In this document: positions 1 to 64,000 of the stretch, one piece after another
Numbering within the stretch: the first letter of the stretch is position 1
How the letters are laid out: each line of letters begins with the position of its first letter
IMG/VR virus record: IMGVR_UViG_3300028888_003544
Reading direction: 5' to 3' (one strand)
Length of the DNA stretch: 64,000 nt
DNA from: an uncultured virus (IMG/VR IMGVR_UViG_3300028888_003544)
Taxonomy: Duplodnaviria > Heunggongvirae > Uroviricota > Caudoviricetes
Position numbers and translations under genes: made by a program
The notes under the pieces: model-generated
Database searches by the model: none
What the model was told of the DNA's origin: nothing
What the model saw: only the letters and a program-made list of their open reading frames with translations

Positions 1-107
1 TCCGTCTTGCCAATCTGTCGGGCACCCTTCACTATCAGCGGCTTCCTTTTTGGGTTGTTTTTCCAATCCAAAAGATATCTGTCAATCTTTCTTTTAAGCA
101 ATTTCAT
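1..107 (-). CDS. AAA_14/DUF4143-type ATPase, N-terminus only (runs off window)
   Basis: Hand translation MKLLKRKIDRYLLDWKNNPKRKPLIVKGARQIGKT; Walker A GARQIGKT matches the ORF at 28101-29465. Confidence 0.8.
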   Translation of the reverse strand, partial: MKLLKRKIDRYLLDWKNNPKRKPLIVKGARQIGKT

Positions 108-114
108 ATCGCAA

Positions 115-189
115 AATCACATTTTCGGCTGCAAATATAAGAAATAAATCACATTTTTCGGCTATTTCTTAAAAGAAAAATCACATTTT
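115..189. repeat. Three direct repeats AATCACATTTT (115, 147, 179; 32-bp period) over the ATPase promoter
   Basis: Seen directly; minus-strand TATATTTG -7 box at 132-139. Confidence 0.75.
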
Positions 190-252
190 TAGTATTTGTT
201 ACGTATCAGGCATACCTTAGTTCCAACCTTCTTCGTCATTATTCTCCATATA

Positions 253-951
253 TTACAATTCCTTGAATGCCTCCAGCAGCATCTTCATACCCTCAGTGGC
301 TGTGGTTTTGAAGTGGGTGAAGCCCAAATGCGTGCATTGCTCCATCTCTCCTGGATCAATCACGAACTTGGGCACTTCATGGTGGGCATAGTTGATGAAC
401 CCTGCTGCCGGATAGACCTTCGGCGAGGTACCGATGACCACGAAGATGTCGGCCTTGCTCACGATGTCAATGGCAACATTCATGCTGTCAACATACTCAC
501 CAAACATCACGATATAGGGCCTCAGTTGCGAACCGTCCTCTGCCTTATCCCCCACCCTGATGGGCGTTGTCAGCGGATATTCCTTCACACATGTCGTGCG
601 GTTATCCATCGAGCAGACCTTGCTCAGTTCCCCATGCAGATGGATGACCCGTGTCGAGCCAGCCCGTTCGTGCAGGTTATCCACATTCTGCGTGATAACC
701 GTCACCTCATGCTCTTTCTCCAGTTCTGCTATCATGCGGTGAGCATCGTTCGGCTCCACCTCGGCCAGCTTTTTCCGTCTCCAATTATAGAAGTCAAGGC
801 ACTTCTGCGTCTCATTATAGAGGGCATCCGTACTGGCCAGGTGAACCCACTCCTCGTTAGTCCACATGCCATCCTTACCACGGAATGTACTCAATCCGCT
901 TTCGGCACTAACGCCCGCACCTGTCAGAAATACAATATGTTGTCGAGTCAT
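253..951 (-). CDS. cobB: Sir2/CobB-type NAD-dependent deacylase
   Basis: TGAGVSAESG, ITQNVDNLHERAG, HLHGEL, LRPYIVMFGE and IGTS motifs; start taken at MTRQ. Confidence 0.85.
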   Translation of the reverse strand: MTRQHIVFLTGAGVSAESGLSTFRGKDGMWTNEEWVHLASTDALYNETQKCLDFYNWRRKKLAEVEPNDAHRMIAELEKEHEVTVITQNVDNLHERAGSTRVIHLHGELSKVCSMDNRTTCVKEYPLTTPIRVGDKAEDGSQLRPYIVMFGEYVDSMNVAIDIVSKADIFVVIGTSPKVYPAAGFINYAHHEVPKFVIDPGEMEQCTHLGFTHFKTTATEGMKMLLEAFKEL

Positions 952-952
952 A

Positions 953-1147
953 TCACTCCATTTCGTCAGGACTGTCGTAAAACTCCATCGCTGCGAGGGC
1001 TTCATCATTATTGCTGAATTCAGAATCCTCTTCGAAGATTTCTTCCACTTCGTCAGCGACTTCTCTATTCTCCAGCTGCTCTATCTCCACCTTCTGTTTC
1101 TCGGGTGTAAACGAGCCAACCTTACCCGATTTTATTCTGTGTCTCAT
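953..1147 (-). CDS. Small acidic hypothetical protein
   Basis: MRHRIK... ORF fills the gap in the operon and ends next to the cobB start. Confidence 0.55.
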   Translation of the reverse strand: MRHRIKSGKVGSFTPEKQKVEIEQLENREVADEVEEIFEEDSEFSNNDEALAAMEFYDSPDEME

Positions 1148-1175
1148 AATTCCTATCTCCTGTTTAATACATTTG

Positions 1176-1721
1176 TTATGCTGCAAGCAGTAAAGCTGCG
1201 ATTGCTCCAAGCCCCTCTGCCGCAATTTTTCCAAGCCAACTGTCATCTGTCAGTTTATGTTCCACGATGTAGTCACGAAGTTTTAGGCGCCAGACTTTAT
1301 TCTGTAATAGTTCCCACAAATCATCATCAAAAGTCGCATAACTCACTTTCTCTTTTAGCCAGCGCTTTGATGGAGTCACACTTTCTTGTGGCTTATCCAT
1401 ATATTGTAAACGCCAGAACCCATCTGATTGAAGATGCCAAAACGGGTTTGAGATGTCTGCTGGCTTGTCAAACTGGGAGTTTCGAGTATATTGCTTCATC
1501 AGAGCAAGATACTTTTCTTCCAGCCAATCATTCAAGGTGAATTGGTTGGTCGTAAATACTCCGCCATCGACACCATCAATTAGGGCCAACAGTAACACCG
1601 GCTTGGCCACGATGACCTCACCATGTATCTTTGCCTGCCTTATGCTCATTATCCGCTTGGTATAATGTGCATAACATTGTTCGTAGTTATAGAAATGTAG
1701 TGTTCTATTCATATGCATCAT
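1176..1721 (-). CDS. Stand-alone ScoMcrA-like sulfur-binding-domain (SBD) protein, no HNH domain
   Basis: KPVLLLALID...NPFWHLQSDGFWRL resembles the N-terminal domain of phosphorothioate-dependent HNH nucleases. Confidence 0.6.
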   Translation of the reverse strand: MMHMNRTLHFYNYEQCYAHYTKRIMSIRQAKIHGEVIVAKPVLLLALIDGVDGGVFTTNQFTLNDWLEEKYLALMKQYTRNSQFDKPADISNPFWHLQSDGFWRLQYMDKPQESVTPSKRWLKEKVSYATFDDDLWELLQNKVWRLKLRDYIVEHKLTDDSWLGKIAAEGLGAIAALLLAA

Positions 1722-1951
1722 TATTTAATTTCTACCGAGCCATCTGCTTTTGTGTGTAACATACCAGATTGTTCGGCAAGGTCTAAGTCGCGAAGCGTTT
1801 CAAAGACCGACTTACCTGTACGTTGAGCCATATGACTGACAAGGAATGCCTTATTTTGGCTATTTACCCACTTACACTTCTCTTTCCAAAGATTTTCTTG
1901 AACTTCCCAGGGTTTGTATGCCATACTTCTTTCATTATAGTTTAATCCCAA
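1721..1951 (-). CDS. Hypothetical protein
   Basis: 76 aa; overlaps both neighbours. Confidence 0.6.
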   Translation of the reverse strand: MGLNYNERSMAYKPWEVQENLWKEKCKWVNSQNKAFLVSHMAQRTGKSVFETLRDLDLAEQSGMLHTKADGSVEIK

Positions 1952-2289
1952 CCTTCTTCGTCATTATTCTCCATATACCGGCTCATGCCATTGTCGTCCA
2001 TATCATCTTCTGATGCAGGATCGAAACCACGCATATTGTCATACTTCGTCGATTTGCTTGTATTTGAAGACGAAGAAGATGAATTCACTCGTGTAGACGG
2101 ATTCTCTTCTTCTTTTGATGATTCAATCTGAACGGAAATTGCTACTGTATCAGCCTGCGACTCTTCAGCTATAGGCAGACCATCAATAACCATCGGTTCC
2201 GTCTGCTTTTCTTTATTGCCACATGCCAGAAGAACTATACACGCAGATATTGCAATAAATGTCATCATCTTCTTCATCCCATCCATCAT
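1942..2289 (-). CDS. Putative lipoprotein
   Basis: KK + hydrophobic stretch + LLAC lipobox. Confidence 0.7.
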   Translation of the reverse strand: MMDGMKKMMTFIAISACIVLLACGNKEKQTEPMVIDGLPIAEESQADTVAISVQIESSKEEENPSTRVNSSSSSSNTSKSTKYDNMRGFDPASEDDMDDNGMSRYMENNDEEGWD

Positions 2290-4460
2290 ATCAAATCCTT
2301 AAAATACCCAAAGTCACCATCAACCAATATCCTTCGGTCGAGGCCAACATTTCTTTTCTCGCACGATGTCTCAGATACCATTGCACATGAGAAGCAAGCT
2401 GCATAATTCAACTGATCCTCGTTTTCCCAGCAGATTGGGTCTGAGGCACAGTTCATGGCCCTTTGCATTGCCTTACGAATAATATTCTCTATCAATTCAG
2501 GCTGACCTTGCCAAACCAATCCACCCATGCTTCCCTCTGCGCCATCCGTTGTATATATAAGTACTCCGCACATCCTGTCAGAGAAATACAGTCGTTCACT
2601 CATACTGGCAGTTGGATAACCACAAGAGAACTCCAGTTCCTTCATCAGAATATGTGAGAATGTGTGAAGTACTAAGAATCTTGCTATTCCTCCAAGCTTC
2701 ATCTCACGATAAATGCTCTCAAAGGTGTCGTCATGTTCATTCATAGCCTTATAATGCTCTTTGAACAAATCCTCGTGGCTGCTCATCCATGTCGACATGG
2801 TTTCTTCATTGAAGCTAAAGAAAAGACCCTCACCAAAGCTCTGAACCGCAGGCATCGTCAATACATCTTCTGGTGCTTCGCTGAATATCTTCATTCGATT
2901 GGGGTAATCAATTGTTCCATCGTCCTTCAATTCTGGCTGTGGCATACTGACACGCGAGAAATTAATCTGTGTATTACTTACGCCAAGCGTACTTACTTGT
3001 TGTATTTTGTGGAAGTAATGACGAAGAGGTTCTGGCAACTCAATATCATTGAATATCAGCTTGTCGTTAGATTCTAACGATTTGTTATTCTTTTGGAAGA
3101 CCTCAAATTCCTCGAATCTGTACTGTTCACGAACATCGCCAGATTCATCGCCTTTTCCCTCACCCAGAAACGCATTGATAACTTTTTGTGCTTCATCCTC
3201 GTTTAGTGTGTAGTCGCTGTCATCGGCCTTTGAAATAACATACTCAATAAGGCTGTCAAAGTCATCCTCAAAGCAATGTTCCGAATAATCCTGCTTAGTT
3301 GCCCCCGGATGCTTCTTTGTATATTTGTCAAACCACTTCTCTGTCATCAGTGTCAGCACCTTTTGCATCTTCTCATCCAGCACATTTGCTCCAGTCCTAT
3401 AATCATCAGGAATGTACAGGCTACTGAAGTTCTCTGCATAATAAACACTATTACTTGTCACCAATGCCCACTTCATGGTCGATCGTTTGTTCTTCTGCAT
3501 ACATGCTGCATAATCCTGCAGGCCAATCCCCTCCCATGGTTTGTCACCTGGGCACAATGGCTGTAGGTTCATGATACCTTCAAGGCTGACAGTCTTGCCA
3601 CAACATTTGCATTTAAGCATACCAAAGCTCTCAGTATGACTACGGTTCTCCAACCATTGCAGTTCGTGTTCACCATTATTATTCTCAGGGCAAGGGTCGC
3701 TTTCGTAGTTAAACAAATCGAAACCTTCTTCTGTCACCCGCTTCCCTTCATTGAGCTTTGCCGAGAAGTATTGTTGCCAAGGAATATCAGAGATATGCCC
3801 ATTAGGACAAATCAATACCATTGAAGACTGTTCCAACAGTTCATGGACTTTATTCTTCCCCTCTTGCAATCTTGAGTCATTTATTCTCCTATATGTTTTT
3901 GTATAAGGGTCACGTGGTGGAGCAAAATATCTGAGGTCACCGTTATTACAACCTTTTTCCTTCCATATTCTGATCCATTCCTCTACAGGCTTAAAGTCTT
4001 TTTTTGTACGTGAGAAGAACCAGCGGGGGAAAACAATGGCTGGAACAGTAAAAGTACTTTCCTCTAATTTACTGTTTGGATGTATTTCCTTGTATCTGAT
4101 GTTTGCTGGATGCTCATCCACGTTACAATTGTTGTAAGCGTCAAGGGAAATATGTGGAATAGCTACCAAACAACGCAGATGTGTCATTCCCTCTGTCGCA
4201 CGCAGGAACCCCACGAACCGATTGTCATCTATTATTTCGACTCCTGTTTCCTCAGAAACCTTAGAAGCATTCAGAAGTTCAGAACTATGCCTTTTCAAAT
4301 ACTCGGAGACAGCAGACACACTGCCCCATTTAGATGAGGTTAGTGGCATTACAAAGCCGCCCCATTTTGTAGCCACAATAGAGCCAACACCTGCATTTGA
4401 AGAAAGAACTTTGTACTTTCCAATGCCCTGATTGAATTGTCTTGTAGTCTTAATTTCCAT
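2286..4460 (-). CDS. drmB: DISARM DrmB-like DUF1998 protein
   Basis: GVGSI N-terminus, CPNGHISDIPW, LHTFSHILMKEL, GAEGSMGGL, CASDPIC...AACFSC...ETSCE. Confidence 0.85.
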   Translation of the reverse strand: MEIKTTRQFNQGIGKYKVLSSNAGVGSIVATKWGGFVMPLTSSKWGSVSAVSEYLKRHSSELLNASKVSEETGVEIIDDNRFVGFLRATEGMTHLRCLVAIPHISLDAYNNCNVDEHPANIRYKEIHPNSKLEESTFTVPAIVFPRWFFSRTKKDFKPVEEWIRIWKEKGCNNGDLRYFAPPRDPYTKTYRRINDSRLQEGKNKVHELLEQSSMVLICPNGHISDIPWQQYFSAKLNEGKRVTEEGFDLFNYESDPCPENNNGEHELQWLENRSHTESFGMLKCKCCGKTVSLEGIMNLQPLCPGDKPWEGIGLQDYAACMQKNKRSTMKWALVTSNSVYYAENFSSLYIPDDYRTGANVLDEKMQKVLTLMTEKWFDKYTKKHPGATKQDYSEHCFEDDFDSLIEYVISKADDSDYTLNEDEAQKVINAFLGEGKGDESGDVREQYRFEEFEVFQKNNKSLESNDKLIFNDIELPEPLRHYFHKIQQVSTLGVSNTQINFSRVSMPQPELKDDGTIDYPNRMKIFSEAPEDVLTMPAVQSFGEGLFFSFNEETMSTWMSSHEDLFKEHYKAMNEHDDTFESIYREMKLGGIARFLVLHTFSHILMKELEFSCGYPTASMSERLYFSDRMCGVLIYTTDGAEGSMGGLVWQGQPELIENIIRKAMQRAMNCASDPICWENEDQLNYAACFSCAMVSETSCEKRNVGLDRRILVDGDFGYFKDLI

Positions 4461-7400
4461 CGTTTCCTACTCTTATATGAAGCACAGCTTCTGGTTCAAC
4501 AATACGTAGCGACTGTGGTACTGTCCATAGGTTATCACCATTGGATTCGTCATATCCTGCAGGGATGCTAAACAATGCCGCAGCATTTTGATACTGGGTC
4601 GAATTGTACACCAACCCATCTACTTCATTGGCTTTAGCCTCCCACTGACCTATAGCTTCATCAACAAACCGAATAATATTGTCTCTCAGTTCTGGGGTGA
4701 GAAGGCCTTTTTCCAACTGGCTAATCTCCGGCTTTTGCATTCTCTCATATCGCTGGTTGAAGTAATCAGCCACCATTTGTTTAATCTGGTCGCTCAGATT
4801 GCTTTCATTGATTTTGCTGGCACTATTACGATCGGCAAGCTTATCATAGGAGTGTCTCACTATAGCTGCCAAATACAATGCAAGGTATTTCTCAACAGAT
4901 TTCTTAGAGAATGGCGTTATTGAAATTGGCTCAACATAAAAATACAGCTTTTCGTGGAACTCCCTGAACTTCTCATAGTGTGATACATCTCTCGAACGGA
5001 AAGGATTGTGAAGAGTCAGTACAAGTCCTTTCTGCTCACGAGCCACACGGGAACTAGCCTGAATGTACTCGGCAATGTTTCTTGGCATGGAGTTCATGAT
5101 AATGGTGTTAAACCTACTGACATCCAAGCCAACAGAAATCATGTTGGTAGCTAAAATGTAGTCTGGGGGAGTGCTCCCTTTAACCCATTCTCCATTCTCT
5201 TTATGAGGCAGTCGTTTCTCAATGCTCCAATCCTGACCTACCTCTGCAAATTTTTCATTTACCTCAGCACCAGTCAGGCGACCAGACAATTCTGCCTCAC
5301 TCAGCTCGTTCATTGAGTAAAAGCACTCTAACAGATTCCCAAATGGCATAACGCGCTTGAATAAGCGGCGCACATACTTTGAATACTCTGTATAGAACAG
5401 CGCATCCGTCTTACCAACCTCCTTCAGACTGTTGAAGTAGGATATAACCGAATAGTAGTTGTTAGCGGCAAATTCAAATCCTGAATCACGTGAGTGCTCT
5501 GCTTCGAAAATAGCTCTATGTACTAACAGTATCGCGGCAAGACGCATCTGTGTTGTCATTTGCGTTCTGCCTGTCGGCATAATTCCGATGTATTTACGCT
5601 TCGATATATATTTCTCCTGACCATCCTTCTTCTCTCTCTTGTAAAAGGCAAAGAAAGAATCATCATAGTCAACTCCATTATGGGGGAAAATATTTAAATC
5701 CCTGTCATACAAGGCTCGAATCTGCAAATCTGTATTGCGAGTCGTGGCAGTAGAGGAAATAATTTTGGGCCTTGTTCCGTCTTTTCGTGTACATAGTTGG
5801 TCAATAGCGCATTCAAAAAGGCTAACTGCTGAACCTAATGGACCTAGCAACAAATGTAACTCATCTTGGATAATGAGATCTGGCGGAAGACAATTAATGC
5901 CATGCCCGAAAATACGGCGAGAGTCTTTGTTCTCTTCTTTTGGTTTTGTAGATACTCTATGTGCTATAGCTGCAAATTTATCAACAGTACCGAACAATAA
6001 GGTTGGCGGTTCTTTGTAGATGTGCTCATCGCAAAGGCGTACAGGCAACTCGTCAGAGAATGTACATGTGTCATTTGCATTCGAACAGAAATATAACTTC
6101 TTCTTTTGTGAATATCTCAGTTTTGAACCGCACCAGGGACATCGGTCTAAAGGAATCTTTGTCTTATTCTCACCGTCCTCTCGACGGTCCCATTTTATGG
6201 ACTCATCATCCAGTCCATCCTTTCCGTCAACTTTGTTCGGAAGGGAATTGGAACCCACATATAAACCTATAGAGATAGGCTTTGCGCCTAAATCGAATTC
6301 TTCTTTTTTCTTACCCCATCTTCGCATCTGTTCCAAAGCCAAGATGAGTCGCAATGCTCTCTGAAATTGTTGAGTCGTCAGCAGACGAAGTGTATATCTC
6401 ATTATCGCAGCAACTCCATATCCTTGTTCACCATGCATCCTGCGTCGATAGATAATGCACAGCGCAATGATTCCAAGGTAGGCCTCAGTCTTACCACCAC
6501 CAGTTGGAAACCAAACCAGATCAACTAAGTCATTACGCTTTTTCCAACCATTATCTTGTGGATGGTTGATGATACCATCAAGATTTAACAAGATAAAAGC
6601 CAACTGGAAAGGTCGCCATGCGGCATGTGGAGAAGAAGGGAATATGTTATCTTGGGCTTGTTTATAGAAGTTTTCGTTCAAATTTGGGTCGTCATCAATG
6701 ATTATTTTCTGATTATCCTTCTTGTTATGCCATAGTTGCATAAACATGGCAGAATTCATCAATCTGAAACAGCGCATATTCTCTTTATTAATGGAGAGAA
6801 TATTGTCAACATTATCTTTCATGCGCTGCATATCACTTTTGCATTTAGATAGATTATCCAATGCAAACACCCTGTCATTTACATCTGTAATACGTGCTTC
6901 ATTTTGAGCAATCCAATCCTCATATAGACCTATGAAATTCTTTAATCCGGAAATTATCTCAGGGTCATTGGCCTCAGAAAATGTGGATAAGTACTTAAAC
7001 TGAAGACATCTGTCATCAGTTAAATATGGTTGGGGAATAATCATGTCCCCCTTTTCAATATATTCACTATACTTTTTCCTGGGAACAGGTTCTATGTCTG
7101 GAGTTTCAAAAGAGGGGATAAATTCAGACCAGATGTGATTAACTTTCCCATCCGCATCCTTTTCCCAATCAACAGAACAGAGGTGTCCCACTCCATAATC
7201 ATTAATGGAACGATATAGGAAATTCAATTTATCCTCGTCTTTCTTGACATCTTTGTAAGCATTGCCTTCGTGATACGGGCACAGGAACTTACTCTTAAGA
7301 TCAATATGGATTCCGAAGAAACATAGTTTGTTAACTTCTTCATTTACAATTGAAAAATAGTTCTTTGGAGATTCACGGAATGGTGAGGAATCGTTCACAA

Positions 7401-8559
7401 TCAAAACCTTTAGATATAGGTTTTGGTCTGTCTTGTCCTTACTATTTCTTGTCACTTGCAACCAAGCCGACAATGCGACATTTTTACCTTCCTCCAAGTC
7501 TACGGAATAGAAATGGTTTAATGTATCATTGTCTTTTGGCTTAAATATCTGTTTAGCAACATTACTACTTTCTGGCTTTATTCCTTCCAGATTTAAAGTC
7601 GTACTGAAATCATGGGATTGCCAGAAACCAAAACCTTTATGGTCATAAAGCTCTATAAGGTTATCAAAATAGGACAGGAACGTTTCATACATTTCAACTT
7701 TATTAAGTTGATTAAGGACTCGCTGTTTTTCTTCATCTGTGAGATATAATGGTATATCGTGGTCGTCACTGTCTTTTTCATAATGAATATGATTAAGATA
7801 CTTGTTGAAAAGAACCTCACGATATGAAAGTAAGAATCTGTAATTTGGGGGAATCTGAGTAAAAATTGGGTCAGTCTCACCCTCAATAACGGCTAACTTC
7901 GCTGCACAATTCATATTCATTGTACGAAGCATGTCCTTAACCTGTGATACATTCTTGTTAGGAATTGGATATATTTTAAGCTTACCGTCGTTATAGTTGA
8001 AATATTGGTGAAGAATAGGATTCTCTTTAAAGAACTGCTCAAACTGAGTAAGATGGTTGCTTACTAAGACCTGAACCCTTTGCTTATCACCGCGGACAAT
8101 TTTGGTATAATATCTTCCCGAGACAGTTATTTCCACATCTTTCGATAAACTTGCCTCTGGAACCAAGCAACATGAGATTCCTACTGTATTAGGAAATCTT
8201 CTGCTTAAAGAATAGACATCTTCATCATCTACTTCATTTCCTAAATCTCCATTCTGTTCGTTACTATCAGTGCGCAGAAGTTCATCGTCATCTTCCTGAC
8301 CATTTGTTGATACAGTTTCATCGTCAATATCTGCTTCCTCTGATGAATCTTGTGAGGCAAACATGCCCTGAGCCTTGGGTGGGAAAAGTACTGCCGTGCT
8401 ATAAATCGAACCAGGAGTAGTGTTAATCACTTCACCATCGAATGATTGGCCCTCTTCCATTTCTATGGAAAAACGTCCTCTACACCCATTGGGGCCTATC
8501 ATTTGTTCACGGATGAAAGACTCCAAAGATTCTCTTTTAATATCAATTATGTTATTCAT
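4450..8559 (-). CDS. drmA: DISARM DrmA-like SF2 helicase
   Basis: WRPFQLAF, WFPTGGGKTEAY, RYTLRLLTTQQFQR, IIQDELHLL, ATNMISVGLDV, YIQASSRVAR; overlaps drmB. Confidence 0.85.
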   Translation of the reverse strand: MNNIIDIKRESLESFIREQMIGPNGCRGRFSIEMEEGQSFDGEVINTTPGSIYSTAVLFPPKAQGMFASQDSSEEADIDDETVSTNGQEDDDELLRTDSNEQNGDLGNEVDDEDVYSLSRRFPNTVGISCCLVPEASLSKDVEITVSGRYYTKIVRGDKQRVQVLVSNHLTQFEQFFKENPILHQYFNYNDGKLKIYPIPNKNVSQVKDMLRTMNMNCAAKLAVIEGETDPIFTQIPPNYRFLLSYREVLFNKYLNHIHYEKDSDDHDIPLYLTDEEKQRVLNQLNKVEMYETFLSYFDNLIELYDHKGFGFWQSHDFSTTLNLEGIKPESSNVAKQIFKPKDNDTLNHFYSVDLEEGKNVALSAWLQVTRNSKDKTDQNLYLKVLIVNDSSPFRESPKNYFSIVNEEVNKLCFFGIHIDLKSKFLCPYHEGNAYKDVKKDEDKLNFLYRSINDYGVGHLCSVDWEKDADGKVNHIWSEFIPSFETPDIEPVPRKKYSEYIEKGDMIIPQPYLTDDRCLQFKYLSTFSEANDPEIISGLKNFIGLYEDWIAQNEARITDVNDRVFALDNLSKCKSDMQRMKDNVDNILSINKENMRCFRLMNSAMFMQLWHNKKDNQKIIIDDDPNLNENFYKQAQDNIFPSSPHAAWRPFQLAFILLNLDGIINHPQDNGWKKRNDLVDLVWFPTGGGKTEAYLGIIALCIIYRRRMHGEQGYGVAAIMRYTLRLLTTQQFQRALRLILALEQMRRWGKKKEEFDLGAKPISIGLYVGSNSLPNKVDGKDGLDDESIKWDRREDGENKTKIPLDRCPWCGSKLRYSQKKKLYFCSNANDTCTFSDELPVRLCDEHIYKEPPTLLFGTVDKFAAIAHRVSTKPKEENKDSRRIFGHGINCLPPDLIIQDELHLLLGPLGSAVSLFECAIDQLCTRKDGTRPKIISSTATTRNTDLQIRALYDRDLNIFPHNGVDYDDSFFAFYKREKKDGQEKYISKRKYIGIMPTGRTQMTTQMRLAAILLVHRAIFEAEHSRDSGFEFAANNYYSVISYFNSLKEVGKTDALFYTEYSKYVRRLFKRVMPFGNLLECFYSMNELSEAELSGRLTGAEVNEKFAEVGQDWSIEKRLPHKENGEWVKGSTPPDYILATNMISVGLDVSRFNTIIMNSMPRNIAEYIQASSRVAREQKGLVLTLHNPFRSRDVSHYEKFREFHEKLYFYVEPISITPFSKKSVEKYLALYLAAIVRHSYDKLADRNSASKINESNLSDQIKQMVADYFNQRYERMQKPEISQLEKGLLTPELRDNIIRFVDEAIGQWEAKANEVDGLVYNSTQYQNAAALFSIPAGYDESNGDNLWTVPQSLRIVEPEAVLHIRVGNDGN

Positions 8560-8560
8560 A

Positions 8561-10984
8561 TCATGTTATAGTTACGACGTTATTCATTTTTATTTCATTG
8601 CGAAGTAATGATTGCAAAGTGGCTAAGTCGCCAACATTGCGGAGGTTTAGCAGATCATTTATATCACTATCTTTATAGTCATCGAACAAATCTTCATCAA
8701 CATCTGCCAACAAAGTGTCTTGGAGGAATTGATCCATCATGCTGTTGAATCTCCTTGTGCCGTTTTTCGTAGCAGCCTTCTTACTCCTCATTATTGAAAG
8801 ATACGGGGATATAAGTCCAAACCCTAAATACTCAAAGAGCTTCTGTTGACAAACCTTTTGTAAAGGCAGAATCATATTTGAATCTAAATCGGCCCAATGG
8901 CAGAATTGGCTCTTTTGTATTCTATTTGACTCTTTCAATCCCTTCATGACAGAATCATATGCATTGTCAAGCCCCTCTTTTTCTATCTTTTTTGAGAGAA
9001 GAATTTTCCACAAAATAATCGATGAGTCACGCTCTTCCTCAGTGATTTTACCTAATTTGTATTGCGATTCCCGAATTACCTTTTCGCGGAAATCATCCTT
9101 TTCTGATTGTAAATCTATAAAAGACTTAAGCTCGTTTGCGACATCATCCAATTTCTGCAACCTTTTAATGTCTTGGAGAATCCCCTTTTTCTTTATTTCA
9201 GTTAGTCGGTCTATTTGTGTTATCCCATTATCTGTTTCGTAGATTACGAAGTCTGTCTCAGGAATATTGAATTTACTGCCATCATCAAATTCTCCCTTGA
9301 CATATACAACAGCTCGCGATGTGCTGCGTTCATCACTAAATTCGTATTCACCCTTAGTTCTTCTTATAGAAGGCTTAACAGGACGTGGCACTTTGCCAAA
9401 AAGTGTGTTTCTTAGTTCTGAATCCAACAAATCTGCTTTATATTTATCGTAGTCGTATTTATCCCATTCATACATGTCATTAAACGCTACTCCTTGTATA
9501 ATGTCATGAATGAACTGGTCTTTACGTACAGGTATAGGGTCAAAAGAATTTGGGAACTTTGCATATGACTCTCTGACATAATGCGGGCGATATTGCAGAA
9601 CAATTACACGATTTTCTTTAATAGCATTATTCCCGTTTATTGGCTTTAAAGCAGAGTAGTCATAATACTTCACCTCTAATCGTGGAGAATATTCCTGTAG
9701 GCAAGTTGTTAATGCTCTTTTCATGGACAAATCAATGCTCTTATCCAATACTATAGCTATTTTTAGTTTTTCTCCAAACTCATCTCGTGTTTTGCTCCTT
9801 ATCAGTTTTTCCTTAATGATACAATTATGAATTATCGGTTTAACTGCCTTGGTGGCTCTTTCTAGTTGCCATTCTATTGACATTTGATAGTCATCGTCGT
9901 TATAATCAGGAAAAGATTTGTGAAGATAACTTGAGTATAGAGATATAAGTTCGTCACTTAGGCATAAAGAGAAACGGTTACGCTCTTGAATCCTGTATTC
10001 CGATTCATCAAGTAACGAACCAAGCACATCAGAAAACAGTAACTGGTCATCAGGGATAAAAATGTGCTCATATGAATTGTTCCTACAAAACATATAGTTG
10101 CTCTCTTCCTCGTCGAAAGTAATGTAATGGGGGTATTGGTAGAATTCTTTTTCACTTACCATGGGGAATTTCCGACAGAAGCCAATCCCTTTACTTATAG
10201 AATGACGAAGATGGAAAGGCTTTTTTGAGAAAGCAAAGACGAAACAGTTCTTTAACCCCATCTTGTATGCCGTATTCCAGCGTTCGAGTGAGCTTTCTTC
10301 TAACGAATTGACTTTGTCGTTATTCGTATAGAACACAAAAAGGTTATCCACCATAACATACTCATCATCTCTTTTGTGCTCTCTAAGCTGGTCTCGTATA
10401 TCGTCAGCATCGAGATTATGGCACATAATCAAGTTCTTTTCAGTAAAGAGGTTGTCGGTTTCACCATAGAACTCAGAGATGAATTTATGCTTATCAGCTC
10501 TGGATACTTGCAAATCTCCTTCTCCGCAAATTATTATGTTCTTGTGTCCTTTCTCGCCAGAATAATTATCTGTTATACTACCCAATGTTTCTCGGATGTA
10601 TTTAGCACATGGGACAGCGTACTGTTTCATGTGTTTTTCGTCTTCTTTTGTTCGAAGTACGATATTACGCATAGACGCAGCTCTTCTTTTAAGAAGCTCT
10701 CTATTATCATCGTTGTAATACAAAGATAACTTTAGAATAAGGAATTTCAACCACACTTCGCGAGCCCATTCTGGGGCATGTGGCATATAGATGATTGGGA
10801 AACAGATTTCTCCATCTTCTGCCTTCCTATTCATATAATAATCCACAATGCTGTTCATCACGTTTATGAATCGACGAGCCGATTCCTTTTGTGTATGAAC
10901 CATTGCATTGATGATGGAATCGACCTCTGCAGATGATTGGTTGGCAATATTTTTAAATTCTTCTGTCATAGGAGCCGATATCAA
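8561..10984 (-). CDS. DrmE-like protein of unknown function
   Basis: 807 aa directly upstream of drmA, the position and size of class II drmE; C-terminal WK.LL...W......P pattern recalls DrmE. Confidence 0.5.
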   Translation of the reverse strand: MISAPMTEEFKNIANQSSAEVDSIINAMVHTQKESARRFINVMNSIVDYYMNRKAEDGEICFPIIYMPHAPEWAREVWLKFLILKLSLYYNDDNRELLKRRAASMRNIVLRTKEDEKHMKQYAVPCAKYIRETLGSITDNYSGEKGHKNIIICGEGDLQVSRADKHKFISEFYGETDNLFTEKNLIMCHNLDADDIRDQLREHKRDDEYVMVDNLFVFYTNNDKVNSLEESSLERWNTAYKMGLKNCFVFAFSKKPFHLRHSISKGIGFCRKFPMVSEKEFYQYPHYITFDEEESNYMFCRNNSYEHIFIPDDQLLFSDVLGSLLDESEYRIQERNRFSLCLSDELISLYSSYLHKSFPDYNDDDYQMSIEWQLERATKAVKPIIHNCIIKEKLIRSKTRDEFGEKLKIAIVLDKSIDLSMKRALTTCLQEYSPRLEVKYYDYSALKPINGNNAIKENRVIVLQYRPHYVRESYAKFPNSFDPIPVRKDQFIHDIIQGVAFNDMYEWDKYDYDKYKADLLDSELRNTLFGKVPRPVKPSIRRTKGEYEFSDERSTSRAVVYVKGEFDDGSKFNIPETDFVIYETDNGITQIDRLTEIKKKGILQDIKRLQKLDDVANELKSFIDLQSEKDDFREKVIRESQYKLGKITEEERDSSIILWKILLSKKIEKEGLDNAYDSVMKGLKESNRIQKSQFCHWADLDSNMILPLQKVCQQKLFEYLGFGLISPYLSIMRSKKAATKNGTRRFNSMMDQFLQDTLLADVDEDLFDDYKDSDINDLLNLRNVGDLATLQSLLRNEIKMNNVVTIT

Positions 10985-12723
10985 TTTGACGAGTTAACTT
11001 TGTCAAGAAGTAATATTTCAAGATCAAACATTGCACGAGTCATTCCGACATACAGTTCAAACTTGTCTATTTCTTCCCGGTTGTTTAACACTAATAGCAC
11101 ATGCTTTGTTTCAAGCCCTTTGTAGGACAAAATTGTAGTTAAACACAACCTGTCTTCTTCATATCTGACATTCTCGGGCTTTAATTCTTTTATAAGTTCA
11201 ATATCAGAAAGACGTTCAAATAGTTGCTTGTTATGGGAGTCCGTCAGAACTACATACTCTGACCATTTCTTTTCCCCACTTCTCAAATCTGTTAGGAGGG
11301 CCTTTATATGCTTTACCAATTCGTTAGTCCCTTGGTAGTGATGTATTTTTATAGCAGGGTCATTACTTCCCTCAATATCTCTTATTATTATGGAAGTCTG
11401 TGTTCCGTCTTCACTTTCCAAGATCTTGTTGGCTTCATCAACGATCTGCTTATTATTAGGAACTCTTTTGTTCTCATTCAAAACGAAATGGGTTCCATAT
11501 CGCGAAATGTCTTCCGCGTAACTATCTAATTCTCGAATGTCTTTTCTATATCCTTGCTCAGTATCAAAGAAAACAAGGTATCTACCTGTTCCAAGACCAT
11601 TACCGTTTATAGATGTAAGTGAATTTAGGACTTCCGCAGCCCCTTTGTCAAAAATGTCTTGCGCTTCATCAATGACAATAAAATCATATGGGATAAAGTC
11701 ATCTGATTCGCGAAGTGTGTCAAACAGTCGCTTCATTTTCTCAATAAGGGATGAAGAACCTTCCTGAAAATCATCGAAGGTGACAAACTTGTGAATTGGG
11801 TCCAGTTTCGATATAAATGAAATAAACTGATATACCTCGCAATTCTCCAGCCCGACCTTTAACAGCTGGTTGCGTACCGTCGCTGCCAGAAGATTATTCC
11901 AGCAAATATAAACGCCCCGTAAGGACTTGTATCTGCGGATAAATGCTTTCGCTATGGTTGTTTTACCAGTACCAGGGCCTCCCTCGATAATAATGCGATT
12001 GTTTTTTTCCAGACTCTTGAATGTATCGAGATTCTGAATGTTCAGCCAGTCAAGAATGCTTTGGTAACTGGTTTCTGTATAGCTGAAATCAGGGCGAATA
12101 TTTGCGACCAGATGATGAATCGCAATATCTACCTCATTTGGCTTCAAATCCTCAGTAAACCAATGTTTTCTCTCTTTGTCAATGCTAAGTACAGATAGAC
12201 AGAACTCAGCAAAAGACTCTGATTGATTCTCCTGTTGGTATGCAGACCATAATTTATATCCCATATCTAACTTGGGAAGATGGTTCGTGTGAGCCATCTT
12301 TGTGTGCGGGAACGCACATACCGTGTCTATAAAGATTTGGCTGCTATTAATAATCTTGTTGTTCAGCAACGCATATTTGTAGTCTTCAGCTTGCTGGAAA
12401 GGCGACCTGTCCATAGTCATCCCGTCTCCTTTGCTAAAGAAGAACTGACCATTTTGGATACCAACGTTACCACCTTTTACTTCAACAACGAGTGCCCCTT
12501 TTTCACATACTAAGAAGAAATCAATTTGAATTTCGGATTGTCTGCTATTACCAATGGGCAAACGCAAATCATGCCAAAAATGCCAGGTAAGATTGCTCTT
12601 TTCACAATCTTTCCATATCCTGCGATACATGTCTATTTCACCATATAATGGTGTTCCATCATTATGTTTGATGATGGTTTCCAAATTGTTCAGGTTTTTA
12701 TAGTCATGACTTATTATTGGCAT
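10981..12723 (-). CDS. NERD nuclease fused to SF1 (UvrD/DUF2075-like) helicase
   Basis: QIDFFLV...VVEVKGG...PFQQA; GGPGTGKT, IDEAQD, SYKGLE, YVGMTRA. Confidence 0.85.
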   Translation of the reverse strand: MPIISHDYKNLNNLETIIKHNDGTPLYGEIDMYRRIWKDCEKSNLTWHFWHDLRLPIGNSRQSEIQIDFFLVCEKGALVVEVKGGNVGIQNGQFFFSKGDGMTMDRSPFQQAEDYKYALLNNKIINSSQIFIDTVCAFPHTKMAHTNHLPKLDMGYKLWSAYQQENQSESFAEFCLSVLSIDKERKHWFTEDLKPNEVDIAIHHLVANIRPDFSYTETSYQSILDWLNIQNLDTFKSLEKNNRIIIEGGPGTGKTTIAKAFIRRYKSLRGVYICWNNLLAATVRNQLLKVGLENCEVYQFISFISKLDPIHKFVTFDDFQEGSSSLIEKMKRLFDTLRESDDFIPYDFIVIDEAQDIFDKGAAEVLNSLTSINGNGLGTGRYLVFFDTEQGYRKDIRELDSYAEDISRYGTHFVLNENKRVPNNKQIVDEANKILESEDGTQTSIIIRDIEGSNDPAIKIHHYQGTNELVKHIKALLTDLRSGEKKWSEYVVLTDSHNKQLFERLSDIELIKELKPENVRYEEDRLCLTTILSYKGLETKHVLLVLNNREEIDKFELYVGMTRAMFDLEILLLDKVNSSN

Positions 12724-12736
12724 ATCTCAATTTTCT

Positions 12737-14149
12737 TTACTCCCAAAGTTTGGGATCTTTTAAGTTAGACATCTTATAGTTAAACATCTCAAGTAGTTCC
12801 TCTCGATGTTCAGGAAACATCTCCAGTGTATCAAGTAGCGTCTGCAAGGTTTTGCAAATTTTTCGCACTTTACCTCGCGAATCTTCTCTATCGTAATATC
12901 CCGTTTCATAATCCCGTTGGAACTCTTCAAATGGCTTTATGGGCTTAAGAACTTCAAAACCTGCGCCTTGTTCCCAGAACGTTTGGTTACGATAAGAATA
13001 TTCCCAGAACGACATCTTCTTGTAGAAGGCCTGCTGATTACACCAGCGGGCGATTTGAATGTACAAGTTTGAAATCGGAGCGTTGTGGTAGTCTTCATGA
13101 CGCATTAGGTAACCTACACAACCGTAGGTCATCAGCACCTTGATGCGCTGGAAGATTTCCCATATATCACGATAGAATTTCTGATAACCTTGCTCTGTTT
13201 GTTTAAATCCGCAGAACAGGTAGAATTTTGTACCCTTCTTGGGATTGTAATGCTTCCAGATCTTTAAGGCTCTTTCTATTAGTGGACGGTCTTTCCAATT
13301 ATCAAAGGCAAAGATAAAGTCACCATGATACTTCGTTTTTGAGAGCATCTCGGCCATTTCCGCACCATGAGGACTTTGTGCCAGCATACGCTCGTCAAGC
13401 CCTTGACGGAACTGAAAAGGTCGTCCCGTGTCTATCAGCTGTTGCAGTCTGGCACGCCAAATGGCAGGGTCGGCTGCAAGGAAGTTATCATCCCACAGAT
13501 AGATATAGGGGCGCACCAATCGACCTTGCTCATCACGTTCTTCATCAAGGAACCATTCAAGGTCGGAATACGGGAAGATTTTGTCTTCTAACTTGTTGAT
13601 GCAGAATGGGCAATGACGGATACAACCACGAGTAAGGAAGCCTATACTATACTGCTGATAGTCCTTATACTTCTCACGCTTTATACCCTCAGCCACCTTG
13701 CGGTCAACAAATGAATCGTAAAGATGGTAGAAAGGCATCTGGCGAGCAAGATCTATACCATTCTTTCGAGGACCACCACGATGATTGGGATATTGGCAAA
13801 GGAACTCGTCTCGTTCTAACTGAGTCATATCGTCATCACGCTTCTGACGGTAGATGTTCACGTTCAGTTCGTTGGCATAGAAGCCCGTGCCACCTCTGCG
13901 GAATTTACGCTTCTGGGCGGGCGTAGCATTCTCATAGAACGCTGGCATCTGGGTGAACGTGAACACGCGGGATATATAGATTAGTTTGTAAGGTGTGATA
14001 TCCTCGTTCTGATCAATAATCAGTTTGAAGTCAATGCCGTTGTCATTTAGGAATCCTGCCAGTTTCATCAAGACAAGATTAGGGTGCCGCGTCCCGTTGC
14101 AAAGCAGGTCGGCATCCACAAGTCCTATCTTGAGTTTCTTTTTTGGCAT
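12737..14149 (-). CDS. Radical SAM protein with an N-terminal B12-binding-like domain
   Basis: TRGCIRHCPFC (CxxxCxxC), WDDNFL, N-terminal IGLVDAD...PNLVLMKL and GGTG. Confidence 0.8.
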   Translation of the reverse strand: MPKKKLKIGLVDADLLCNGTRHPNLVLMKLAGFLNDNGIDFKLIIDQNEDITPYKLIYISRVFTFTQMPAFYENATPAQKRKFRRGGTGFYANELNVNIYRQKRDDDMTQLERDEFLCQYPNHRGGPRKNGIDLARQMPFYHLYDSFVDRKVAEGIKREKYKDYQQYSIGFLTRGCIRHCPFCINKLEDKIFPYSDLEWFLDEERDEQGRLVRPYIYLWDDNFLAADPAIWRARLQQLIDTGRPFQFRQGLDERMLAQSPHGAEMAEMLSKTKYHGDFIFAFDNWKDRPLIERALKIWKHYNPKKGTKFYLFCGFKQTEQGYQKFYRDIWEIFQRIKVLMTYGCVGYLMRHEDYHNAPISNLYIQIARWCNQQAFYKKMSFWEYSYRNQTFWEQGAGFEVLKPIKPFEEFQRDYETGYYDREDSRGKVRKICKTLQTLLDTLEMFPEHREELLEMFNYKMSNLKDPKLWE

Positions 14150-14155
14150 ATTGGG

Positions 14156-14413
14156 TTAGTTCATTACAAGGTCGCCCTTGTGCAGACACACAAGATAATT
14201 ATCGTCAATCAGTACCAGTGCATCCGTTTCAGGGACTGACCACTCCGCAAGCTCACCAAAACCCATATCTTTTGCTTCACAAGCCTGCACTTCTCGCCAA
14301 CCCTTCGTGTTAGCCAATTGCTCCAATGTCTTAGCGGTTTCTTCCTCCACCAAATCCATCAGGCAACTCCACTCTTGATACATTCCACCTACGGGTATTG
14401 TCAGATTCTTCAT
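14156..14413 (-). CDS. Hypothetical protein
   Basis: 85 aa, tightly spaced in the operon. Confidence 0.6.
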   Translation of the reverse strand: MKNLTIPVGGMYQEWSCLMDLVEEETAKTLEQLANTKGWREVQACEAKDMGFGELAEWSVPETDALVLIDDNYLVCLHKGDLVMN

Positions 14414-14418
14414 ATAGT

Positions 14419-14643
14419 TTATTCGTTTTTATCAAGTTCTTCATACCTGACGAGGTCTTTTAGTTCCACGTCAAGTAACCTGGTTATTTTCATCAACATC
14501 TCTAATGGAGGCTGTGATGAGTTAGTACACCACTTAGATACAGTTGTTGGCGAGCATCCCAACTCTTTGGATAGCCAAAGATTGGACTTCTTCTTCTCCA
14601 CCAGTATCACTTTTAAGCGATTGAGGTCTTTGTTAGCAGCCAT
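14419..14643 (-). CDS. XRE-family HTH regulator heading the defence operon
   Basis: NRLKVILVEK...WLSKELG...TVSKWCTNSSQP, typical Bacteroidota RM-linked HTH. Confidence 0.9.
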   Translation of the reverse strand: MAANKDLNRLKVILVEKKKSNLWLSKELGCSPTTVSKWCTNSSQPPLEMLMKITRLLDVELKDLVRYEELDKNE

Positions 14644-14894
14644 AACTTCTATTATATAATCGCCACAAAGTTACGAACTTTATTCTAAAAAAACGACTTA
14701 ACGGCTAAATAATTTGAGAAATTTAATGAAAAAAGTTCATTTTATCGATGTAAACAGGCCAAAACCGTAAAGCCTCGCCATCTTCTCAGACAACGAGGCC
14801 CGTTTGAGGTTCCAAATAGTCGGCCAAAACTTAATGTTACCAACCTCGGCAGGATACGTCTAATTTTGTAACGGTTGAGAACCGTTTTTATTGC

Positions 14895-14934
14895 AAAAAA
14901 GAGGGCTGGCAGCTCTCGTTGTCTGTCAGTCCTC
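14895..14934 (-). terminator. Intrinsic terminator after the HU-like gene
   Basis: GAGGACTGACAG/CTGCCAGCCCTC stem followed by T6 on the minus strand. Confidence 0.6.
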
Positions 14935-15031
14935 AATAGAGATGAATTGCTTACCACTAGATTTGTTGGCTTCAGCCGACTGATGTCGCGACTCGACCAA
15001 ACAAGCAAGCTTGATGGTTCTCACTGCTTCA

Positions 15032-16087
15032 TCAGTTCTGGTCGACGTAGTCCCACTCGTCAGGCTCGGAGTTAATCTCCAGCACCGTGCCCTTGGTCGG
15101 CATCTGGAACGAACCGGTGTAGGTTCCGTCGTTCTCAGTCAGCGGGATGCGGTTGCCGTTGACTTTCGCAATGGGCTCCTTGCCCTCAACTGGCACGACG
15201 CTGATGTTCACGTTAGAGCCGGAATGCACGTTGTCGTTGCTGTTGATCTCCTGCTCGCTGTCATCCGTCACGGTTGACGTACCATTGCCATACTTGTAGA
15301 TGACCAGCCTGTAGTCACCCTCGGTACCGCTTTGCGAACCACTGTTGCCGCTGGAATTGCCACCCGTCGAGCCACCAGTGTTGGTGCCTGAACCGCTGTT
15401 ACTACCTGAGTTAGTAGAACCACCGTTGGTGCTACCACCATTCTGAGTGCCACTACCGCTGTTCTGAGAACCGCCAGTGTTGCTACCGCTCTGCGAAGAG
15501 CCGTTGCCACTGGTTCCACCGTTCTGAGAAGTACTACCTTCCTCGCCAGTGCCCTCGTCTTCGGCCTGTGCAATGCCCCAAGCTGAGAGTGGAGTGCGCA
15601 AGGTGTACGACTTCTCCTTGCCGCCGATAACCTTCTTGATGGTCTCAACAAGGTAGGCGAACTGCAATGAGCACTGGTCCTTGAACTTCTTCGAAGTGAT
15701 CTCCTCACCCTGGGCATTCTCAGGGATAAAGACGAAATTCACACCAGCCACCATGTTGTTGACACCCTTCTGAAGGGCTTCCTCGATAGAGGCAGCACCA
15801 CCTGTAACAGAAGTGACTGTCGGACGGAAAGTGCCAAGGCCATCGAGCTTGACGGGCTGACCCTGTGACATGTACTCTTTCAAGCACTTCACGATACCAG
15901 CCAAAACCATCTGCATCAGCTCGTAGCTCACCAGCGTACCACCGTGGTCACTGACGTGCTTGGCGAAGCCCTTGGTTGACAGCGTTTCCTTACTCTCGGC
16001 CTCTGGGTAATAGCGACCGAACATGTCTGAATCTGGAACTGTGTTCTTACGCAGATTCACCATGAAAGCAATGTTTTCTTTTGCCAT
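15032..16087 (-). CDS. HU-family DNA-binding domain + G/S/N/T linker + C-terminal beta-rich (InlB-B-repeat-like) domain
   Basis: GQPVKLDGLGTFRP HU signature; low-complexity linker; GNGTSTV...GSNVNISVVP...F.MP. Confidence 0.7.
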   Translation of the reverse strand: MAKENIAFMVNLRKNTVPDSDMFGRYYPEAESKETLSTKGFAKHVSDHGGTLVSYELMQMVLAGIVKCLKEYMSQGQPVKLDGLGTFRPTVTSVTGGAASIEEALQKGVNNMVAGVNFVFIPENAQGEEITSKKFKDQCSLQFAYLVETIKKVIGGKEKSYTLRTPLSAWGIAQAEDEGTGEEGSTSQNGGTSGNGSSQSGSNTGGSQNSGSGTQNGGSTNGGSTNSGSNSGSGTNTGGSTGGNSSGNSGSQSGTEGDYRLVIYKYGNGTSTVTDDSEQEINSNDNVHSGSNVNISVVPVEGKEPIAKVNGNRIPLTENDGTYTGSFQMPTKGTVLEINSEPDEWDYVDQN

Positions 16088-16291
16088 GATAAAAACCTTT
16101 TAATTGTTAAACCTGAAAAAATCTTTTTACCTTTACTAAGGTGTTACAAAGGTACGCTTTTTTCGGCAAAGGTGCAAGATTTTGTTCCGTCTCAATCCTC
16201 TTATATCCACTTACTGTAACTTATTGATACTAAGCGCAATTTTTCTAACAAAACATTTGGTAGTTTCAGTAATTTTTAGTAATTTTGCACT

Positions 16292-16492
16292 ATGGAAAAG
16301 GTTATTAAAACATACGGTAGAATGGAGCTGGCGCAGTTGTATTTCCCGGCCATTGCACCCCGCTCTGCCTGGAGGAGAATGAAGGATTTACTTCGTGAGA
16401 GTTCCACCACGGCAGAGCTTGCTGAACAGACTCGCCGGGTCTTCATGCCCGCCGAGGTGTCGCTCATCTTCGACACGTTTGGAGTACCATAA
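16292..16492 (+). CDS. DUF4248-family protein
   Basis: YGRMELAQLYFP...F.PAEV.LIF..FG.P. Confidence 0.8.
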   Translation: MEKVIKTYGRMELAQLYFPAIAPRSAWRRMKDLLRESSTTAELAEQTRRVFMPAEVSLIFDTFGVP

Positions 16493-16536
16493 AATCTTAA
16501 CCGTTCATTCCCTACATCCAAGAGCCTTACTAAACG

Positions 16537-16590
16537 TCCGCCCAAGGGTTTCTGGTAGTCCGCCCCGGCCTCCCTACCCTTCCGCCCAAG
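16537..16590. repeat. Iteron-like TCCGCCC x3 at 22-bp period
   Basis: Copies at 16537, 16559, 16581; copies 1 and 3 extend to TCCGCCCAAG. Confidence 0.55.
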
Positions 16591-16678
16591 CCGGACTCCC
16601 GTAGGAGGTCATCCAAAATATAGACTTAACAGCAAGTTTTCACAATAAATTCAGGAATATGATGTAAATTACCGTTTT

Positions 16679-16694
16679 TGGCACGGCGTTTGCA
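16679..16694 (+). promoter_or_regulatory. Sigma54-type -24/-12 promoter
   Basis: TGGCACG-GCGT-TTGCA matches the consensus; 26 nt before the ATG at 16721. Confidence 0.65.
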
Positions 16695-16720
16695 TATTGA
16701 GAAATAAATGATAGGAGGAT

Positions 16721-18583
16721 ATGTATACAGATAAAACACAAAAAGTCCACGTCTCACTGACAAAGCAGGTAAATGTCCTTAAAACCAAGGACAATAACCA
16801 CGTCATGTTTGATGGTTCTGAGGAAGTTCAAAGCATCTCGAAACTTGAGTTTAAAGAAGTTTCCATCCCACTGGAGCGTGTGCTCGTTGAACTGAGAAAT
16901 GGTCGGTGTATCGGGCAGTTCTATCTTATTGACCCCTATCGCCGCAAGAAAGGTTCGCATCCCTCTCACGACTGGCGAGGCACCAGTTGGATTGGTGTTG
17001 ACATTGATGATAGCATTGTTGACCCAAAGACAATGCACAATGAACTAAGATGGACACCAACTTTCACCATGACCACACAGTCGCACATGAAACCAGGCAA
17101 GAGAAATCGCTATCGACTGTTTTATTTCTTCCGGCTCGACATAGAAAACTATGAGGGTCTTAAAAAGGTTGCAGACCGCATTGCCGGTGATGTGCGTCGT
17201 GTGCTGCTAAAACATGGTGATGATCCCAAAAAGGTCTTCGATGACAAGACCAAAGACAAGTCACGCTTCTATTATGGCAATCCCTATGAATGTCAGGTGG
17301 AAACATCGTGGGCTGTCTATATCCCAAGCGAGATTTATGAGGGCTATACAGAAACGGCATCAGCAAGAACATCCAAGTCTGACAAATCAGGGAAAGGCAA
17401 AAGGAGTGAAAAGGCACTGAATCCAACGAAATGGAAGGAACTCCAGAATTTCTGCCATGACACAAAGAGCTATTGGACCATCATCAGACGCTTTAGTCCC
17501 TACTACCAACTTAGGTTTGAGACTGAGGTGGAACACAAAGATGACGGTTGTTCCTTTACTATTCCTCCTGAGAACTATATGTACCTACAATTCCGTTGGG
17601 AGAAAAATGCATCTGGGAAAGGCAGCAAGATTAAGAAGTGGCACGACGGCGAGCGCCGGAGAGCCATGTTTCCCACCCAACTCAGGCTGTTAGCCTACCT
17701 GAACGGCTGCAAACTGAAAGTCGATGAGTTTGTGTATAATGCCATCTACTTGTTCTATCTTGCATACGCCAATTCGCATACCAACGGTAAGAAATGCTTT
17801 GGTGATGATTTCATCCAACCTTGGTGGGTGATGGAGAAGGCTCGCGAGGTCTATCAGCTGAGCAAACGAGAAATAGACTCCTTTGTCAAAAACGAGATGA
17901 AGAAAGACGGGCCGCAATGCGCTTTCCTTGTTAATCGTACTGAAGCCCAAAAACGAGGGATGACATTGATTCAGCTGTTAGGCGAAGCCCGCAGCCAATA
18001 TGCCAAGTTCCAGTGGAAGAAAAGAATAGAGGTTCTTATTCCCTATATTGACAGTGGGTACACTAACCAGCAGTTGGCAGACAAACTGAAGGAGATAAGA
18101 GGCGAAGAGTTCAAACCAGAAACCATAGGGTCTCATGTGGCACAATATCGTGACTACAGGGTAAAACAGGACGTGAAAAATAGGATGGGAGGTGACAATG
18201 CGCCGAAAATGAATTCAGAAATGCCTGAAGATGAGGATTTTACACGTAAAAATTGCGGTGATTTTGCGGTTTTTTATGAAAATAAAAATATTTCGAGCGT
18301 GCCAGTAACCCCAGTTGCTGTTCCAGCGTGTAGCGCGTCTTTAACCCCCCGTCCATTTATTATGGGGGGTATATTATCTTCAACCCACCAAATTGCAGTA
18401 GCCAATGATGCCAGAATGAAGGATGCAGATCGGAGAAGAAAGCGATTCGGTAAACTGTATCTGCAACATCAGTCGTTGCCCGATAAGGAAAGAAAGGAGA
18501 TTATCAAAAAGGAGATGGGCATTAGTGACCGAACGTATTATTACAACAAGAAAGAGTGCGAGAAGGGACTTGATGTACTTTGA
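16721..18583 (+). CDS. Putative AEP-superfamily primase/replication protein with a C-terminal HTH
   Basis: GVDIDD, TTQSH...RYRL, FD motifs; terminal EMGISDRTYY. Confidence 0.55.
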   Translation: MYTDKTQKVHVSLTKQVNVLKTKDNNHVMFDGSEEVQSISKLEFKEVSIPLERVLVELRNGRCIGQFYLIDPYRRKKGSHPSHDWRGTSWIGVDIDDSIVDPKTMHNELRWTPTFTMTTQSHMKPGKRNRYRLFYFFRLDIENYEGLKKVADRIAGDVRRVLLKHGDDPKKVFDDKTKDKSRFYYGNPYECQVETSWAVYIPSEIYEGYTETASARTSKSDKSGKGKRSEKALNPTKWKELQNFCHDTKSYWTIIRRFSPYYQLRFETEVEHKDDGCSFTIPPENYMYLQFRWEKNASGKGSKIKKWHDGERRRAMFPTQLRLLAYLNGCKLKVDEFVYNAIYLFYLAYANSHTNGKKCFGDDFIQPWWVMEKAREVYQLSKREIDSFVKNEMKKDGPQCAFLVNRTEAQKRGMTLIQLLGEARSQYAKFQWKKRIEVLIPYIDSGYTNQQLADKLKEIRGEEFKPETIGSHVAQYRDYRVKQDVKNRMGGDNAPKMNSEMPEDEDFTRKNCGDFAVFYENKNISSVPVTPVAVPACSASLTPRPFIMGGILSSTHQIAVANDARMKDADRRRKRFGKLYLQHQSLPDKERKEIIKKEMGISDRTYYYNKKECEKGLDVL

Positions 18584-18688
18584 TCATGGGTATTGGAGTG
18601 AATGACGAAAGAGTAGTCTAAGAATAGTCCCACCCTTCTTTGCCAAGAGCAGACGGCAAGGGTGGAGTTTTGATATTGAGAGAGGATT

Positions 18689-18946
18689 TCAGCCGACGAT
18701 GGCCAGACGGTTGTCGGCAATATCGTACCTGACGGGATGGGCAAAGGTGATAGTCTTACCGTCATAGACAGCTGAAACATCGATACCTCTACGTTTGAAC
18801 TCGTCGATGAGGGCCTGGTCGTGATAGGCACGCATACTAGTCCAGCCAGTATTGCCGACCTGATGATTGAAAACGGTTACTAACTCGGGAATCTGCATGT
18901 CTGCAAACTGCAGGGCATACTTCGTGTAATAAATGTGCTGTTGCAT
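18689..18946 (-). CDS. Hypothetical protein
   Basis: 85 aa with its own TATCTTTG promoter at 19070-19077. Confidence 0.65.
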   Translation of the reverse strand: MQQHIYYTKYALQFADMQIPELVTVFNHQVGNTGWTSMRAYHDQALIDEFKRRGIDVSAVYDGKTITFAHPVRYDIADNRLAIVG

Positions 18947-19201
18947 AACTTTTTGTTTTTGAAGTTTATAAATGTTGCTTCCGCATCGTACTGACCACCG
19001 TGGCTAAGTTATCTTATAAGCTCGGTTGGCGAGTCACCCTTTCGGGTACTGCTCTTGATGCTTCGGGTGCAAAGATACACAAAAGTTCTGGAAAATGCTC
19101 CTATTTGATTAAAAAAGTTAAAACAGAAGCAGATTTTACAACTGGCAGTTGTTTTTCTCAATATTTTTTCGTACCTTTGCACCAGATAAAACAGATATAG
19201 T

Positions 19202-19753
19202 ATGACATTCGACAAGATTCTCGATAATAACACCCTATGGGCAGTGCGCTACGATGGCGTGGCGGACAATGCCTTGAAAACGCTCTTCGACCAGTGGAGC
19301 GATCCTGAATGGCTGGTGGATTTCTTCTTGGCCAACATGGCAGACTTAGAATCGTACTTCAAGATTACAGACATCAATCAGGCCATCTATGATACCATCG
19401 ATGACAACCAGCGCATACAGTGCCTGATTCTCGATATATCGCCAGAGGCTGACCTCGACAAGATTTTCCGTCCGTTGGAGAATAGTCGCACGAGTGAGAT
19501 GCTGTTGGGTAAGGAAAAGGCCAGAATCAAAGAACGCCCGCAACATGCTTCATGGCTTCGCATCTATGCTATCAAGTTGGAACCTGGATGCTATATCATA
19601 ACTGGCGGCGCTATCAAGCTGACACGCACCATGCAGGAGCGTGAGCATACGCTGAATGAACTGAACAAGATGGAGCAGGTTCGCAACTATCTGATTAGCA
19701 ATCAAGCTATTGATGCTGACGGATTTGTGGACTTACTGTCAGAACTATCATAA
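19202..19753 (+). CDS. Putative RelE/HigB-like toxin
   Basis: WLRIYAIKL...ITGGAIK; upstream of an HTH gene in higBA order. Confidence 0.5.
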   Translation: MTFDKILDNNTLWAVRYDGVADNALKTLFDQWSDPEWLVDFFLANMADLESYFKITDINQAIYDTIDDNQRIQCLILDISPEADLDKIFRPLENSRTSEMLLGKEKARIKERPQHASWLRIYAIKLEPGCYIITGGAIKLTRTMQEREHTLNELNKMEQVRNYLISNQAIDADGFVDLLSELS

Positions 19754-19768
19754 AGAAAAGGAGGTAAT

Positions 19769-20110
19769 ATGAAAAAGAAGACACTTGAATTCCTCGAAGC
19801 TCACAAGAGCGAAACGCCATCAAAATGGCGCGAGGAAGCGGAATGGAGGCGCGATAATTGGTCGTGGCTGCGGCACTCACAAAAGATTGCCGTGAAGGTG
19901 CTGTTGCAGATGAAGCAGGATGGACTGACACAGAAGGCTCTCGCTGAACGCATGGGCTGCACCCAGCAGTACGTGTCAAAGATTCTAAAGGGTAAAGAGA
20001 ATATGTCGCTTGATACGCTCTCAAAACTGGAGGATGCACTTGGCATCAACCTGATTTACGACGAGCAAGTGGCATATCCAAACATGGTAGCCGAAGAGGT
20101 ATTTGCGTGA
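19769..20110 (+). CDS. XRE HTH protein, putative HigA-like antitoxin
   Basis: LTQKALAERMGCTQQYVSKILKGKEN. Confidence 0.75.
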   Translation: MKKKTLEFLEAHKSETPSKWREEAEWRRDNWSWLRHSQKIAVKVLLQMKQDGLTQKALAERMGCTQQYVSKILKGKENMSLDTLSKLEDALGINLIYDEQVAYPNMVAEEVFA

Positions 20111-20127
20111 ACTTGTACATGCAGCAC

Positions 20128-20165
20128 AAAAAGAGGATGACAAGGCTTTTGCACCCCGTCATCCT
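20128..20165 (-). terminator. Intrinsic terminator of the rtcB operon
   Basis: AGGATGAC/GTCATCCT stem with a T-run on the minus strand. Confidence 0.6.
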
Positions 20166-20217
20166 TCTCATTATTGAAAGCTTGTAAAGGAATTACATTG
20201 CTTGTTGCCTGGGGACT

Positions 20218-22482
20218 TTATCCATTCAGCAACTTCGTTACTTCTGCAGGATTAAGTGCCCACTCGTATGTGTATGCTTCATCTGCTTCCTCAGCATTCT
20301 CTACTGAAGTCAGGCTTTGAGCCTTGGCCTTCATATCAAGTAGTTCACCGATAGAGAGCTTCGACTCCAGCTTGTGGAGCAGTGCCTCGATGGACTCGCT
20401 GTTAACCCCTCTCATTGTCTGCGCAGTGAATGGCATTTCGAGCCAGATGATTTCGCGCTTTGCCACATCAAGCACACCGAATACCAGACCCTTGGAGAGG
20501 TTGCCCTCGCTAATACGAACCATGTGCTGTACACAAGACGGGTCATAGGCCACACCCTTCTCCTCAGAGATTTTCATCGGATTGGCAGAATCCATCCATC
20601 CTACTACCAGATTAGGAGAAAGAGCACCTGTGGAATAGGCATTGCAGGTGAAGGTGACATATACAGCACCAGCAGCCTCCAGCTCAGGCAGCGACAGTTC
20701 AATGTACTCAGCAGTACCAACCATTTCAGGGATGGAACGGATATCGCCAGAGTGCTTGGCACCTACACAAGTCAGATTGTAGTAGGCGCACTCTGCAATT
20801 TGGCAGTTCGGCAGTGTAACACGAGCGCTCAAGTCCATATCGAGGTGCTGCGCATGCAAGCCCTTACCCCACTGGAGGAAAAGGCGGACGGCATCACCCT
20901 CCACAGGAAATCGGGTTCCCATCAGGGCACAAGATGCATCCTGAATGGTTGCCGAACGATCGCCCACGCTGACAGGTATATTGTACAGAGCGGGATCGAT
21001 GAAGATGGTCTTCGCCTCTGTCTGCTGGATAGCAAAGCGTCTTGCCATCGAGGCCTTATAGAGGTCGTTTACGGCTCCTGTCATCGCCTTGCGGGCTTCA
21101 TCATCATAGAGAGCCAACAGCTTGTTAGGCTCAATCTGATGGGTAACACCAGTGATGGGTCTGGCCAGACGCACCTCCTTGGGGTCGAAGTATGCCTCTG
21201 CAGCATTGCCGAGTGAGAGCAGCAGACGGGCTGGCATTTTGTCGGCAACCTCCTCAAAGGCAGCCAGCACCTTGTCGCTACCGAAGCGGAGCATGGATGC
21301 GAACAGGCAACGAGCGAAGAGACCTGGACGTTCCTTCAGCAATGCCAGCGTCATGTCGGCATCGTTCTCAGAACGAGCCTTGTCAACACGGCCTTGCCAA
21401 GTGGAATAATCCTGCTTGTAGAACACATCGAGAATCTCTGCCAGATGGTCAAAGCCATTCTTACGGGAGTATTCACCCAGACGGAGGGCACGGATCATGC
21501 GAACCCACATACCACGCTTGGGATTCATATTCTCAGCTGCCTGTCTTGCAGTCATAGGAATGGCGTTCAGCCACAATGCCACACGCAGACATGCCTTGCG
21601 GTCGTACTTCAGCATCAGCTTCTTCTTCATATCCTTTGCTGCATCAGCACCTCTGTCGAGTGGCCCCCACATGTGGAAGTACAGCTTACGGGCATGGGCT
21701 ACAAGAGTCTTTGGCTCAATAATCTGCACATAGCCGGTCTTCTCGTACCAGAGGTAACGGAGCACGTCGGTAGGAGTCTTCAGCAACTTTGATGCCTCGT
21801 CTGCCTTATCCTGTTCCACCAACAACTTAATGACGAGCATAGCAGTTTCCTTCATGGTGATGTTGGCATCCTCGGGAAGAGAGAACTCACGAAGCAGTTG
21901 CTCCAATGAGTCTTTCTGAGTCCCAGCAAGAGGAGTGGACGATGCCAAAAGAGAAGTGAACACATGCTTCATGTCCTCTATGGTGAACAGACGCAGTTCT
22001 TTCAACTTGCTGGCCTGTCCCTTATAGACAAAATCGGCAGTCTCAAACGGTGTGCCACAGAACGGGCAACCATTGTAGCGCTCAATGGGGAAAGTCCCTT
22101 CAGGAATAAGGTGACCGCAAGGAAGTGTCGTTCCCTTGAAACCTGCCTCCTTACCAAAGATGTTGGCAATCCAGGTAATCAGATGGTCAGCAAGGCTCTC
22201 ACCCGTTGACACATTCCATCCCTTGACGAGTGGTGCCCAATTGAGCTTCACACCCATCACGTCGTTGATACACTCTGTAATTTCTGCAAGTCTGTCTGTG
22301 GGAACTACATTCAGAGCGTGAAGAAGTTCCTCACTGACGCAGAAACCATTCTCCTTTAACCTGGCCGCGAATGCCATCACTGGCACAGAAGCCTCGGACT
22401 TCATGTTGATGTTCTCACGATTAATGTCGAGGAACACTGCACGGTAGCGCAAAGCTACTCTTGTCAAAGTCTTGTTACTCAT
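20218..22482 (-). CDS. Prok-RING_4 / ROT(TROVE)-like repeats / TerD-like protein
   Basis: LPCGHLI...RYNGCPFCG RING; TPTDVLR; C-terminal LDMDLS...HSGDIR...AEYI TerD-like region. Confidence 0.75.
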   Translation of the reverse strand: MSNKTLTRVALRYRAVFLDINRENINMKSEASVPVMAFAARLKENGFCVSEELLHALNVVPTDRLAEITECINDVMGVKLNWAPLVKGWNVSTGESLADHLITWIANIFGKEAGFKGTTLPCGHLIPEGTFPIERYNGCPFCGTPFETADFVYKGQASKLKELRLFTIEDMKHVFTSLLASSTPLAGTQKDSLEQLLREFSLPEDANITMKETAMLVIKLLVEQDKADEASKLLKTPTDVLRYLWYEKTGYVQIIEPKTLVAHARKLYFHMWGPLDRGADAAKDMKKKLMLKYDRKACLRVALWLNAIPMTARQAAENMNPKRGMWVRMIRALRLGEYSRKNGFDHLAEILDVFYKQDYSTWQGRVDKARSENDADMTLALLKERPGLFARCLFASMLRFGSDKVLAAFEEVADKMPARLLLSLGNAAEAYFDPKEVRLARPITGVTHQIEPNKLLALYDDEARKAMTGAVNDLYKASMARRFAIQQTEAKTIFIDPALYNIPVSVGDRSATIQDASCALMGTRFPVEGDAVRLFLQWGKGLHAQHLDMDLSARVTLPNCQIAECAYYNLTCVGAKHSGDIRSIPEMVGTAEYIELSLPELEAAGAVYVTFTCNAYSTGALSPNLVVGWMDSANPMKISEEKGVAYDPSCVQHMVRISEGNLSKGLVFGVLDVAKREIIWLEMPFTAQTMRGVNSESIEALLHKLESKLSIGELLDMKAKAQSLTSVENAEEADEAYTYEWALNPAEVTKLLNG

Positions 22483-22498
22483 AACGTCTTTAATTTAA

Positions 22499-22560
22499 AA
22501 GGTAATTGACTGACAGGAACAGAACCACAATCTATTTTGAAGTATGTCAGCCTTGACCTT
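22499..22560 (-). ncRNA. Y-RNA-like hairpin, copy 2
   Basis: AAGGUCAAGG-CUGACA-UACUUC...UGUCAG-UCAAUUACCUU; covaries with the copy at 22701. Confidence 0.6.
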
Positions 22561-22576
22561 GTTAATAATGTTCTTG

Positions 22577-22697
22577 AGCTGCGAGCAGGACTCGAACCTG
22601 CGACCCATAGTCTAACAGAAATGAAGTATGTGGTGATTGGTCCTTCTCAGGAAATGTCGTCACAAACCTATTGTTCTACCAACTGAACTATCGCAGC
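22577..22697 (-). ncRNA. tRNA-like RNA with an expanded anticodon arm
   Basis: Acceptor GCTGCGA/TCGCAGC, D arm GTTC-AGTTGGTA-GAAC, T arm GCAGG-TTCGAGT-CCTGC; about 55-nt insert containing CATACTTCA in place of the anticodon loop. Confidence 0.75.
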
Positions 22698-22700
22698 ATA

Positions 22701-22778
22701 AAGAGAGGTAATTGAACAGCTAATTGGAGCCTCTTTAGCATAAGATCGAAGAAGTAAGCTGTCCTTGACCTTCTCTTT
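22701..22778 (-). ncRNA. Y-RNA-like hairpin, copy 1
   Basis: AAGGUCAAGG-ACAGCU-UACUUC...AGCUGU-UCAAUUACCU. Confidence 0.6.
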
Positions 22779-22782
22779 TATT

Positions 22783-22875
22783 TGAGCGGCGGGCTGGAAT
22801 CGAACCAGCAGTAACCATTAGGTGTAAGCAAACGTTTGGGCCATCACTTAGGCAATTGCGAAGCTTACCGCCGCT
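22783..22875 (-). ncRNA. tRNA-like RNA with acceptor and T arm but no canonical D or anticodon arm
   Basis: GCGGCGG/CCGCCGC acceptor, GCTGG-TTCGATT-CCAGC T arm, same T-C-A 3' end as the 22577 element. Confidence 0.65.
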
Positions 22876-22882
22876 ACCGTTT

Positions 22883-24055
22883 TTATCCTTTGATAACAGC
22901 CACCGGCAGGAGTCGGGTCTTAACCTTTACCAGGTCTGCCTCGTTGGCTATTACCTCCTCAATGTCCTTATAGGCTCCAGATGCCTCCTGCATATCTTCC
23001 TGAGAGCGTATGGCATGAACGATGCCCTTTGCTTCAAGTTGAGCCACTTCCTGCTGTAGATTCAGCGTTTTGATGGCCATTGAACGGGATAGGACACGAC
23101 CAGCTCCATGAGAGCATGAGCAGAATGAGTCTGGATTACCAAGACCTTCTACGATATACGATGCCGTACCCTGTGAGCCAGGGATAATACCGATGACTCC
23201 TTCGCGGGCAAGTGTCGCTCCCTTGCGGTGTACGATGACATCGTGACCGAAGTGGTGCTCTACTGCTGCATAGTTGTGAGCAATGTTTATCATCGGTTCA
23301 AACTCTATGCCAGGCAGTGAGTCTGCAAGAATCTCCTCGATACGCTCCATCATGAGCTTCCTGTTGCAGAGAGCGAAGTCTATACAGTACCTCATCTCTC
23401 TCCAGTACATCTCAAACTCCTTGCTACCTCTGGCGAGGAAAGGCAGATGTATGTCAGGCGATACATTTGAATACCATCGCGCATTGAGGGTTGCTGCGAT
23501 CTTGTTGTAGTAATCACCGACCTGCTTCCCGAGGTTGCGTGAACCAGAGTGAATCATGATCCAGAGCGTTCCCTCTTCGTCCTTTTGCAACTCAATGAAG
23601 TGGTTGCCGCCTCCTAACGTTCCGACTTCGTGAAGGATAGAGACCTGACGACGCTTAACTACTTCGAACCTGTCGAGGTCATAGCCTTCAGGCAGGTACT
23701 TCTCATCCTGAGCCTCCTTGTGGTGATCCATTCCCAAAGGGATGCGCTCACGGATTCCCTTCATGATTTGCTTGCGAAGAACCTCTACGGGTATCTCGCT
23801 TACCTTCCAGTTAGTCTTCACGGCACACATTCCGCACCCGATATCTACACCTACTGCGTTGGGAATTACTGCGTCCGTACATGCAAGCACACCACCGATA
23901 GGCATTCCCATACCAGCATGCACGTCGGGCATGATGGCCAGGTGATGGAAGAGGAAGGGCAGCGTGGTCAGGTTTTCAATCTGACGCATAGCAGAGTCTT
24001 CCACATTGTCCGTCCAAATCTTGACAGGGCGGTTGTTGATCATCTTTACTTCCAT
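22883..24055 (-). CDS. rtcB: RtcB RNA ligase
   Basis: PDVHAG, GVDIGCG, GTLGGGNHFIE, HSGSR, HNYA, HRKGAT, SHGAGR. Confidence 0.95.
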   Translation of the reverse strand: MEVKMINNRPVKIWTDNVEDSAMRQIENLTTLPFLFHHLAIMPDVHAGMGMPIGGVLACTDAVIPNAVGVDIGCGMCAVKTNWKVSEIPVEVLRKQIMKGIRERIPLGMDHHKEAQDEKYLPEGYDLDRFEVVKRRQVSILHEVGTLGGGNHFIELQKDEEGTLWIMIHSGSRNLGKQVGDYYNKIAATLNARWYSNVSPDIHLPFLARGSKEFEMYWREMRYCIDFALCNRKLMMERIEEILADSLPGIEFEPMINIAHNYAAVEHHFGHDVIVHRKGATLAREGVIGIIPGSQGTASYIVEGLGNPDSFCSCSHGAGRVLSRSMAIKTLNLQQEVAQLEAKGIVHAIRSQEDMQEASGAYKDIEEVIANEADLVKVKTRLLPVAVIKG

Positions 24056-24152
24056 TGTCTTTTCTCTTTTAATTGTTACACATCTTAAATAATAATAGTG
24101 GTGCCTCGTAGCTCATCTTCAATACGTATCCAGTTTCTTCTGAATCGCACTG

Positions 24153-24190
24153 CAAAATTAAATATATACTACGCAATCTTTCTGCGTAGT
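24153..24190 (-). promoter_or_regulatory. rtcB promoter with perfect palindromic operator ACTACGCA-N7-TGCGTAGT
   Basis: Operator at 24168-24190, 7 bp upstream of TAATTTTG (24160-24153). Confidence 0.8.
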
Positions 24191-24236
24191 TGGAAAAAAG
24201 TTATGAAAATCAGCAAAAAAAGTGCAAATTTTTAGT

Positions 24237-24274
24237 TCTGCGCAAATAGGTTGCGTAGTTTTTTCGTATCTTTG
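24237..24274 (+). promoter_or_regulatory. WYL gene promoter with operator TCTGCGCA-N7-TGCGTAGT
   Basis: Operator 7 bp upstream of TATCTTTG (24267-24274). Confidence 0.75.
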
Positions 24275-24301
24275 TGCCAACATAAGCAAAAAACGTGGAT
24301 T

Positions 24302-25327
24302 ATGCCTGCAAACAAGAATGCGTTGATTCGCTACAAAACCATTGATAATTGTCTTCGCAACCGCTATCGCCGGTGGACGCTCGAAGACCTGGTTGATGCC
24401 TGTTCGGATGCCCTCTATGATATGGAGGGAATCAACAAGGGAGTCTCTGTGCGAACCGTCCAGGGTGATATACAGATGATGCGTTCTGACAAACTTGGCT
24501 ATAATGCTCCTATCGAGGTCTATGACCACAAGTATTACCGTTATGCTGACAAAAACTATTCCATCATGGATATGCCGATGTCGCAGAACGACTACGACGT
24601 GATGCAGGAGGCCGTTGACATGCTTCGTCAGTTAGAAGACTTCGACCAGTTCTCTGAAATGTCGGATGTGGTCAGCCGTTTGCAGGATAAGTTAGCCATC
24701 AGCAGGCATAACCGCAAGCCTATCATCCATTTTGACAGTGTGCCGAATCTGGAAGGTATCCGTCTGCTTAACCCACTTTATAACTATATTGCTCATCAGC
24801 AGACGCTGCGCATCATGTACCAGTCATTCAATGCGAGAAAACCAACGGAGTTTATCCTCTGCCCGTATCTGCTGAAGGAGTTCCGAAACCGTTGGTTCCT
24901 GTTCGGTTCAAAGGCCGATGACCTGAAGCTTTTCAATCTACCTCTTGACCGAATCAAGAGTGTTGAGCCTGTGGAAGTCCCTTATCGTGAGAATCCCGAT
25001 TTCGACTCAGAACACTTCTTCGACGATGTAATAGGGGTTAGCAAGAATATCAATAACAAACCGCGATGTATCAGGTTCTGGGCGAATCGGGAGCAAAGCC
25101 ACTATATCAAGACGAAGCCCATTCATCGATCTCAGCAGGTGGTTAGCGAGAATCCGGAGGATGGAAGCTGTATCTTCCAGATAGACGTCGTCATCAACTT
25201 TGAGATGTATTCGGTCTTTATGTCTTATGGCTCTGGCATTAGGATAATCTATCCCAGAAATGCTGTCATGTACATGCGGGATAAATTCAAGGAGGCACTG
25301 GACTTATATGATGCAGCTAACGAATAA
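24302..25327 (+). CDS. wHTH-WYL-WCX transcriptional regulator
   Basis: VSVRTVQGDIQMMR HTH; PYLLKEFRNRWFL, LDRI WYL motifs; divergent from rtcB. Confidence 0.9.
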   Translation: MPANKNALIRYKTIDNCLRNRYRRWTLEDLVDACSDALYDMEGINKGVSVRTVQGDIQMMRSDKLGYNAPIEVYDHKYYRYADKNYSIMDMPMSQNDYDVMQEAVDMLRQLEDFDQFSEMSDVVSRLQDKLAISRHNRKPIIHFDSVPNLEGIRLLNPLYNYIAHQQTLRIMYQSFNARKPTEFILCPYLLKEFRNRWFLFGSKADDLKLFNLPLDRIKSVEPVEVPYRENPDFDSEHFFDDVIGVSKNINNKPRCIRFWANREQSHYIKTKPIHRSQQVVSENPEDGSCIFQIDVVINFEMYSVFMSYGSGIRIIYPRNAVMYMRDKFKEALDLYDAANE

Positions 25328-25383
25328 CGAGATTTTATATGATATAATAGTGGCCAAAGTGTTAAAAACGAAACTTTTTCAGA

Positions 25384-25421
25384 ACTACGCAAAAAGATTT
25401 CGTTCTTTATTTGTACCTTTG
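25384..25421 (+). promoter_or_regulatory. Promoter with operator ACTACGCA-N7-TTCGTTCT
   Basis: 7 bp upstream of TACCTTTG (25414-25421). Confidence 0.65.
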
Positions 25422-25450
25422 CAGCCGAATTTAAAAGAATCCTACAAGGA

Positions 25451-25600
25451 ATGAGACTATTTGTACATACACAGCCGACATTCGTTCAGAGCTATCGACG
25501 CTTTGAACGGAATGCTTATGTGCAGCAATTTTGCACACCAGCAGTCGGTGTAGGATTCCCACGACATCAAGAGCATAGTTATTGCTATCGGGCATCGTAA
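25451..25600 (+). CDS. Putative 49-aa leader peptide
   Basis: MRLFVHTQPTFVQSYRRFERNAYVQQFCTPAVGVGFPRHQEHSYCYRAS* between promoter and terminator (hand translation). Confidence 0.5.
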   Translation: MRLFVHTQPTFVQSYRRFERNAYVQQFCTPAVGVGFPRHQEHSYCYRAS

Positions 25601-25630
25601 GAGAGCCATAGATAGGAGAAAGAGCAACTG

Positions 25631-25677
25631 ATAGTTGGCAATCCGAACCGCAGAGAGGATTTCCAACTATTTTTTTT
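25631..25677 (+). terminator. Attenuator-like intrinsic terminator
   Basis: ATAGTTGG-C-AATCC / GGATT-T-CCAACTAT plus T-run, 25 nt before the ATG at 25703. Confidence 0.75.
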
Positions 25678-25702
25678 CACGCATTAAAATGAACATACAA
25701 CT

Positions 25703-26116
25703 ATGCCTGCGAATAAGAATGCCTTGATAAGGTACAAAACGATAAACAACTGTTTGAGAAACAGATACAGAAGATGGACGCTTGACGACCTCGTAGATGC
25801 CTGCTGCGATGCGCTCTACGACATGGAGGGCATCACCAAGGGTGTTTGCTCCAGGACTGTACAGATGGATATACAGATTATGAGGTCTGACAAACTGGGC
25901 TACAACGCTCCAATAGAGGTGTACGACAGGATATACTACAGATACGCCGATCCTAACTACTCCATTACTGAGATGCCTTTGTCTGTTGATGACTGCAAGC
26001 TAATAAAAGAGGCTATCGCTTTGCTTGGGAAGAAAGAAGATGCAGATAAGGCAAGAACTTTGAAAGTATTAAAGAAGGTTGAGAACAGGCTCGTATCTAT
26101 TCTGAACTTCGCATAA
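25703..26116 (+). CDS. Truncated WYL-regulator paralogue (wHTH only)
   Basis: First ~95 aa nearly identical to the 24302 protein; stops before the WYL domain. Confidence 0.8.
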   Translation: MPANKNALIRYKTINNCLRNRYRRWTLDDLVDACCDALYDMEGITKGVCSRTVQMDIQIMRSDKLGYNAPIEVYDRIYYRYADPNYSITEMPLSVDDCKLIKEAIALLGKKEDADKARTLKVLKKVENRLVSILNFA

Positions 26117-26117
26117 G

Positions 26118-26160
26118 AAAGGTTTCTTTTCAAGTTGTATTCTTGGGAAGAAGCCTTTTT
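26118..26160. terminator. Probable bidirectional terminator
   Basis: AAAGGTTTCTTTTCAAG/CTTGGGAAGAAGCCTTT hairpin between convergent units. Confidence 0.65.
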
Positions 26161-26161
26161 G

Positions 26162-26234
26162 TCTGGATAGCGAGACTCGAACTCACTCCACAAACTCCCA
26201 AAGTTCGGATGCTACCATTAAACACCATATCCAG
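26162..26234 (-). tRNA. tRNA-Pro(TGG)
   Basis: Cloverleaf; CGAAC-TTTGGGA-GTTTG; C1:G72, A73. Confidence 0.85.
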
Positions 26235-26243
26235 TTTATAATG

Positions 26244-26316
26244 TAGTCGGTACGAGGATCGAACTCGTGTGGACAGATTGAAAATCTGTAATCCTGACCT
26301 ATTAGATGAACCGACC
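26244..26316 (-). tRNA. tRNA-Glu(TTC)
   Basis: ACAGA-TTTTCAA-TCTGT; T arm ACGAG-TTCGATC-CTCGT. Confidence 0.85.
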
Positions 26317-26322
26317 TCCTTG

Positions 26323-26396
26323 GGAGTTTGACAGGATTCGAACCTGCGTAAACAAGAGCCACAACCTTGCGCCTGAACCTCTCGGCCACAAACTCC
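26323..26396 (-). tRNA. tRNA-His(GTG)
   Basis: CAAGG-TTGTGGC-TCTTG; G-1:C73. Confidence 0.85.
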
Positions 26397-26402
26397 ATAT
26401 AG

Positions 26403-26473
26403 TTGCCCCAGAAGGATTCGAACCTTCACTAGCAGAGCCAAAACCTGCTGTGCTGCCGTTATACCATAGGGCT
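26403..26473 (-). tRNA. tRNA-Gln(TTG)
   Basis: GCAGG-TTTTGGC-TCTGC; unpaired 1:72. Confidence 0.85.
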
Positions 26474-26481
26474 GTCAATCG

Positions 26482-26563
26482 TTGGGGTGGTAGGACTCGA
26501 ACCTACGAAGCCAAAAGGCGGCAGATTTACAGTCTGCTCTCGTTGCCGCTGGAGAACACCCCA
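26482..26563 (-). tRNA. tRNA-Tyr(GTA)
   Basis: GCAGA-CTGTAAA-TCTGC; long variable arm. Confidence 0.85.
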
Positions 26564-26571
26564 ATATTGAG

Positions 26572-26644
26572 TGGAGCCTCGTGGAGTTGAACCACGTTCT
26601 CAGGATTTTCAGTCCTGCGCATACACCAAGTCTGCCAAAGCTCC
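26572..26644 (-). tRNA. tRNA-Phe(GAA)
   Basis: CAGGA-CTGAAAA-TCCTG. Confidence 0.85.
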
Positions 26645-26652
26645 CTGACTTG

Positions 26653-26724
26653 TTGCCCCAGATGGATTCGAACCACCACCTCCAGATCCAGAATCTGACG
26701 TGCTAACCATTACACCATAGGGCA
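26653..26724 (-). tRNA. tRNA-Gln(CTG)
   Basis: TCAGA-TTCTGGA-TCTGG. Confidence 0.85.
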
Positions 26725-26731
26725 GTAACTG

Positions 26732-26806
26732 TGACTCGTGAGAGACTCGAACTCCCGACCCTGACGTTCGTAGCGTCATGCTCTAATCCAACTGAGCTAA
26801 CGAGCC
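26732..26806 (-). tRNA. tRNA-Arg(ACG)
   Basis: TGACG-CTACGAA-CGTCA. Confidence 0.9.
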
Positions 26807-26834
26807 TATTTTGCTTCCTTAATGATTTCGTGTG

Positions 26835-26872
26835 CAAAGGTACAATAGCCAAATGAAGCCTTTTTTCGTAGC
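26835..26872 (-). promoter_or_regulatory. tRNA-array promoter with degenerate operator GCTACGAA-N7-TTCATTTG
   Basis: Site 26872-26850, 7 bp upstream of TACCTTTG (26842-26835). Confidence 0.6.
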
Positions 26873-27050
26873 AAAGAAAAAAAGCTCATTTCAATGAAAA
26901 TTTTCTTTTTTTATAACAAAAGTTCTGTCCTTTCCTTCCCCCTACCAACGACCTTGCTTGCCCCTTCCTACGACCTTGCTACAAAAATGGCAAAATAGTC
27001 CCCTTGGCAAGTAAAAATACTTGTCAAAGAATCAGGATGTCATCAGATAG

Positions 27051-28097
27051 TTAATTGAGAATACCCTTGTTACGCTTGGGCTTGTGACGGATGTCCATGT
27101 CGGCCATGCCAGTTGGCATCGAGCCATTGGCAACACCTTGTTCGCCACCAATCAGGCCCCAGTAGAACACTTCGGCAGCAGCCTTGTCGTCAGCGGCTGT
27201 TACAATGTCGTTGGCCAATTTGTCGCCCATCAGCGACTTCTTGGCGGCCTGATAGACCATTTTTGCATTATCACGCGAACTGATCATACCCTTGCGGTTC
27301 ACGTTCTTGCCAGGCATCATCATGGCAAACAATCCCGTCATAAACACACCGAAGGCCGTCTCTTCTTTCTCACGGCAGAAGCGCAGCGTATCGCCAGTGG
27401 CCAGCTTTTCCACCACATCGACAAAGTTCCTTCGCAACTCTGCCACGTGCTCCTCGCCTTTGGCGCATTCCTCGTCGCTCACATACATCCGCTTCGGCTT
27501 CTTCGTCCAAGGCATTGGCCCGTCGGCCTCACGCAGTCTGGTACGCTCTGCGCTGACATTCAGTACCGTCTCGTGACGATTCATGGCATTCACAAAACGG
27601 AGGTTCTTGCGTTCGTCCTTGCCCAGCCACTTCATCAAGTCCTTGGCCGGGGTATTAAAGAAATATAGTCCGAACAGCGTTGCGTAGGCAGTCTGCAGGA
27701 TGTCCTCTTCCCACTCTTCGTAGGGAACATTATCGGGCCACTCAAAACTTTCGTCAAGCCCCTTCTCCACGGCATTCTTCGCCGGAGTGCGGAAGCGAAT
27801 GAGCTCGAGCAGATTGATATCTGGATCTTTCTTGTAAAGCTCGATGGGGTTCTTGAACTCCTCATTGGAGGGCGTTTCAAGTTCTTCGGCGAAACGGCTC
27901 AGGCACCAAGAGATAAACCTGAAGAGATTGTTTTCACCGTCGGGTTTGGTACATTGTTCAGCCAATATGTGATACTCGCTAATCATGTGTATCAATACGA
28001 ATGTAATTCTTGCTTCGCGGTCGCTAATCTTCGCGGCTGCATTTACCTGGCGCTTCATTTCAGCCAGTACATCTTTATTTTGATAGTCCTTAATCAT
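27051..28097 (-). CDS. Hypothetical protein
   Basis: 348 aa, 3 bp downstream of the ATPase. Confidence 0.75.
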   Translation of the reverse strand: MIKDYQNKDVLAEMKRQVNAAAKISDREARITFVLIHMISEYHILAEQCTKPDGENNLFRFISWCLSRFAEELETPSNEEFKNPIELYKKDPDINLLELIRFRTPAKNAVEKGLDESFEWPDNVPYEEWEEDILQTAYATLFGLYFFNTPAKDLMKWLGKDERKNLRFVNAMNRHETVLNVSAERTRLREADGPMPWTKKPKRMYVSDEECAKGEEHVAELRRNFVDVVEKLATGDTLRFCREKEETAFGVFMTGLFAMMMPGKNVNRKGMISSRDNAKMVYQAAKKSLMGDKLANDIVTAADDKAAAEVFYWGLIGGEQGVANGSMPTGMADMDIRHKPKRNKGILN

Positions 28098-28100
28098 ACT

Positions 28101-29465
28101 TTAAAAAATATATTCTTCTTCGTCAGTCTGAGGTGTGTCAGCTTCCATAAACATCACGTAATAGACGGGCATATACGTCACTTTGCCTTCTTGATATACC
28201 TTGCGCTCGTTGGAAATTACAGTGGCTGCAAGGACATTGTACTCAGGAACTTTCAGAAGATTGTTGAGCGCACTATGCTCCGTGTAGTCCTTGCCCGACT
28301 TGACTTCAATCGGGTGGGCACTCATCGTGGTGTGGTTGTCAATTAGATAGTCCACCTCGCCCTGCTTGCGGTTGTCGTAATAGTAGAGCTTATGCCCATG
28401 TGCGCGAAGTTCCTGGGCCACCACATTCTCATAGACGGAACCGAGATTGATGCTCCGGATATCGTCAAGAACGGGACGGATGTTGTTTCGATAGAGTATG
28501 CCAGTAAGGAGGCCCACGTCGTTCAGATAAAGCTTCAGAAGGTTTTTCTGGAGTGACTCACTCAATGGGAAATGAGGGTTGGAGATGGCATTAACGGCCA
28601 AGGAAATACCTGATGATATCAGGTACTCGAACTCTTCCTTATACTGGTCGAAACGGTCGCCCTTCTTGTCACGGATGTTTTGAACCACCACACGTTTCTT
28701 CTTGTTTTCCATCTGCGAGGGAATCATCTCATAGATTCGGCGTATGAGCAACTTCTTATTGTGCTCTTTCTCGTACTTGGAAGCATCGCTGGCATAAAGG
28801 CTACGGATGCCATCCTGTACCTCACGCACCTTCACAATGTTATGCGTTTCGAGGTAGGTGTTGACGGCATCGGGCAGACCGCCTACCAGCAGATAGCGAC
28901 GGAACAGGTCGAGCACATGGTTATGGTGCTCTTCCGAAAGGCTCTGGCGGTTCTCGTAGGACTTGCGAAGCATGTCAATGGCCTCCGTGCCGAAGCCGTT
29001 GGCAATCAGGAACTCCTCGAAATCGAGCTGGAACATATCCTTGATGGTGATGCTGCCTACTGGAATGGAGGTGGTGTCTTTCAGGGTGATACCCAACAGA
29101 CTGCCACTGGCGATATAGCGGTAGCGGTTATCCTCACGCAGGAACTTCAGCATGGTGAGGTACTGCGGATAGTGCTGGATCTCGTCGAGGAACACCAGTG
29201 TATCATCGCGATTGTTGAGTTTGTCGCCTGCCACCATGCTAAGGGTCAGGTAGAAGTCCTCTTTCTTGTGGATGTTCTTGAAGAGCTGCTCACCCTCATC
29301 ATCCTCCACGAAGTTGATTTCTACGAAGTTCGGGTAGAGACGTGTACCCACCTCACGAATACTGAACGACTTGCCTATCTGGCGGGCTCCCTCCAGTATC
29401 AGAATCTTGTCATTATCGGACTTCAGATAGTCATCAATGTACGATATAATCTTCCTGTACAGCAT
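28101..29465 (-). CDS. AAA_14 ATPase with DUF4143/PD-(D/E)XK C-terminus
   Basis: GARQIGKS, FLDEIQ, ASGS, VGGLP, KLYLNDVGL, EVDY...PIEVKSG. Confidence 0.9.
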   Translation of the reverse strand: MLYRKIISYIDDYLKSDNDKILILEGARQIGKSFSIREVGTRLYPNFVEINFVEDDEGEQLFKNIHKKEDFYLTLSMVAGDKLNNRDDTLVFLDEIQHYPQYLTMLKFLREDNRYRYIASGSLLGITLKDTTSIPVGSITIKDMFQLDFEEFLIANGFGTEAIDMLRKSYENRQSLSEEHHNHVLDLFRRYLLVGGLPDAVNTYLETHNIVKVREVQDGIRSLYASDASKYEKEHNKKLLIRRIYEMIPSQMENKKKRVVVQNIRDKKGDRFDQYKEEFEYLISSGISLAVNAISNPHFPLSESLQKNLLKLYLNDVGLLTGILYRNNIRPVLDDIRSINLGSVYENVVAQELRAHGHKLYYYDNRKQGEVDYLIDNHTTMSAHPIEVKSGKDYTEHSALNNLLKVPEYNVLAATVISNERKVYQEGKVTYMPVYYVMFMEADTPQTDEEEYIF

Positions 29466-29472
29466 GGCAATT

Positions 29473-29551
29473 TACACTTTTCAATAACTTTTGGCAGTCA
29501 AAAACTACACTTTTCAATAAAATTTAGTGCTGCAAAATTACACTTTTCAAT
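29473..29551. repeat. Three direct repeats TACACTTTTCAAT (29473, 29506, 29539; 33-bp period)
   Basis: Seen directly; the third copy overlaps the minus-strand TAATTTTG box. Confidence 0.8.
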
Positions 29552-29593
29552 CGAAACGACCAAACAAATCGACGAAAAAGTACGAAAATAACA

Positions 29594-29992
29594 TCAAGAA
29601 AGCAGTGCAATGGCCTGCTTGATGCCGTCCATCAGGGCCTGATCGTAGGACTTGCGGGGATGGGTATCACGGCTTAACCCATCGGAAAGCCGGATGAGAC
29701 GGCAATAATAGTCGCCCGTGTTCTGGAAGAAGGTATCGCGGCAGACCAATAATTCGAGGTGTTTCTTCCGGCGCAGCCAGTCCTGGACGGCTGATATAGT
29801 GGGTGCTGAATAGCATCTGGCACCGCGACCGCGCGTTTCCTTGGGGGCATTGTAGTCTTTCAGTTCCAGGGTGTCGCCTTCGGCATTCTGTAAGTGGCCA
29901 TCCACATCATAGTATGATAAGGTTGGTTCCTTGAATCCCAACTTCCACAACTGTCGTGCCATGACCTTATCTACTACTATCTGCTTGAGCAT
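29594..29992 (-). CDS. Hypothetical protein (phage-like)
   Basis: A..L..LGF...SAPT...V.DWLR pattern. Confidence 0.7.
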   Translation of the reverse strand: MLKQIVVDKVMARQLWKLGFKEPTLSYYDVDGHLQNAEGDTLELKDYNAPKETRGRGARCYSAPTISAVQDWLRRKKHLELLVCRDTFFQNTGDYYCRLIRLSDGLSRDTHPRKSYDQALMDGIKQAIALLS

Positions 29993-30130
29993 ACCAACAC
30001 CTTTTGGGTTGCAAAGGTACGAATTTATTTTGAATTGGCGGTATTCTATGGCATCTTTGATGCAATTTAACGCGATTTACGTTGTGCTGCATCTTGACCG
30101 CCTGACATCTCGCAGTTTTTTCCTGTCAGG

Positions 30131-30347
30131 GTTACTCGGTTCTTAACACCTTTACGGGTGCAAAGTTAGCAGAATGCGCAATCCACCAATAACCAGTCGC
30201 TGGCTCCCTATCCAGAGGAATTTTTCGCAGCAGACTTCCCAAATGCGCGTATTTGGGTATTCTGCGAAAAATTGCACTGGATTTCTTGGATTTGATTGCT
30301 TGACCATTCCGCACTTTCAGCACCAGTAAAGGTTAAACCGCGATAAC
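30131..30347. promoter_or_regulatory. Long imperfect inverted repeat, Frpo/ssi-like ssDNA promoter candidate
   Basis: Nested arms CCTTTAC/GTAAAGG, GCAATC/GATTGC, AATTTTTCGCAG/CTGCGAAAAATT, CCCAAAT/ATTTGGG; upstream of radC. Confidence 0.6.
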
Positions 30348-30451
30348 GCAGACAATGAATTAAAAAAAACTACGTGTCAGGCAAGATGAACCTGAACAAA
30401 AAAGTAAGGTTTCCCGTTCCTCCGTAGGCAATAAAATCAAGTTCAACAGTT

Positions 30452-31153
30452 ATGCAGACAGCAACATTAAAGAGAATGCCGATTTCTTCATGGAGTGTGG
30501 AGGATAGGCCGACAGAGAAGATGCAGAAATTAGGTGTCAACGCCCTCACGGATGCTGAACTCCTGAGTGTTATCATCGGGTCAGGTACGCATAAGGCTTC
30601 GGCAGTAGATATTGCCAAGAACCTATTGGCCGACCATCAGAACAACCTCAATGAACTGGGTAAGGCTGAGTTCTATGAGATTTGCGAGACGGAAGGTATC
30701 GGCACCAGTACGGCTTGTCGTATCATGGCGGCCATCGAGTTAGGAAAGCGCAGGCAGATGGCGCAGATGGGTGACCATCCTGACCTGTCAACAGCTTTCA
30801 GAGTGCATCAGTTCATGCGCCCGTTCTGCCAGGATCTCAAAGTGGAGGAAGCCCATTTGCTCCTGATGAACCAGAACTACCGACTGATTAAGCACATCAA
30901 ATTGTCGCAGGGCAGCATTACAGAGACCTTGATGGACGTTCGCCTGATTATGAAATATGCAGTACTCAATAACGCTACCATCCTGACTGTCTGCCATAAC
31001 CACCCCTCGGAGAACACTTGCCCCAGCAGGATGGATGACGAGATAACAAGGGCCATCCAGAATGCCTGCAAGCTGATGCGCATCCATTTCGCCGACCATG
31101 TAATCGTATGTACTGAGAACTATTACAGCTATCGGGAGAACGGCAAGGTATAA
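30452..31153 (+). CDS. radC: RadC-family JAB-domain protein
   Basis: DRPTEK, LTDAELL, EGIG, HNHPS...PS.MD...T, DHVIV. Confidence 0.9.
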   Translation: MQTATLKRMPISSWSVEDRPTEKMQKLGVNALTDAELLSVIIGSGTHKASAVDIAKNLLADHQNNLNELGKAEFYEICETEGIGTSTACRIMAAIELGKRRQMAQMGDHPDLSTAFRVHQFMRPFCQDLKVEEAHLLLMNQNYRLIKHIKLSQGSITETLMDVRLIMKYAVLNNATILTVCHNHPSENTCPSRMDDEITRAIQNACKLMRIHFADHVIVCTENYYSYRENGKV

Positions 31154-31189
31154 ACAAAATCAATTCATAACATATAAATAAATACAACA

Positions 31190-31522
31190 ATGAACAAGTG
31201 CGTAAAAATCACATTCCAGCCTATTATCTGGAGAGACGAGAATCTGAACAATGCAAGTGCAGGGATAGGCAACACGACATGCCATGTGTTCGGTGAGACC
31301 AAGGAACAGTTATTCGAGAACATCAAGCAAAAGATATGGGCGATGTCCTCAGAGGCCCGTATCCTCGACGAGGAAGTGGCAGCAGAGTATAACCAGTGGA
31401 TTGCCGACAGTTGGAAGGCAAAGAGCGTACCGGCAGAAATCAAGAACATGGGAATGCGGGATATGCGCTATGCCCTTCCCTACTCCAAAGAGTTCAAACA
31501 ATGGCTCAGAAAACATAACTGA
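31190..31522 (+). CDS. Hypothetical protein
   Basis: In the radC operon. Confidence 0.6.
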   Translation: MNKCVKITFQPIIWRDENLNNASAGIGNTTCHVFGETKEQLFENIKQKIWAMSSEARILDEEVAAEYNQWIADSWKAKSVPAEIKNMGMRDMRYALPYSKEFKQWLRKHN

Positions 31523-31523
31523 T

Positions 31524-31772
31524 ATGGTGAACATCAATGGATTCGACTTCTATGAGGAACCGGGCATCTGTGGAACATGCCCCTTCCTCATTACTGGCAA
31601 TACCAGCGTGCCAGGCACTTCCTGTCATAGCGACCGAGGCCTGTGCATCCAGTGGAATGAGGCGCATCACACATGGGCCAACATACCACGCCGATGCAAG
31701 AAGCTCTTCAAAAGTGCCTTTGCGCTATACAATGACAGCGGAGAAACATTAGTAATAACCAAGAAGAAATAA
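31524..31772 (+). CDS. Small Cys-rich hypothetical protein
   Basis: MVNINGFDF...CGTCPF...C...C; start 1 bp after the previous stop. Confidence 0.55.
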   Translation: MVNINGFDFYEEPGICGTCPFLITGNTSVPGTSCHSDRGLCIQWNEAHHTWANIPRRCKKLFKSAFALYNDSGETLVITKKK

Positions 31773-31777
31773 AGTAT

Positions 31778-32098
31778 ATGAAAACGATTATTTGCAAATT
31801 CAAGTCTGATGGTACAGTCATTAGAAAGACGGCCGTCATCAATGATTCGCTGGACACCCTCAGTAAATCCAAAAGAAACGAAGCAACTGACATCATTGAG
31901 CCTGACACACTTGACTTCGAGGGATGGTGTATCTACTTTGAGATAACAGACACGCTTGCCTATGAAGTCATGTTCGTATATGACCAGGAGAACGGCATCA
32001 AGACACTGAAACCAGTCAAGGCCATCACATGGGATGGGTCTGACATAGACCATGTAGCCATTATCGATGTACAAACAGTAAGCGTCACAATTCGTTAG
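31778..32098 (+). CDS. Hypothetical protein
   Basis: In the radC operon. Confidence 0.6.
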   Translation: MKTIICKFKSDGTVIRKTAVINDSLDTLSKSKRNEATDIIEPDTLDFEGWCIYFEITDTLAYEVMFVYDQENGIKTLKPVKAITWDGSDIDHVAIIDVQTVSVTIR

Positions 32099-32162
32099 GA
32101 AATAAAAGTGTTAAAATGCCGACAGATGCGAGGATATTGTTAATTTTGCAACCATTTAAACA

Positions 32163-32774
32163 ATGATGAAAATGAAGAAACTTATGCTTTTACTGATGCT
32201 GATGGTGGCAATGCCATCGACAGCCCAGAACACAGATAACCCATTCCCCAAGAAGGGCTATAAGGTCAAGTGGATCAAGAGAACGCCACATGGCTTTGAG
32301 TCATACACTTGCACTATCAGGAAGTTCGAGGATAGCGACACCATCTACTATATGACTTATACCCCACCCGACCTGCAGCCCTATTGTGTATGTTTCAGCC
32401 TGATACACCAGAAAGGGGCAGAGATGATTGCTGATGCAATGAAGCATCGGAATAAGAGCGACCGTATCAAATGGATAAAGGGCTATTTGAGATACACCCA
32501 CGCCAGCCAGGTAGATCCTGTCAACAGGTACAACGACTATTGGACTTACTTCAAGCCCAAGATATGGGAGAGAACACTGGTCAAGAACTTCTCGTTATCC
32601 GCAGCCCTTTACGCCTACAACAGAGACCGGGCTAAAGATGCAAGGTGGGCTGACACCACGCCAGAGCAATGGCTACAACTCTATCAGGCTGCAAAGGTAA
32701 TCCTGCCGCTGATGGGAGCCGGAGAAGATACGAAAACCCTCTATGACAAGATCTGTACCGAGGTTGGCTATTGA
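32163..32774 (+). CDS. Secreted hypothetical protein
   Basis: Sec signal peptide ending STA-Q. Confidence 0.7.
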   Translation: MMKMKKLMLLLMLMVAMPSTAQNTDNPFPKKGYKVKWIKRTPHGFESYTCTIRKFEDSDTIYYMTYTPPDLQPYCVCFSLIHQKGAEMIADAMKHRNKSDRIKWIKGYLRYTHASQVDPVNRYNDYWTYFKPKIWERTLVKNFSLSAALYAYNRDRAKDARWADTTPEQWLQLYQAAKVILPLMGAGEDTKTLYDKICTEVGY

Positions 32775-32812
32775 CACACCAAAGTATTTAATCTTTAATA
32801 AAGAAGAAATAT

Positions 32813-33304
32813 ATGATAGATAAAATACTGTCCTTTACCGCCTTTATAATCCTATGGGCCATCCTCTTCATTGGATTGGTGATAGTACCCAGGGAGAAAA
32901 GAAAGGATGTCCCCCGTACCAAGCAGCCCAAGGACAAGGTGCCAAAGTTACGCAAACCGTCAGAGAAACCCCTGAAGAAGGAGACCACTCGTGCTGATAA
33001 GGAACGGAAAGAAGAGAATAAGCGCCAAGAGAAGGAGGATAAAACCCGCCGCAAGCGTGAGAAGGAATTGACCAATAAGCAAATGCAGGAAAGGGAAGCA
33101 CTGGAGCGTAAGACCCGTGAAGAGAAACGACGCAAGGAGGCTGAGAGGAAAGCCCGCGAAGAGGAAGAACGCAAACGGGATCGTGAACGTAAGAAGAAGC
33201 GTGAGCGCGAACGTCGCAGACGGGCAGAGGAAGACCGCAGGAAGCGCGAATACGAAGCGATGCTCTATGACGAGTACCGCCGTCAGCAAGGGTTCAGCTC
33301 ATAA
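32813..33304 (+). CDS. Membrane-anchored E/K/R-rich helical protein
   Basis: N-terminal TM segment followed by a charged tail. Confidence 0.65.
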   Translation: MIDKILSFTAFIILWAILFIGLVIVPREKRKDVPRTKQPKDKVPKLRKPSEKPLKKETTRADKERKEENKRQEKEDKTRRKREKELTNKQMQEREALERKTREEKRRKEAERKAREEEERKRDRERKKKRERERRRRAEEDRRKREYEAMLYDEYRRQQGFSS

Positions 33305-33307
33305 GAC

Positions 33308-34327
33308 TCACGGTTGTACGAGTCGGTCATAACGGAAGAGCTGGTATTTGCGGATAATCTGTTCGCAGAGCTGGACATAATCCCTGGCAGTGGCGTAGCC
33401 TGCGGCCTTCAGGGCCAGGAGCCAGTGGTGATAGTCGGTAGAGGGATAGCTATGACAGCGTTTGTAACGGTCGGACATCAACAGTCGAGAATGATGGTCG
33501 ATGCTCTCCTCGACGGTGGCGTAGTTGCAGAACTTCTCATCTGGCTTATCGTCATTGTGCAGACTATAGGGTCTGCCCTCGGCCAGCCACTGCGAACTAC
33601 ACTTAATACCGAAGTAGTTATTACCCTTGCGAGCCAGGTCTGAACGGCCCCAATCGCTCTCAAAGGCCATCTGTGCCAATGTCACTGAGGCAGGGATGCC
33701 ATACTGTCGCTGTTGTTCCATGGCGGCAGGGGCATAGTGCGAGAGGAACGTCTTACGATCCATCCGCTGGTGCTGGCTGATACTGTCGATGTCGGCAGTA
33801 ACACCCTCGCCCAACAATGCCGTACAGGCTTCTGCCCTCACGTCCCCTATATATAATAATAATGTATAGGGGTCGGTCAGTGTGCCCTTATAGCGGCAAG
33901 TGATATGTAGATGACTTCCAGTGGAACGCCCGGTATTCCCGCTGATGGCCACCACGTCACCGGCAATCAGTTCGTCGCCCTCACTGACCCTGACCTTCGA
34001 CAAGTGGCAGTAGCTGATGGTGTATTCCCCATGCTGCAGCACTACATAGTTGCCTGAGCGAGGGTCAGCACCAACCTTCTTCACCTTGCCATCGAACATG
34101 GCATAGACCTCTTCATAATAAGCTTTCAGGTCAAGACCGTTGTGTGAGGCCTTGGCTCCAGTAAACGGATCACGGCGAGTACCAAACGGTGAATTGACCT
34201 TTACATGCTTCAACGGATACGATACACTCAGGTATCGCTGAATCCAAAAATCTCTGTCCGCCGCCCACGCTTGGGCTGACAGACAGAGCAGGATAACGCA
34301 TAAAATGAGTGAACAAAATCTTCTCAT
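33308..34327 (-). CDS. Secreted M23 peptidase + GH73 glucosaminidase
   Basis: Signal peptide; HNGLD, HLH; IPASVTLAQ...ES, NNYFGIK, GYAT. Confidence 0.9.
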   Translation of the reverse strand: MRRFCSLILCVILLCLSAQAWAADRDFWIQRYLSVSYPLKHVKVNSPFGTRRDPFTGAKASHNGLDLKAYYEEVYAMFDGKVKKVGADPRSGNYVVLQHGEYTISYCHLSKVRVSEGDELIAGDVVAISGNTGRSTGSHLHITCRYKGTLTDPYTLLLYIGDVRAEACTALLGEGVTADIDSISQHQRMDRKTFLSHYAPAAMEQQRQYGIPASVTLAQMAFESDWGRSDLARKGNNYFGIKCSSQWLAEGRPYSLHNDDKPDEKFCNYATVEESIDHHSRLLMSDRYKRCHSYPSTDYHHWLLALKAAGYATARDYVQLCEQIIRKYQLFRYDRLVQP

Positions 34328-34421
34328 TGGATAATGTTTAATTGTACAAAAATGGATAAATTTTACGAGTGCAAAGGAACACATTTTCATCGGAACCCAA
34401 TGCCAATATAAATTTTGTTCC

Positions 34422-34469
34422 CTGAATTAACAACTCACGATGTCATTCTTTCGTGAAACGTTAATTCAC
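34422..34469. promoter_or_regulatory. Two copies of a GTGA-N3-GTTAATTCAS box serving divergent promoters
   Basis: 34422-34438 and 34453-34469; same spacing to the -7 box as the copy at 50396. Confidence 0.65.
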
Positions 34470-34548
34470 GAACTAAAATTTCATCTGACTGCCCGTCTCA
34501 CCACAAAGCCATACCTTTGCAGCACATTTACAAAAACTGAATAGACAA

Positions 34549-35313
34549 ATGGCAAACAAAGAACATTTCAAGCAAGAGGAAATTCCATACGGAATCCTTG
34601 CGAAGTTTGGTCTCACTCAGGAAATGATTGAGGACCTTCCACAGAACGTGATACACCGTCTGCTTTCATCGCGTACCACGCCCGTGTTACCTATTGTTAC
34701 TGAGAATATCGACGGCGAGACAATTCTGTCATACGCCCGTATCTCACTCATCCGTCTGGATGACGGCTCAGTAGATGTGTACTTCATTCCCAAATGGGTG
34801 GACGAAGATCTGGAGGAGTTCAGCATCGACCAGCAGGAACAGCTGAAAGCTGGTCGCGTCGTTAAGGCAGACCTGGGGAAAGAAGGACGCTGCTTTGTGC
34901 AGTTCGACGAGGTGATCAATCAGGTGATGGCCGTTCCCGTGGAGATTATCAACCAAAACATTTCCATCCTGTCACGTACACTTTTCCTTTCCGACGCTGA
35001 CAAGGCCCTGTTGGAGGATGGCGGCATCGTGGAAATGGAAATCCATCATCAGAACATCAGTGCAGGCATCGACCTGAACGAACTCACCGGCATCCGTATC
35101 TCTGATGGCGACAGTATCGCATGGCGTGAGGATGCCAAGGTAGATAGTCTGCCACGATATAACTTTGGGCTCTTCGGTTGCTGGGTATGCGGTGACGACA
35201 ACACGCTCAACTATATCTCTGAAGATGACTATACTGAAGAGATCCTGGACGAGCAGAAGCGTACACAGTCGATGAATGCCGCTAAGGCTCAGTTGAGCCA
35301 ACTAAAAGTATAA
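34549..35313 (+). CDS. DUF4099/DUF3945-like conjugative-element protein
   Basis: F..EEIPY..L.KFGLT.EMI.DLP N-terminus. Confidence 0.65.
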   Translation: MANKEHFKQEEIPYGILAKFGLTQEMIEDLPQNVIHRLLSSRTTPVLPIVTENIDGETILSYARISLIRLDDGSVDVYFIPKWVDEDLEEFSIDQQEQLKAGRVVKADLGKEGRCFVQFDEVINQVMAVPVEIINQNISILSRTLFLSDADKALLEDGGIVEMEIHHQNISAGIDLNELTGIRISDGDSIAWREDAKVDSLPRYNFGLFGCWVCGDDNTLNYISEDDYTEEILDEQKRTQSMNAAKAQLSQLKV

Positions 35314-35351
35314 GGATGTTTTTTGCATATTATTCATAGAATTAGATTTTT

Positions 35352-35390
35352 AGAGCCGTGCTGCCTGAGATAGGTCGCACGGCTCTTTTT
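35352..35390. terminator. Intrinsic terminator between convergent genes
   Basis: AGAGCCGTGC/GCACGGCTCT + TTTT. Confidence 0.7.
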
Positions 35391-35397
35391 AGATGGG

Positions 35398-36000
35398 TCA
35401 CTTCTTTTCCAGCGTCCAAGGCTTGACTTCGGTGACTCTGCAGTCGAGGGTAATGGCATCGTTATAGACACCGAACTGCACTGGTCCCTTCGCATCGATA
35501 TAGGTGCCGGGCTTCAGAAAATCCTCGTTCTGTGGGTCGAAATAGAGGAAATTGACCCAGGTGAACTCAGCCACGTCCTTGGTCTTATCGACTGAGAAGG
35601 CGCTAAAGACAAGGAAGATCTTACCGTTCTTGTCCTCCTTCAGCTCTACATCCTTCTTGCCGAGTTTGCCACGGAAAGAGAGGACACCCTCGATAGCATC
35701 AGTGCCGTCATTGGTCAGTTCAACACTTTCTGGACGCAGATAGCAGCACGTCTTACCGTTATGCTTCTGGATGCTCATCTCACCGGCGAGGTTCACACGA
35801 CGGCCAACGGTCAGTTCAGACACGTTCCCCTTGCTTGGGGCCATCATCACATTGATGGAGAGCTCTTTCGTCTCACCATTCTTGCCAGTGATAGGCAGTA
35901 CAACACCACAAGAAAGATAGCTTGCGCCCTTCTTGTCCTTCTTCACACTTGCTGCGCGATTGATGGTAGCGCAGACTTTCAATTCTTCAATCTTAATCAT
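35398..36000 (-). CDS. Tandem OB-fold, SSB-like protein
   Basis: Two SSB-like halves (KDKKG...GRRVNLAGEM; EDKNG...TWV...LKPGTYIDAKG). Confidence 0.55.
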   Translation of the reverse strand: MIKIEELKVCATINRAASVKKDKKGASYLSCGVVLPITGKNGETKELSINVMMAPSKGNVSELTVGRRVNLAGEMSIQKHNGKTCCYLRPESVELTNDGTDAIEGVLSFRGKLGKKDVELKEDKNGKIFLVFSAFSVDKTKDVAEFTWVNFLYFDPQNEDFLKPGTYIDAKGPVQFGVYNDAITLDCRVTEVKPWTLEKK

Positions 36001-36051
36001 AACTATAAATACTTTAAAACTATAAAACTTATATTTCTATTCTCAATTTGT

Positions 36052-37515
36052 CTAAGCCAGACGCTGGCCTGTATTCCTCTGCTCTTCCGGGTACTCCGCA
36101 TCGAAGTTCATCATGGCAGTCTCACGGGCCACAACGGGGTCGACGGACTCGCGCTGACGTCTGATCAGGGTGGCAGCCTTTTGCTGTTCCGTCTGTTCCT
36201 GCTGCTGAACGGCTTTCACCTGTTCACTGGAGGTTTCGTCATTGCCTGTATGGTCAAGCAAGACAGCCATGCCTATGGCAGAGGTGAACAGACCCGATAT
36301 CAGGCTGGTAAAGAGGTCACCACCTTGCTGGTAGGCATTCTCATTCGCCTGGTTCTGGCCCATCAGATAGGCCAAGAGCGTATTCGGGTCATTGCTGCCC
36401 GTCTGTTGCGTGAGCTGTGCGCCAGCCTGGGCATTCTGCTGCTGTTGGGGAGTCAGCTGTGTCTGGGCTAATAACCTGTCTGCCTGAGTAGGAGATGTAT
36501 CTACCCCACTCTTCAGACTGGCCAGCAGGTCAGTGTTGGTTCCTTTCTTCAGTACCGTCGCAGTCAGATTACCACGGACGGCAATCTCTGCGAGATAGTT
36601 CAGCGGATCAACGGTCTTCATCTCTGTGGCTCCTGCAGCCTGAAACTTCACGGTCAGATGCAGGTGGGGGCCTGTACTGTTGCCTGTATTCCCAGACACG
36701 CCAAGCTTTTGCCCGGCATTCACCACATCGCCCTGTTTCACGGCCACACTATCCAGATGACAGTAGGACACGCGCCATTTGGCACCATCAACACGGTCGT
36801 ACTCCACAACAGCGTAGTTGCCACTGGCTTTGTCGTTTCCGACCGTAACTACTCGGCCCTGGTTCTCTGTGGCCAGCACATCCTCATACTTCGCCCGTAG
36901 GTCAATGCCGTTATGTGCATGGCTCCTGTAACTGGTAGGTGAAAGACCGAAGCCATCGGACATGACCATATTTTCACCAGCGAGAGGAAAAGAATAGCCC
37001 TGAGTCGTAGCCAGCAGCATCGTCTGTTGCTCTACTATTCGTGGCAAGGTCTTCGCCTGTTGGTCGTACTTGGTCAGACCATACGCCTCGATGTCTGCTA
37101 TCAGCATGTTGGCGTAGTTGCGATTGGTGGCATAGCCAGCCGCCTGCAGGCCGTTGACCCATCCGCGATAGTCATCATCCGCACACCGGCGACAGGCTGC
37201 ATAGCGGTTGCCCATCAGGAACTGCGAGTGGTGATTGATGCTCTCCTCGACAGTGGCGTAGTTACAGAACTTTTCATTCGGCTTATCATCGTGATGCAGA
37301 CTGTACGGCTTGCCCTCGGCGAGCCACTGCTGGCTGCACTTGATGCCGAAATAGTTGTTGCCTGACTGTGCCAAGTTCGACTTACCTCCAGCCGACTCGA
37401 TATACATCTGCGCCAACGTCACTGAGGCAGGAATGCCATATTTCTGCTGCTGTGCCATGGCCAGAGGTGCATAGCGCTCAAAGAACGCCACCTTTTCTTG
37501 ATTCAACTTTCCCAT
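36052..37515 (-). CDS. GH73 glucosaminidase + M23 peptidase + Gln-rich tail
   Basis: IPASVTLAQ, NNYFGIK, GYAT, then HNGID, YCHL, GPHLH. Confidence 0.9.
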   Translation of the reverse strand: MGKLNQEKVAFFERYAPLAMAQQQKYGIPASVTLAQMYIESAGGKSNLAQSGNNYFGIKCSQQWLAEGKPYSLHHDDKPNEKFCNYATVEESINHHSQFLMGNRYAACRRCADDDYRGWVNGLQAAGYATNRNYANMLIADIEAYGLTKYDQQAKTLPRIVEQQTMLLATTQGYSFPLAGENMVMSDGFGLSPTSYRSHAHNGIDLRAKYEDVLATENQGRVVTVGNDKASGNYAVVEYDRVDGAKWRVSYCHLDSVAVKQGDVVNAGQKLGVSGNTGNSTGPHLHLTVKFQAAGATEMKTVDPLNYLAEIAVRGNLTATVLKKGTNTDLLASLKSGVDTSPTQADRLLAQTQLTPQQQQNAQAGAQLTQQTGSNDPNTLLAYLMGQNQANENAYQQGGDLFTSLISGLFTSAIGMAVLLDHTGNDETSSEQVKAVQQQEQTEQQKAATLIRRQRESVDPVVARETAMMNFDAEYPEEQRNTGQRLA

Positions 37516-37527
37516 TGCTATTCACTT

Positions 37528-40500
37528 TTAAAGATGCATCGTGCGTTTCGGCTCAGACTCCGACTCGGCGACCTTTACCACGTTCTTCGTCTCTGCTACC
37601 GGCTCGGTCTGCTGTTGCGACTGGTTTTCGCAGAGCTTGTTCTGAAAAAACTGGGCAGCAAGCGCCACCTTGAACGCCTCACGGTCTTCAGAGAGCCAGA
37701 ACCGCTGAATCTGCGACTTGCTGAGTTCGACGGGTTTCTGACGTTCGCCATCGATGGTGGCAAACATAATCGTCGCTCCCTCATGGTATCTGTCCTTGGT
37801 GATGTTCACCTTCGAGATACGCGAGAGGTCGGCTCCTTCAGGAACCTTGGGCATCAGCACGTCAGCCTTGCTCTCAGGATGGTTGACCACCATCTGGTAG
37901 TATTTCTGCGCCAGCTCACAGCGCACCGTGTCAAACTCCGGCGTGCGGAACGACTGGAAGAAACGGTCTATATCCTCGCGCTCTGGGTAGATGGTGAAGG
38001 CTTTCTCGTCAGCAGGCTTCACATAGAGCACATAACGGTCACGATCGTCACGGGTCATAGATACCTGCTCGAAGGAAACCGAACGGCTCACTTCCTCGGC
38101 AACGGCACCTTGGGCGACAGTCTGTGGCTCTTCGCCACGCATGGCCGCATAATCGATATCCTCACCTTTCATGATCTTACCCAACACCCGGATGGCATCG
38201 TTCATGTCATGCTCCAGGTGCTCCATCAACTGCGGATTCTCCTGCAACTGCTGCTGCCAGTCGGGAATCATCGACAGACTGTCACTCGACAGCTGGGCTG
38301 GCAGATTCTGACGGGCCATGATAACTCCCGCCGCCAGTTCCTGGACCAAGCGGTCATACCGATGGGCTTCTGCAGGTGTCATGTCCGGCTGGTTCTGACG
38401 GTTCAGACGCTGGGGCGCACCTGTATAGGCTATGGCGGCACGATAGATATCGTTGGCCCGCTCGATAGCTGTTTCTTTCTCTTCCCCAACAGCGGCTTTG
38501 CGCGAGTTGTTAATGAGCAGGCCATCGTCATTGCTGTCATAATCCGTCAGCAACAGCGGGTTCACCTGTATGCGGTCATCACTTTTCTTGAGAGCTGTCA
38601 CCAGTTCATCCACTTGGTCGTAGATGGGCTTCGCTTCCTTCTCATTCAGTTTCGGGTCAACGAGCGCATCACAGATGGCAATGCGTAATCCAGCCCTTAC
38701 CAGTTTCGGCAGATAGATATCCAGCGAATGGTGAGGGAAAGAGGTGTAGTCAAACTTCTTTCTTCCCGCAGACTGCTTTGACAGGGCGATTCCGAGGATA
38801 CGCGACGCCTTTTCGGCATCCTCGCCAAAGGCTTCGTAGAAGTCGCCGTTGCGCATCAGGATCATCGCATAAGGATGCTTTTCCTTCAGCTCCTGAACCT
38901 GATGATAGGCCTGGGCCTCGCGGTTTAGAGCCACTACCTTGGGACACTCACCCTTCGTATCGTTCTGGAGCACCATAGTCAGAGCCTCGTAAGGACGGGA
39001 CAGACGAGAGGCAGTTACCACATCATCACTCAGGTTGCAACATTTGTTCATCCAAACGCCTTTGTTGGTTTTCGCCATCTCCAAGGCACCGACAATCAAA
39101 CCGGCTGTCACTACGGCTGCTGCGACGTCCTTGCCCGAAGACTCTTTAGCCTCACGGTCACGTTTCTCATCCTCTTTCTTCTTGATCTCATCGAGGGCTT
39201 TCTGGTCTTCTGCCTTCTGCTCTCTCTCCTTCTTCAGGTTTTCATCAAGGGCCTTTTGCTCCTCCTTTTTCTCTTTCTTATCCTCTGTAACGATATTGGC
39301 TTTTTCTTCCCGGAGCTGTTTGATGGTAGCCAATCGGACAATATCCATTTTCACACAGTCTGTTGGCTTGCCAAAGGCAGGGTTCTGGTAAAAGCTGGGG
39401 CTTTCTTCACGAGGACTGAAGATATGACCAGGATATTTATCCATAAACGCCTGAACATCCTCTGTTTCCTCTGCATCGAGATTGCCGAAGTCGCCATTGA
39501 TGATGGCAGAAAGGGCATATTCTGGCACCTTCACAGTGTCCACCTGCACAGTTATCTGCTGATCCTCTGAGGTCAGCACTTCATCCATCAACCTGATTAC
39601 CTGTTGACGGGCTTCCTCCGGCAGGTCTTTCAGATAGAGTTGGTTACGGTGGTCGTAGGCATCCTCGCGATTCTCAAACACCTCGATGTCATCAGCAACG
39701 GCCATAGCATGACTAAGCACCGTATCCTTTGTTTCCGAACCATCAAAGAACTTAGGAACCATAACAGGTACACGCAGCGCCAGTGGGAGATAATCCAGCT
39801 TTGCATCATTGGCCAAACCACATATATGCTCCACTGCGGATCTCTCCTGAGAGCTTTTCAGTCCGTCAGACAGCTCCTTCAGTACTTGTTTCTGCACTTC
39901 TGGAGAGAAGTCCGTGAGCATCATGGCACCTTCACTTTTCGCAGCTGCATCCATGCCCTCATAGAGCATGATATACGGGGGATCGACAGTCACAGCACTG
40001 TACTTTTCCATCTCACCTGTATCTTTACGCAGGAGTTCTGCCTCCTTTAGCAAGAAGACTGGCGTATTGGTTAGCTCTGCGTCTTTATACTGCTGCACCA
40101 CTTCGTCATGCTGTCTGGTGAGCTGGCTTTTCTGACTATCCTCTTCGCGCCACTTGACATCACGAGCCAACCACTCAGCCGTATTCATGGAATAATACGG
40201 ATTGATAGGGTTGATATCCACAGGGATGCCGTTTATCTCCAGTCGGTTCTCATTGAGGACATTGAAAAGAGCATCTTCCTTCACACCCTCACCACCATAT
40301 TCAAGCAAGATATCGAGGTCACTGCCCTCCTTGACTTCACCTCTGGACCGGCTGCCGATGATGGTCACCTGCTTCACATAAATGTCTTCACCAGGGAAGT
40401 CTTCTGCCAGTTTCTCATTCACATAGTCCTCGACCATCTGCTTGACCTCATACTGCGTATAATCCTCCAGCCCCTGAACCTTCGGGCCAAGTCTTAGTGG

Positions 40501-43500
40501 ATTCACACCGTTCAAGAGGTCATAGAGCACGCGGTCGGCCACCTCTTCCTTATTGGTGTACTCAATATGCAGGAAGTCGGCAACGGCATTCCAGAACTTG
40601 CTCAGTACTGCAGAGACCTTATCGAAGATGCCAGCGGCATTCTCCTTGTCAGCCACGAACTCCTGCAGACGCTGGGTACCACGCTGACCACTATATTGAG
40701 CCAAGGCCTCCGATGCAATCTCATCATCCGTATGCAAATTGGGGTATTGGCTCTTGACATCATCCCACACCTCCGGCGTGTCCTTCATCATCAGGACGAC
40801 CTTTTCCCACTCTTTCGGATTCTGCTGACGCAGGACTTCGGCCCATAAGTGGGTATATTCGTGGATGGGCGTCTCTACCGTGGCCACATTGGGGTCAAGA
40901 TAGACCTTTCCCTCATGGACAAAGCCATAGACCTGACCTTCCTTGTCACGGAACAGGATGGGTTTCCTGCTCTCGTTGGTCTGATCCTTATACTTCTCAA
41001 GGACGCGCTCACCTTCGGCAGCATCGAGATTCACGTCGATGCCCGCACCACGCATACGCTCAATCAGGGCGTCACGCAGCTCTAAAGAGGGCATTTCCAC
41101 CTTCTGTTCCTGCTTGACCACTTGGGCAGCAATGCGAACAGGTTGTGAAACCACCGGCTTCTTCTCTATCTCCTGAGCAAGCGGCATCTTCACCTCCAGC
41201 TCAGGGTGATACTGCAGATAGTTGTCGGTATGGGCCAACACCACAGCTCGGACTTCCACGCCCTTGCCGAAGTTGGCCTGTGCGGCCTGAGAGAGGGTAT
41301 GACCTGTGTCGAGCACATTATCCACCAAGACGACAATCGTCCCCTCCGACAACTCATCATTGAAAGTGAAGTCGATCTTCGGCAGGTTGTCGTTGCCGTT
41401 CTCCTTCTTCAGATCGTAAAGCGAGGGATGGGGAGAACTGATCAGGCTGCTGTTGCTGTCTATTTCCATATAGTCACCAAGGTCGTAGGCGATATCATCC
41501 GTATAGCCCGGGATGCCTGTCTTTCCTGGCATGGGGACAAGCACCATCCTTTCACGCTCTGCCTCTGGAATCTTCCCAAAGAGATCGGATAACTGGCTGA
41601 CGGCCTCGGTGATGGCATCATTGCTGCCCCCTTCCTTGACCTGATGGGCCAAGGTACGCAGCTCCTCACCACGCTCTCCTACCCCATACTGGCCCAAAGA
41701 ATAGACCACGATAGGCTTTTCTGCTGCATGGGCAATCTCCACGGTTTCTGCCTTGGCCTCCGGCTCCACAGAAACAGCAACATCCTCGCCTGTGTGCCAG
41801 TCGATGTTATGCTCCTGCAAATACTTACGTGTGGCAAAGATGACTTCGTTGTCCTGGCATACCTTGTCACCTTCCGTATCATTGTTGGCCATATTGACCA
41901 GCCACTCCTTATCCTCCATGCGCTGCTTGTTGGTATCAACAATCTGCTGCATGAACTCCTCACACTTCTGGCGCAGGGTGAACTCTCCCTCGACCTCCGG
42001 GTCGCTGACCATCAGGTCACCGTCCCAATGGCCACAGCGCACATAGCCGCGATTGCGCCAACTGCCTGTATCGGCCATCTCACGCATCTCGCTGATGCTG
42101 ACGAACGGATAGGCCTCACGGGCGAACGTCACCTTATGATAGCGGCCTTCCTTCGAGAACTTATAGGGCAGTTCCTCGGGCTTGGGCATGTTCTTGGTGG
42201 TCTCGTCGAGCGATGCCTGGATCTGTTTCTCCAAGGCATCCAGCTCCGTCTTCAGGCCCTTCAGGTCATCTTCCTTTCCCCAAGGCTTTCCGGCGATACG
42301 CTGATACTCGGCAATATCCTGTGCCAGTTTCGCATTGCGCTCCTGATACTGGGCAATGACACCGGGAATACGCTCCAGTGCCTGCACGCCATAGCGCACA
42401 GCCCCCAAGCGGTTGTCCTTGCTCATGGCCAGATGGCCGTTGTTATGCTCATAGAGGTAATGGCCTTTCACATAGAAGGTGTTACCGGCATAGACCTCCT
42501 TCTTCATCTTCTCGTCGTACATATAAACCGTATTGACAATCAGCGGGAATCCATAGACCTCACCCATCTGACGGTCTTTGTTACCGATGGTTCGTCCGGC
42601 ATCCTGCAAGGCAGCACCCATCCCTTCCACGTTATAGGTGCCGTCAGCCGCAAACTCCTTGACCTTGGGCATCGTCAGACCTGGCAGGGAAGTGCCGTCC
42701 TCGCCATATTTGGCAGCGGCCTTGAACTTCTCATAGTCCTCTGTCATATCCTTGATAATGACATCGTTCTTCTGTACCTTCTCCTGAGCCACCTCCAAGC
42801 GCCACTCGGTTTCCCGTCGGGCCTGCATGTAGGTCTTACGCTCCGACTCCAAGGCCATAATCTTCTTCTCCAGCTTAGCCTTTTGAAGCAGGTCGTCATT
42901 GCCGGAGAGGATGGCCACATACTCGGCGAAGTTCATGCCGTTCTCTTCATCCATCGCTCCCTCGTCGATGACACGCGAGCCAAGGCTGTTGGTCTTCAGC
43001 TGGGTGATGAAGAGTTGCTTGTTTTGAAGCAGGTTGAACTTATAACTGTCGAGGGTGCGCTCCACAGCATAGATGATGATATCCACATTGTTATTGGCGT
43101 AGAGCTTGGCAACCTCATTGCCCGAACGTCTGGCACGGCCATTACGCTGCTCCAAGTCGGAGGGTCGCCAAGGTATGTCGATGTGATGGACTGCCACAGC
43201 ACGCTTCTGGGCATTGACACCCGTACCAAGGGTAGAGGTGGAACCGAAGAGCACGCGAATGGTACCTTCGTTCATCTGTTTGATGATCTCCTTGCGCTGC
43301 TTCTCGTTCTTGGCCTCCTGAATGAAGCGGATTTCCTCGGCAGGGATGTTATAGTCACGAACGAGCTTATCCTTGATCTCCTGGAAAATATTCCACTCAC
43401 CCGGCTTATAGGTCGAGAGGTCACTGAAGATGAACTGTGTTCCCTTCTGCTCGTTGTATTTCTGGTAATAGTCTGCCACCAGACGCGCACAGTGGCTGGC

Positions 43501-46500
43501 CTTGTTCTCTGGGTCATCGCCAAAGAGTTCCTGGTCAACCAGTCGCATATCGAGCGAGGCCTTTCGGCTGGCATCGGTGGCTATGAGCATCTTTCCCTTC
43601 TGCTCACGGTCGTTCAGCGGACCACGGAAGATAAGTTCGCCGTCACCTGTCTGTGCAAACTGTACCAGACGCTCATTGAAGTCCTGCTGGTCTGCCGTCG
43701 GCTTGATGTTATGCAGAATGACATTCATGGCAGGACGGTCGAGACCGACATCCTCGCCTGTGCGGTAATCGGTAATCTCGTTATAGAAGGTGGCCAACTC
43801 AGGGACTTTCACAAAGTAACGGAAACGCTCCTTCTGGACAACGGCATTGGTCACGGAGAACTCATAATCTGAGGTCTTCTTGGCATAGACTGCCGCCCAG
43901 GCATCAAAGCTATGGATGCCCTGCTGCTCCATCGCCTTCGGACGCAGGTACTTGAACAACAGGTACAGCTCCGTCAGTGAGTTGCTGATGGTCGTACCAC
44001 TCAGGAAGGTTGCTCCCAAGTCTTTTCCCGTTCGCTTCTGAATGGTGCGCAGGGCATAAAGGAGGTTGAGTGCCTTCTGGCTACCCGCAGGATTACCCAA
44101 TCCTGACACGCGCTGATGACGGGTCGTGAACATAAGGTTCTTGAACTGATGACTCTCATCGATGAAGATATGGTCGATACCCATGTTCCCGAAGTCCACA
44201 AAGTCATCCTTCCGGGATGCCATGTCACTCTGAAGTTCCATGATCTTCACCTGCAGGTTCTCCTTGCGCTTCTCCAGTCCTGTGAGCATACGCCCGGAGA
44301 TATTACCGCCCTGCTGCCGCAGGATGTCGAGGGCTTCGTCGATGTCACGCAGCTCATCCGACAGGATCTGCTGCTGAATATCCATCGACTGCGGAATCTT
44401 GCCGAACTGGTCGTGAGACATGACGACGCAGGCATAGTCGTTGTTCTTGATGCGATTGAAGAAGTCCACACGGTTTGCGGGTGAAAAGTCCTTCTCGCTG
44501 GCATAGAGAATCTTATCGTCAGGGAAAGCGGCCTGATAGGTGTTGGCTATCTCGGCGACATTGGCCTTCAGCGCGATAATCATCGGCTTATTGGCCAGTC
44601 CCAGACGGTGCATTTCGTGGGCAGCCATACACATGATGAGCGTTTTTCCTGTCCCCACCTCATGGTCGCAGATGCCACCACCGTTCTGGAGGAGCATCCA
44701 TACGCAGTCCTTCTGGGACTTGTAGATGTCCTTCACATTGAAACGGCTGCTACCAAGAGCCTTCATGTCGATACCGGGGAAGGTCTGGTGACTGCCATCG
44801 TATTTCGCCTTGACAAAGCAGTTGAACTTGCGATTGTACATCTCCTGCAGCTCATCGCGCTTATCTTTGGGCAGGTTTGTAAGGTAGTCCGTGAAACCCT
44901 CACGGATTTCCTGAATCTTCGAGCTGGCCAACTGGATTTTCTCCATGTCCGGCGCCTTGATGTCGTTGCCGTTATCATCGGCACCCACACACTTCTGAAT
45001 ATCAGGTGTCGTGTCGTGGAAGGCATGCTGTAACAGTGCCATGCCGTCATAGTCCTTATACTCGCCACGCACACAGTATTCCTCGCGGATTTTCAGGTTA
45101 TAGCGGTTCTCGGCCTTGATAGAGTATTCATCGATATGCTCGGCATAGTGAATCTCCATCTTCGTGTCGAAAAGCTTGCCGACATATTCCTCGTAATACT
45201 CCGTTGGAATCCATCGCTCACCGAACTGCAGACCGATGTCGTCAAAGGCAATCTGCTGGGGCAGCGACTGCTCCAGTGCGGCCTTGGTCTCTTGCAAGGC
45301 GGGAACGATCTTGGGGTCATCGGCATGTTCCTGAGCCAGTTCAATGGCATCATTCACATAGGCCAGCTTATCATAGACATTGCCGGAGAGGGCCTTGCTG
45401 CTGATTTCGTAGCTGCCATCGGGCATGTAATAGATACGTCCTTTCAACTCATTGACCAAATCGCCCTGCGTATGGCCAGTGATACCGGCCATATACTCCA
45501 AGTCCACCTGACCATAGCGGTTCAGCGAGGCAAAGAGGGCTTCCTCCGGGGTATCAACATGACTGATTTCGTAGGCCACAAAGGACACGGGACGCTCGAA
45601 GATGTCGGCCTTGACAAAGGTCTTGTCAACGGCATTCTCCAGCGTCAGCACGTCACGTCCCTTGCTATCGTTCATGATGGCACTGGCATTCTTGCGCTCG
45701 TTGAGATAGCCGAACTTCTCTACAAACTCGTCGTAATACTGATTCAGCTTCGCACGGAGTTCCGGCTGGGCTTCACGTGACTGAGCCTCGGTGTCATAGA
45801 GTTCTTCGTAGGCATCGCGAATCTGATAGTAGAGCTGCATACGCTGCTCATCCTTGGAAAGCTCCTTGGGCTTTTCCTCTTGCTGGACTGTTGGCTGTGC
45901 CTGCTGCACTTCCTGACTGTCCCACATGGAAAAGAGGTCGAGCTGGACGGGGGCGCTCTGCTGCACCTGTTGCACCTGCGGTTTCACCTGAACCTGCTTA
46001 ACTGGCTCCGGCTTCTGCTCCACGACTTTAGGGGCATTGGCCTTATAATAATCCACAAAGTCCTTATACAGGTCACGCTTGAAATACTCTGTAAGCAGTT
46101 GGGCTATCCCCTCCATGCCGCCGTCATGGGTGCATACCAGTGTCGGCTTGCCGTAGGGGTCGGTGCCTTTCTCCATCTTCGTGGCCACGATAGCCTCCGA
46201 GTCAGGGGCCATCATCGATTTCCACCAGTGACAGTTCATGGAGATATCCGTCCAGTCCTCACCGCTCATCGCCTTGAAGCCTGTGTTCACATCACAGAAA
46301 GCCTGTGTGTCGGGATCGAGCGACATGTCATAGCCCGTGTATTTCTGGAGGACTACTAAGTCGGAACCTACATCCGTTCCTGCCTCGTCGCGGAACATGC
46401 CATCGGGCAGACGGAAAGCTCCCACAAGACGGGCATTCTTAGCCAGTTCCTCGCGGATGGGATTGTTCGACGGAGAATCCATGAATCCCCTGGAGGTGAT

Positions 46501-47238
46501 GAACGCCACAAAACCACCCTCACGTACCTGGTCGAGGGCTTTCAGGAAGAAGTAGTTGTGGATGGTCGAGACGGCATAGCGTTTCGCATCGTTGCCACTC
46601 TTGCGGTATTCATCATCCATCACCTTGATGTCGCCGAAGGGAATATTAGATGTCGCAACGTCAAATGTCCCCTTCAGCTCAGGCCTGATGGTCTCAAAAC
46701 CGTCTATTGTAACACTGTCGTTCGGATTCAGAGCCTTCAGGATGCGACCAGTAAGCAGGTCTTTCTCAAAGGCACTGACCCTCACATCGGGATACTCGCC
46801 CTTGAAGGCATCGCCGAATTTGCCGATACCTGCCGAGGGGTCGAGCATCGATCTCACCTCCACGCCTGAGTCCTTCATCACCTTGGCTATCGCGCCGATG
46901 ACAGGCGCAGGTGTGTAGAACGAGGTTAACACAGAGTTTTTCAAGCTCTGAACATACTCTCGATACTGCCTGTCATCCTTGCTGCTCTCACGTAACAGTT
47001 CATGAAGGCGAAGGGTATCTGCTATAAACGGACGGTCGGAGGGCTTCCATACTTTCTCATTCTGAATACTGTCCTTGTCAACAGGGTTGAGCACGAACTT
47101 CAGACCACCAAAACCGCTGTATCTCTTCAGGACTTCACGCTCCACATCCGTCGCCGCCCTACCCTCTTTTTCGAGTTGGAAGACGGTACGGATAGCGGCA
47201 ATGTTATCCTGTAACTTTTGTCTCTTGTTATATGCCAT
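37528..47238 (-). CDS. Giant polyvalent N6-adenine MTase-SNF2 helicase (DarB-like) with PRTase, zincin, NTase and MutS-I domains
   Basis: LDPSAGIG, NIPF; HEVGTGKT, IDESH, EQRNGR; VLVDNVLDTGHT; HEYTH; GSR...SDLD; GDFYEAF...YLPKLV. Confidence 0.9.
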   Translation of the reverse strand: MAYNKRQKLQDNIAAIRTVFQLEKEGRAATDVEREVLKRYSGFGGLKFVLNPVDKDSIQNEKVWKPSDRPFIADTLRLHELLRESSKDDRQYREYVQSLKNSVLTSFYTPAPVIGAIAKVMKDSGVEVRSMLDPSAGIGKFGDAFKGEYPDVRVSAFEKDLLTGRILKALNPNDSVTIDGFETIRPELKGTFDVATSNIPFGDIKVMDDEYRKSGNDAKRYAVSTIHNYFFLKALDQVREGGFVAFITSRGFMDSPSNNPIREELAKNARLVGAFRLPDGMFRDEAGTDVGSDLVVLQKYTGYDMSLDPDTQAFCDVNTGFKAMSGEDWTDISMNCHWWKSMMAPDSEAIVATKMEKGTDPYGKPTLVCTHDGGMEGIAQLLTEYFKRDLYKDFVDYYKANAPKVVEQKPEPVKQVQVKPQVQQVQQSAPVQLDLFSMWDSQEVQQAQPTVQQEEKPKELSKDEQRMQLYYQIRDAYEELYDTEAQSREAQPELRAKLNQYYDEFVEKFGYLNERKNASAIMNDSKGRDVLTLENAVDKTFVKADIFERPVSFVAYEISHVDTPEEALFASLNRYGQVDLEYMAGITGHTQGDLVNELKGRIYYMPDGSYEISSKALSGNVYDKLAYVNDAIELAQEHADDPKIVPALQETKAALEQSLPQQIAFDDIGLQFGERWIPTEYYEEYVGKLFDTKMEIHYAEHIDEYSIKAENRYNLKIREEYCVRGEYKDYDGMALLQHAFHDTTPDIQKCVGADDNGNDIKAPDMEKIQLASSKIQEIREGFTDYLTNLPKDKRDELQEMYNRKFNCFVKAKYDGSHQTFPGIDMKALGSSRFNVKDIYKSQKDCVWMLLQNGGGICDHEVGTGKTLIMCMAAHEMHRLGLANKPMIIALKANVAEIANTYQAAFPDDKILYASEKDFSPANRVDFFNRIKNNDYACVVMSHDQFGKIPQSMDIQQQILSDELRDIDEALDILRQQGGNISGRMLTGLEKRKENLQVKIMELQSDMASRKDDFVDFGNMGIDHIFIDESHQFKNLMFTTRHQRVSGLGNPAGSQKALNLLYALRTIQKRTGKDLGATFLSGTTISNSLTELYLLFKYLRPKAMEQQGIHSFDAWAAVYAKKTSDYEFSVTNAVVQKERFRYFVKVPELATFYNEITDYRTGEDVGLDRPAMNVILHNIKPTADQQDFNERLVQFAQTGDGELIFRGPLNDREQKGKMLIATDASRKASLDMRLVDQELFGDDPENKASHCARLVADYYQKYNEQKGTQFIFSDLSTYKPGEWNIFQEIKDKLVRDYNIPAEEIRFIQEAKNEKQRKEIIKQMNEGTIRVLFGSTSTLGTGVNAQKRAVAVHHIDIPWRPSDLEQRNGRARRSGNEVAKLYANNNVDIIIYAVERTLDSYKFNLLQNKQLFITQLKTNSLGSRVIDEGAMDEENGMNFAEYVAILSGNDDLLQKAKLEKKIMALESERKTYMQARRETEWRLEVAQEKVQKNDVIIKDMTEDYEKFKAAAKYGEDGTSLPGLTMPKVKEFAADGTYNVEGMGAALQDAGRTIGNKDRQMGEVYGFPLIVNTVYMYDEKMKKEVYAGNTFYVKGHYLYEHNNGHLAMSKDNRLGAVRYGVQALERIPGVIAQYQERNAKLAQDIAEYQRIAGKPWGKEDDLKGLKTELDALEKQIQASLDETTKNMPKPEELPYKFSKEGRYHKVTFAREAYPFVSISEMREMADTGSWRNRGYVRCGHWDGDLMVSDPEVEGEFTLRQKCEEFMQQIVDTNKQRMEDKEWLVNMANNDTEGDKVCQDNEVIFATRKYLQEHNIDWHTGEDVAVSVEPEAKAETVEIAHAAEKPIVVYSLGQYGVGERGEELRTLAHQVKEGGSNDAITEAVSQLSDLFGKIPEAERERMVLVPMPGKTGIPGYTDDIAYDLGDYMEIDSNSSLISSPHPSLYDLKKENGNDNLPKIDFTFNDELSEGTIVVLVDNVLDTGHTLSQAAQANFGKGVEVRAVVLAHTDNYLQYHPELEVKMPLAQEIEKKPVVSQPVRIAAQVVKQEQKVEMPSLELRDALIERMRGAGIDVNLDAAEGERVLEKYKDQTNESRKPILFRDKEGQVYGFVHEGKVYLDPNVATVETPIHEYTHLWAEVLRQQNPKEWEKVVLMMKDTPEVWDDVKSQYPNLHTDDEIASEALAQYSGQRGTQRLQEFVADKENAAGIFDKVSAVLSKFWNAVADFLHIEYTNKEEVADRVLYDLLNGVNPLRLGPKVQGLEDYTQYEVKQMVEDYVNEKLAEDFPGEDIYVKQVTIIGSRSRGEVKEGSDLDILLEYGGEGVKEDALFNVLNENRLEINGIPVDINPINPYYSMNTAEWLARDVKWREEDSQKSQLTRQHDEVVQQYKDAELTNTPVFLLKEAELLRKDTGEMEKYSAVTVDPPYIMLYEGMDAAAKSEGAMMLTDFSPEVQKQVLKELSDGLKSSQERSAVEHICGLANDAKLDYLPLALRVPVMVPKFFDGSETKDTVLSHAMAVADDIEVFENREDAYDHRNQLYLKDLPEEARQQVIRLMDEVLTSEDQQITVQVDTVKVPEYALSAIINGDFGNLDAEETEDVQAFMDKYPGHIFSPREESPSFYQNPAFGKPTDCVKMDIVRLATIKQLREEKANIVTEDKKEKKEEQKALDENLKKEREQKAEDQKALDEIKKKEDEKRDREAKESSGKDVAAAVVTAGLIVGALEMAKTNKGVWMNKCCNLSDDVVTASRLSRPYEALTMVLQNDTKGECPKVVALNREAQAYHQVQELKEKHPYAMILMRNGDFYEAFGEDAEKASRILGIALSKQSAGRKKFDYTSFPHHSLDIYLPKLVRAGLRIAICDALVDPKLNEKEAKPIYDQVDELVTALKKSDDRIQVNPLLLTDYDSNDDGLLINNSRKAAVGEEKETAIERANDIYRAAIAYTGAPQRLNRQNQPDMTPAEAHRYDRLVQELAAGVIMARQNLPAQLSSDSLSMIPDWQQQLQENPQLMEHLEHDMNDAIRVLGKIMKGEDIDYAAMRGEEPQTVAQGAVAEEVSRSVSFEQVSMTRDDRDRYVLYVKPADEKAFTIYPEREDIDRFFQSFRTPEFDTVRCELAQKYYQMVVNHPESKADVLMPKVPEGADLSRISKVNITKDRYHEGATIMFATIDGERQKPVELSKSQIQRFWLSEDREAFKVALAAQFFQNKLCENQSQQQTEPVAETKNVVKVAESESEPKRTMHL

Positions 47239-47250
47239 AGTATTTTCTCT

Positions 47251-48741
47251 TTATCGGTGCAAACCCACTGACACGTCGCGCACCTCTCCTCGTGCCAGTC
47301 CGCGCAGCTCGGCCTTGACATCGGCCTTCCACGCATCGGGGATGTTTCCCATCGCCCTTTCTGAATTGCTGAACAACACTTCATAGAAGAAGTCCCTGCC
47401 CTTGGGCCGCAGATAGAAGCCGCCACAGTCGGCAGCCAGTTCAATGGCTTTCCGCTGGTTGGATGTCAACTCTCTGGCCGACGGGTCGGTAGTACGCTCC
47501 ACCAAGGCTTTCTTTGCAGCATCATAGCGATAGTCAGGGCAACGCAAACGCGAGGCCTGACCGAACTTCAGGGCGGCATCGAAGGGTGTCACGTCCTGAC
47601 GGCCCGTGTAGGTCTGGACTGCTTTCAGCTTTGCAGGGTCTTGCCGCAATTCCTCCAGCGTCGGATAATACAACGCAACACGGTCGTAGAAACCGAGGCC
47701 GTGCGGATTGGTATCGTAGGCGAAGCCGTCGTGAAACTCCATGTCTATCGCAAACTCGCCGTTGTCATCGAACTTGACGTAGGGCGGAAGCGTGTCAACG
47801 CTTGACAGTCCCTTGCCACTGAGTACGGGGAAACTATCACGGTTCAGGATGATACCCTCCACGGGACCTTTCGGACACTCCAGTTCGGAGCAGCTGATGC
47901 CCGACTGTGACAGCAACCGCCGACGGCTGTATTCCAGCGCATGGAGAAAGGTCTCGATATGGGGAGCATCTTCCAAAACACAGGGTTTGTCGGCCTTACG
48001 GGCAGCAGGGACGACTTCGGCTAATGTGAAGTTGCGGGTGCTGTCGTTATCCATCACACGAATGGCATGACTGCGTGCATGGTTGGCATCCCCGGCAAAG
48101 GCCTTCATAGTGGAAGCGAGCTTCGTGTAGAGATTCAAGCCGTATGGAGGCAGTTGCTCTGCATCGATACGGTTGCCGCGCTGCAGGATGACAAAGTCGG
48201 CAGGCACGATGCGGTTGTCGCTGAAATACACGCCAAGAGCAAGCTCTTCCTCAGCGAAACGGTTCAGCCAGCCACTGCGCTCATCCTCCGTGAAACTGAC
48301 GATGCACGGCTTGTCCATGAAATAGGCCACACCATCAGAGTCACCGCCACTGATACGTCCATTCAACTGCTTGGCCATGTCCACACACTGGGCATAAAGC
48401 TCACGGGAACGATGACGATCACGGATGAGCGAGGTCTCAAACTCATGAACCTGGTCTGTGTCCATCAGCCCACGACACCACTTCTCAGCACCTGTCTTCG
48501 TCCTGAACTCCTCCACCCAACAGTCGTTGGTGCTGTTGTCGAAGGCCACATATTTGGCTCCGTCACGGAAATAGCCCTGGGCACCAGTATGAGCAGGAAA
48601 GGTCAGGCTACGTGACCTGCGCTCGCTTTCGAGTATCTCGCCCAATACCTTCTGGGCTTCCTCGCCAGTAAGCAGCTGCTGTCCACTGTAGCCTGACCCC
48701 TGACTTGCCGCCATGTTATGTGTGTTCATCTCCGATGCCAT
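47251..48741 (-). CDS. Hypothetical protein with a shared C-terminal module
   Basis: 496 aa, ends GLHR. Confidence 0.75.
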   Translation of the reverse strand: MASEMNTHNMAASQGSGYSGQQLLTGEEAQKVLGEILESERRSRSLTFPAHTGAQGYFRDGAKYVAFDNSTNDCWVEEFRTKTGAEKWCRGLMDTDQVHEFETSLIRDRHRSRELYAQCVDMAKQLNGRISGGDSDGVAYFMDKPCIVSFTEDERSGWLNRFAEEELALGVYFSDNRIVPADFVILQRGNRIDAEQLPPYGLNLYTKLASTMKAFAGDANHARSHAIRVMDNDSTRNFTLAEVVPAARKADKPCVLEDAPHIETFLHALEYSRRRLLSQSGISCSELECPKGPVEGIILNRDSFPVLSGKGLSSVDTLPPYVKFDDNGEFAIDMEFHDGFAYDTNPHGLGFYDRVALYYPTLEELRQDPAKLKAVQTYTGRQDVTPFDAALKFGQASRLRCPDYRYDAAKKALVERTTDPSARELTSNQRKAIELAADCGGFYLRPKGRDFFYEVLFSNSERAMGNIPDAWKADVKAELRGLARGEVRDVSVGLHR

Positions 48742-48931
48742 CCACTAACACGGCCATAGCCAGCTCCTGTGCCTGATCGACGGTCAAGCCGTCGCGACGG
48801 GCATTCTCATACTTCTCCTCGGCAGCATCAGCCAGATCGTCGAGGACTTCATCACTCACGGGGAAACCAGTGCCCCACTCCTCCTTCAGTCGCTGGAGAT
48901 AGCGGCGGTAATAAGACATCTCCTTCGGCAT
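48716..48931 (-). CDS. DUF1896-family protein
   Basis: SYY...L...ADAA...YE.ARRDG.....AQELAMAVL. Confidence 0.75.
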   Translation of the reverse strand: MPKEMSYYRRYLQRLKEEWGTGFPVSDEVLDDLADAAEEKYENARRDGLTVDQAQELAMAVLVDGIGDEHT

Positions 48932-48935
48932 GACG

Positions 48936-50285
48936 CTATCGCTTTAATCCCTGAGCCTCTGAACGGACGATACCCTCGGCGAGATCCTTCAGCTCGTTGT
49001 GGGCATCCTTCTGCCAAGCATCGTTCACACCAGCAGCCTTCAACTGCGATTCGGCCTTCTCCCACAGTCCGTCAAACACCTTCGCACGCTCGTCAGGTGT
49101 CTCAGCACCGGCAGCGAAGTCGTTGAGCGTCTTCAACTGCTCAGGCGAGAAGTTGCGGGCGGTGGAGTCAGAGGCACGATCGACGATGGCCTTCACGGCA
49201 GCATCCTCCTTGGCATTGACCTCCTGCTTCTGACCAGGACCAACAATGTCGAGTGCCTTCTTGTGGAAGTCTCGGTTGGCAGCAGCCACCTGTTCGAGAG
49301 TGGCGAGACGATTCTTGACAGCCGTGGTCTCATTGACTGAAAGGAGGCTGACGCACTCGATGCCGTTCACCTTACCACTGAGCCATACACGGTCGGGGTT
49401 GTCCTTGGCAGCTGAATAGCGCAGACTGGTGACGTTGGCGGCGCTGGGCAACTTGAACTTGCTCCAGTCTACTTTCTGGGCAGCGTCGAGCTTCTCGCCG
49501 TTGGTCTGACGCTGGGCCTGTACGCGCTGCTCCATGCGTCCAGCGATGTCGGCCATCGTCATCGGCTTGCCAACAGACTTCACCTGGTCTTTCTCGTCGA
49601 GCGTCACCTCGGCACGATGACGGAGAGAGGCCAAATCCTCAGCATTCATGATGCCATAGAAACGGGATTCCTTGTTGCCCTTCTCGCCAAAGGCCAACTG
49701 CCACTTACCTACGAGGCCCTCAGAGCCTTTCACCGCCATATCCTTAGCATCGGGGGTCATCGAGGCAATCAGGTTGGCACGCTGCTCCCTGTTCATGTGG
49801 TCAACGTCCACGCCGTCCTTGCGGAGGGCATTCAGGAGGAGGGTGTCCTCGGTGATCTTCTCGATGGTGATGTAGTTCACGTCACGACCATTGATGTTGG
49901 CGTTCTTCTGATGGAAGGCAGCATCATCGACGTGCATGGGATAGGCGGTCTTTACCGCAAACTCCTTGGCCTGAACGGGGTCTTTGGCATACAAGTCCTG
50001 ATAGGTCTTGGCCTGTTCTGGAGTCAGCTGGCGTGACATCTGGGTACGCATACCCGCACGCTTCTCCTCGGGGGTCTTACCGTCAGGGTTCAGCTTACCG
50101 TAATCGACCTGTACCATCGTGGCGTCGTCCTTCTGGAACACGCGGATGCGGTCGATGGTGTTGCCCTCGGTGGTGGTAACCTTCGCTTTAGCGGTCTTTT
50201 CATTGTTCTCATTCTGGTTCTCGACCTGAGAACCCTCTGCTGCAGCAGCCTTGGGCTGTGCGTTTTCTGTTTTCACTTTTGCCAT
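48936..50285 (-). CDS. Hypothetical protein, first gene of a ~15-kb operon
   Basis: 449 aa, ends GLKR. Confidence 0.75.
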   Translation of the reverse strand: MAKVKTENAQPKAAAAEGSQVENQNENNEKTAKAKVTTTEGNTIDRIRVFQKDDATMVQVDYGKLNPDGKTPEEKRAGMRTQMSRQLTPEQAKTYQDLYAKDPVQAKEFAVKTAYPMHVDDAAFHQKNANINGRDVNYITIEKITEDTLLLNALRKDGVDVDHMNREQRANLIASMTPDAKDMAVKGSEGLVGKWQLAFGEKGNKESRFYGIMNAEDLASLRHRAEVTLDEKDQVKSVGKPMTMADIAGRMEQRVQAQRQTNGEKLDAAQKVDWSKFKLPSAANVTSLRYSAAKDNPDRVWLSGKVNGIECVSLLSVNETTAVKNRLATLEQVAAANRDFHKKALDIVGPGQKQEVNAKEDAAVKAIVDRASDSTARNFSPEQLKTLNDFAAGAETPDERAKVFDGLWEKAESQLKAAGVNDAWQKDAHNELKDLAEGIVRSEAQGLKR

Positions 50286-50395
50286 TGTGCTATAATTTAG
50301 TTTTTGTGTTGGTTATAAACTGAGGGGATTTCCCTCATCGGTCGGCAAAAGTACAGCATTGCTCTGGCATCGGCAGTCTCGGAAAATTATCTTGC

Positions 50396-50412
50396 GTGAA
50401 TTAACGATTCAC
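50396..50412 (-). promoter_or_regulatory. Third GTGA-N3-GTTAATTCAC box
   Basis: GTTAATTCACG-N16-GACTGCC-N18-TACTTTTG, the same layout as the 34549 promoter. Confidence 0.7.
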
Positions 50413-50525
50413 TATCGAATTGTTGTTGGTTTCGTGTGTTTTTGGCGGTTTTTCATGTTCATAGAGGTGCTATATCGATAACTATTCGTATCTTTCCTCT
50501 ATAAACTTGAAAACAAATTGCCCCG

Positions 50526-50733
50526 CCAAGCTAATATCGGTACAGTCTGCAGTTTCTAAGCGAGACAAGAATCTGACACGGCAACCTCTCAGTTTCCATG
50601 TTTTGAATAATACTTTCCTCTTCGAGCTGTCGGCTCAAACTGGCTTTCATTGCCGCCCATGTCACTGGTTAATTTGCAGACGGGGTATAATCCACCACAA
50701 AGATAATAGCCTTGCCGTGGGCGGTATATTGTG
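50526..50733 (-). ncRNA. Candidate bridge/seek RNA in the 3' non-coding end
   Basis: Structured ~210-nt region containing short matches to both IS junctions. Confidence 0.55.
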
Positions 50734-51897
50734 TCACCCGTTGCTTTCGCTGACGGATGTCTCACAATCGTTTTTGACAGAGAAGTCCTTGTAGTCGGTC
50801 TCGTCGTGAAGCACATGCCATATGGCTATGAGCAGTTTGCGTGCTACAGCAACGAGGACTTTCATCTTGTTCTTCTTGCGGACTTGTGTCTGATGGTAGG
50901 AGAATCGGCTGAAGAAGCAGTCCTTTGTACGGCTTGCTCCCCAGGCACACTCGATGATGGTCTTGCGCAGGAAAATATTGCCGTGAGTGATTCTGCGTGA
51001 CTTGATTTTCTTGTTGGACTCGTCATTACGTGGCTTCAGTCCGCTCCAGGATGCGAGGTGTGCGGCGGTTTGGAATTTGGTCATGTCGACTCCGATCTCT
51101 GCGATCAATGATGTGGCGGCACGTTCCCCGATGCCCGGTATGGTCATCAGCCTTCTGAGTTCCTCAGGATAGTAAGTTCTGCAGACATGCGACATCTTGT
51201 CCATGCACTCCTGCTTGTGTCTCTCGGCGAGATCCAGCTCGTCCCTGAGCTGGCGCATTGTGTCCTTCTCCGCATCAGAGACTACTCCCGTGAGTGCTGC
51301 CAGGATGGTTTCCCTGCCGTGTCGGTTGGTGATGCGACTATAGATCTCCTTGATGAGCTCCTCTGGGTCGGTGACTCCCTCACAGAGTTTTCTCACCACA
51401 TTCTTGTAGCTCTTGGTGTCTGTGTTTGACACATAGTTGCTCAGCCGGATGTTGCAGCGCTGCATCACTGCGTCGAGCTTGGCCAGCTTGCGCACAATCT
51501 CTGCGTCAAGGTCGAAGATACGGCGGTCATACTGCCGCAGTTGCTGTATACGCTCCGGTGGCACGAAGCTGCCCCGCACCAGATCCTTCAGCGTACACTC
51601 CGCTATCCACTGGGCATCTTTCACATCGCTCTTGCGGCCAGGCAATTGCTTGATGAAATAGGGATTGACGAGCTTCAGATGGAAATGCGGCTCAAGCACG
51701 CGCCAAACTGGTATCCAGTAAACAGCCGTACTCTCCATCGTCACCTCACTCACACCATGCGACTGCATCATCCGGCGCATTTCACGCAACTGATGTGTTA
51801 AAACTCCGAAAACTTTCTCAATAATCTCGCCCGTTTCGCACAGAATACAAAGAAATACACTATCTTTGTGCACGTCAAGGCCACATACTGCTCTCAT
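50734..51897 (-). CDS. IS110 transposase/recombinase
   Basis: GLDVHK, MESTAVYW, KSDVKDA (DEDD); TIPGIG, SGLKP..DES. Confidence 0.95.
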   Translation of the reverse strand: MRAVCGLDVHKDSVFLCILCETGEIIEKVFGVLTHQLREMRRMMQSHGVSEVTMESTAVYWIPVWRVLEPHFHLKLVNPYFIKQLPGRKSDVKDAQWIAECTLKDLVRGSFVPPERIQQLRQYDRRIFDLDAEIVRKLAKLDAVMQRCNIRLSNYVSNTDTKSYKNVVRKLCEGVTDPEELIKEIYSRITNRHGRETILAALTGVVSDAEKDTMRQLRDELDLAERHKQECMDKMSHVCRTYYPEELRRLMTIPGIGERAATSLIAEIGVDMTKFQTAAHLASWSGLKPRNDESNKKIKSRRITHGNIFLRKTIIECAWGASRTKDCFFSRFSYHQTQVRKKNKMKVLVAVARKLLIAIWHVLHDETDYKDFSVKNDCETSVSESNG

Positions 51898-52090
51898 AAG
51901 CCTAAAAAATTAGAGGGTTAATAAATGAGACCTCAAATATAGCAAATAATTGTGACTTAGAGCACGTAAAAGGATAGGATTGAGCGTATGGAGGCCTTGA
52001 TTTCTAACTTTTCGGGGCAATTTGTTTCAGTTTTTATCTCAACTGGCTTATAATCTCGGAAATTTTATTTAAATTTGCACGAGATTTTGG

Positions 52091-53185
52091 ATGCTGATGA
52101 AAGTCATTCATGTGGATATGGACCAGTTTTTCGCGGCTGTAGAGCAGCGAGAAAATCCTGAACTTCGTGGCAAGCCGATAGCGGTGGGACACGATGCCGA
52201 ACGGGGTGTGGTATCAACAGCCAGCTACGAAGCACGGCGGTTTGGCGTGCATTCGGCGCAGTCCATTCAGGTGGCCAAGCGGCTGTGTCCGCAACTGATA
52301 ATCGTGGAGCCGCACTTCCAAAAATATAAGGAGGTGTCGGCACAGTTGCATGAGATATTCCATGACTATACCTACCTGATAGAGCCTATATCCCTCGACG
52401 AAGCCTTTCTTGATGTGACAGAGAATAAGAAAGGGATTGAGTTGGGTGTGGATATTGCGCGGGAAATCAAGCAGCGCATCCGTGAGACCACTGGACTGAC
52501 AGCATCGGCTGGTGTGAGCTACTGCAAGTTCCTGGCGAAGATTGCCTCCGACTGGCGCAAACCCGACGGGCTGACGGTGATTCATCCTGACAGGGCATTG
52601 GACTTCATCGCACAACTGAAGATAGAGAAGATTTGGGGTGTAGGCCAAAAGACTGCCGAGAAGATGCACCGCATGGGTATCTTCACGGGTCTTGACCTGA
52701 GAAACATGTCGCTAAGCCGACTGACGCGGGAGTTCGGCAAGATGGGCCAGGTGTTCTATGACTTCTCTCGTGGCATCGACAATCGGCCTGTTATCAGCGA
52801 ATGGGAGCGGAAGAGTGTCAGCTGTGAGCAGACATTTGAGTCGGACATTAGTGAGAATGCTGCCGTCACCATCCATCTGTATCATACGGTGCTGGAGCTG
52901 GTCAGACGCATAGAAAAGAACGCCTTTGAGGGTCGTACCTTAACGCTGAAGGTAAAGTTCCTGGACTTCCAGCAAATCACCCGAAGCATCACCGTTGACC
53001 ACATCCTCCGCACCAAAGATGAGATCCTGCCGTTAGCCAAACAGCTAATGCAGCAAGTGGAGTTCCACTCCCACCCCATCCGACTGTTAGGCTTGGGCGT
53101 TTCCAATCAAAAGAGCGCCACCCCACAGGAGGAGCCGCAATGGATTGAGCTGGAATTAGAATTTGAGCCGTGGCCAGAGGTATAA
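52091..53185 (+). CDS. dinB: DNA polymerase IV
   Basis: IHVDMDQFFAAVE, SYEAR, SLDEAFLD, KFLAKIASD..KP. Confidence 0.95.
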   Translation: MLMKVIHVDMDQFFAAVEQRENPELRGKPIAVGHDAERGVVSTASYEARRFGVHSAQSIQVAKRLCPQLIIVEPHFQKYKEVSAQLHEIFHDYTYLIEPISLDEAFLDVTENKKGIELGVDIAREIKQRIRETTGLTASAGVSYCKFLAKIASDWRKPDGLTVIHPDRALDFIAQLKIEKIWGVGQKTAEKMHRMGIFTGLDLRNMSLSRLTREFGKMGQVFYDFSRGIDNRPVISEWERKSVSCEQTFESDISENAAVTIHLYHTVLELVRRIEKNAFEGRTLTLKVKFLDFQQITRSITVDHILRTKDEILPLAKQLMQQVEFHSHPIRLLGLGVSNQKSATPQEEPQWIELELEFEPWPEV

Positions 53186-53196
53186 CAAAAGAAAAG

Positions 53197-53772
53197 ATGG
53201 CAATCAAGGTAACATACAGACGGACAAGCAGGTTGTCGATGCGCATCGTAAAGAATGGCGATGTGCATGTGTCGGCACCTATCGGAATGCCCCGCGAGAA
53301 GGTGATAGCGTTCATCGAGGAGCACAAGGACTGGATTGAACAGGCGAGAAAAAAGACGTATGAGCGTCAGAAGCAGCGGGCAGAGTTCTACAACAAACTG
53401 CCACTGACCACTCGCGCCCAAGCCGACGAAGCATTGAAACGGTTGAAGGCGCTGGTGGAACCGATGATGGAAAAACATGCCAAGGAAATGGGAGTTAAAC
53501 CAAGCATCGTCTATTACAAGCCCACCATCTCGCGCTGGGGCCAGTGCAACGTGAAAGACCGTAGCATTTGTATCTCTGCCTACGTCCTACTGTTGCCGGA
53601 ATGGTGCGTCGAGCATGTAGTGGTTCACGAATTATGCCACCTCTTGGAACCAAGCCACAATGCCCGATTCCATGCCCTCATGGACAAGTATTTCCCCCGT
53701 TGGCGCGAGGCCCGTAAGGAAACACATAGGATATGCAGGTTAGAAGAGGATGAAGAAGATGAAAGTAAGTAA
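53197..53772 (+). CDS. YgjP/DUF45 M48-like metalloprotein
   Basis: RWGQC, VVHELCHL..PSHNARF. Confidence 0.85.
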   Translation: MAIKVTYRRTSRLSMRIVKNGDVHVSAPIGMPREKVIAFIEEHKDWIEQARKKTYERQKQRAEFYNKLPLTTRAQADEALKRLKALVEPMMEKHAKEMGVKPSIVYYKPTISRWGQCNVKDRSICISAYVLLLPEWCVEHVVVHELCHLLEPSHNARFHALMDKYFPRWREARKETHRICRLEEDEEDESK

Positions 53773-53940
53773 ACTCAAGTATCACGTTTTCTTAAATTCT
53801 TTGGAGTTATGAAGTTAAGGTGTTATGTCATAACACCAGCATTGTGTCACGGGACAGATGACATTTATTTTTATGTGGATCAGAAGGAAACTGCAGATTA
53901 GAATGAAATCCTATAATCTAAGCTTGATATAACCATTGAT

Positions 53941-54408
53941 CTATTTATTTAAAGAGCTTCCAACGTTTTGTCTTGATTCCAGAACTTCTTGTTGCAAATG
54001 CTTCTGCTCATATTTACAAAGGATGGCCATATTATCCCGACCCACTTTATCCAAACATTCCGCCATAGCTTTAAGAGCATAACACCTCTGATAAGTATAT
54101 TTCTTTTCGTATATTTCCAGAATCCGATACATCGGCAACACTTGTTCAAGCAGATGTAATGCTTTGGCATACTCTCCCCTTTTCATATATATTCTTGAGA
54201 GATTGTCCATTGGTGCAGCATATTGATCGAGTTCTAAGGGAACAAAACCACGCGTACCATCATCTACAAGGTCGTAAAGGTAGTTTTTTATATCATTCTC
54301 ACATATGACAACCATTTCCTTGTATATTTCAAATTCTTCATCAGAATCTACCTCACTATGCTCAAGGGCATCATACAAATCTCGATAGTTTTTTTCTACC
54401 ATCATCAT
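53941..54408 (-). CDS. TPR-like protein
   Basis: NLSRIYMKRGEYAKAL. Confidence 0.6.
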   Translation of the reverse strand: MMMVEKNYRDLYDALEHSEVDSDEEFEIYKEMVVICENDIKNYLYDLVDDGTRGFVPLELDQYAAPMDNLSRIYMKRGEYAKALHLLEQVLPMYRILEIYEKKYTYQRCYALKAMAECLDKVGRDNMAILCKYEQKHLQQEVLESRQNVGSSLNK

Positions 54409-54435
54409 TATATCTATAACAGCATTTTTGATGTA

Positions 54436-55155
54436 TCATATTAATCCATGCGTTGTTAGATGGTCCCTAATTTCTTTTGCTATATCTGCTATTATTCCAT
54501 AATCAAAAAGATTACTTAGCTGTCGGGTATGTATAACTAATTTCTTTCCATCGTCACCATGATGTGTGTAAAACCAATGCCCGGATTTATAACTATCTTT
54601 ATGTTCTCCTCTTGGTTTACCCTTTGAATCAGGCTTAATATCATACTCCACACCAAAAGACTTATTAATTAAGAAACCTCTTTCTTCATCGTTTGTAATA
54701 AAGTTTCCACATGCCAATAATATAACTGGAAAACTCTTTATGAACTCTGATTTTTTAAAAAAACGAAGTCTCTCATCTATATTCTTGATGGTTTCATTAT
54801 CTAGTTCTGCCTGTGGGCGAAACATTGTGTTGAGTTCTGTAGTAAAAGCGTATTCCTCAAAACCATACACAGTAGGGTTAAATTCCTTTTGTGGAAATAC
54901 TTGTTCAATCATTTTTTGATAATTATTCCACGTAGGATTTCTTTTACGGACACCCTTTCCAAAATTATTATTTTTGCAAAGATCATAATCTTCTTGTAAC
55001 AGGAGACGTATATCCCCTGGATCTGCGATCAAGCTCTCTTTATAAGGTTCTTTTCCAACAATTAGAATGTGAGAATTAGGATTTCCCAGTCCACACCACT
55101 CATTACGATTCTGACATTCTACTAAAAACTCTTCAAACAGTTTCTTTTTTTCCAT
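54436..55155 (-). CDS. Hypothetical protein with UDG-like N-terminus
   Basis: GLGNPNSHILIVGKEP. Confidence 0.6.
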   Translation of the reverse strand: MEKKKLFEEFLVECQNRNEWCGLGNPNSHILIVGKEPYKESLIADPGDIRLLLQEDYDLCKNNNFGKGVRKRNPTWNNYQKMIEQVFPQKEFNPTVYGFEEYAFTTELNTMFRPQAELDNETIKNIDERLRFFKKSEFIKSFPVILLACGNFITNDEERGFLINKSFGVEYDIKPDSKGKPRGEHKDSYKSGHWFYTHHGDDGKKLVIHTRQLSNLFDYGIIADIAKEIRDHLTTHGLI

Positions 55156-55220
55156 AATTTCCTGTTATAGATTACGTGTTTGCAAATATAGTGAATATTT
55201 GGGATATAACAAATTGTTTT

Positions 55221-55739
55221 TCAAAAAAGAAGCACGGTATCACGCAAAAACCAATTCAATAGCAGCTTATTGCCACAGAATATGGGTCTTGAAACTATAT
55301 CGAATGAGTAAGTGCAGAACATCACTCTTTCAATCATTGTGTCCTGTGAAAAAACTTGTGCAACAAACATTCGCTGCAAATTATCCTCAACGGTACATTC
55401 AGAAATCCATTTCATTCCAAACAACTTCGCTGGATCGTGTTCCTGCAAATGGTTGCCATCAGGGAATATGTACTGAATAACTTGGAAACGCTCAAAGAAA
55501 GGATCTTTCAGTAATTCCTCGTCATAGACAACATAATAACAATATAATTGAACATCAATATTCTTATTTTTTGAAGAACCAGGAAAGTCTCTAAATAGTC
55601 TCTTCAGATACTTAAAATCTATATCCTCGTTCCCTTCTTTTTGCGTGACAACCAGAATTTTCGCATCAGGATTGCCACAACCAACATTCTTATTGGGGAA
55701 CCTTTCCCCCAGTCTATTAAGTTCATCATTATTTGCCAT
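55221..55739 (-). CDS. Hypothetical protein related to the 54436 ORF
   Basis: GCGNPDAKILVVTQKE. Confidence 0.55.
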   Translation of the reverse strand: MANNDELNRLGERFPNKNVGCGNPDAKILVVTQKEGNEDIDFKYLKRLFRDFPGSSKNKNIDVQLYCYYVVYDEELLKDPFFERFQVIQYIFPDGNHLQEHDPAKLFGMKWISECTVEDNLQRMFVAQVFSQDTMIERVMFCTYSFDIVSRPIFCGNKLLLNWFLRDTVLLF

Positions 55740-55805
55740 AACTCTTTCATTTTTGATGGCAAAGATATGGAGGCAATATGCAACATGATTGCATATCAGA
55801 AAGAA

Positions 55806-56714
55806 TTATTCATAAAAATCGTGCATTTCTTGAATAATGGCCTTGATTTGCTGACGGAAGGAATCTGGCGAGAGTACTTCCAACTGGTTCCCATGACTCA
55901 AGATCTCCTGAATAAAATCGTAGGTTGGTGCTATCTTATATTCAAAAATGGTATACTCAGCTTTTGACTCTATTTCACGCTGGCTATGATGCAAAGGAAG
56001 TGAACGCAGATAATGCGGTTTCTCGCGATAGGTCTTCAATCGTATAGTCATAGGCTTCGCATCATGGAATACGCCATAATAATCTGTGTAATAATCTTGG
56101 GGCGAGTAATCCTTTGGGTAGTTAAACTTGGATTCCATGACCTCCACGCGTTTGATGCGATCAAGTCCAAAGCGGTAAATCTCTTTCCCTGGCAATACAA
56201 GCGCCATCACATACCAACGACGTTTGAACAACCTGATGAAGTAAGGATTAACCTTTAATCCCTGAACAGTATTGCCAAAGAAATCTTCATAATCAATCAC
56301 TATTTGGCGATTATCACGCATCGCAGTTGTAATGATTTCGAGGTAATACCTCCCAGATGGTACATCCTCCAACATGATCCTATCGCTAATAGAACGGTTA
56401 TCCATCAAGAGATTACTAACAGCAAAGGAATCGAGCAGCCATTGGTTGATGGAATCATTCTCCAGCGCATCAGGGTTATCAATATAATATAGGTTAGAAC
56501 CTCTCTGACACTCTATTACCACCCCAAACTGCATCAGGATCGCATTTCGATGATTATGGAAAGTTCGCAATTTCAGAGGCTGGTGCAGATCATTGATATA
56601 TGCATTATCCCATTTGCGGGCAATATCCTCAAACGAAATCTTGCCAGCATCATAGATTGTGGAAATCAACCACATGTATTTTGCGTATAACCTATCAGTC
56701 ATGTTTTTATCCAC
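55806..56714 (-). CDS. WYL-domain regulator
   Basis: RTFHNHR, PYFIRLFKRRWY, LDRI, YLRSLPLHHSQ. Confidence 0.9.
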   Translation of the reverse strand: MDKNMTDRLYAKYMWLISTIYDAGKISFEDIARKWDNAYINDLHQPLKLRTFHNHRNAILMQFGVVIECQRGSNLYYIDNPDALENDSINQWLLDSFAVSNLLMDNRSISDRIMLEDVPSGRYYLEIITTAMRDNRQIVIDYEDFFGNTVQGLKVNPYFIRLFKRRWYVMALVLPGKEIYRFGLDRIKRVEVMESKFNYPKDYSPQDYYTDYYGVFHDAKPMTIRLKTYREKPHYLRSLPLHHSQREIESKAEYTIFEYKIAPTYDFIQEILSHGNQLEVLSPDSFRQQIKAIIQEMHDFYE

Positions 56715-56814
56715 TTAAATATGAGCACAAAATTACAAAAATTACTGATAATTCATCAACTTTGCAAAATGTTTTGATAATTATTAAGGTATGCCAGATA
56801 AAATGCACACGTAA

Positions 56815-57609
56815 TTATTTCTCTTTGTTGTTTATAAAAATTGGAAGATCATCATATCGTGGTTCGCCTTTCAACACTTTAAGTGCAATGTCCTGCCAAG
56901 TCTTGCACTTGAAATAGGGTGCATGAGCCATTTTGATATGCAAGTTGCGGACATTGATATTATAGGGAAATGCAAGCATTGCACAACGTTCGCCTATCTT
57001 CGCGTCCATGTTATCATAGTCCAAATCATAAAAAACATTTCCAATGATAACTACTTTATTGGTATATCGCATTTGGATAGGACAATTGTCAAGTACGTAA
57101 TAATAGTCATCATTACCCTCCCCAAAGTTGTTGACCCCAGCAATAAAAGTGTATCCCTTATAATTCTTGTTTGGATGTCTTGCTCTACTCTTCTCACCAT
57201 TGGAAATGATATTCGTGTTCATTATGGCCGTTGCTTTTACTACGTCGCCAGTGTATATTTTCTTGCCTTTATCATCTCGATAACCAGTATAGAAGCCTGC
57301 GAACATGACAGGAAATATGTTGATAGGTTCGAACATATGCAAATTTCCCAATGAACCGTAAAGGTCGAAATCATCCAACGTCAAATGCTCTTTCAATGTT
57401 TTCCTTTGGGTCCAATAATACATTTGATCGTGATAAAAGAACAAATCGTAGATGCTGGTATATCCAAAACTACCATCTTCGTTGATAAACCTGACTTCCA
57501 CATCCTCGCCATAGTGCTCGATCTCATCTTCTGCTCCTAAAGAGCATAATTCTAAGAACCCGTTGCACATCTTTTTCAACTCTTCCAAACTTAAAACTCT
57601 TGCTTTCAT
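56815..57609 (-). CDS. Hypothetical protein with YopX-like region
   Basis: YTGYRDDKGKKIYTGDVV...VIIGNVF. Confidence 0.6.
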   Translation of the reverse strand: MKARVLSLEELKKMCNGFLELCSLGAEDEIEHYGEDVEVRFINEDGSFGYTSIYDLFFYHDQMYYWTQRKTLKEHLTLDDFDLYGSLGNLHMFEPINIFPVMFAGFYTGYRDDKGKKIYTGDVVKATAIMNTNIISNGEKSRARHPNKNYKGYTFIAGVNNFGEGNDDYYYVLDNCPIQMRYTNKVVIIGNVFYDLDYDNMDAKIGERCAMLAFPYNINVRNLHIKMAHAPYFKCKTWQDIALKVLKGEPRYDDLPIFINNKEK

Positions 57610-57683
57610 ACTTCACCCTTTTTTCGTTTGACAGTACAAAAGTAAGAGTAGATGTGGCAAAAACGTTGCACAGTGGGGAATAA

Positions 57684-58496
57684 TTATCTGAATATTTTTA
57701 ATATTTCCTCATATTTACCATCTTCAAAATTTGCTGGTGTGATATATTGGCTAATCATACTTGATGGCTTTTTCTCTACAATATTAAACTCATCAAAGAA
57801 TTTCTGTGACAATAGTTTTGTCCATTCCTTTTTCGCTCTCATTATAAGAAAACACACTTTATCTCTACGACTCTCAGCAATATGCCAAAGCATTTTCTTT
57901 AGATAATCCTGTGACTCTAACTTGTCGCCTTTGCGGGGAAACACTCGTCCTGAAGTTTGAGAAGTATATCCATGATACTCCACAAGTGCAATTCGTCGAT
58001 AGAATTCTTTTTCACTAAGACCTGTGTCCATTCTGAGCTGTTTCAGCATTTTTACCCAATACCAATCACCAAGCATATTTACAGCCTCATTACAGGTAAT
58101 ACAGCAATCCTCATTTTTCTCATCTTCGGGCAAGAAAGCCTCTGCCTCCAGACGAAGTGTTTGGGCTTTATATTCTATTAGTTGACGCCGTACTGTCTCG
58201 TTGGTTTGCATAAGCAACGCCAGCGTTTTGTTAACTTCTGGAACATAACCAGGATTTAGACTTAATATAATTAGACGAGCTTTGAGTGGATTTCCCCACC
58301 ATGGTTCTGCTGGGATCTTAGTGATTATCTCGTCTGTTGTACCATTCGCTTTCTTATTGTAGTTTTCAATTGCGTCCCTATCACCTTCACAGAAATAGTT
58401 GTTTTCTCCGTAAAGACAATCCATTTTATTAGGTGAATACATTTTCGCAACCTCCAACCAGGGATTTTCGGTTATTTTAAACTGCTTTTCTGCCAT
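57684..58496 (-). CDS. Hypothetical protein, possible UDG-like fold
   Basis: PEPWWGNP..ARLIILSLNPG-like motif. Confidence 0.55.
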   Translation of the reverse strand: MAEKQFKITENPWLEVAKMYSPNKMDCLYGENNYFCEGDRDAIENYNKKANGTTDEIITKIPAEPWWGNPLKARLIILSLNPGYVPEVNKTLALLMQTNETVRRQLIEYKAQTLRLEAEAFLPEDEKNEDCCITCNEAVNMLGDWYWVKMLKQLRMDTGLSEKEFYRRIALVEYHGYTSQTSGRVFPRKGDKLESQDYLKKMLWHIAESRRDKVCFLIMRAKKEWTKLLSQKFFDEFNIVEKKPSSMISQYITPANFEDGKYEEILKIFR

Positions 58497-58647
58497 ATTA
58501 CAAATATTTAATTTTGGTGCAAAGATACGAAATATTTGTCATTTTTCTATCCTTTCCCTTTTTATCTCCCCCAAAAATCCTTATTTTCATCTTAACAATT
58601 ATGTTTGTCGTTTTTTATAATCTTGAATCAACTTAAATTTCTCCAGA

Positions 58648-59175
58648 TTATCCTGTAGGGTTCCTTTTATGATAATCAATTTTTTTTCGCCTATCATCTG
58701 GCCAAAAGTTTAGAATTGCATTTAAGCACGAATGTCGTACAACTAAATAAAGAACATTTAAGTCATCATTATGAAGTTCATTTCTGCCAATATAGTTCTT
58801 GGTTAATACAGTAACCAATATATCCCATTCGTCATCATCGTCAAAATCAATGGTATCAATATACAGTTCATGTGCCAATTTCTTCATTTCTGAAACCATA
58901 GAATTAGTATCATACTTAGGCAACAGTAGAAATAGTTTTTCGAGTATCTTTATGACATCTTCTGGAGAATAGAATCGATAATCAATCAACCAATAGGCAT
59001 CTACCCAATCACAATAAACATGATGAGAATTATATTCTGATTTACCAATATAGAAAATACGATCATCTTTAATAAGACGTATGCCACTGAATCCTTTATT
59101 GATGAAGTCCATTTTAACTTCAGCAATTCCATCCATCTTTATAATCATTTCTTTTACTATCTCTATCTTGCTCAT
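58648..59175 (-). CDS. Hypothetical protein
   Basis: Start at MSKIE; divergent from the WYL gene. Confidence 0.55.
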   Translation of the reverse strand: MSKIEIVKEMIIKMDGIAEVKMDFINKGFSGIRLIKDDRIFYIGKSEYNSHHVYCDWVDAYWLIDYRFYSPEDVIKILEKLFLLLPKYDTNSMVSEMKKLAHELYIDTIDFDDDDEWDILVTVLTKNYIGRNELHNDDLNVLYLVVRHSCLNAILNFWPDDRRKKIDYHKRNPTG

Positions 59176-59267
59176 AGTTGTTTTTCTGCAAAAAAACAAA
59201 AAGAAATGGCAAAAACATTGCACAGTCTCAGATAATTTTGCTATATTTGCACAAAAATCTATGAGTT

Positions 59268-60170
59268 ATGGCAAAAAATCTATTGGCACGCTACATTTGG
59301 GAGGTATCCACCATTTACAGAGCAAGGCGAATAACGCTGAAAGAAATCAATGAGAAATGGCGCGATTCACCCTATTATGACGGCAAGGATATCCCAAGAC
59401 GTACATTCGACTATCACCGTAAGGAGGTAGAGATGATCTTCGACTTGAACATAGTTTGTGATAAGCACGATAACACTTATCATATTGAAGATGATGATGG
59501 TTATAGAAATGGGGAAGTCCGCCGTTGGCTTATTAACAGCTTTGCCATGACAAGTGTTATTCGCGAAGGCAGAGAATTAGAAGACCGCATATCACTAGAA
59601 CAGATTCCTTCTGCTGAGCCGTTTCTATCAATTGTAATCCAGGCTATGCGTGAAAACAAAATACTCGATTTGCACTATCAAAGTTATGAGCGAGACATAC
59701 CCACTATCCATCTGCTACACCCTTATGCTGTGAAACTGTTCAAGCAACGATGGTACGTTATAGGTTTGAGTGAAAAGAAAGATCGTATTTTGATATTTGC
59801 AATGGATCGCATCCAGGAATTAATAATTACTGATCAGAAGTTCCGCTATCCTAAAGAATTCAGCATTCATGACTATTATCGCGATTCATTTGGTATTATT
59901 ATAGATGATATTATAGTAGCACAGCGTATTCGTCTGAAAGTTATGAACAACCAGGCATATTATTTTCGTTCATTACCACTTCACTCCTCGCAAAAAGAAA
60001 TTGAAACTCTTTCTGAGTATTCTATTTTTGAATATTGGCTAAAACCTACTTATGATTTTGAGCAGGAGATACTTTCCCATCGCGAAGATGTAGAGGTCTT
60101 GGAGCCTGCCCAACTAAGAGAGACTATTAAAGAGAGCATCTTGAAAATGGCGAAAATATATTCTCTCTAG
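59268..60170 (+). CDS. WYL-domain regulator
   Basis: RRTFDYHR, PYAVKLFKQRWY, MDRI, YFRSLPLHSSQ. Confidence 0.9.
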   Translation: MAKNLLARYIWEVSTIYRARRITLKEINEKWRDSPYYDGKDIPRRTFDYHRKEVEMIFDLNIVCDKHDNTYHIEDDDGYRNGEVRRWLINSFAMTSVIREGRELEDRISLEQIPSAEPFLSIVIQAMRENKILDLHYQSYERDIPTIHLLHPYAVKLFKQRWYVIGLSEKKDRILIFAMDRIQELIITDQKFRYPKEFSIHDYYRDSFGIIIDDIIVAQRIRLKVMNNQAYYFRSLPLHSSQKEIETLSEYSIFEYWLKPTYDFEQEILSHREDVEVLEPAQLRETIKESILKMAKIYSL

Positions 60171-60282
60171 AAATTGTGTTATTTTTGGTTAACACCATTA
60201 TATTTGTGTTAAAGATACCTAATTTCTGTGATATAAAGTATAGTAAACTACGCATTATATATATTACATAATTAAAAATATA

Positions 60283-60807
60283 ATGATAGAAAAAGAAATA
60301 AGCGAAAACTATTACTTTATACCTGCCGATTATAATGAAAGAGGTAGGCGAAAGACTGATGATATGACATTTCGTGATGTCATAAAGGAGTTTGAGCGAG
60401 ACTTCCACAAATGCCATACAACGGAATATGCCCTGAATCTTTATGCTAACTCACAAACGATGAACTTGCTGGCAAGATCTTGTGATGCGGCTCCATTCAT
60501 GACTTATGGCATGGACCTAACACAAGGCAAAGCATTTGATGCAGAAAAAGATCCCTATGCTAATCACCAGATGGAAAAGTACAGCGGAAGTATTTTCGTC
60601 TATGGCATCGACTCGGCGTTTATGACAGAATATGACAAATGTGGTTATCCGATAATTGATGAAGATAGCGACATCTACCCTCTGACTCTGCTCATTGATG
60701 ACACAATGAGGAATGGCACCATTCGGCTGGCTGTTCCTACTCTTGATGATTCTGACGACGAAATGACCCCAATAACTGTTGACACACCAAAATACGCATA
60801 TGCCTAA
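60283..60807 (+). CDS. Hypothetical acidic protein
   Basis: 174-aa ORF heading a chain of overlapping genes. Confidence 0.65.
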   Translation: MIEKEISENYYFIPADYNERGRRKTDDMTFRDVIKEFERDFHKCHTTEYALNLYANSQTMNLLARSCDAAPFMTYGMDLTQGKAFDAEKDPYANHQMEKYSGSIFVYGIDSAFMTEYDKCGYPIIDEDSDIYPLTLLIDDTMRNGTIRLAVPTLDDSDDEMTPITVDTPKYAYA

Positions 60808-61040
60808 TGAGAAGTATTGCCGGTAACAAAGAGTGGTCACTTATTCATAACGACAATGGAGAATGGATAAGCGAGGAACATGTGGTGTTCATCTCCAAGA
60901 CAGATGAAAGAATATTCCAGAAGGAAGCCATGAAACATGGTTATAATCTTTCTGTTCAACATGGGCTAGACGATAGTCTATGGTGTTATAAACATGACTA
61001 TGTTATTATTTCAAAATTATGCAATTATGAACAAAAATGA
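60807..61040 (+). CDS. Hypothetical protein
   Basis: TAATG coupling to the previous gene. Confidence 0.55.
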   Translation: MRSIAGNKEWSLIHNDNGEWISEEHVVFISKTDERIFQKEAMKHGYNLSVQHGLDDSLWCYKHDYVIISKLCNYEQK

Positions 61041-61980
61041 ACTTTTAACATTGATTTGGCAGAAAATAGATAATAAAAACATTAGATTTCCATCTCAAAT
61101 TGAATTCTGCGTAGAAAATGGAACTCTTAACATCGGCATATCTGCTGATGCCACATGCAATAATATGCAGACAGATGGTGCAGCTTTTGAAGGATGGGCA
61201 ATATGCATAAAAAGCCAATTGCCTGAGATTGTCAGCATCGTCCAATTAAGTTGGAAGAAACCAGAAATAAGGAAGGATGGAAATAAAAAGCTTCATTATA
61301 ACCGCTTTTTATATCGTGTATTGAAGTTTTCAGAGTTATATGAATGGTTTTCCATATCAGAAATAAATATCCCTGAGATTGAAGATTTTAAACGAGAGCT
61401 CACGGACTTGCAAAACAATAGTTTTTCTGAGAATCCTAAAATAAAAGGAGTCGATAAAGAAAAATTCAGATTAAGTGAGACGGTTGTTGAATACCTTTTG
61501 GCAAACGATCTTTCTTCTTCTATTAGAAAACGTTTTGATCTTGATTTTATAGACAGGCAATTCCCTGTGGGAGTAAAAAAAGGCGACAAGCCTTTCTTTA
61601 CAGGAGGTATGTCTGCCATTGACTTGTGGGGGACAAAAGGTGACACTCTGACTATTATCGAACTCAAATATAATGGAGGTGATTCAAAAAACATCAAAGT
61701 AGGTATTATTTCCGAGATATTCATGTACTCATGTATTATGAGGGATATAATAAAAGGGCTCATATCGCGACCTTATAAGACTCCAAAGAAACATGAGGAG
61801 ATGCTTTATGACAATCATAAAAAGTATAAGCATATTGTGGCAAGAATGTTATCGGACAAGTATCATCCTTTATTAGAAAATGAAAAGGTATTATCAATAC
61901 TAAATCAGCAAATTATTGCAAAAGGAGATATTAACATTGAGTATAACAAAACAACATATAAGCTGATTGAAATGATATGA
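61027..61980 (+). CDS. Putative PD-(D/E)XK nuclease
   Basis: RQFPVG...SAIDLWG...IIELK...IISEIFMY. Confidence 0.6.
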   Translation: MNKNELLTLIWQKIDNKNIRFPSQIEFCVENGTLNIGISADATCNNMQTDGAAFEGWAICIKSQLPEIVSIVQLSWKKPEIRKDGNKKLHYNRFLYRVLKFSELYEWFSISEINIPEIEDFKRELTDLQNNSFSENPKIKGVDKEKFRLSETVVEYLLANDLSSSIRKRFDLDFIDRQFPVGVKKGDKPFFTGGMSAIDLWGTKGDTLTIIELKYNGGDSKNIKVGIISEIFMYSCIMRDIIKGLISRPYKTPKKHEEMLYDNHKKYKHIVARMLSDKYHPLLENEKVLSILNQQIIAKGDINIEYNKTTYKLIEMI

Positions 61981-63230
61981 ACATCATAATCCATCGCGGA
62001 GCCAATCAAATAGGCGGATGCATCACAGAGATTACCACAGATGGTGCAAAAATCTTCATTGATTTTGGTAGCAATCTTCCTGGTAGCAAGAAAAAAGAAC
62101 TAAACCCAGAGCAGATTGCAGACATGACCTCTGGAGCGGATGCCATATTCTATACACACTACCATGGGGATCATGTAGGACTTCATCATCTGATTCCAGA
62201 GAGTGTAAGGCAATATATGGGGGCTGGAGCCATCAATGTAATGCGATGCAAGTACAAAGCTCTCAATGCGCATCATGATATGAGTGCAGAATTATCAGCT
62301 ACAGAACGTATGATCCCATTCAAAGAGACTGATTGCATAAGCATTAATGACGAGTTATATGTTACGCCTTACTTTGTTAGTCACTCTGCGTTTGACGCTT
62401 ATATGTTTGTTATTGAAGAAAAAGCGACAAAAACAAAGATTTTGCATACTGGTGATTTCCGCAGGCATGGCTATCTTGGCAAAGGGCTTTTTCCTACCCT
62501 TAGAAAGTTCGTGGGGAATGTAGATATTCTCATCACAGAAGGAACTATGTTGGGCAGAAAGCAGGAGAAAGTTGTAAGAGAATCACAAATTTTGCAAAGA
62601 ACTATAGAGGTACTCAATAATCACAAATATGTCTTTGCCCTCTGTTCTTCAACAGACATCGATCGTTTGGCTTCATTTCATGCTGCCTGTAAAGAAACGA
62701 AACAAGTATTCATTGTGGATGAATATCAGGATAGCGTCTTGAAGGTATTTACTGACTATGCAGGGAAGAAAACAAGCCTATTCAATTTTGATTCAACTTT
62801 TAAGCTCATTAACTTCGCGACTGAGAAAGTAAAAAAGAAGCTGATGAAAGAAGGATTTCTTATGCCTGTCCGTCAAAGTAGCAAGAAACTGATTGAGGGT
62901 ATGATGAAGGTCTATGATGATGAACAACCTTGGTTAATCTATTCGATGTGGAGTGGTTATGCGGAGGAGGGCAAAGATTATACCAATCAGGAGATTCTAA
63001 AAATTCGCAAGTTATTTGACGGCCACATTATTGACGGAGTGAGGGACGGAGTCCATACCAGTGGGCATGCAGACATTAGGACTTTGCATGAACTTTGTCA
63101 AACCGTAAATCCTTCAATGGGTGTAATACCAATCCACAAAGATGCTGATGCGAGATATGTTACCAAGGGCTACCGCGTGTTCGAAGAAGGAGATACAAAA
63201 GTTGGAGACATTTCAATCCATATCGAATGA
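61977..63230 (+). CDS. MBL/beta-CASP (RNase J-like) hydrolase
   Basis: THYHGDH, SHS, HTGDFR, HTSGHA, PIH. Confidence 0.85.
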   Translation: MNIIIHRGANQIGGCITEITTDGAKIFIDFGSNLPGSKKKELNPEQIADMTSGADAIFYTHYHGDHVGLHHLIPESVRQYMGAGAINVMRCKYKALNAHHDMSAELSATERMIPFKETDCISINDELYVTPYFVSHSAFDAYMFVIEEKATKTKILHTGDFRRHGYLGKGLFPTLRKFVGNVDILITEGTMLGRKQEKVVRESQILQRTIEVLNNHKYVFALCSSTDIDRLASFHAACKETKQVFIVDEYQDSVLKVFTDYAGKKTSLFNFDSTFKLINFATEKVKKKLMKEGFLMPVRQSSKKLIEGMMKVYDDEQPWLIYSMWSGYAEEGKDYTNQEILKIRKLFDGHIIDGVRDGVHTSGHADIRTLHELCQTVNPSMGVIPIHKDADARYVTKGYRVFEEGDTKVGDISIHIE

Positions 63231-63799
63231 AAATACTTCACCTTTCCGATACTCACGGGTTGCATTACCAGATAAAAGAACTTCCTGCAGCTGATGTCAT
63301 CGTCCATAGCGGTGATATCAGCCATAATGGAACAGAGGAAGAAGTGTTGGATTTTATGAATTGGTTTATAGGGCTTCCCTATCTACACAAAATATTTGTA
63401 ACCGGTAATCATGATTTGTGCCTATGGGAAGCAGAAGGCATAGAAGAGCTGCCTGACAATGTTCATTTTCTACAAGACAAGAGCATTGTAATTAAGGGGA
63501 TAAAATTCTTTGGACTCGGCTATGACCATCAAGAAATGCTGATACCTGACGATGCAGATATCGTTGTGACACATGAGCCACCAATCATGATACTCGACAG
63601 ATCTGCTGGTATTCATTGGGGAAATACTCCTATTCGCAATCGAATCCAAACTATCAAACCTCGCTATCATCTTTTTGGACATGCTCATGAAAGTTATGGT
63701 ACAATTAAGCAAGACAACATAATGTACTCAAATGCCTCCTTATTGGATGATATGAATAGAATGGTCAGAGTCCCAAGATTATTGACTTCTATAATATAG
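63227..63799 (+). CDS. Calcineurin-like metallophosphoesterase
   Basis: SDTHG, SGD, GNHD, THEPP, FGHAHE. Confidence 0.9.
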   Translation: MKILHLSDTHGLHYQIKELPAADVIVHSGDISHNGTEEEVLDFMNWFIGLPYLHKIFVTGNHDLCLWEAEGIEELPDNVHFLQDKSIVIKGIKFFGLGYDHQEMLIPDDADIVVTHEPPIMILDRSAGIHWGNTPIRNRIQTIKPRYHLFGHAHESYGTIKQDNIMYSNASLLDDMNRMVRVPRLLTSII

Positions 63800-63857
63800 C
63801 ATTGTACTCAGCCCTTGATTCTTCATGACCTCAAACCGAACACTAACCTAGTGTCTC

Positions 63858-64000
63858 TTAGTCTTCATTGGCTTCAAAAATCTCGGGTAGGAAACGGATT
63901 TCATCCTCTGGGTCATCGAGATAATCGTCATAGTGATCTTGGAAGTACGATGCTTCGTCAAACTCACGACTAATTCCACGTTCACGTACCGCTTTCATTT
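63858..64000 (-). CDS. C-terminal part of an acidic ORF entering from the right
   Basis: ...MKAVRERGISREFDEASYFQDHYDDYLDDPEDEIRFLPEIFEANED*. Confidence 0.4.
   Translation of the reverse strand, partial: MKAVRERGISREFDEASYFQDHYDDYLDDPEDEIRFLPEIFEANED

What the first reader, a model, noticed from the sequence alone, without database searches (positions are those of the whole stretch)
2286..14643. DISARM class II-like operon with a radical-SAM enzyme and no DNA methyltransferase
Seen: XRE, small ORF, radical SAM, NERD-helicase, 807-aa ORF, drmA, drmB, all within about 13 bp of each other or overlapping. No C5 or N6 MTase motifs and no PLD (DrmC) gene are present. Known: DISARM uses DrmMI or DrmMII to mark self DNA, and B12-dependent radical-SAM enzymes methylate unactivated carbons. 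Inference: the radical-SAM protein installs a non-canonical self mark read by DrmAB, making this an undescribed restriction-modification variant.
Basis: partly seen in the sequence, partly recalled or inferred. Interest (0 to 1): 0.8.

Follow-up and report, generated by a model that had tools for sequence, protein, structure and literature searches.

The report
Radical-SAM enzyme heading DISARM-like defence
A gut-bacterial anti-phage operon of the DISARM type carries an unstudied iron-sulfur 'radical SAM' enzyme where its closest relative carries a DNA methylase, and the same enzyme heads three other unrelated DNA-restriction modules, so it probably writes a chemically new 'self' mark on DNA.

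Summary
The operon is real as described: XRE, an 85-aa ORF, radical SAM (rSAM), NERD-helicase, an 807-aa ORF, DrmA and DrmB, with gaps of -11 to +13 bp and no methylase or DrmC gene. The 807-aa protein is a remote DrmE homologue. The rSAM folds like class I cobalamin-dependent rSAM enzymes.

In 60 of 66 genome loci the rSAM is followed directly by one of four unrelated restriction-type modules: NERD/DrmE/DrmA/DrmB (28), DndFGH (17), ParB-nuclease-SNF2-ParB (13) or PbeA/PbeC (2). Its tree needs 15 module switches. The sister DrmA lineage (one genome) has the same module with a C5 methylase in the rSAM slot. Phage homologues often sit beside DNA methylases.

Best reading (0.55): the rSAM modifies host DNA as a self mark that damps these effectors. 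The chemistry is unknown; cobalamin-dependent C-methylation is the lead.

Against: DrmE/DrmA/DrmB modules often have no marker gene at all; 5 of 66 rSAM genes are frameshifted, at least two beside full-length DndFGH; and AprD4, a tied fold match, binds no cobalamin. Ten literature searches found no description of this system.

The parts
14419..14643 (-). XRE/Cro-type HTH regulator, 74 aa; probable autoregulator (inference); not constant across loci
   Evidence: Pfam HTH_26 E 1.6e-9; XRE cluster in 14 of 78 loci
14156..14413 (-). 85-aa protein of unknown function; travels with the rSAM rather than with the effector
   Evidence: No family hit; cluster in 11 of 78 loci, upstream of the rSAM in DrmAB-type and DndFGH-type loci (L043, L044)
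12737..14149 (-). Radical SAM enzyme, 470 aa: N-terminal cobalamin-binding-like Rossmann domain plus CxxxCxxC barrel (C176, C180, C183); proposed DNA-modifying 'writer'
   Evidence: PHROG 9298 E 8e-35; model pLDDT 95.9; MgmA Z 14.7 (rmsd 3.8, 301 aligned), AprD4 Z 14.0, MiaB Z 13.1; conservation; contexts
10981..12723 (-). NERD (PD-(D/E)xK-type) nuclease fused to an SF1/UvrD-like helicase, 580 aa; candidate nuclease in place of DrmC (inference)
   Evidence: NERD E 1e-12, AAA_19 E 2e-8; GGPGTGKT and DEAQD motifs; absent in L040
8561..10984 (-). DrmE-like protein, 807 aa (probable ATG start at 10969): degenerate SF2-helicase-like fold with a C-terminal domain homologous to DrmE_C
   Evidence: No direct Pfam or PADLOC hit; ESM Atlas DrmE_C clusters at 0.97; hhalign probability 96.1, E 2.8e-9 against DrmE_C-bearing proteins, reversed control 0.5; SF2-like fold at modest Z 8.9 or less; no GK[TS] Walker A match
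4450..8559 (-). DrmA SF2 helicase, 1369 aa
   Evidence: PADLOC DrmA E 2.6e-176; TGGGKT, DELH and QASSR motifs
2286..4460 (-). DrmB (DUF1998/MZB), 724 aa
   Evidence: NF038324 above cut-off; Pfam MZB

Best explanation
The operon is a class 2 DISARM-like restriction module (DrmE-like, DrmA, DrmB and a NERD nuclease-helicase, without DrmC) whose modification slot is filled by a one-gene radical-SAM cassette. The rSAM most likely cleaves SAM at its [4Fe-4S] cluster and modifies host DNA. The lead chemistry is cobalamin-dependent C-methylation of a carbon that ordinary methylases cannot reach; I give it about half of the weight within this model, and other radical chemistry the rest. The mark lowers activation of DrmAB on self DNA. 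Unmarked invading DNA with 5' overhangs activates DrmAB, and the NERD-helicase degrades it. Shown: gene content, fold, linkage, module swapping and slot exchange with a C5 methylase. From the literature: DrmAB activation by unmethylated 5'-overhang DNA. Inferred: DNA as substrate, cobalamin use, the nature of the mark, read-out by DrmAB and the role of NERD.
For: (1) In 60 of 66 genome loci the rSAM is followed, co-oriented and mostly within 30 bp, by DrmE/A/B (28), DndFGH (17), ParB-nuclease-SNF2-ParB (13) or PbeA/PbeC (2). DISARM, DndFGH and Pbe are known partners of methylation or phosphorothioation (PMC9142583, PMC10853773). (2) The rSAM tree needs 15 module changes against a minimum of 3. 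L002 (DndFGH) has an rSAM 87% identical to the window's, whereas L041 has 97-99% identical effectors but a 67% identical rSAM. (3) L131 reads C5 methylase-NERD-DrmE-like-DrmA-DrmB; its DrmA is sister to the rSAM clade (SH-aLRT 100) and its genome has no rSAM match. (4) No DndC or DndD reached the cut-off in 5 of 5 rSAM-DndFGH genomes. (5) In 17 of 44 dereplicated phage groups the homologue directly adjoins a DNA methylase, and 9 of 44 carry a SAM-synthetase-like gene. One homologue is fused to a C5-methylase fragment. (6) The top folds are mostly class I cobalamin-dependent rSAM enzymes and MiaB/RimO.
Against: At least 6 of 17 other Bacteroidales DrmB loci (L120, L122, L123, L125, L126, L130), and also L081 and L085, carry the DrmE-like/DrmA/DrmB module with no adjacent modification gene. 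Class 1 DISARM shows no autoimmunity without its methylases (10.1101/2021.12.28.474362), and DndFGH is argued to be stand-alone (PMC10853773). Five of 66 rSAM genes are frameshifted, L025 and L028 beside full-length DndFGH. AprD4 ties with MgmA in fold and binds no cobalamin (PMC12931638). In phages the rSAM accompanies methylases instead of replacing them. Four of 5 DrmAB-type genomes have C5 methylases elsewhere, and L073, L080 and L057 have a methylase within a few kb. The slot exchange rests on one genome, with a long-branch warning. The DndC/DndD searches had no positive control over cut-off, and several genomes are MAGs.
Confidence: 0.55

Rival explanations
1. The rSAM is an attacking or sensing component, not a self-marker: it damages or converts invader DNA or nucleotides (Ophion- or viperin-like) and is an accessory to restriction modules that work on their own.
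For: The modules occur without any marker gene. Frameshifted rSAM beside intact DndFGH is apparently tolerated. An rSAM is essential in the Ophion defence system (10.1101/2025.09.30.679545, passages). Homologues carry extra domains: a C-terminal c9 domain in 11 of 270 searched, and an N-terminal extension in some.
Against: Phages carry the family inside their own methylase clusters, often near the terminase genes, where genome-protecting genes are expected. A C5 methylase fills the same slot in L131. The rSAM stays intact where the effectors have decayed (L008, L077, L110), as methylases do in decaying R-M systems (from my own knowledge).
Confidence: 0.2
2. The rSAM does modify DNA, perhaps by further modifying a base already methylated by a methylase elsewhere, but DrmAB does not read the mark. 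It is a protective, anti-restriction gene that shares a promoter with autonomous effectors.
For: It adjoins methylases in 17 of 44 phage groups and is fused to a C5-methylase fragment in P0323. C5 methylases exist elsewhere in 4 of 5 genomes. The effectors occur without markers.
Against: G006, which carries a 95-97% identical operon, gave no C5-methylase match (MAG, adenine methylases not searched). The rSAM pairs tightly and repeatedly only with DNA-restriction-type modules.
Confidence: 0.17
3. The rSAM is only the anchor gene of an insertion hotspot on mobile elements, with a substrate other than nucleic acid; defence modules land behind its promoter.
For: A constant gene followed by variable defence cargo is what hotspots look like; one lineage sits in a prophage (L077/L078, L110).
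Against: Upstream neighbours vary freely. The cargo is limited to DNA-restriction types (61 of 62 informative loci). The ParB/SNF2 module recurs with an rSAM only 38% identical (L147). The c9 domain is either a separate gene of the modules or fused to the rSAM.
Confidence: 0.08

Closest known systems
Class 2 DISARM (drmE, drmA, drmB, drmC, drmMII), as described in 10.1101/2021.12.28.474362 and PMC9142583
   Same: DrmA and DrmB, and a remote DrmE homologue directly upstream of DrmA; a first gene in the modification position
   Different: No DrmMII and no DrmC; an added NERD-SF1 helicase; an rSAM in the methylase slot; DrmA scores below the NCBIfam equivalog cut-off
DndFGH and PbeABCD/CxC-ABC systems (PMC10853773)
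   Same: The same rSAM family heads DndFGH (17 loci) and PbeA/PbeC (2 loci); the paper reports cytosine methylases replacing phosphorothioation in CxC systems
   Different: These genes are not in this window. The paper's main text mentions radical SAM only for DndC; its supplement could not be read
Class I cobalamin-dependent radical SAM enzymes (MgmA/QCMT 9ccb, TsrM, OxsB, TokK) and AprD4
   Same: N-terminal Rossmann-type domain plus CxxxCxxC barrel; Z 9-15
   Different: 11-14% identity; no sequence hit in the PDB; the passages I read of the review PMC12931638 name no DNA-modifying member; cobalamin binding is untested
PHROG 9298 phage radical SAM proteins
   Same: Same family (E 8e-35); phage members often lie among DNA methylases
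   Different: Function unknown; the phage members are shorter (about 290-400 aa) and mostly 25-41% identical
Dpd (7-deazaguanine) and BRIGADE systems (10.1101/2025.09.15.676423)
   Same: A YprA-family helicase paired with non-methylase DNA modification; the conceptual precedent
   Different: No DpdA-like gene; the helicase is split into DrmA and DrmB; the putative writer is a single rSAM
Ophion (10.1101/2025.09.30.679545)
   Same: An rSAM in a defence operon
   Different: Ophion is rSAM + PHP + PRTase with no helicase; neither partner is present here

Membership tests
DISARM class 2 | DrmA helicase | tested here: met
   PADLOC DrmA E 2.6e-176; NCBIfam DrmAS 733 bits, under its 950 cut-off
DISARM class 2 | DrmB (DUF1998) as a separate adjacent gene | tested here: met
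   NF038324 290.5 bits against a cut-off of 240
DISARM class 2 | DrmC PLD nuclease | tested here: not met
   No PLD hit in the operon or the next four genes; no recurrent gene after DrmB in full-length loci L067-L074, L080, L216, L217. DrmC is reported dispensable (PMC9142583)
DISARM class 2 | DrmMII C5 methylase | tested here: not met
   No hit in the operon; motif scans of the window and 78 loci found no C5 methylase in a DrmAB-type operon, only a lone motif I at the edge of L073
DISARM class 2 | DrmE (occasional member) | tested here: met
   Remote only: no direct Pfam hit; Atlas 0.97 to DrmE_C clusters; hhalign 96.1%, E 2.8e-9
DISARM class 2 | Anti-phage activity with self-marking | not testable with these tools
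   Needs experiments
Class I cobalamin-dependent radical SAM | CxxxCxxC radical SAM barrel | tested here: met
   C176/C180/C183 in 71 of 73 distant and all 58 close rows; fold
Class I cobalamin-dependent radical SAM | N-terminal Rossmann-type domain | tested here: met
   Model range 7-390 aligns with MgmA 3-407, Z 14.7, rmsd 3.8
Class I cobalamin-dependent radical SAM | Cobalamin binding and methyl transfer | not testable with these tools
   AprD4, which binds no cobalamin (PMC12931638), ties at Z 14.0
Methylthiotransferases (MiaB/RimO) | Three further conserved Cys for an auxiliary cluster in the N-terminal domain (feature recalled) | tested here: not met
   The only N-terminal Cys (C17, C118) are kept in 1% or less of distant homologues
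ARMADA / TALON (10.1101/2025.09.15.676423) | BrxHII-like helicase plus PglX-like methylase (ARMADA); TPR-CSD and TBP genes (TALON) | tested here: not met
   No such genes in the operon
Dpd / BRIGADE | DpdA-type deazaguanine-inserting gene in the locus | tested here: not met
   No DpdA-type PADLOC or NCBIfam hit among the 17 window proteins scanned; only weak DpdJ cross-hits on DrmA
Ophion | rSAM with PHP and PRTase genes | tested here: not met
   No PHP or PRTase hit in the operon

The most novel reading that the evidence does not exclude
This rSAM family is a one-gene, general-purpose DNA 'writer'. It installs a mark outside the known bacterial repertoire (for example a cobalamin-derived methyl on an unactivated base or deoxyribose carbon) that can stand in for 5mC and phosphorothioate as the self signal of DrmAB, DndFGH and Pbe. 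Phages carry the same family to shield their genomes.
Probability: 0.35. Interest if true: 0.93.

Novelty: new variant of a known kind. Interest (0 to 1): 0.8.

Why it matters
If the enzyme marks DNA, it would add a new class of bacterial epigenetic chemistry beside methylation, phosphorothioation and deazaguanines, made by a single gene and possibly tied to vitamin B12 supply in anaerobic gut bacteria. It would also make an open question testable: how DrmAB, DndFGH and Pbe tell self from non-self, given that they often lack their canonical marker. The same rSAM is paired with each of them, and a methylase-bearing sister locus gives a natural swap experiment. A cultured isolate's genome carries the family with DndFGH (Paraprevotella clara YIT 11840, L031).

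Tried and rejected
No whole genome is held for the window, so methylases elsewhere in this very genome could not be searched; close genomes were used instead. Pfam, NCBIfam, PADLOC and the PDB sequence search do not recognise the rSAM. Single-sequence profile comparisons of the 807-aa family with four ~800-aa genes upstream of other DrmAs were not significant; only profile against profile linked it to DrmE_C. The 801-aa gene of L089 (DrmMII-801aa-DrmA-DrmB) shows no detectable likeness to it. The converse survey for DndF gave 0 of 401 genomes with no control ringing, so it is uninformative. Searches for more methylase-bearing orthologues of L131 found none: its family gave only distant DrmB hits, and viral contigs and plasmids gave nothing. 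The NERD search of 201 relatives returned only loci already known. The promoter scan was at chance level, 37 against 36.9. RNA-library contigs from 4 studies lie on 21-28 of 30 bins of window 900-16200, but contigs cannot show transcription or strand, so this is not used as support. PLD genes occur elsewhere in 5 of 5 genomes, which is uninformative. My first methylase motif scan missed the degenerate motif IV of the L131 enzyme, so I widened it and rescanned; motif scans remain weaker than HMMs. I rejected a methylthiotransferase role (no auxiliary Cys) and membership of the downstream lipoprotein, SBD-like and Sir2 genes (not conserved). No complex was predicted.
Full report
OBSERVATION. The operon is 40% GC against 50% for 20-54 kb of the window. 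DrmA, DrmB, the NERD-helicase and the XRE are confirmed by family profiles, and no operon gene hits a methylase or PLD family. No whole genome is held. Homologues are mostly from Bacteroidales, and runs holding the DNA are mostly labelled as animal gut metagenomes.

THE RADICAL SAM PROTEIN. It is invisible to Pfam, NCBIfam, PADLOC and PDB sequence search, but matches PHROG 9298 (E 8e-35) and Atlas clusters named radical SAM (0.99). The family is large: 4816 hits among 8000 candidates scored, and 932 representatives at 50% clustering. A model from 131 sequences has pLDDT 95.9. Its best structural matches cover both domains: MgmA Z 14.7 (rmsd 3.8, 301 aligned), AprD4 14.0, MiaB and RimO 13.1, OxsB 11.4, TsrM 10.7 (Foldseek lists the same enzymes). 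Only the CxxxCxxC cysteines are broadly conserved, which argues against an auxiliary cluster and so against methylthiolation. The review PMC12931638 (passages) places QCMT (9CCB), TsrM, TokK and OxsB in class I of the B12-dependent enzymes and notes that AprD4 does not bind cobalamin. The fold therefore suggests cobalamin chemistry without proving it.

THE 807-AA PROTEIN. Its model (pLDDT 88) resembles SF2 helicases weakly, and no Walker A motif was matched. The Atlas links it to DrmE_C clusters (0.97; 21 of 30 hits). I built a profile of 14 proteins lying upstream of other DrmAs; 9 of them were scanned and 5 hit Pfam DrmE_C (one above cut-off). That profile aligns with the C-terminus of the 807-aa family at probability 96.1, E 2.8e-9; the reversed control gave 0.5. 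It is a remote DrmE.

CONTEXT OF THE rSAM. In the 66 genome loci fetched with the rSAM as query (54-98% identical, so close relatives only), the gene directly downstream defines: NERD/DrmE/DrmA/DrmB in 28 (21 reach DrmA, 6 end at a contig edge, L008 is decayed; L040 lacks NERD); DndF-DndG-DndH in 17; ParB-like, small PD-(D/E)xK-like, SNF2, ParB-like and c9 in 13; c9-PbeA-PbeC in 2; c9 plus GmrSD in 1; a disrupted locus in 1; contig ends in 2; and fragments in 2. Gaps are mostly under 30 bp. With the 807-aa protein as query, 8 of 10 metagenome loci show the rSAM and the other 2 are too short. A quick tree of 55 full-length rSAMs (12 broken, partial or edge loci left out) needs 15 module changes against a minimum of 3 and a shuffled mean of 24; starred branches force at least 9 for the DrmAB type. 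The rSAM is thus the constant part and the effector is exchanged. The c9 domain, a separate gene in the ParB/SNF2 and Pbe types, is fused to the rSAM in 11 of 270 homologues; I read it as a winged-helix DNA-binding domain by appearance and weak DUF7226 hits, which is inference.

THE CONVERSE TEST. DrmB was found in 17 of 401 sampled Bacteroidales genomes, and only the centre genome G006 was also among the 17 with an rSAM match. I read 17 loci from the other 16 genomes. Three have a C5 methylase in the operon (L117, L119, L131). L132 has a type I R-M-like cluster directly upstream, and L128 a few kb away. At least six have no marker gene beside the module, and the rest are too short to judge. 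L131 is the key case: C5 methylase (PF00145 E 2e-36), NERD (35%), the 807-aa homologue (E 2e-25), DrmA (42%) and DrmB (37%), in the same order. On a 41-row DrmA tree the 19 rSAM-type proteins form one clade (99) with L131 as sister (100), though with a long-branch warning, and most of that clade was ascertained through the rSAM. G577, the genome of L131, has no rSAM match. For DndFGH, none of 5 genomes has DndC or DndD over cut-off (no positive control).

PHAGES. Of at least 512 viral matches the best 80 were kept. I analysed 78 of them, in 44 groups at 80% identity. In 17 of 44 the rSAM directly adjoins a gene of the N4/N6 or C5 methylase clusters, in 21 of 44 one lies within 5 kb, and 9 of 44 have a SAM-synthetase-like gene. 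I ran no background count for phage genes in general. Phage PV036431 has it between two methylases. One homologue is fused to a C5-methylase fragment and one carries a LAGLIDADG insertion.

RESULTS AGAINST. Marker-less DrmE/DrmA/DrmB modules are common, so the missing methylase alone proves nothing. Five of 66 rSAM genes are frameshifted: L025, L027 and L028 at the same poly-G run (8, 7 and 10 G), L061 at a TA repeat and L009 by a deletion. L025 and L028 keep full-length DndFGH. This may be phase variation, assembly error or true dispensability. It fits reports that class 1 DISARM shows no autoimmunity without methylases (10.1101/2021.12.28.474362, passages) and that DndFGH can stand alone (PMC10853773, section 25). 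The first of these papers also states that loss of DrmMII was deleterious in class 2. The reverse pattern, an intact rSAM with decayed effectors, also occurs (L008, L077, L110). Four of 5 DrmAB-type genomes have C5 methylases elsewhere; G006 has none detected. Methylases lie within a few kb in L057, L073 and L080.

MECHANISM. DrmAB loads on 5'-overhang DNA, and its ATPase is damped by methylation, with a single base contact (PMC9142583, passages). A sensor of this kind could plausibly be damped by another small mark (inference). I give 0.55 to the rSAM writing such a self mark, 0.20 to an attacking role, 0.17 to a DNA mark not read by DrmAB, and 0.08 to a passenger role.

LITERATURE. Ten searches found no description of this rSAM family with DISARM, DndFGH or Pbe; the library lacks most subscription papers. 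What I saw of each paper: PMC10853773, abstract, passages and sections 11, 16, 25, supplement unreadable. 10.1101/2025.09.15.676423, abstract and passages, where the only 'radical' is 'radically' and which notes many uncharacterised DISARM-like classes; its 4 supplementary files, at least one cut short, have no 'radical', 'rSAM' or 'DrmE'. PMC9142583, 10.1101/2021.12.28.474362, PMC12931638 and 10.1101/2025.09.30.679545, passages. 10.64898/2026.10.19.760177 and PMC7641849, passages, not relevant. The original DISARM paper was not read. Earlier scan notes describe rSAM genes in methylase slots of other modules. They are unchecked, gave no sequence look-alike, and are not counted as support.

VERDICT. 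This is a DISARM class 2 variant that fails the DrmMII and DrmC tests, headed by a mobile rSAM cassette that probably modifies DNA. Interest 0.8.

Noticed in passing
L025:8975-8995, L027:3045-3060, L028:10358-10375: Three rSAM genes of the DndFGH type are frameshifted at the same poly-G run (8, 7 and 10 G); all three genes with 7 or more G at this site are out of frame. Possible phase variation, or assembly error.
   Followed up: partly
window 37528-47238 (-): 3236-aa methylase/SNF2 helicase gene with PRTase, nucleotidyltransferase and MutS_I domains, in a conjugative-element region.
   Followed up: partly
window 1176-1721 (-): Stand-alone 181-aa protein resembling the sulfur-binding domain of phosphorothioate-dependent restriction enzymes (NF045808 E 7e-9), without its nuclease; not conserved with the operon.
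   Followed up: partly
window 20218-25327: Prok-RING/TerD-like 754-aa gene, RtcB and a WYL-like regulator: an RNA-repair or stress cluster.
   Followed up: no
L026, L034, L035, L037, L048-L051, L056-L058, L061, L063, L147: rSAM + ParB-like + small PD-(D/E)xK-like + SNF2 + ParB-like + c9 operon; matches no PADLOC system as a whole and recurs with a 38%-identical rSAM.
   Followed up: partly
L023, L030, L035-L037, L063 (rSAM N-terminus): A 160-aa N-terminal extension on some rSAMs with no family hit; it looks like a PUA/EVE-type base reader by eye (recalled, untested).
   Followed up: partly
L120, L122, L123, L125, L126, L130, L081, L085: DrmE-like/DrmA/DrmB three-gene modules with neither methylase nor DrmC are common in Bacteroidota; DrmE is split in two genes in L118, L120, L123 and L132.
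   Followed up: partly
window 54436-63799: AT-rich stretch (33-41% GC) with two WYL-like regulators and several short proteins that look like inactive uracil-DNA-glycosylase-fold or nuclease genes (by eye); possible defence island.
   Followed up: no
L024:1470-7332 and L044; L022, L077: Other unannotated conserved clusters lie next to rSAM loci (1175-aa P-loop protein with 324-, 315- and 139-aa genes; a vWA-containing 590-aa gene).
   Followed up: no

Follow-up and report, generated by a model that had tools for sequence, protein, structure and literature searches.

A gut and rumen Bacteroidales mobile element carrying an RNA ligase, a Ro60-like protein, structured RNAs and spare tRNA genes

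The region described here is part of a gut/rumen Bacteroidales mobile element that carries an RNA ligase, a Ro60-like protein, structured RNAs and spare tRNA genes, and it is best read as two separable, usually separate cassettes with a common operator, one for a repair ribonucleoprotein with RtcB and the other for a leader-gated supply of tRNAs. A single minus-strand operon contains rtcB, four structured RNAs and the gene for a 754 amino acid zinc-ribbon/TROVE-like/TerD protein; beyond it lie a WYL regulator, a wHTH-only paralogue of that regulator and eight tRNA genes. Every gene and RNA listed in the initial annotation was found at its position, and the absence it reported of RtcA, RtcR and a canonical Ro60 agrees with a scan of 46 ORFs of the window (the whole 64,000 nucleotide stretch analysed), which gave no RtcA, RtcR or Pfam TROVE match. 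The genes and the end of the operon are as follows.

20134..20165, minus strand: terminator-like hairpin (13 pairs) and T-run, end of the rtcB-ncRNA-RING operon
20218..22482, minus strand: gene for the 754 amino acid protein (Prok-RING_4-like knuckle, TROVE/Ro60-like core, TerD)
22883..24055, minus strand: rtcB, RNA 3'-phosphate/5'-OH ligase family (Pfam RtcB, 369.9 bits)
24302..25327, plus strand: wHTH-WYL-WCX transcription regulator, 341 amino acids from its ATG, with WYL and WCX domains
25703..26116, plus strand: 137 amino acid wHTH plus linker paralogue lacking WYL and WCX, 68% identical to the regulator N-terminus
26161..26806, minus strand: eight tRNA genes

The window is a mixture of defence and conjugation genes, and both cassettes sit here on a conjugative/defence island. 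Our preferred interpretation, that a repair ribonucleoprotein and a leader-peptide-gated tRNA supply are controlled through one operator, has in our judgement slightly less than an even chance of being right; the layout of the parts, their conservation, the covariation, the codon matching and the operator geometry are demonstrated below, and from them we infer the signal, the sign of regulation, the binding of RNA by the protein and the processing of the RNAs.

Operator, promoters and the WYL regulator

Four promoters carry a 21 nt site with the consensus CTACGCA-N7-TGCGTAG, 8 nt 5' of a -7 box (TAnnTTTG).

24153..24189, minus strand: operon promoter; perfect palindromic operator CTACGCAGAAAGATTGCGTAG (24169-24189), 8 nt spacer, -7 box TAATTTTG (24153-24160)
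24238..24274, plus strand: WYL promoter; operator CTGCGCAAATAGGTTGCGTAG (24238-24258), 8 nt spacer, TATCTTTG (24267-24274)
25385..25421, plus strand: leader promoter; half-site operator CTACGCAAAAAGATTTCGTTC (25385-25405), 8 nt spacer, TACCTTTG (25414-25421)
26835..26871, minus strand: array promoter; half-site operator CTACGAAAAAAGGCTTCATTT (26851-26871), 8 nt spacer, TACCTTTG (26835-26842)

Palindrome positions match at 14/14 for rtcB, 13/14 for the WYL gene, 11/14 for the leader and 9/14 for the tRNA array, so the last two operators are half-sites. In related DNA the operator is present at 57 of 1134 TAnnTTTG boxes, nearly all of them beside module genes, and a search that did not fix the spacing still gave precisely 8 nt in 42 distinct palindromic and 57 distinct half-site contexts. 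This arrangement of operator and -7 box is beyond chance, and the earlier proposal of one operator at the same position in all four promoters is supported.

The true start of the WYL regulator is the ATG at 24302; a TTG at 24251 was considered and rejected. Sequence searches gave no solved relative of the regulator, and the 137 amino acid paralogue has no Pfam match. PafBC, DriD and BrxR/CapW are comparable WYL-domain regulators, of which PafBC and DriD activate transcription from a site that replaces the -35 element. The divergently encoded regulator would bind the palindromic operator, which takes the place of the -33 element, and by analogy it may answer to a nucleic-acid ligand.

The tRNA array and its leader

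The eight tRNA genes are transcribed in the order Arg(ACG), Gln(CTG), Phe, Tyr, Gln(TTG), His, Glu(TTC), Pro(TGG). Arrays of this cassette type contain 3-13 tRNAs, and the paralogue is followed by the array in 85 of 88 cassettes. The array tRNAs are of a foreign lineage, sharing only ~76-82% identity with the housekeeping set of one carrier genome, and nothing marks them as nuclease-proof, since their anticodon loops are ordinary. Between the leader promoter and the paralogue lie three further features.

25437..25558, plus strand: structured 5' leader domain (z -4.37; covariation in P1 and P3)
25451..25600, plus strand: leader ORF of 49 codons, 34 of the 48 residues after Met being array isotypes
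25630..25677, plus strand: terminator hairpin GAUAGUUGG..CCAACUAU followed by U8 (z -3.45), 25 nt before the paralogue ATG

The gating of the paralogue by a leader, as first suggested, is supported and can be stated more sharply: upstream of a terminator lies a conserved ORF (48-56 codons across cassettes) that uses the codons read by the array tRNAs. Pattern matching shows this ORF to be intact in 84 of 88 cassettes, and inspection by eye adds one more; the remaining three lack the flank. Its DNA occurs in 60 distinct versions. P, R, T, E, H, Q, Y, F and S make up 70.6% of leader residues versus 40.8% in seven window genes, and the leader codons fit the array tRNA anticodons: ACA/ACG for Thr is 231:13 in leaders versus 61:72 in the genes, CCA/CCG for Pro 134:9 versus 47:71, and TCA/TCG for Ser 192:9 versus 50:60. 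Leaders contain more Pro, Thr, Ser, Tyr, Glu and Gln residues if the array has the matching tRNA (6 of 8 testable isotypes, without such co-variation for Phe and Arg); the composition and co-variation tests ignore cassette relatedness, so their p-values are too small. The first, second and third codon positions have nearly equal entropy (0.60/0.57/0.72), evidence against a folded leader protein.

In the predicted fold the bases just 5' of the AUG (GAAUCCUAC) pair with GUAGGAUUC within the ORF to form P1, hairpins P3 and P4 are enclosed, and the resulting three-way junction sequesters the leader's own start region. The second operator copy would drive transcription of the leader ORF, the intrinsic terminator and the sensor-less paralogue. 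If array tRNAs became scarce, for example through anticodon-nuclease attack or translation stress, ribosomes would stall in the leader, the strand that normally closes P1 would pair with the terminator 5' arm, and transcription would read through; the paralogue so made would then turn on its own promoter and that of the array, which carries the same half-site. The P1 3' strand is the best upstream partner of the terminator 5' arm in only 40 of 67 leaders, and the antiterminator pairing is weaker than the terminator (mean -10.8 versus -17.1 kcal/mol).

The opposite logic is somewhat unlikely. The wHTH-only protein would then repress both the array and its own promoter without responding to a ligand, in a closed-loop homeostat: smooth translation of the leader would permit repressor synthesis, and scarcity of the tRNAs would stop it, so that the repressor would decay and the array would be derepressed until supply was restored. 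Most cassettes lack the full WYL regulator, so that the paralogue has to work by itself, and a leader whose codons match the tRNAs of the array would make a good feedback meter. The core promoter is overlapped by the operator, a common repressor position; against repression, an exact 8 nt spacing at four unrelated promoters is an activator requirement, and the WYL regulators PafBC and DriD are activators. The stop codon lies in the loop of a P5 hairpin that is conserved in 44 of 45 distinct leader versions, so a terminating ribosome would remodel the RNA just before the terminator; however, no pairing was found by which P5 melting would block the terminator, and by eye the P5 3' strand resembles the terminator 5' arm rather than complementing it. 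In trp/his-type leaders ribosome stalling turns genes on. The leader-peptide switches described in the accessible text of PMC12057347 work in the same direction, and we favour stalling as the event that would turn the array on.

The rtcB operon, its structured RNAs and the 754 amino acid protein

Four structured RNAs lie between rtcB and the 754 amino acid protein gene.

22496..22563, minus strand: Y-like RNA 2 (66.2 bits, model R1)
22577..22697, minus strand: tRNA-like RNA 2 (Rfam tRNA, 54.3 bits)
22702..22775, minus strand: Y-like RNA 1 (51.9 bits, model R1)
22785..22874, minus strand: tRNA-like RNA 1 (weak tRNA-Sec match, 24.2 bits, E 0.019)

Y-like RNA 2 consists of P1 (AAGGU/ACCUU), an internal loop (CAAG/CAAUU), a covarying P2 and an AUACUUC motif, and its 3' end is ~14 nt upstream of the ATG of the 754 amino acid protein. 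Both partners vary in six of the seven P2 pairs, pairing is kept in 98% of cells, and the covariation score was reached in 0 of 500 shuffles. Model R1 is positive in 76 of 80 RING loci and in the window, and gave no match in the RING-less locus L001. tRNA-like RNA 2, which has homologues in other loci, keeps acceptor, D and T arms, its anticodon loop being replaced by a 52 nt insert that we read by eye as a circularly permuted Y-like module. tRNA-like RNA 1 (fold z -3.48) has a 7 bp acceptor stem and a T arm around a body that is also a permuted Y-like module (..CAAUUGCC-loop-GGCCCAAA..GCUUACACC), and by eye its acceptor stems covary across loci.

One promoter would serve rtcB, the two tRNA-shaped RNAs, the two hairpin RNAs and the 754 amino acid protein. 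The tRNA-like elements may let tRNA-processing enzymes release the four RNAs from the transcript; through a common P1/loop/P2/UACUUC module all four could be bound by the ring protein, much as Ro60 binds Y RNAs, and the ribonucleoprotein would act with RtcB on broken or misfolded RNA. It is improbable that the Y-like hairpins are instead cis-acting 5'-UTR operators, through which the 754 amino acid protein or another factor controls its translation in the manner of ribosomal-protein leaders, with the tRNA-like elements as processing or stability signals only. Such operators would fit the position of the last hairpin (10-20 nt 5' of the start codon in most loci), the placement of all 134 model R1 matches in 1.34 Mb directly upstream of the RING gene on its coding strand, and the RNA-library contigs that run unbroken from rtcB through the RNAs into that gene (records 3 and 17; contigs only, giving neither levels nor ends). 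They would not explain why 42 of 77 sources contain 2-4 copies in tandem, nor why the permuted module lies inside tRNA-shaped scaffolds with 7 bp acceptor stems; such tRNA-like features made the Mycobacterium smegmatis YrlA an RNase P substrate, and Rsr genes likewise adjoin their Y RNAs (PMC4201824, in the portion available).

The 754 amino acid protein begins with a region that includes a CxH...CxxC, Prok-RING_4-like zinc knuckle (C122, C139 and C142 are invariant in the family), continues with a helical TROVE/Ro60-like core (residues ~160-505) and ends with a TerD domain (~526-698). Prok-RING_4 scores 24.1 bits, under its cut-off of 27, and NCBIfam RING_SCO0854 178 bits, under its cut-off of 600. 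The AF2 model (pLDDT 91.3) matches the TerD fold (Z 14.3, rmsd 2.8, 152 residues aligned), with Ro60 as the next-best fold, so the TROVE-like/TerD reading made from sequence is borne out. In a structure search with the core modelled alone (pLDDT 87.6), three Ro60 entries took ranks 1-3 of 48,161 chains, with moderate Z-scores (7.9 over 246 aligned residues, 7.5 over 218 and 6.7 over 266; rmsd 7-10 Å) in a range, below ~13 for helical repeats, where the tool warns of a possibly common arrangement only. Pfam TROVE matches 0 of 56 family members, and a profile search of PDB sequences did not find Ro60. The models predict a core folded like the Ro60 ring, with TerD where Ro60 has vWA.

Linkage of the two cassettes and related systems

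The initial annotation took the whole region for one mobile module, which is too strong. WYL, RING and rtcB are all absent within 3 kb of 77 of 80 further (metagenomic) array cassettes; among 201 related genomes eight have the cassette, of which only two have the RING gene and two a close WYL orthologue. The only recurrent neighbours of the RING gene are WYL (21 of 75 loci) and rtcB (14 of 75), and most RING loci have neither nearby. The array is usually apart from the repair genes, which partly answers to the annotation's own criterion for refutation, and only 6 of 80 RING loci have the cassette within 10 kb. Where the two are together, the cassette adjoins the RING/WYL unit in at least three arrangements: upstream of WYL (window and L009), downstream of RING (L022/L024) and in L045-47.

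This separability, the foreign lineage and ordinary anticodon loops of the tRNAs, and the surrounding patchwork of defence and conjugation genes would also suit an array that is ordinary mobile-element cargo tuning translation to the element's codon usage, with rtcB nearby by an accident of island assembly and the leader ORF encoding a small protein or arising merely from RNA structure; we consider this improbable in view of the operator that the array has in common, spacing included, with the rtcB and WYL promoters, the repeated adjacency, array-type tRNA-Phe genes within the rtcB-RING spacer of L009, L023 and L057, an rtcB gene 11 kb from an array cassette in Segatella record L001, the leader ORF entropy, and a codon-level match of leader and array that is hard to obtain by accident.

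The region resembles systems of already known kinds: Rsr/Y RNA-RtcB, Anabaena trn/rtcB and PA5471.1-type attenuation. The available text of PMC4201824 and PMC7790460 describes a Salmonella rsr-yrlBA-rtcBA operon under RtcR, which senses tRNA fragments (PMC7790460). Like Rsr, the window protein is a (predicted) ring-shaped helical protein encoded beside its own structured RNAs and rtcB, some of these RNAs mimic tRNA, and by analogy the regulator may be of a nucleic-acid-sensing type; the RNAs share a terminal helix and internal loop with YrlA, the 5' strand GGUC(C)AAG resembling the YrlA GNCGAAN0-1G motif (PMC4201824, same portion). Unlike Rsr, the protein lacks a sequence-level TROVE match and has TerD in place of vWA and an extra zinc-knuckle N-terminus; unlike YrlA, the RNAs fail the YrlA model (13.9 bits versus a gathering score of 69) and have an inverted tRNA-like topology, ending in the acceptor stem with the protein module at the anticodon arm. 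In place of the sigma-54 activator RtcR there is a WYL protein, and no RtcA is among the ORFs scanned.

The Anabaena precedent cited at the outset is sound: in the accessible parts of PMC8421152 and PMC10272220, the trn operon and rtcB are co-regulated by the repressor TrcR and answer to translational stress, and a spare-tRNA-plus-repair role has been proposed. As in Anabaena PCC 7120, whose L-array is silent and plasmid-type, tRNA array and rtcB have a common promoter motif; here, however, arrays have 3-13 rather than 23-43 tRNAs, a dyad operator occupies the -33 position instead of direct repeats over the -10 box, and the regulators are wHTH-WYL rather than RHH proteins. A leader ORF and terminator gating a truncated regulator are a further difference, and 'leader' and 'attenuat' have 0 occurrences in those parts of the two papers.

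As far as PMC4012209 (Makarova et al. 2014) is available to us, WYL regulators share with ours the wHTH, WYL and WCX domains, an autoregulated divergent dyad promoter (here predicted) and a defence-island home, and the one regulator connected there with rtcB is the CARF protein RtcR rather than a WYL protein. Unlike known WYL regulators, ours has an RNA-repair operon and tRNA genes as predicted targets and a natural sensor-less paralogue under separate control.

In Pseudomonas aeruginosa the PA5471.1 leader gates the anti-repressor ArmZ, ribosome stalling being the signal and the gated product acting on the repressor's HTH (PMC12057347, accessible text). Here too a short ORF precedes a terminator and its translation would decide read-through, but the gated gene is a truncated WYL-regulator paralogue. 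Unlike PA5471.1 and trp/his leaders, this one also forms a three-way junction over its start region, and its codons are not for one amino acid but for about nine mixed isotypes equalling the repertoire of the adjacent array; it has the appearance of an inbuilt gauge of tRNA supply.

Gene content and surroundings of the locus

Every item in the parts list of the initial annotation is found in the window by Pfam, Rfam, ARAGORN and ORF scans. The features on the rtcB side of the locus are the following:

20134-20165, strong terminator-like hairpin (terminator scan), downstream of the 754-aa ORF
20218-22482, minus strand, 754-aa ORF, 3' of four structured RNAs that are themselves 3' of rtcB
22883-24055, minus strand, rtcB (Pfam RtcB, PF01139, 369.9 bits against a cut-off of 27)
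24302, real ATG start of the wHTH-WYL-WCX regulator gene, divergent from rtcB

RtcB is above its cut-off at full length, and its best solved relative is 1uc2 (E 5e-41). The WYL (PF13280) and WCX (PF25583) domains of the regulator score 43.1 and 31.8 bits, each above cut-off, and PADLOC WYL matches at E 8.7e-21. The 137-aa paralogue of this regulator is 68% identical to its N-terminus and is convergent with eight tRNA genes, all of which are called by ARAGORN and score 29.3-64.8 bits with Rfam RF00005 (gathering score 29). RtcR, RtcA and a canonical Ro60 had been described as lacking, and indeed none of the 46 window ORFs scanned gives an RtcA, RtcR or Pfam TROVE match; the locus thus differs from the RtcR-RtcA-RtcB system, in which the activator RtcR and the cyclase RtcA lie beside rtcB.

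The module is flanked by a mix of defence and conjugation genes that encode DISARM DrmA and DrmB, a NERD helicase, PDC-S01, PDC-S10, RadC, an IS110 transposase and two more WYL regulators. The DISARM-type DrmA and DrmB genes stand beside SIR2 and NERD-helicase genes (2286-8559, 253-1008 and 10981-12723, all minus strand) in a defence island, and the 3236-aa product of 37528-47238 (minus strand) is polyvalent, combining Eco57I-type methylase, helicase, nucleotidyltransferase and MutS-I domains; such proteins typically belong to conjugative elements. The two further WYL-WCX regulators (55806-56714, minus strand; 59268-60170, plus strand) lie in a low-GC stretch (35-38% GC) and have YopX-like, metallo-beta-lactamase-fold and PDC-S10 phosphoesterase genes as neighbours; the 55806-60170 stretch probably represents a further defence unit under WYL control. 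A SAM-I/IV riboswitch match of 47.4 bits (gathering score 41.1) lies immediately downstream of the module, at 18945-19066 (minus strand), and the small ORF behind it, 18689-18946, has no Pfam match. A phage origin was rejected, as 2.9 million viral contigs contain only two relatives of the 754-aa protein and only three close relatives of the paralogue.

The 754-aa protein and its adjoining RNAs

The sole Pfam signal in the 754-aa protein, encoded by what we call the RING gene, is a sub-threshold match to Prok-RING_4 (PF14447; 24.1 bits, gathering score 27), a model that 39 of 56 relatives match at E<=1. Its CxH...CxxC zinc knuckle is one invariant set, where the PF14447 model has two zinc sites, and the NCBIfam MXAN_6230/SCO0854 RING model gives 178 bits, far under the cut-off of 600. 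The family is large: of 7998 candidates scored, 4262 are relatives (identity is 98-100% for the nearest 120), and there are 1559 cluster representatives at E<=0.001 and at least 583 confirmed stretches in species genomes. Two related loci, L031 and L036, have RING genes 79-81% identical to that of the window in bins labelled Lachnospiraceae and Flexilinea; these represent either transfer beyond Bacteroidota or a mis-binned mobile element.

The AlphaFold model, made with an alignment of 56 diverse members (pLDDT 91.3, pTM 0.90), has a TerD sandwich at residues 526-698 (Z 14.3 to 2qz7_B, rmsd 2.8, 152 aligned; Z 12.8 to 2kxt). Foldseek with the whole model retrieves TerD only (3ibz, E 7e-5), and Pfam TerD (PF02342) matches 9 of the 56 family members (best E 4e-6). 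Ro60 surfaced only with an exhaustive structure aligner, not with Foldseek: Xenopus Ro60, Deinococcus Rsr and phage Ro60 rank 3, 4 and 8 against the whole model (Z 7.6, 7.2 and 6.3; about 300 residues). When the core alone (residues 160-505, modelled at pLDDT 87.6) is compared with 48,161 chains, three Ro60 entries occupy ranks 1-3 with Z values of 7.9, 7.5 and 6.7, which are under the aligner's caution line for helical repeats; these alignments cover 218-266 residues (rmsd 7-10 A) and every other row about 100. At the sequence level, Pfam TROVE matches 0 of 56 family members at E<=1 and a profile search of PDB sequences gave no Ro60, and the C-terminal domain is TerD where Ro60 has a vWA domain with a metal site. 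In view of these moderate Z values and the lack of a TROVE match in sequence, we call the protein, as modelled, Ro60-like in fold and genomic context and place it outside the TROVE family.

The 110 nt before the RING-gene start are conserved through 80 related loci and follow a Y-like pattern: AAGGUC(C)AAG, a helix, (A/C)UUACUUC, a variable part, the helix return strand and then CAAUUACCUUUU. In a 59-sequence alignment the inner helix P2 is 98% paired, with two-sided changes in 6 of 7 pairs, and its covariation score (0.52, against 0.04-0.15 for slid controls) was reached by 0 of 500 shuffles. R1, a covariance model made from the same alignment, found 134 matches in 1.34 Mb searched on both strands, each just upstream of a RING gene and on its strand; they occur in 76 of the 80 loci and the window, at 1-4 copies per locus, and the RING-less locus L001 has none. 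Realignment of the R1 set gives the same covariation picture.

Two of the four RNAs in the window are Y-like copies and the other two are tRNA-shaped. The RNA at 22577-22697 scores 54.3 bits as an Rfam tRNA, yet 52 nt replace its anticodon loop and ARAGORN makes no tRNA call there; it is tRNA-like, not a tRNA. The second has only a 7-bp acceptor stem and a T arm. Read by eye against the hairpin consensus, the inserts of both are the Y-like module in circularly permuted order (return strand, CAAUU, short loop-closed helix, CCAA, forward strand, UACNCC); homologues elsewhere retain the permuted module, and their acceptor stems covary by eye. Rfam, also at lax thresholds, has no described family for any of the four RNAs or for the leader discussed below, and the YrlA model (RF02553) gives 13.9 bits (gathering score 69, E 7.7). 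We note that in three loci (L009 8167-8240, L023 2424-2497 and L057 9447-9520) one tRNA-like RNA is replaced by a complete tRNA-Phe(GAA) of the array lineage, which sits in the spacer from rtcB, or what remains of it, to the RING gene; a mini tRNA-like element of 76-80 nt (TCATGG...CCGTGAG) is present as well in L009, L023 and L024.

The likeness to Rsr and its Y RNA is close, in that here too a cognate structured RNA with a conserved terminal helix adjoins the protein gene. YrlA mimics tRNA, and its M. smegmatis form is cut by RNase P and given CCA (PMC4201824); relative to YrlA, the topology of the tRNA-shaped RNAs here is inverted. We consider it likely that the 754-aa protein forms a Ro60-like RNP with these RNAs, the binding itself being a prediction.

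The leader ORF and the tRNA array

The supply cassette consists of leader ORF, terminator, paralogue and tRNA array, and in 85 of 88 cassettes the array comes after the paralogue. The arrays are deletion variants, with 3-13 genes, of one ordered set:

Pro, Arg(CCG), Thr, Glu, His, Arg(TCG/CCG), Gln, Tyr, Phe, Gln, Ser, Arg(ACG), Ser

As a lineage these tRNAs stand apart from the housekeeping tRNAs, to which they are about 76-82% identical where there is any match. Nuclease-proof anticodon loops were rejected, as the array loops are ordinary and differ from housekeeping loops at most at position 37 or 38. The slot after His holds a Gln-like tRNA body with anticodon TCG, CCG or TCA, depending on the cassette; the UGA-reading TCA form is present in nine human-gut cassettes (L124, L131, L135, L138, L140, L145, L147, L148 and L159) and, judged from its anticodon, could be an opal suppressor on a mobile element.

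About 270 nt separate the leader promoter from the paralogue. A pattern search shows the leader ORF (25451-25600) in this interval to be intact in 84 of 88 cassettes, inspection by eye adds one more, and the other three have less than 160 nt of flank. It occurs as 60 different DNA sequences and 53 different peptides and is 48-56 codons long. The residues of the arrays' repertoire (Pro, Arg, Thr, Glu, His, Gln, Tyr, Phe and Ser) make up 70.6% of leader residues against 40.8% in seven window genes, with Lys at 0.6% and Leu at 2.4%. In the window's own leader, 28 of 48 residues belong to its own seven isotypes (against 31%) and 34 of 48 to the full repertoire (binomial p 2e-5); the effect sizes in these composition and co-variation comparisons outweigh p-values because the tests ignore the cassettes' shared ancestry. 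The choice of codons also agrees with the array anticodons in four comparisons of leaders with genes:

Codon counts in leaders and genes
Thr ACA/ACG: leaders 231:13, genes 61:72
Pro CCA/CCG: leaders 134:9, genes 47:71
Ser TCA/TCG: leaders 192:9, genes 50:60
Arg CGN: leaders 264:26, genes 137:51

Among 47 distinct leader/array pairs, Pro, Thr, Ser, Tyr, Glu and Gln are commoner in the leader when the array has that tRNA, and no such correspondence is seen for Phe or Arg. Entropy is nearly equal at the three codon positions (0.60/0.57/0.72), which suggests that the leader's frame and composition are kept and its protein sequence is not.

The leader RNA is structured. In helix P1 the bases just 5' of the AUG pair with codons 34-36. 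Covariation is seen in hairpin P3, where GC replaces AU in 10 of 28 and CG replaces UA in 4, and the loop of hairpin P5 contains the leader stop codon in 44 of 45 versions. The paralogue ATG is preceded, at 25 nt, by a nearly invariant hairpin with a U-run; this terminator (-16.4 kcal/mol, z -3.45, then U8) is conserved in 28 of 28 aligned leaders, and a simple terminator scan misses it because its loop exceeds 8 nt. The 3' strand of P1 is the best upstream partner of the terminator 5' arm in 40 of 67 leaders, which makes this pairing a plausible candidate antiterminator. In one lineage (L158) both of its strands carry a matching change (by eye); a search by eye for an antiterminator based on P5 found none.

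Two hallmarks of a leader-peptide transcription attenuator are present, namely a short conserved ORF rich in regulatory codons and an intrinsic terminator between leader and gene. RNA-library contigs from four studies cover the operon and leader; in one of these the leader contig has a depth of 23.4 and the paralogue contig 4.8, although such contigs cannot rank parts and DNA was possibly present, so that we draw no conclusion from these depths. Translation of the leader ORF, and control of the paralogue through it, are predicted and in our view probable.

Operator, linkage and function

The annotated single operator at the same position of four promoters is borne out: a 21-nt site stands exactly 8 nt before a TAnnTTTG box at the rtcB, WYL, leader and tRNA array promoters. 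The rtcB and WYL sites are palindromic (CTACGCA-N7-TGCGTAG), and the leader and array sites keep the left half and the A-rich centre. Related DNA has the identical arrangement at these four kinds of promoter, and the site also precedes RING genes with no WYL gene in the flank (L014, L027, L028, L040, L054, L056 and L076). With the spacing left free, 8 nt is found in 42 palindromic and 57 half-site distinct contexts and other spacings are rare (7 and 7), palindromes being counted once more on the box-less strand. We regard control of all four promoters by one regulator family as very probable.

The initial reading as one mobile module is too strong, as the array is mostly found apart from the repair genes in relatives: in metagenomes, 77 of 80 cassettes lack any WYL, RING or rtcB gene within 3 kb, and of the three exceptions one is identical to the window. 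Conversely, a cassette lies within 10 kb of RING in only 6 of 80 loci, where it takes either of two positions. Among 201 family genomes, where MAGs are incomplete and genes not found may still exist, RING is present in 14, a close WYL orthologue in 13 and both in 7 (about 1 expected), and the paralogue is present in 8; among these 8, RING occurs in 2 and a close WYL orthologue in 2. In an X. ruminicola isolate the array and module are on one contig, 50 kb apart. The only recurrent RING neighbours are WYL (21 of 75 loci) and rtcB (14 of 75). These counts indicate that the Y-like RNAs and the RING gene form a tight unit with WYL and rtcB as frequent partners; the array cassette is an occasional neighbour having the same operator. 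In three loci (L009 7824-8030, L023 2088-2243 and L003 1490-2595) rtcB is fragmentary or interrupted while the RNAs, RING and WYL genes are intact, and the Ro60-like unit is therefore independent of a neighbouring rtcB.

Our best overall reading, to which we give somewhat less than even credence, is that of two separable cassettes under one operator, a Ro60-like repair RNP and a leader-gated tRNA supply. We suggest, more tentatively, that leader stalling turns the paralogue on and that the paralogue activates the array. The WYL regulators PafBC and DriD are activators of the polymerase-touching type, and the fixed geometry, with the site in place of a -33 element, fits such an activator and a blocking repressor equally well. 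The opposite logic, in which the paralogue would be a homeostatic repressor, is accommodated by that geometry too, and we regard it as rather improbable. That damaged RNA is the WYL ligand is doubtful.

A wider and quite speculative view, which we hold to be unlikely as a whole, is of a portable kit that would keep translation going under tRNA attack, its codon-metering leader, spare tRNAs and RtcB/Ro60-like RNP being a joint answer to anticodon nucleases. The leader ORF would be an in-cis codon meter for exactly the isoacceptors of the neighbouring array; slow reading of those codons would switch on the sensor-less copy of the WYL factor and so the spare tRNAs, the ligand-sensing copy would switch on RtcB and a previously unrecognised Ro60-like RNP with tRNA-shaped guide or decoy RNAs, and the kit would spread on conjugative elements among gut and rumen Bacteroidales.

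The Anabaena L-array has more than 20 tRNAs under the RHH repressor TrcR, whereas the arrays here have 3-13 tRNAs, with no RHH regulator found; both operator and regulator differ from those of the TrcR regulon. Among the open-access papers searched, none on rtcB with WYL, TROVE with TerD, or tRNA arrays with leader peptides or attenuation gives an account of this system. The abstract of a 2016 comparative review by Burroughs and Aravind reportedly refers to TROVE and SPFH modules, to Y RNAs that go with them and to a novel tRNA-like RNA; parts of the system may already be covered there, and any claim to novelty is provisional to that extent.

Little is understood of bacterial Ro60 and Y RNA systems, of RtcB repair, of "cryptic" tRNA arrays or of the way in which cells sense the loss of tRNA. 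The locus offers a Ro60-like protein family that is very common, lacks annotation and has an RNA partner with clean covariation; a WYL regulator with ties to RNA repair and not to DNA damage or phage defence; and a leader codon set that mirrors a tRNA array. If the proposed reading is true, tRNA arrays on mobile elements would be regulated supplies and not passive cargo, and Ro60-like RNPs in Bacteroidota would be far commoner than TROVE-based searches show.

Follow-up and report, generated by a model that had tools for sequence, protein, structure and literature searches.

The four small RNA elements encoded between rtcB and the gene for a 754-aa protein in this Bacteroidales locus are considered, with moderate confidence, to be Y-RNA-like partners of that protein in an RtcB repair module, with a structural module common to all four RNAs serving as the docking site. 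Two of the elements, T1 and T2, are tRNA-shaped carriers of the module, and the other two, the hairpins H1 and H2, combine it with a variable apical domain and are in this respect comparable to YrlB and other Y RNAs, which have no tRNA part. Ties of bacterial Y RNAs and Ro60 to RtcB are known from many genomes, and the cassette points to a novel form of the Ro/Y-RNA repair particle.

The window, that is, the whole stretch of DNA analysed, measures 64 kb. The features of the locus are given below with the evidence for each; R1 and R2 denote the covariance models of the hairpins and of the T2-type RNAs, respectively, both built in this study.

20134..20165, minus strand: terminator-like hairpin, a 13-bp stem then a T run, downstream of the stop codon that ends the 754-aa protein gene
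20218..22482, minus strand: gene for the 754-aa protein (NF041916, 178 bits; AlphaFold2 model)
22496..22563, minus strand: H2, module hairpin (R1, 65.7 bits)
22577..22697, minus strand: T2, tRNA-like RNA (RF00005, 54.3 bits; R2, 114.1 bits; RNAalifold and pair counts)
22623..22664, minus strand: permuted module in T2 (anchored motif listing; pair counts; comparison with YrlA)
22702..22775, minus strand: H1, module hairpin (R1, 59.2 bits; covariation)
22782..22875, minus strand: T1, reduced tRNA-like RNA (acceptor and T-arm detection; R2, 37.3 bits at 22782-22874)
22821..22866, minus strand: permuted module in T1 (anchored motif listing, window copy and locus L001)
22883..24055, minus strand: rtcB RNA ligase, first gene of the putative unit (Pfam RtcB, PF01139, 2.8e-110, 369.9 bits, passing the Pfam cut-off)
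24251..25327, plus strand: WYL-WCX regulator, divergently transcribed (Pfam WYL 4.4e-11, WCX 1.9e-07)

The cassette and its shared module

The cassette sits between rtcB and the 754-aa gene and reads T1, H1, T2, H2 on the minus strand, the four elements lying where an earlier note on this DNA had placed them from the letters. H2, the last of the four and the one conserved most widely, ends 14 nt ahead of the start codon (ATG) of the 754-aa gene. No terminator-like site was found on the minus strand from rtcB to the 754-aa gene, and a scan for sigma-70 promoters, which does not cover the promoters of Bacteroidetes, stayed at chance level (6 found, 4.5 expected). Twelve runs labelled as RNA contain the cassette stretch, and the span from rtcB over the cassette to the protein gene is bridged by contigs from RNA libraries, of 2805 nt (identical) and of 4878 nt, with RNA ends that are not readable and possible DNA carry-over. 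The reads of the X2 and X4 sets, which look like a single data set filed twice, show stretches without cover and depth bumps over T2, neither of which is interpretable.

The module common to T1, H1, T2 and H2 comprises a helix of the type GGN/N'CC, one bulged C, the AA:UU pairs, a bulge of 2 nt in the 3' strand, a covarying stem of 8 bp (strands S and S') and UACUUC in single-stranded form. H1 has the layout 5'-AGGUC-AAG-S-UUACUUC-variable-S'-CAAUUACCU-3'. It can be read off the sequence, largely as inspection of the letters had earlier indicated, that H1 and H2 share AGGUCAAGG...UCAAUUACCU, that their inner stems show compensatory change, that UACUUC occurs in three of the four elements (T1 has UUACACC) and that both tRNA mimics end in ...GC-U-C-A-A. 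H1 and H2 are also the only R1 matches in the window, both having been seeds of that model.

A helix resembling the Ro-binding module had been recognised in the two hairpins, where it stands; further copies of it inside both tRNA mimics had been missed. In T1 and T2 the module is circularly permuted and takes the place of the anticodon loop, the permuted form being closed by a loop of 4-12 nt while the acceptor stem is made by the two ends of the element itself. In T2, where the acceptor, D and T stems are accompanied by a short anticodon stem, the module replaces the anticodon loop in the order S'(UGUGACGA)-CAUU-UCC-loop(6)-GGA-CC-AA-S(UCACCACA)-UACUUC. In T1 the module arm, in the order S'-CAAUU-GCC-loop(8)-GGC-CC-AA-S-UUACACC, stands for both the D and the anticodon arms; T1 has a T arm and an acceptor stem of 7 perfectly paired bp, an alignment of 13 T1-type copies shows no D arm, and the 3' end reads ...CCGCCGC-U-CAA.

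The tRNA character of the two RNAs differs in degree. T2 passes the gathering score (29) of the Rfam tRNA family RF00005 with 54.3 bits, the match containing an insert of 52 nt in the anticodon loop. It has neither a 7-nt anticodon loop nor a readable anticodon, and the bases in that position covary as the strand of a stem. In T2-type RNAs generally, G18, G19 and GTTCGA are invariant, the D stem is 96.9% paired and the T stem is 100% paired, the latter having been chosen for pairing. The best Rfam match of T1 is tRNA-Sec, at 24.2 bits, under the gathering score of 47. Neither T1 nor T2 was called by ARAGORN. A single parent tRNA was also sought for T2; its best canonical matches are Lys, Thr and Phe, so that no single parent emerges. 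The description of both RNAs as tRNA mimics with free acceptor ends and without an anticodon loop is supported; both retain the acceptor and T arms, and the D arm is present in T2 and absent in T1.

Covariation and distribution across loci

Across 80 Bacteroidales loci, the covariance models identified 132 hairpins as well as 40 RNAs of T2 type. All 132 R1 matches (E <= 0.01) and all 40 R2 matches of at least 78.7 bits in the 759 kb searched on both strands lie on the gene strand directly upstream of the 754-aa gene, and in five whole genomes the matches (13 of 13 for R1; 5 of 5 for R2 at 100 bits or more) fall at the 754-aa locus alone. An independent sample of Bacteroidota yielded both RNA kinds in seven of nine further loci; the divergent loci L089 and L090 gave no R1 or R2 match, the former having a transposase-like ORF directly upstream and the latter no evident RNA. 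Carriers are rumen and gut Bacteroidales. Searches of viral contigs with the single 754-aa protein found no relative, and two distant family members, P0113 and P0111, gave no match when metagenome contigs were searched with them.

A single anchored consensus accommodates 100 distinct hairpins, and in the permuted module of the T elements the GGN/N'CC helix covaries among the loci (GGA/UCC, GGC/GCC, GGU/ACC and GGG/CCC). For 121 distinct hairpin sequences, in an analysis where the seeds had been picked for pairing in the inner stem and alignment A5 had been fitted to the model, 92.0% of the cells are paired as compared with 74.1% in shuffles, and 413 cells carry double changes as compared with 126.2. 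For the T2 structure, the seeds of which had been picked for pairing in the acceptor stem, the corresponding values are 93.1% against 78.1% paired and 146 against 35.5 double-change cells. The observed values were reached by none of 500 shuffles in either case, and slid controls fall to 26-49% paired. The elements are genuine structured RNAs conserved across loci, and the helix with a bulged C, first noticed in two hairpins, covaries.

Clustering of the neighbouring genes in the 80 loci identified only WYL (32 loci) and rtcB (22 loci) as conserved, rtcB adjoining the 754-aa gene in only about a quarter of the loci. T elements are present in 16 of 19 loci with rtcB as against 16 of 47 without it, counts that ignore relatedness among the loci. 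The 34 of 66 loci that have no T element comprise 31 with hairpins only and three that have no hairpin either. The locus is surrounded by a defence and mobile-element island with DISARM DrmA and DrmB, followed by SIR2, RadC, IS110 and further WYL regulators; PADLOC contains no model of the 754-aa protein or of RtcB.

Relation to Y RNAs and the protein partner

The cassette RNAs are not assigned by Rfam to Y_RNA or to YrlA. Over positions 22300-23000, Y_RNA (RF00019) is not among the six matches listed at E <= 10, and YrlA (RF02553) reaches 13.9 bits (E 9.6) against a gathering score of 69, in an alignment that spans the T arm of T2 and part of H2; genuine Bacteroidota YrlA RNAs score 36.6-46.6 bits on the same model.

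The likeness to Y RNAs proposed in the earlier note is nevertheless strengthened, since the stem and the UACUUCG junction also occur in genuine Bacteroidota YrlA encoded beside canonical TROVE genes. UACUYC is present in seven of eight such matches, and the stem before it pairs 7/8 with a partner behind the D arm in five of the seven RNAs decomposed. The junction of stem and UACUUCG lies 28-29 nt ahead of the T loop in those five; the sixth (L095) has 29 nt, with its partner strand mis-assigned by the script, and the seventh has 15 nt. The corresponding distance is 21-32 nt in the six T2 elements examined and 31 nt in the window copy. The 3' strand of YrlA ends in ...UU(A/G)CC and that of the T2 elements in ...AUUNCC. 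Since it shares this junction, and its distance from the T loop, with Bacteroidota YrlA, T2 resembles a YrlA that has the topology of a normal tRNA. R1 gave only noise over 13 canonical TROVE loci (best 18.5 bits, a 22-nt stub), which indicates that the internal loops differ in sequence.

Several known systems offer parallels. Xenopus Ro60 contacts GGUCCGA and the bacterial motif is GNCGAAN0-1G (PMC4201824); GGUC(C)AAG of the cassette resembles both. The rsr-yrlBA-rtcBA operon of Salmonella and its relatives (described in PMC4201824 and 10.1101/312249) likewise places small RNAs beside RtcB and a large RNA-binding protein, for which the 754-aa protein is the candidate here. Like YrlA and YrlB in these accounts, the cassette RNAs are modular, combining a bulged, putatively protein-binding helix with an effector domain, and one class has a tRNA-like D/T elbow whereas the other has none; T2 shows this elbow of D and T arms, and T1 has no D arm. 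The topology, in contrast, is opposite. In YrlA the acceptor loop is closed and the Ro-binding stem is made by the 5' and 3' ends (10.1101/312249), whereas the T RNAs of the cassette have free acceptor ends and a module closed by a loop. The locus further differs from the rsr operon in its arrays of 1-8 RNAs, and in its regulator, which is WYL here and RtcR in Salmonella.

10.1101/312249 also cites Burroughs and Aravind (2016) for a Band-7 protein with RtcB and a b7a-tRNA, such RNAs being said to "strongly resemble an authentic tRNA". As there, an RNA of predicted tRNA topology lies beside RtcB and a putative scaffold protein; in contrast, no Band-7 gene is among the conserved neighbours here, and the Y-like module in place of the anticodon loop and the module-only hairpins set the cassette apart from the b7a-tRNA as described there. 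Vertebrate Y RNAs are similarly modular, with a bulged helix that has a GGUCC-type 5' strand, whereas the present RNAs appear to be cotranscribed with protein genes, are partly built on a tRNA scaffold and do not match Rfam Y_RNA. The 3' tRNA-like structures of lncRNAs, at which a cut by RNase P releases the neighbouring RNAs (10.1101/312249), provide an analogy in which a tRNA-shaped unit of a longer transcript could be a processing signal; in the cassette, where such processing is presumed, the tRNA-like unit itself carries the putative protein-binding module.

From its N terminus, the 754-aa protein comprises helices, a zinc finger of the form C-x-H...C-x2-C at about residues 118-143, helical repeats that span about 170-488 and, over about 526-698, a domain of TerD fold; its AlphaFold2 model has pLDDT 92.2 and pTM 0.90. 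It is a relative of the NCBIfam family NF041916 (MXAN_6230/SCO0854 RING protein), matched at 178 bits and E 2.7e-52 over residues 12-689 and hence below the equivalog cut-off of 600 bits; Pfam Prok-RING_4 reaches 24.1 bits, below the cut-off of 27. The TerD fold is recovered by structure comparison (2qz7_B, Z 13.7 over 152 residues; 2kxt, Z 12.4) and by Foldseek (3ibz, 2.8e-04). The ESM Atlas returned only the protein's own clusters, one of them called 'TerD family protein', and the family comprises 1559 cluster representatives at E <= 0.001. NCBI names the family after its Streptomyces and Myxococcus members.

The protein had been called TROVE-like, a designation that survives only in a weak match of fold. 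For residues 170-488, Deinococcus Rsr (2nvo_A) is the best of 48,161 chains, with a weak Z of 7.4 (241 residues, rmsd 4.7), a value of the kind that the tool describes as frequent among helical repeats. The Ro60 of phage phiLo (9l5y_B, Z 6.5, 250 residues) and Xenopus Ro60 (1yvp_A, Z 5.3, 273 residues) are also among the structural matches, and the other matches listed align 143 residues at most; over both structure comparisons made, 1yvp_A has Z 5.3-5.7 over 273-324 residues. By sequence no homology to TROVE is detected: Pfam TROVE (PF05731) has no match in the protein at E <= 0.01, and hhalign of alignment A1 against 13 Bacteroidota TROVE proteins gives a probability of 0.2%. Foldseek with residues 1-505 found nothing at E <= 0.001, nor did a sequence-profile search of solved structures at E <= 0.01. 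The partner thus differs from that of the Rsr system in not being TROVE by sequence and in ending in a TerD fold where Ro60 ends in vWA. A canonical TROVE gene is absent from all five genomes holding the locus and was detected in the controls. A literature search for RtcB combined with RING and TerD in this sense returned none, and Burroughs and Aravind (2016) and Burroughs (2011) might already cover the architecture; searches on SCO0854, MXAN_6230 and Prok-RING_4 returned eukaryotic ubiquitin papers only, and those on WYL with RtcB and on TerD with a RING finger nothing about this system.

Possible roles and their significance

The position of the cassette would also fit a cis-acting leader of the 754-aa mRNA, either an operator that the protein would itself bind for autoregulation or an attenuator, in place of stable trans-acting RNAs. 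In 56 of the 63 loci having a hairpin, the proximal one ends no more than 45 nt from the start codon, and in most loci ACCUUUU follows it. Of 66 loci, 31 have hairpins without a tRNA-like unit, mostly placed directly at the 5' UTR, and the RNA-library contigs continue through the cassette into the gene. However, tandem arrays of up to eight elements in distinct, conserved subtypes, the tRNA elbow and acceptor features typical of RNase P substrates that the T units retain, and the parallel of YrlA and YrlB in rsr operons point the other way, and this reading is considered unlikely; for the last hairpin both roles are compatible. It appears quite improbable that the T RNAs are decoys or sentinels for tRNA-cleaving toxins, cut in the exposed UACUUC region into fragments that the WYL regulator would detect and RtcB would reseal, with the protein only protecting or presenting the RNAs. 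The defence and mobile-element setting, an 8-tRNA array 3.3 kb from the locus with similar arrays near related loci, the association of rtcB with T elements and the induction of the Salmonella rtc operon by damaged tRNAs (PMC7790460) would suit such a role, whereas no nuclease is linked to the locus among the conserved neighbours of the 80 loci. Moreover, UACUUC also occurs in hairpins without a tRNA body and in ordinary YrlA, and is therefore more likely a structural or protein-contact element.

An insert in an anticodon loop adjacent to rtcB might also recall an intron-bearing tRNA gene, from which the module of T1 or T2 would be excised and the halves joined by the neighbouring RtcB; in the window copy of T2 the first bases past the anticodon stem resemble a 7-nt loop, and one RNA-library contig joins 22605 to 22671. 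That joint, however, deletes the whole anticodon arm, rests on 20 letters on one side at 90% likeness and most likely represents a canonical tRNA from another organism. The supposed anticodon bases are the 5' strand of S', which covaries with S and keeps no identity; there is no bulge-helix-bulge, the junction having 2 nt on one side and about 18 nt on the other, and T1 does not have a D arm. Excision as an intron is accordingly regarded as extremely unlikely.

In the preferred reading of the cassette RNAs as Y-RNA-like partners of the 754-aa protein, rtcB, the RNAs and the protein gene would form one transcription unit controlled by the divergently transcribed WYL regulator. At the tRNA-like units the precursor would be cut through the action of RNase P, 3' trimming and CCA addition, which would free the hairpins too. 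The freed RNAs would then bind the 754-aa protein, the tRNA-like RNAs perhaps linking it to tRNA-handling enzymes or to RtcB, and the resulting particle, borne on a mobile defence island, would repair damaged tRNA or rRNA. The hairpin nearest the start codon may double as an autoregulatory leader. A more far-reaching combination of these elements is offered tentatively, as possible and still rather doubtful. The zinc-finger/helical/TerD family would then be a second, unrecognised class of Ro60-like scaffold, and the RNAs a missing link from tRNA to Y RNA, RNase P- and CCA-processed 'Y-tRNAs' in which the anticodon loop has grown into a Ro-type docking module; YrlA would be their circularly permuted descendant, and the particle a device of mobile elements that recruits RtcB to toxin-cut tRNAs.

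The cassette would represent a natural variant of the Ro/Y-RNA system in which another protein has taken the partner's place or the partner has diverged so far that it is no longer recognised, with a tRNA mimic that has ordinary tRNA ends and a putative docking module that is separable in simple hairpins. Cultivable gut and rumen Bacteroidales make it testable what binds to the module and the UACUUC junction, whether Y-type RNAs are substrates of tRNA-processing enzymes and how YrlA originated from tRNA. For a widespread protein family that carries only the annotation 'RING domain-containing', the association with these RNAs is also a first pointer to function.

Organisation of the locus and its RNA elements

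The two tRNA-like elements (T1 and T2) and the two hairpins (H1 and H2) of the cassette were located from the sequence, Rfam and R1, a hairpin covariance model, and their positions agree with those in the earlier note, on the minus strand between rtcB and the gene for a 754-aa protein.

Features of the locus in transcription order, followed by the divergent regulator
22883-24055, minus strand, rtcB (Pfam 2.8e-110)
about 22782-22875, minus strand, T1 (read from the sequence)
22702-22775, minus strand, H1 (R1 match)
22577-22697, minus strand, T2 (Rfam tRNA match)
22496-22563, minus strand, H2 (R1 match)
20218-22482, minus strand, 754-aa ORF (ORF calling)
20165-20134, minus strand, terminator-like hairpin after the 754-aa ORF
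24251-25327, plus strand, WYL-WCX regulator divergent from rtcB (Pfam)

A terminator scan found no terminator-like sites on the minus strand within the rtcB-cassette-754-aa unit. It listed as terminator-like two related palindromic hairpins in the rtcB/WYL divergent intergenic region (24168-24190, minus, ACTACGCA...TGCGTAGT; 24238-24258, plus, CTGCGCAA...TTGCGTAG), which the WYL regulator might use as operators. A 137-aa ORF (25703-26116, plus) without a Pfam match, located beside a tRNA array, nearly repeats the N-terminal part of this regulator with the same MPANKNALIRYKT... start and looks like a truncated WYL paralogue.

The whole cassette folds into four separate domains (z = -2.59). In the Rfam search proposed by the earlier note, T2 exceeded the gathering score for tRNA (54.3 bits against 29), T1 was best matched by tRNA-Sec at only 24.2 bits and YrlA reached 13.9 bits on the cassette; ARAGORN called neither T1 nor T2. 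One contig of the RNA-library sequencing run X1 (depth 77) links 22605 directly to 22671, omitting the whole T2 anticodon arm; it has just 20 letters on one side of the join and is probably a canonical tRNA from another organism.

In a listing anchored on the conserved flanks, 100 distinct hairpins from related loci share one consensus, 5'-N3A-GGU-C(C/U)-AA-G-[stem]-(U/A)UACUYC-variable(14-53 nt)-[stem']-C-(A/C)AUU-ACC-UN3-3', built on GGU:ACC and AA:UU pairing, with a bulge of one or two pyrimidines in the 5' strand and another of two bases in the 3' strand; the final pair of the 8-bp inner stem (S/S') alternates between A-U and U-A. The bulged-C helix, earlier ascribed to the hairpins, is present there but is not limited to them, as its components recur in the tRNA-like elements in a permuted arrangement, S'-(C/A)AUU-NCC-loop(4-12)-GGN-C(C)-AA-S-AUACUUC. 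The permuted module occupies the anticodon-loop position, where Rfam places a 52-nt insert in T2, which bears out the reported lack of an anticodon loop. The GGN/N'CC helix covaries in these elements (GGA/UCC, GGC/GCC, GGU/ACC, GGG/CCC).

A covarying module linked to one protein gene

The RNA module is conserved and covarying in four RNAs of two architectures, and is linked exclusively to one protein gene and partially to rtcB and WYL. Relatives were gathered with the 754-aa protein, yielding 80 Bacteroidales loci, mainly of rumen and gut Prevotellaceae. R1, seeded with 39 hairpins picked for at least 6/7 inner pairs, matched 132 times at E <= 0.01 across 759,173 bases, in each case on the gene strand upstream of the protein gene; the seeds H1 and H2 were the sole matches within the window. 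Among the 121 distinct matches, in an alignment fitted to R1 itself, 92.0% of cells were paired against 74.1% in shuffles, and double-change cells numbered 413 against 126.2; slid controls of the structure were 28-49% paired. For T2, 32 elements picked for a perfect acceptor stem were aligned with MAFFT, and RNAalifold recovered the acceptor, D, T and module stems. The full structure in this selected set was 93.1% paired against 78.1% in shuffles, with 146 double changes against 35.5, and the stems free of selection were also well paired (D 96.9%, anticodon 88-90%, module 86.5%). The covariation that the earlier note proposed to test with a model from related loci was found, with 0/500 shuffles reaching the observed values for either structure.

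The T2-type covariance model R2 gave 40 matches of at least 78.7 bits, all upstream of the protein gene on the gene strand, against at most 61.8 bits for canonical tRNAs and 30.8-50.3 for T1-type elements. Across five whole genomes (3.3-4.1 Mb), the 13 R1 matches, and the five R2 matches of at least 100 bits, were confined to this one locus, with canonical tRNAs at 68.7 bits or less on R2. Of 401 evenly sampled Bacteroidota genomes, ten encode a protein of the 754-aa type; nine loci were searched for the RNAs, since the tenth, L085, coincides with L004. Seven of the nine have, directly upstream, both hairpins (25 R1 matches) and RNAs of the T2 type (eight R2 matches, at least 71.7 bits), and the other two, both divergent, gave no R1 or R2 match.

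The sequence ahead of the protein gene reaches 600 nt or more at 66 loci, of which 63 have a hairpin and 32 a T element. Arrays comprise one to eight elements. The proximal hairpin ends 45 nt or less from the start codon in 56 of the 63, and a function as leader or autoregulatory element is compatible with, and may exist alongside, the role proposed for the module. T elements occur in 16 of 19 loci with rtcB against 16 of 47 without (odds ratio 10.3, Fisher p = 3e-4, loci being counted as independent despite their relatedness). Clustering of all ORFs from the 80 loci returned just two recurrent neighbours, WYL in 32 loci and rtcB in 22; therefore the unit moves between varied contexts. L064 and L065 have rtcB and WYL on the downstream side of the protein gene, with T2 and H still upstream of it.

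The 754-aa protein and the comparison with Y RNAs

Pfam matched the protein only to Prok-RING_4 (24.1 bits, sub-threshold) and NCBIfam to NF041916, 'MXAN_6230/SCO0854 family RING domain-containing protein' (178 bits, under the 600-bit cut-off); its family numbers 1559 cluster representatives (E <= 0.001). The AlphaFold2 model (57 sequences; pLDDT 92.2, pTM 0.90) predicts a TerD fold at residues 526-698 (2qz7_B, Z 13.7 over 152 residues; Foldseek 3ibz, 2.8e-04). For a separate model of residues 1-505 (pLDDT 92.8), the top match among 48,161 chains was Deinococcus radiodurans Rsr (2nvo_A, Z 7.4, 241 residues, rmsd 4.7; model 170-488 to chain 36-359), a score in the range flagged by the tool as common among helical repeats. 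The Ro60 proteins of a Thermus phage (Z 6.5, 250 residues) and of Xenopus (Z 5.3, 273) also matched, and all remaining matches aligned 143 residues or fewer. Besides this Z range, two results speak against a relationship to Ro60: Foldseek gave nothing at E <= 0.001 for this model, and hhalign against 13 canonical Bacteroidota TROVE proteins gave a probability of 0.2%. The earlier description of the protein as TROVE-like has the weak structural match behind it, and the Ro60 likeness is no more than suggestive. A canonical TROVE gene is absent from all five carrier genomes, and the control genomes have one. In a search of control genomes, the NF041916 profile also matched, below cut-off, in D. 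radiodurans, the model organism for bacterial Ro60, where the gene hit may be a TerD protein or Rsr.

Canonical TROVE genes were identified in 14 of 201 sampled Bacteroidota genomes, with YrlA beside eight of the 13 genes examined (Rfam 36.6-46.6 bits, E <= 1.6e-4, below gathering). UACUYC is present in seven of the eight YrlA RNAs; in five of the seven dissected, it directly follows an 8-nt strand pairing 7/8 with a partner behind the D arm and precedes the T loop by 28-29 nt. The distance is likewise 29 in the L095 YrlA, where the partner strand was misassigned by the script to the T-arm region, and 15 in that of L092. The YrlA 3' strand continues ...GUU(A/G)CC, and the 5' strand is GUG(C/U)(C/U)GUA(G/A). 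In the window T2, S is followed by UACUUC, 31 nt before the T loop (21-32 nt in five further T2 elements), and S' by CAUUUCC.

YrlA is described as resembling a permuted tRNA with a closed acceptor loop and without an anticodon loop (10.1101/312249). BLAST of T2 against YrlA matched the D and T arms in exchanged order, as would be expected for circular permutation. The mimics, unlike YrlA, have free acceptor ends, as the earlier note stated. Owing to the same stem-UACUUC junction, the exchanged order and the permuted topology of YrlA, T2 is best described as the YrlA design with normal tRNA connectivity. The cassette motif GGUC(C)AAG resembles GGUCCGA, contacted by Xenopus Ro60, and the bacterial GNCGAAN0-1G (PMC4201824). 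The internal loops of the cassette RNAs nevertheless differ from those of the YrlA RNAs, as R1 had no credible match over the 13 canonical TROVE loci and the Rfam YrlA model scored only 13.9 bits on the cassette, which fits recognition by a different partner.

Genomic island, transcription and probable role

The whole window forms an island of mobile-element and defence genes.

Further features of the island
253-1008, SIR2, part of a defence cluster at 253-14149
2286-4460, DISARM DrmB, defence cluster
4450-8559, DISARM DrmA, defence cluster
10981-12723, NERD/UvrD-type helicase, defence cluster
18945-19066, minus strand, SAM-I/IV riboswitch (Rfam 47.4 bits, gathering 41.1)
26161-26806, minus strand, array of eight tRNAs (Pro-TGG, Glu-TTC, His-GTG, Gln-TTG, Tyr-GTA, Phe-GAA, Gln-CTG, Arg-ACG)
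37528-47238, minus strand, 3236-aa methylase-helicase ORF (Eco57I-type methylase, helicase C-terminal, DUF6926 and MutS domain I matches)
55806-56702, minus strand, WYL-WCX regulator
59268-60170, plus strand, WYL-WCX regulator

The last two are among three further WYL regulators in the window. The defence cluster also holds 802-aa and 470-aa ORFs without a family, the riboswitch lies upstream of small minus-strand ORFs, RadC and two M23-peptidase/glucosaminidase genes flank the 3236-aa ORF, and an IS110 is also present. The tightly spaced tRNA array, separated from the cassette by 3.3 kb, seems to lie on a mobile element and may serve as a spare tRNA set; CCA is unencoded in all eight genes, as in T1 and T2. 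Comparable arrays occur near related loci L017, L019, L020, L038 and L064. Another related locus, L058, is on a record titled 'Segatella copri strain HDE04 extrachromosomal' (NZ_CP152347.1, 181,845 bp), consistent with large mobile replicons carrying the module.

Among the 20 matching runs listed, 12 are recorded as RNA. Contigs of four runs were mapped to the window, X2 and X4 appearing identical. Two contigs from RNA libraries, one of 2805 nt (21141-23945, identical in sequence) and one of 4878 nt (20000-24080), extend from rtcB across the cassette into the protein gene, which fits a single transcription unit; DNA carry-over is possible and such contigs are uninformative on RNA ends.

The system was not described in the literature searched, some work possibly covering the protein architecture being outside that search. 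Rsr-YrlA/B-RtcB and Band-7-b7a-tRNA-RtcB, as presented in 10.1101/312249, are related in kind. In the mechanism proposed, rtcB, the cassette RNAs and the protein gene would be cotranscribed, RNase P and 3' processing would cut at the tRNA-like units and free the hairpins, and the module would bind the 754-aa protein encoded downstream. The RNAs and the protein may then act with RtcB in the repair of cleaved tRNA or rRNA.
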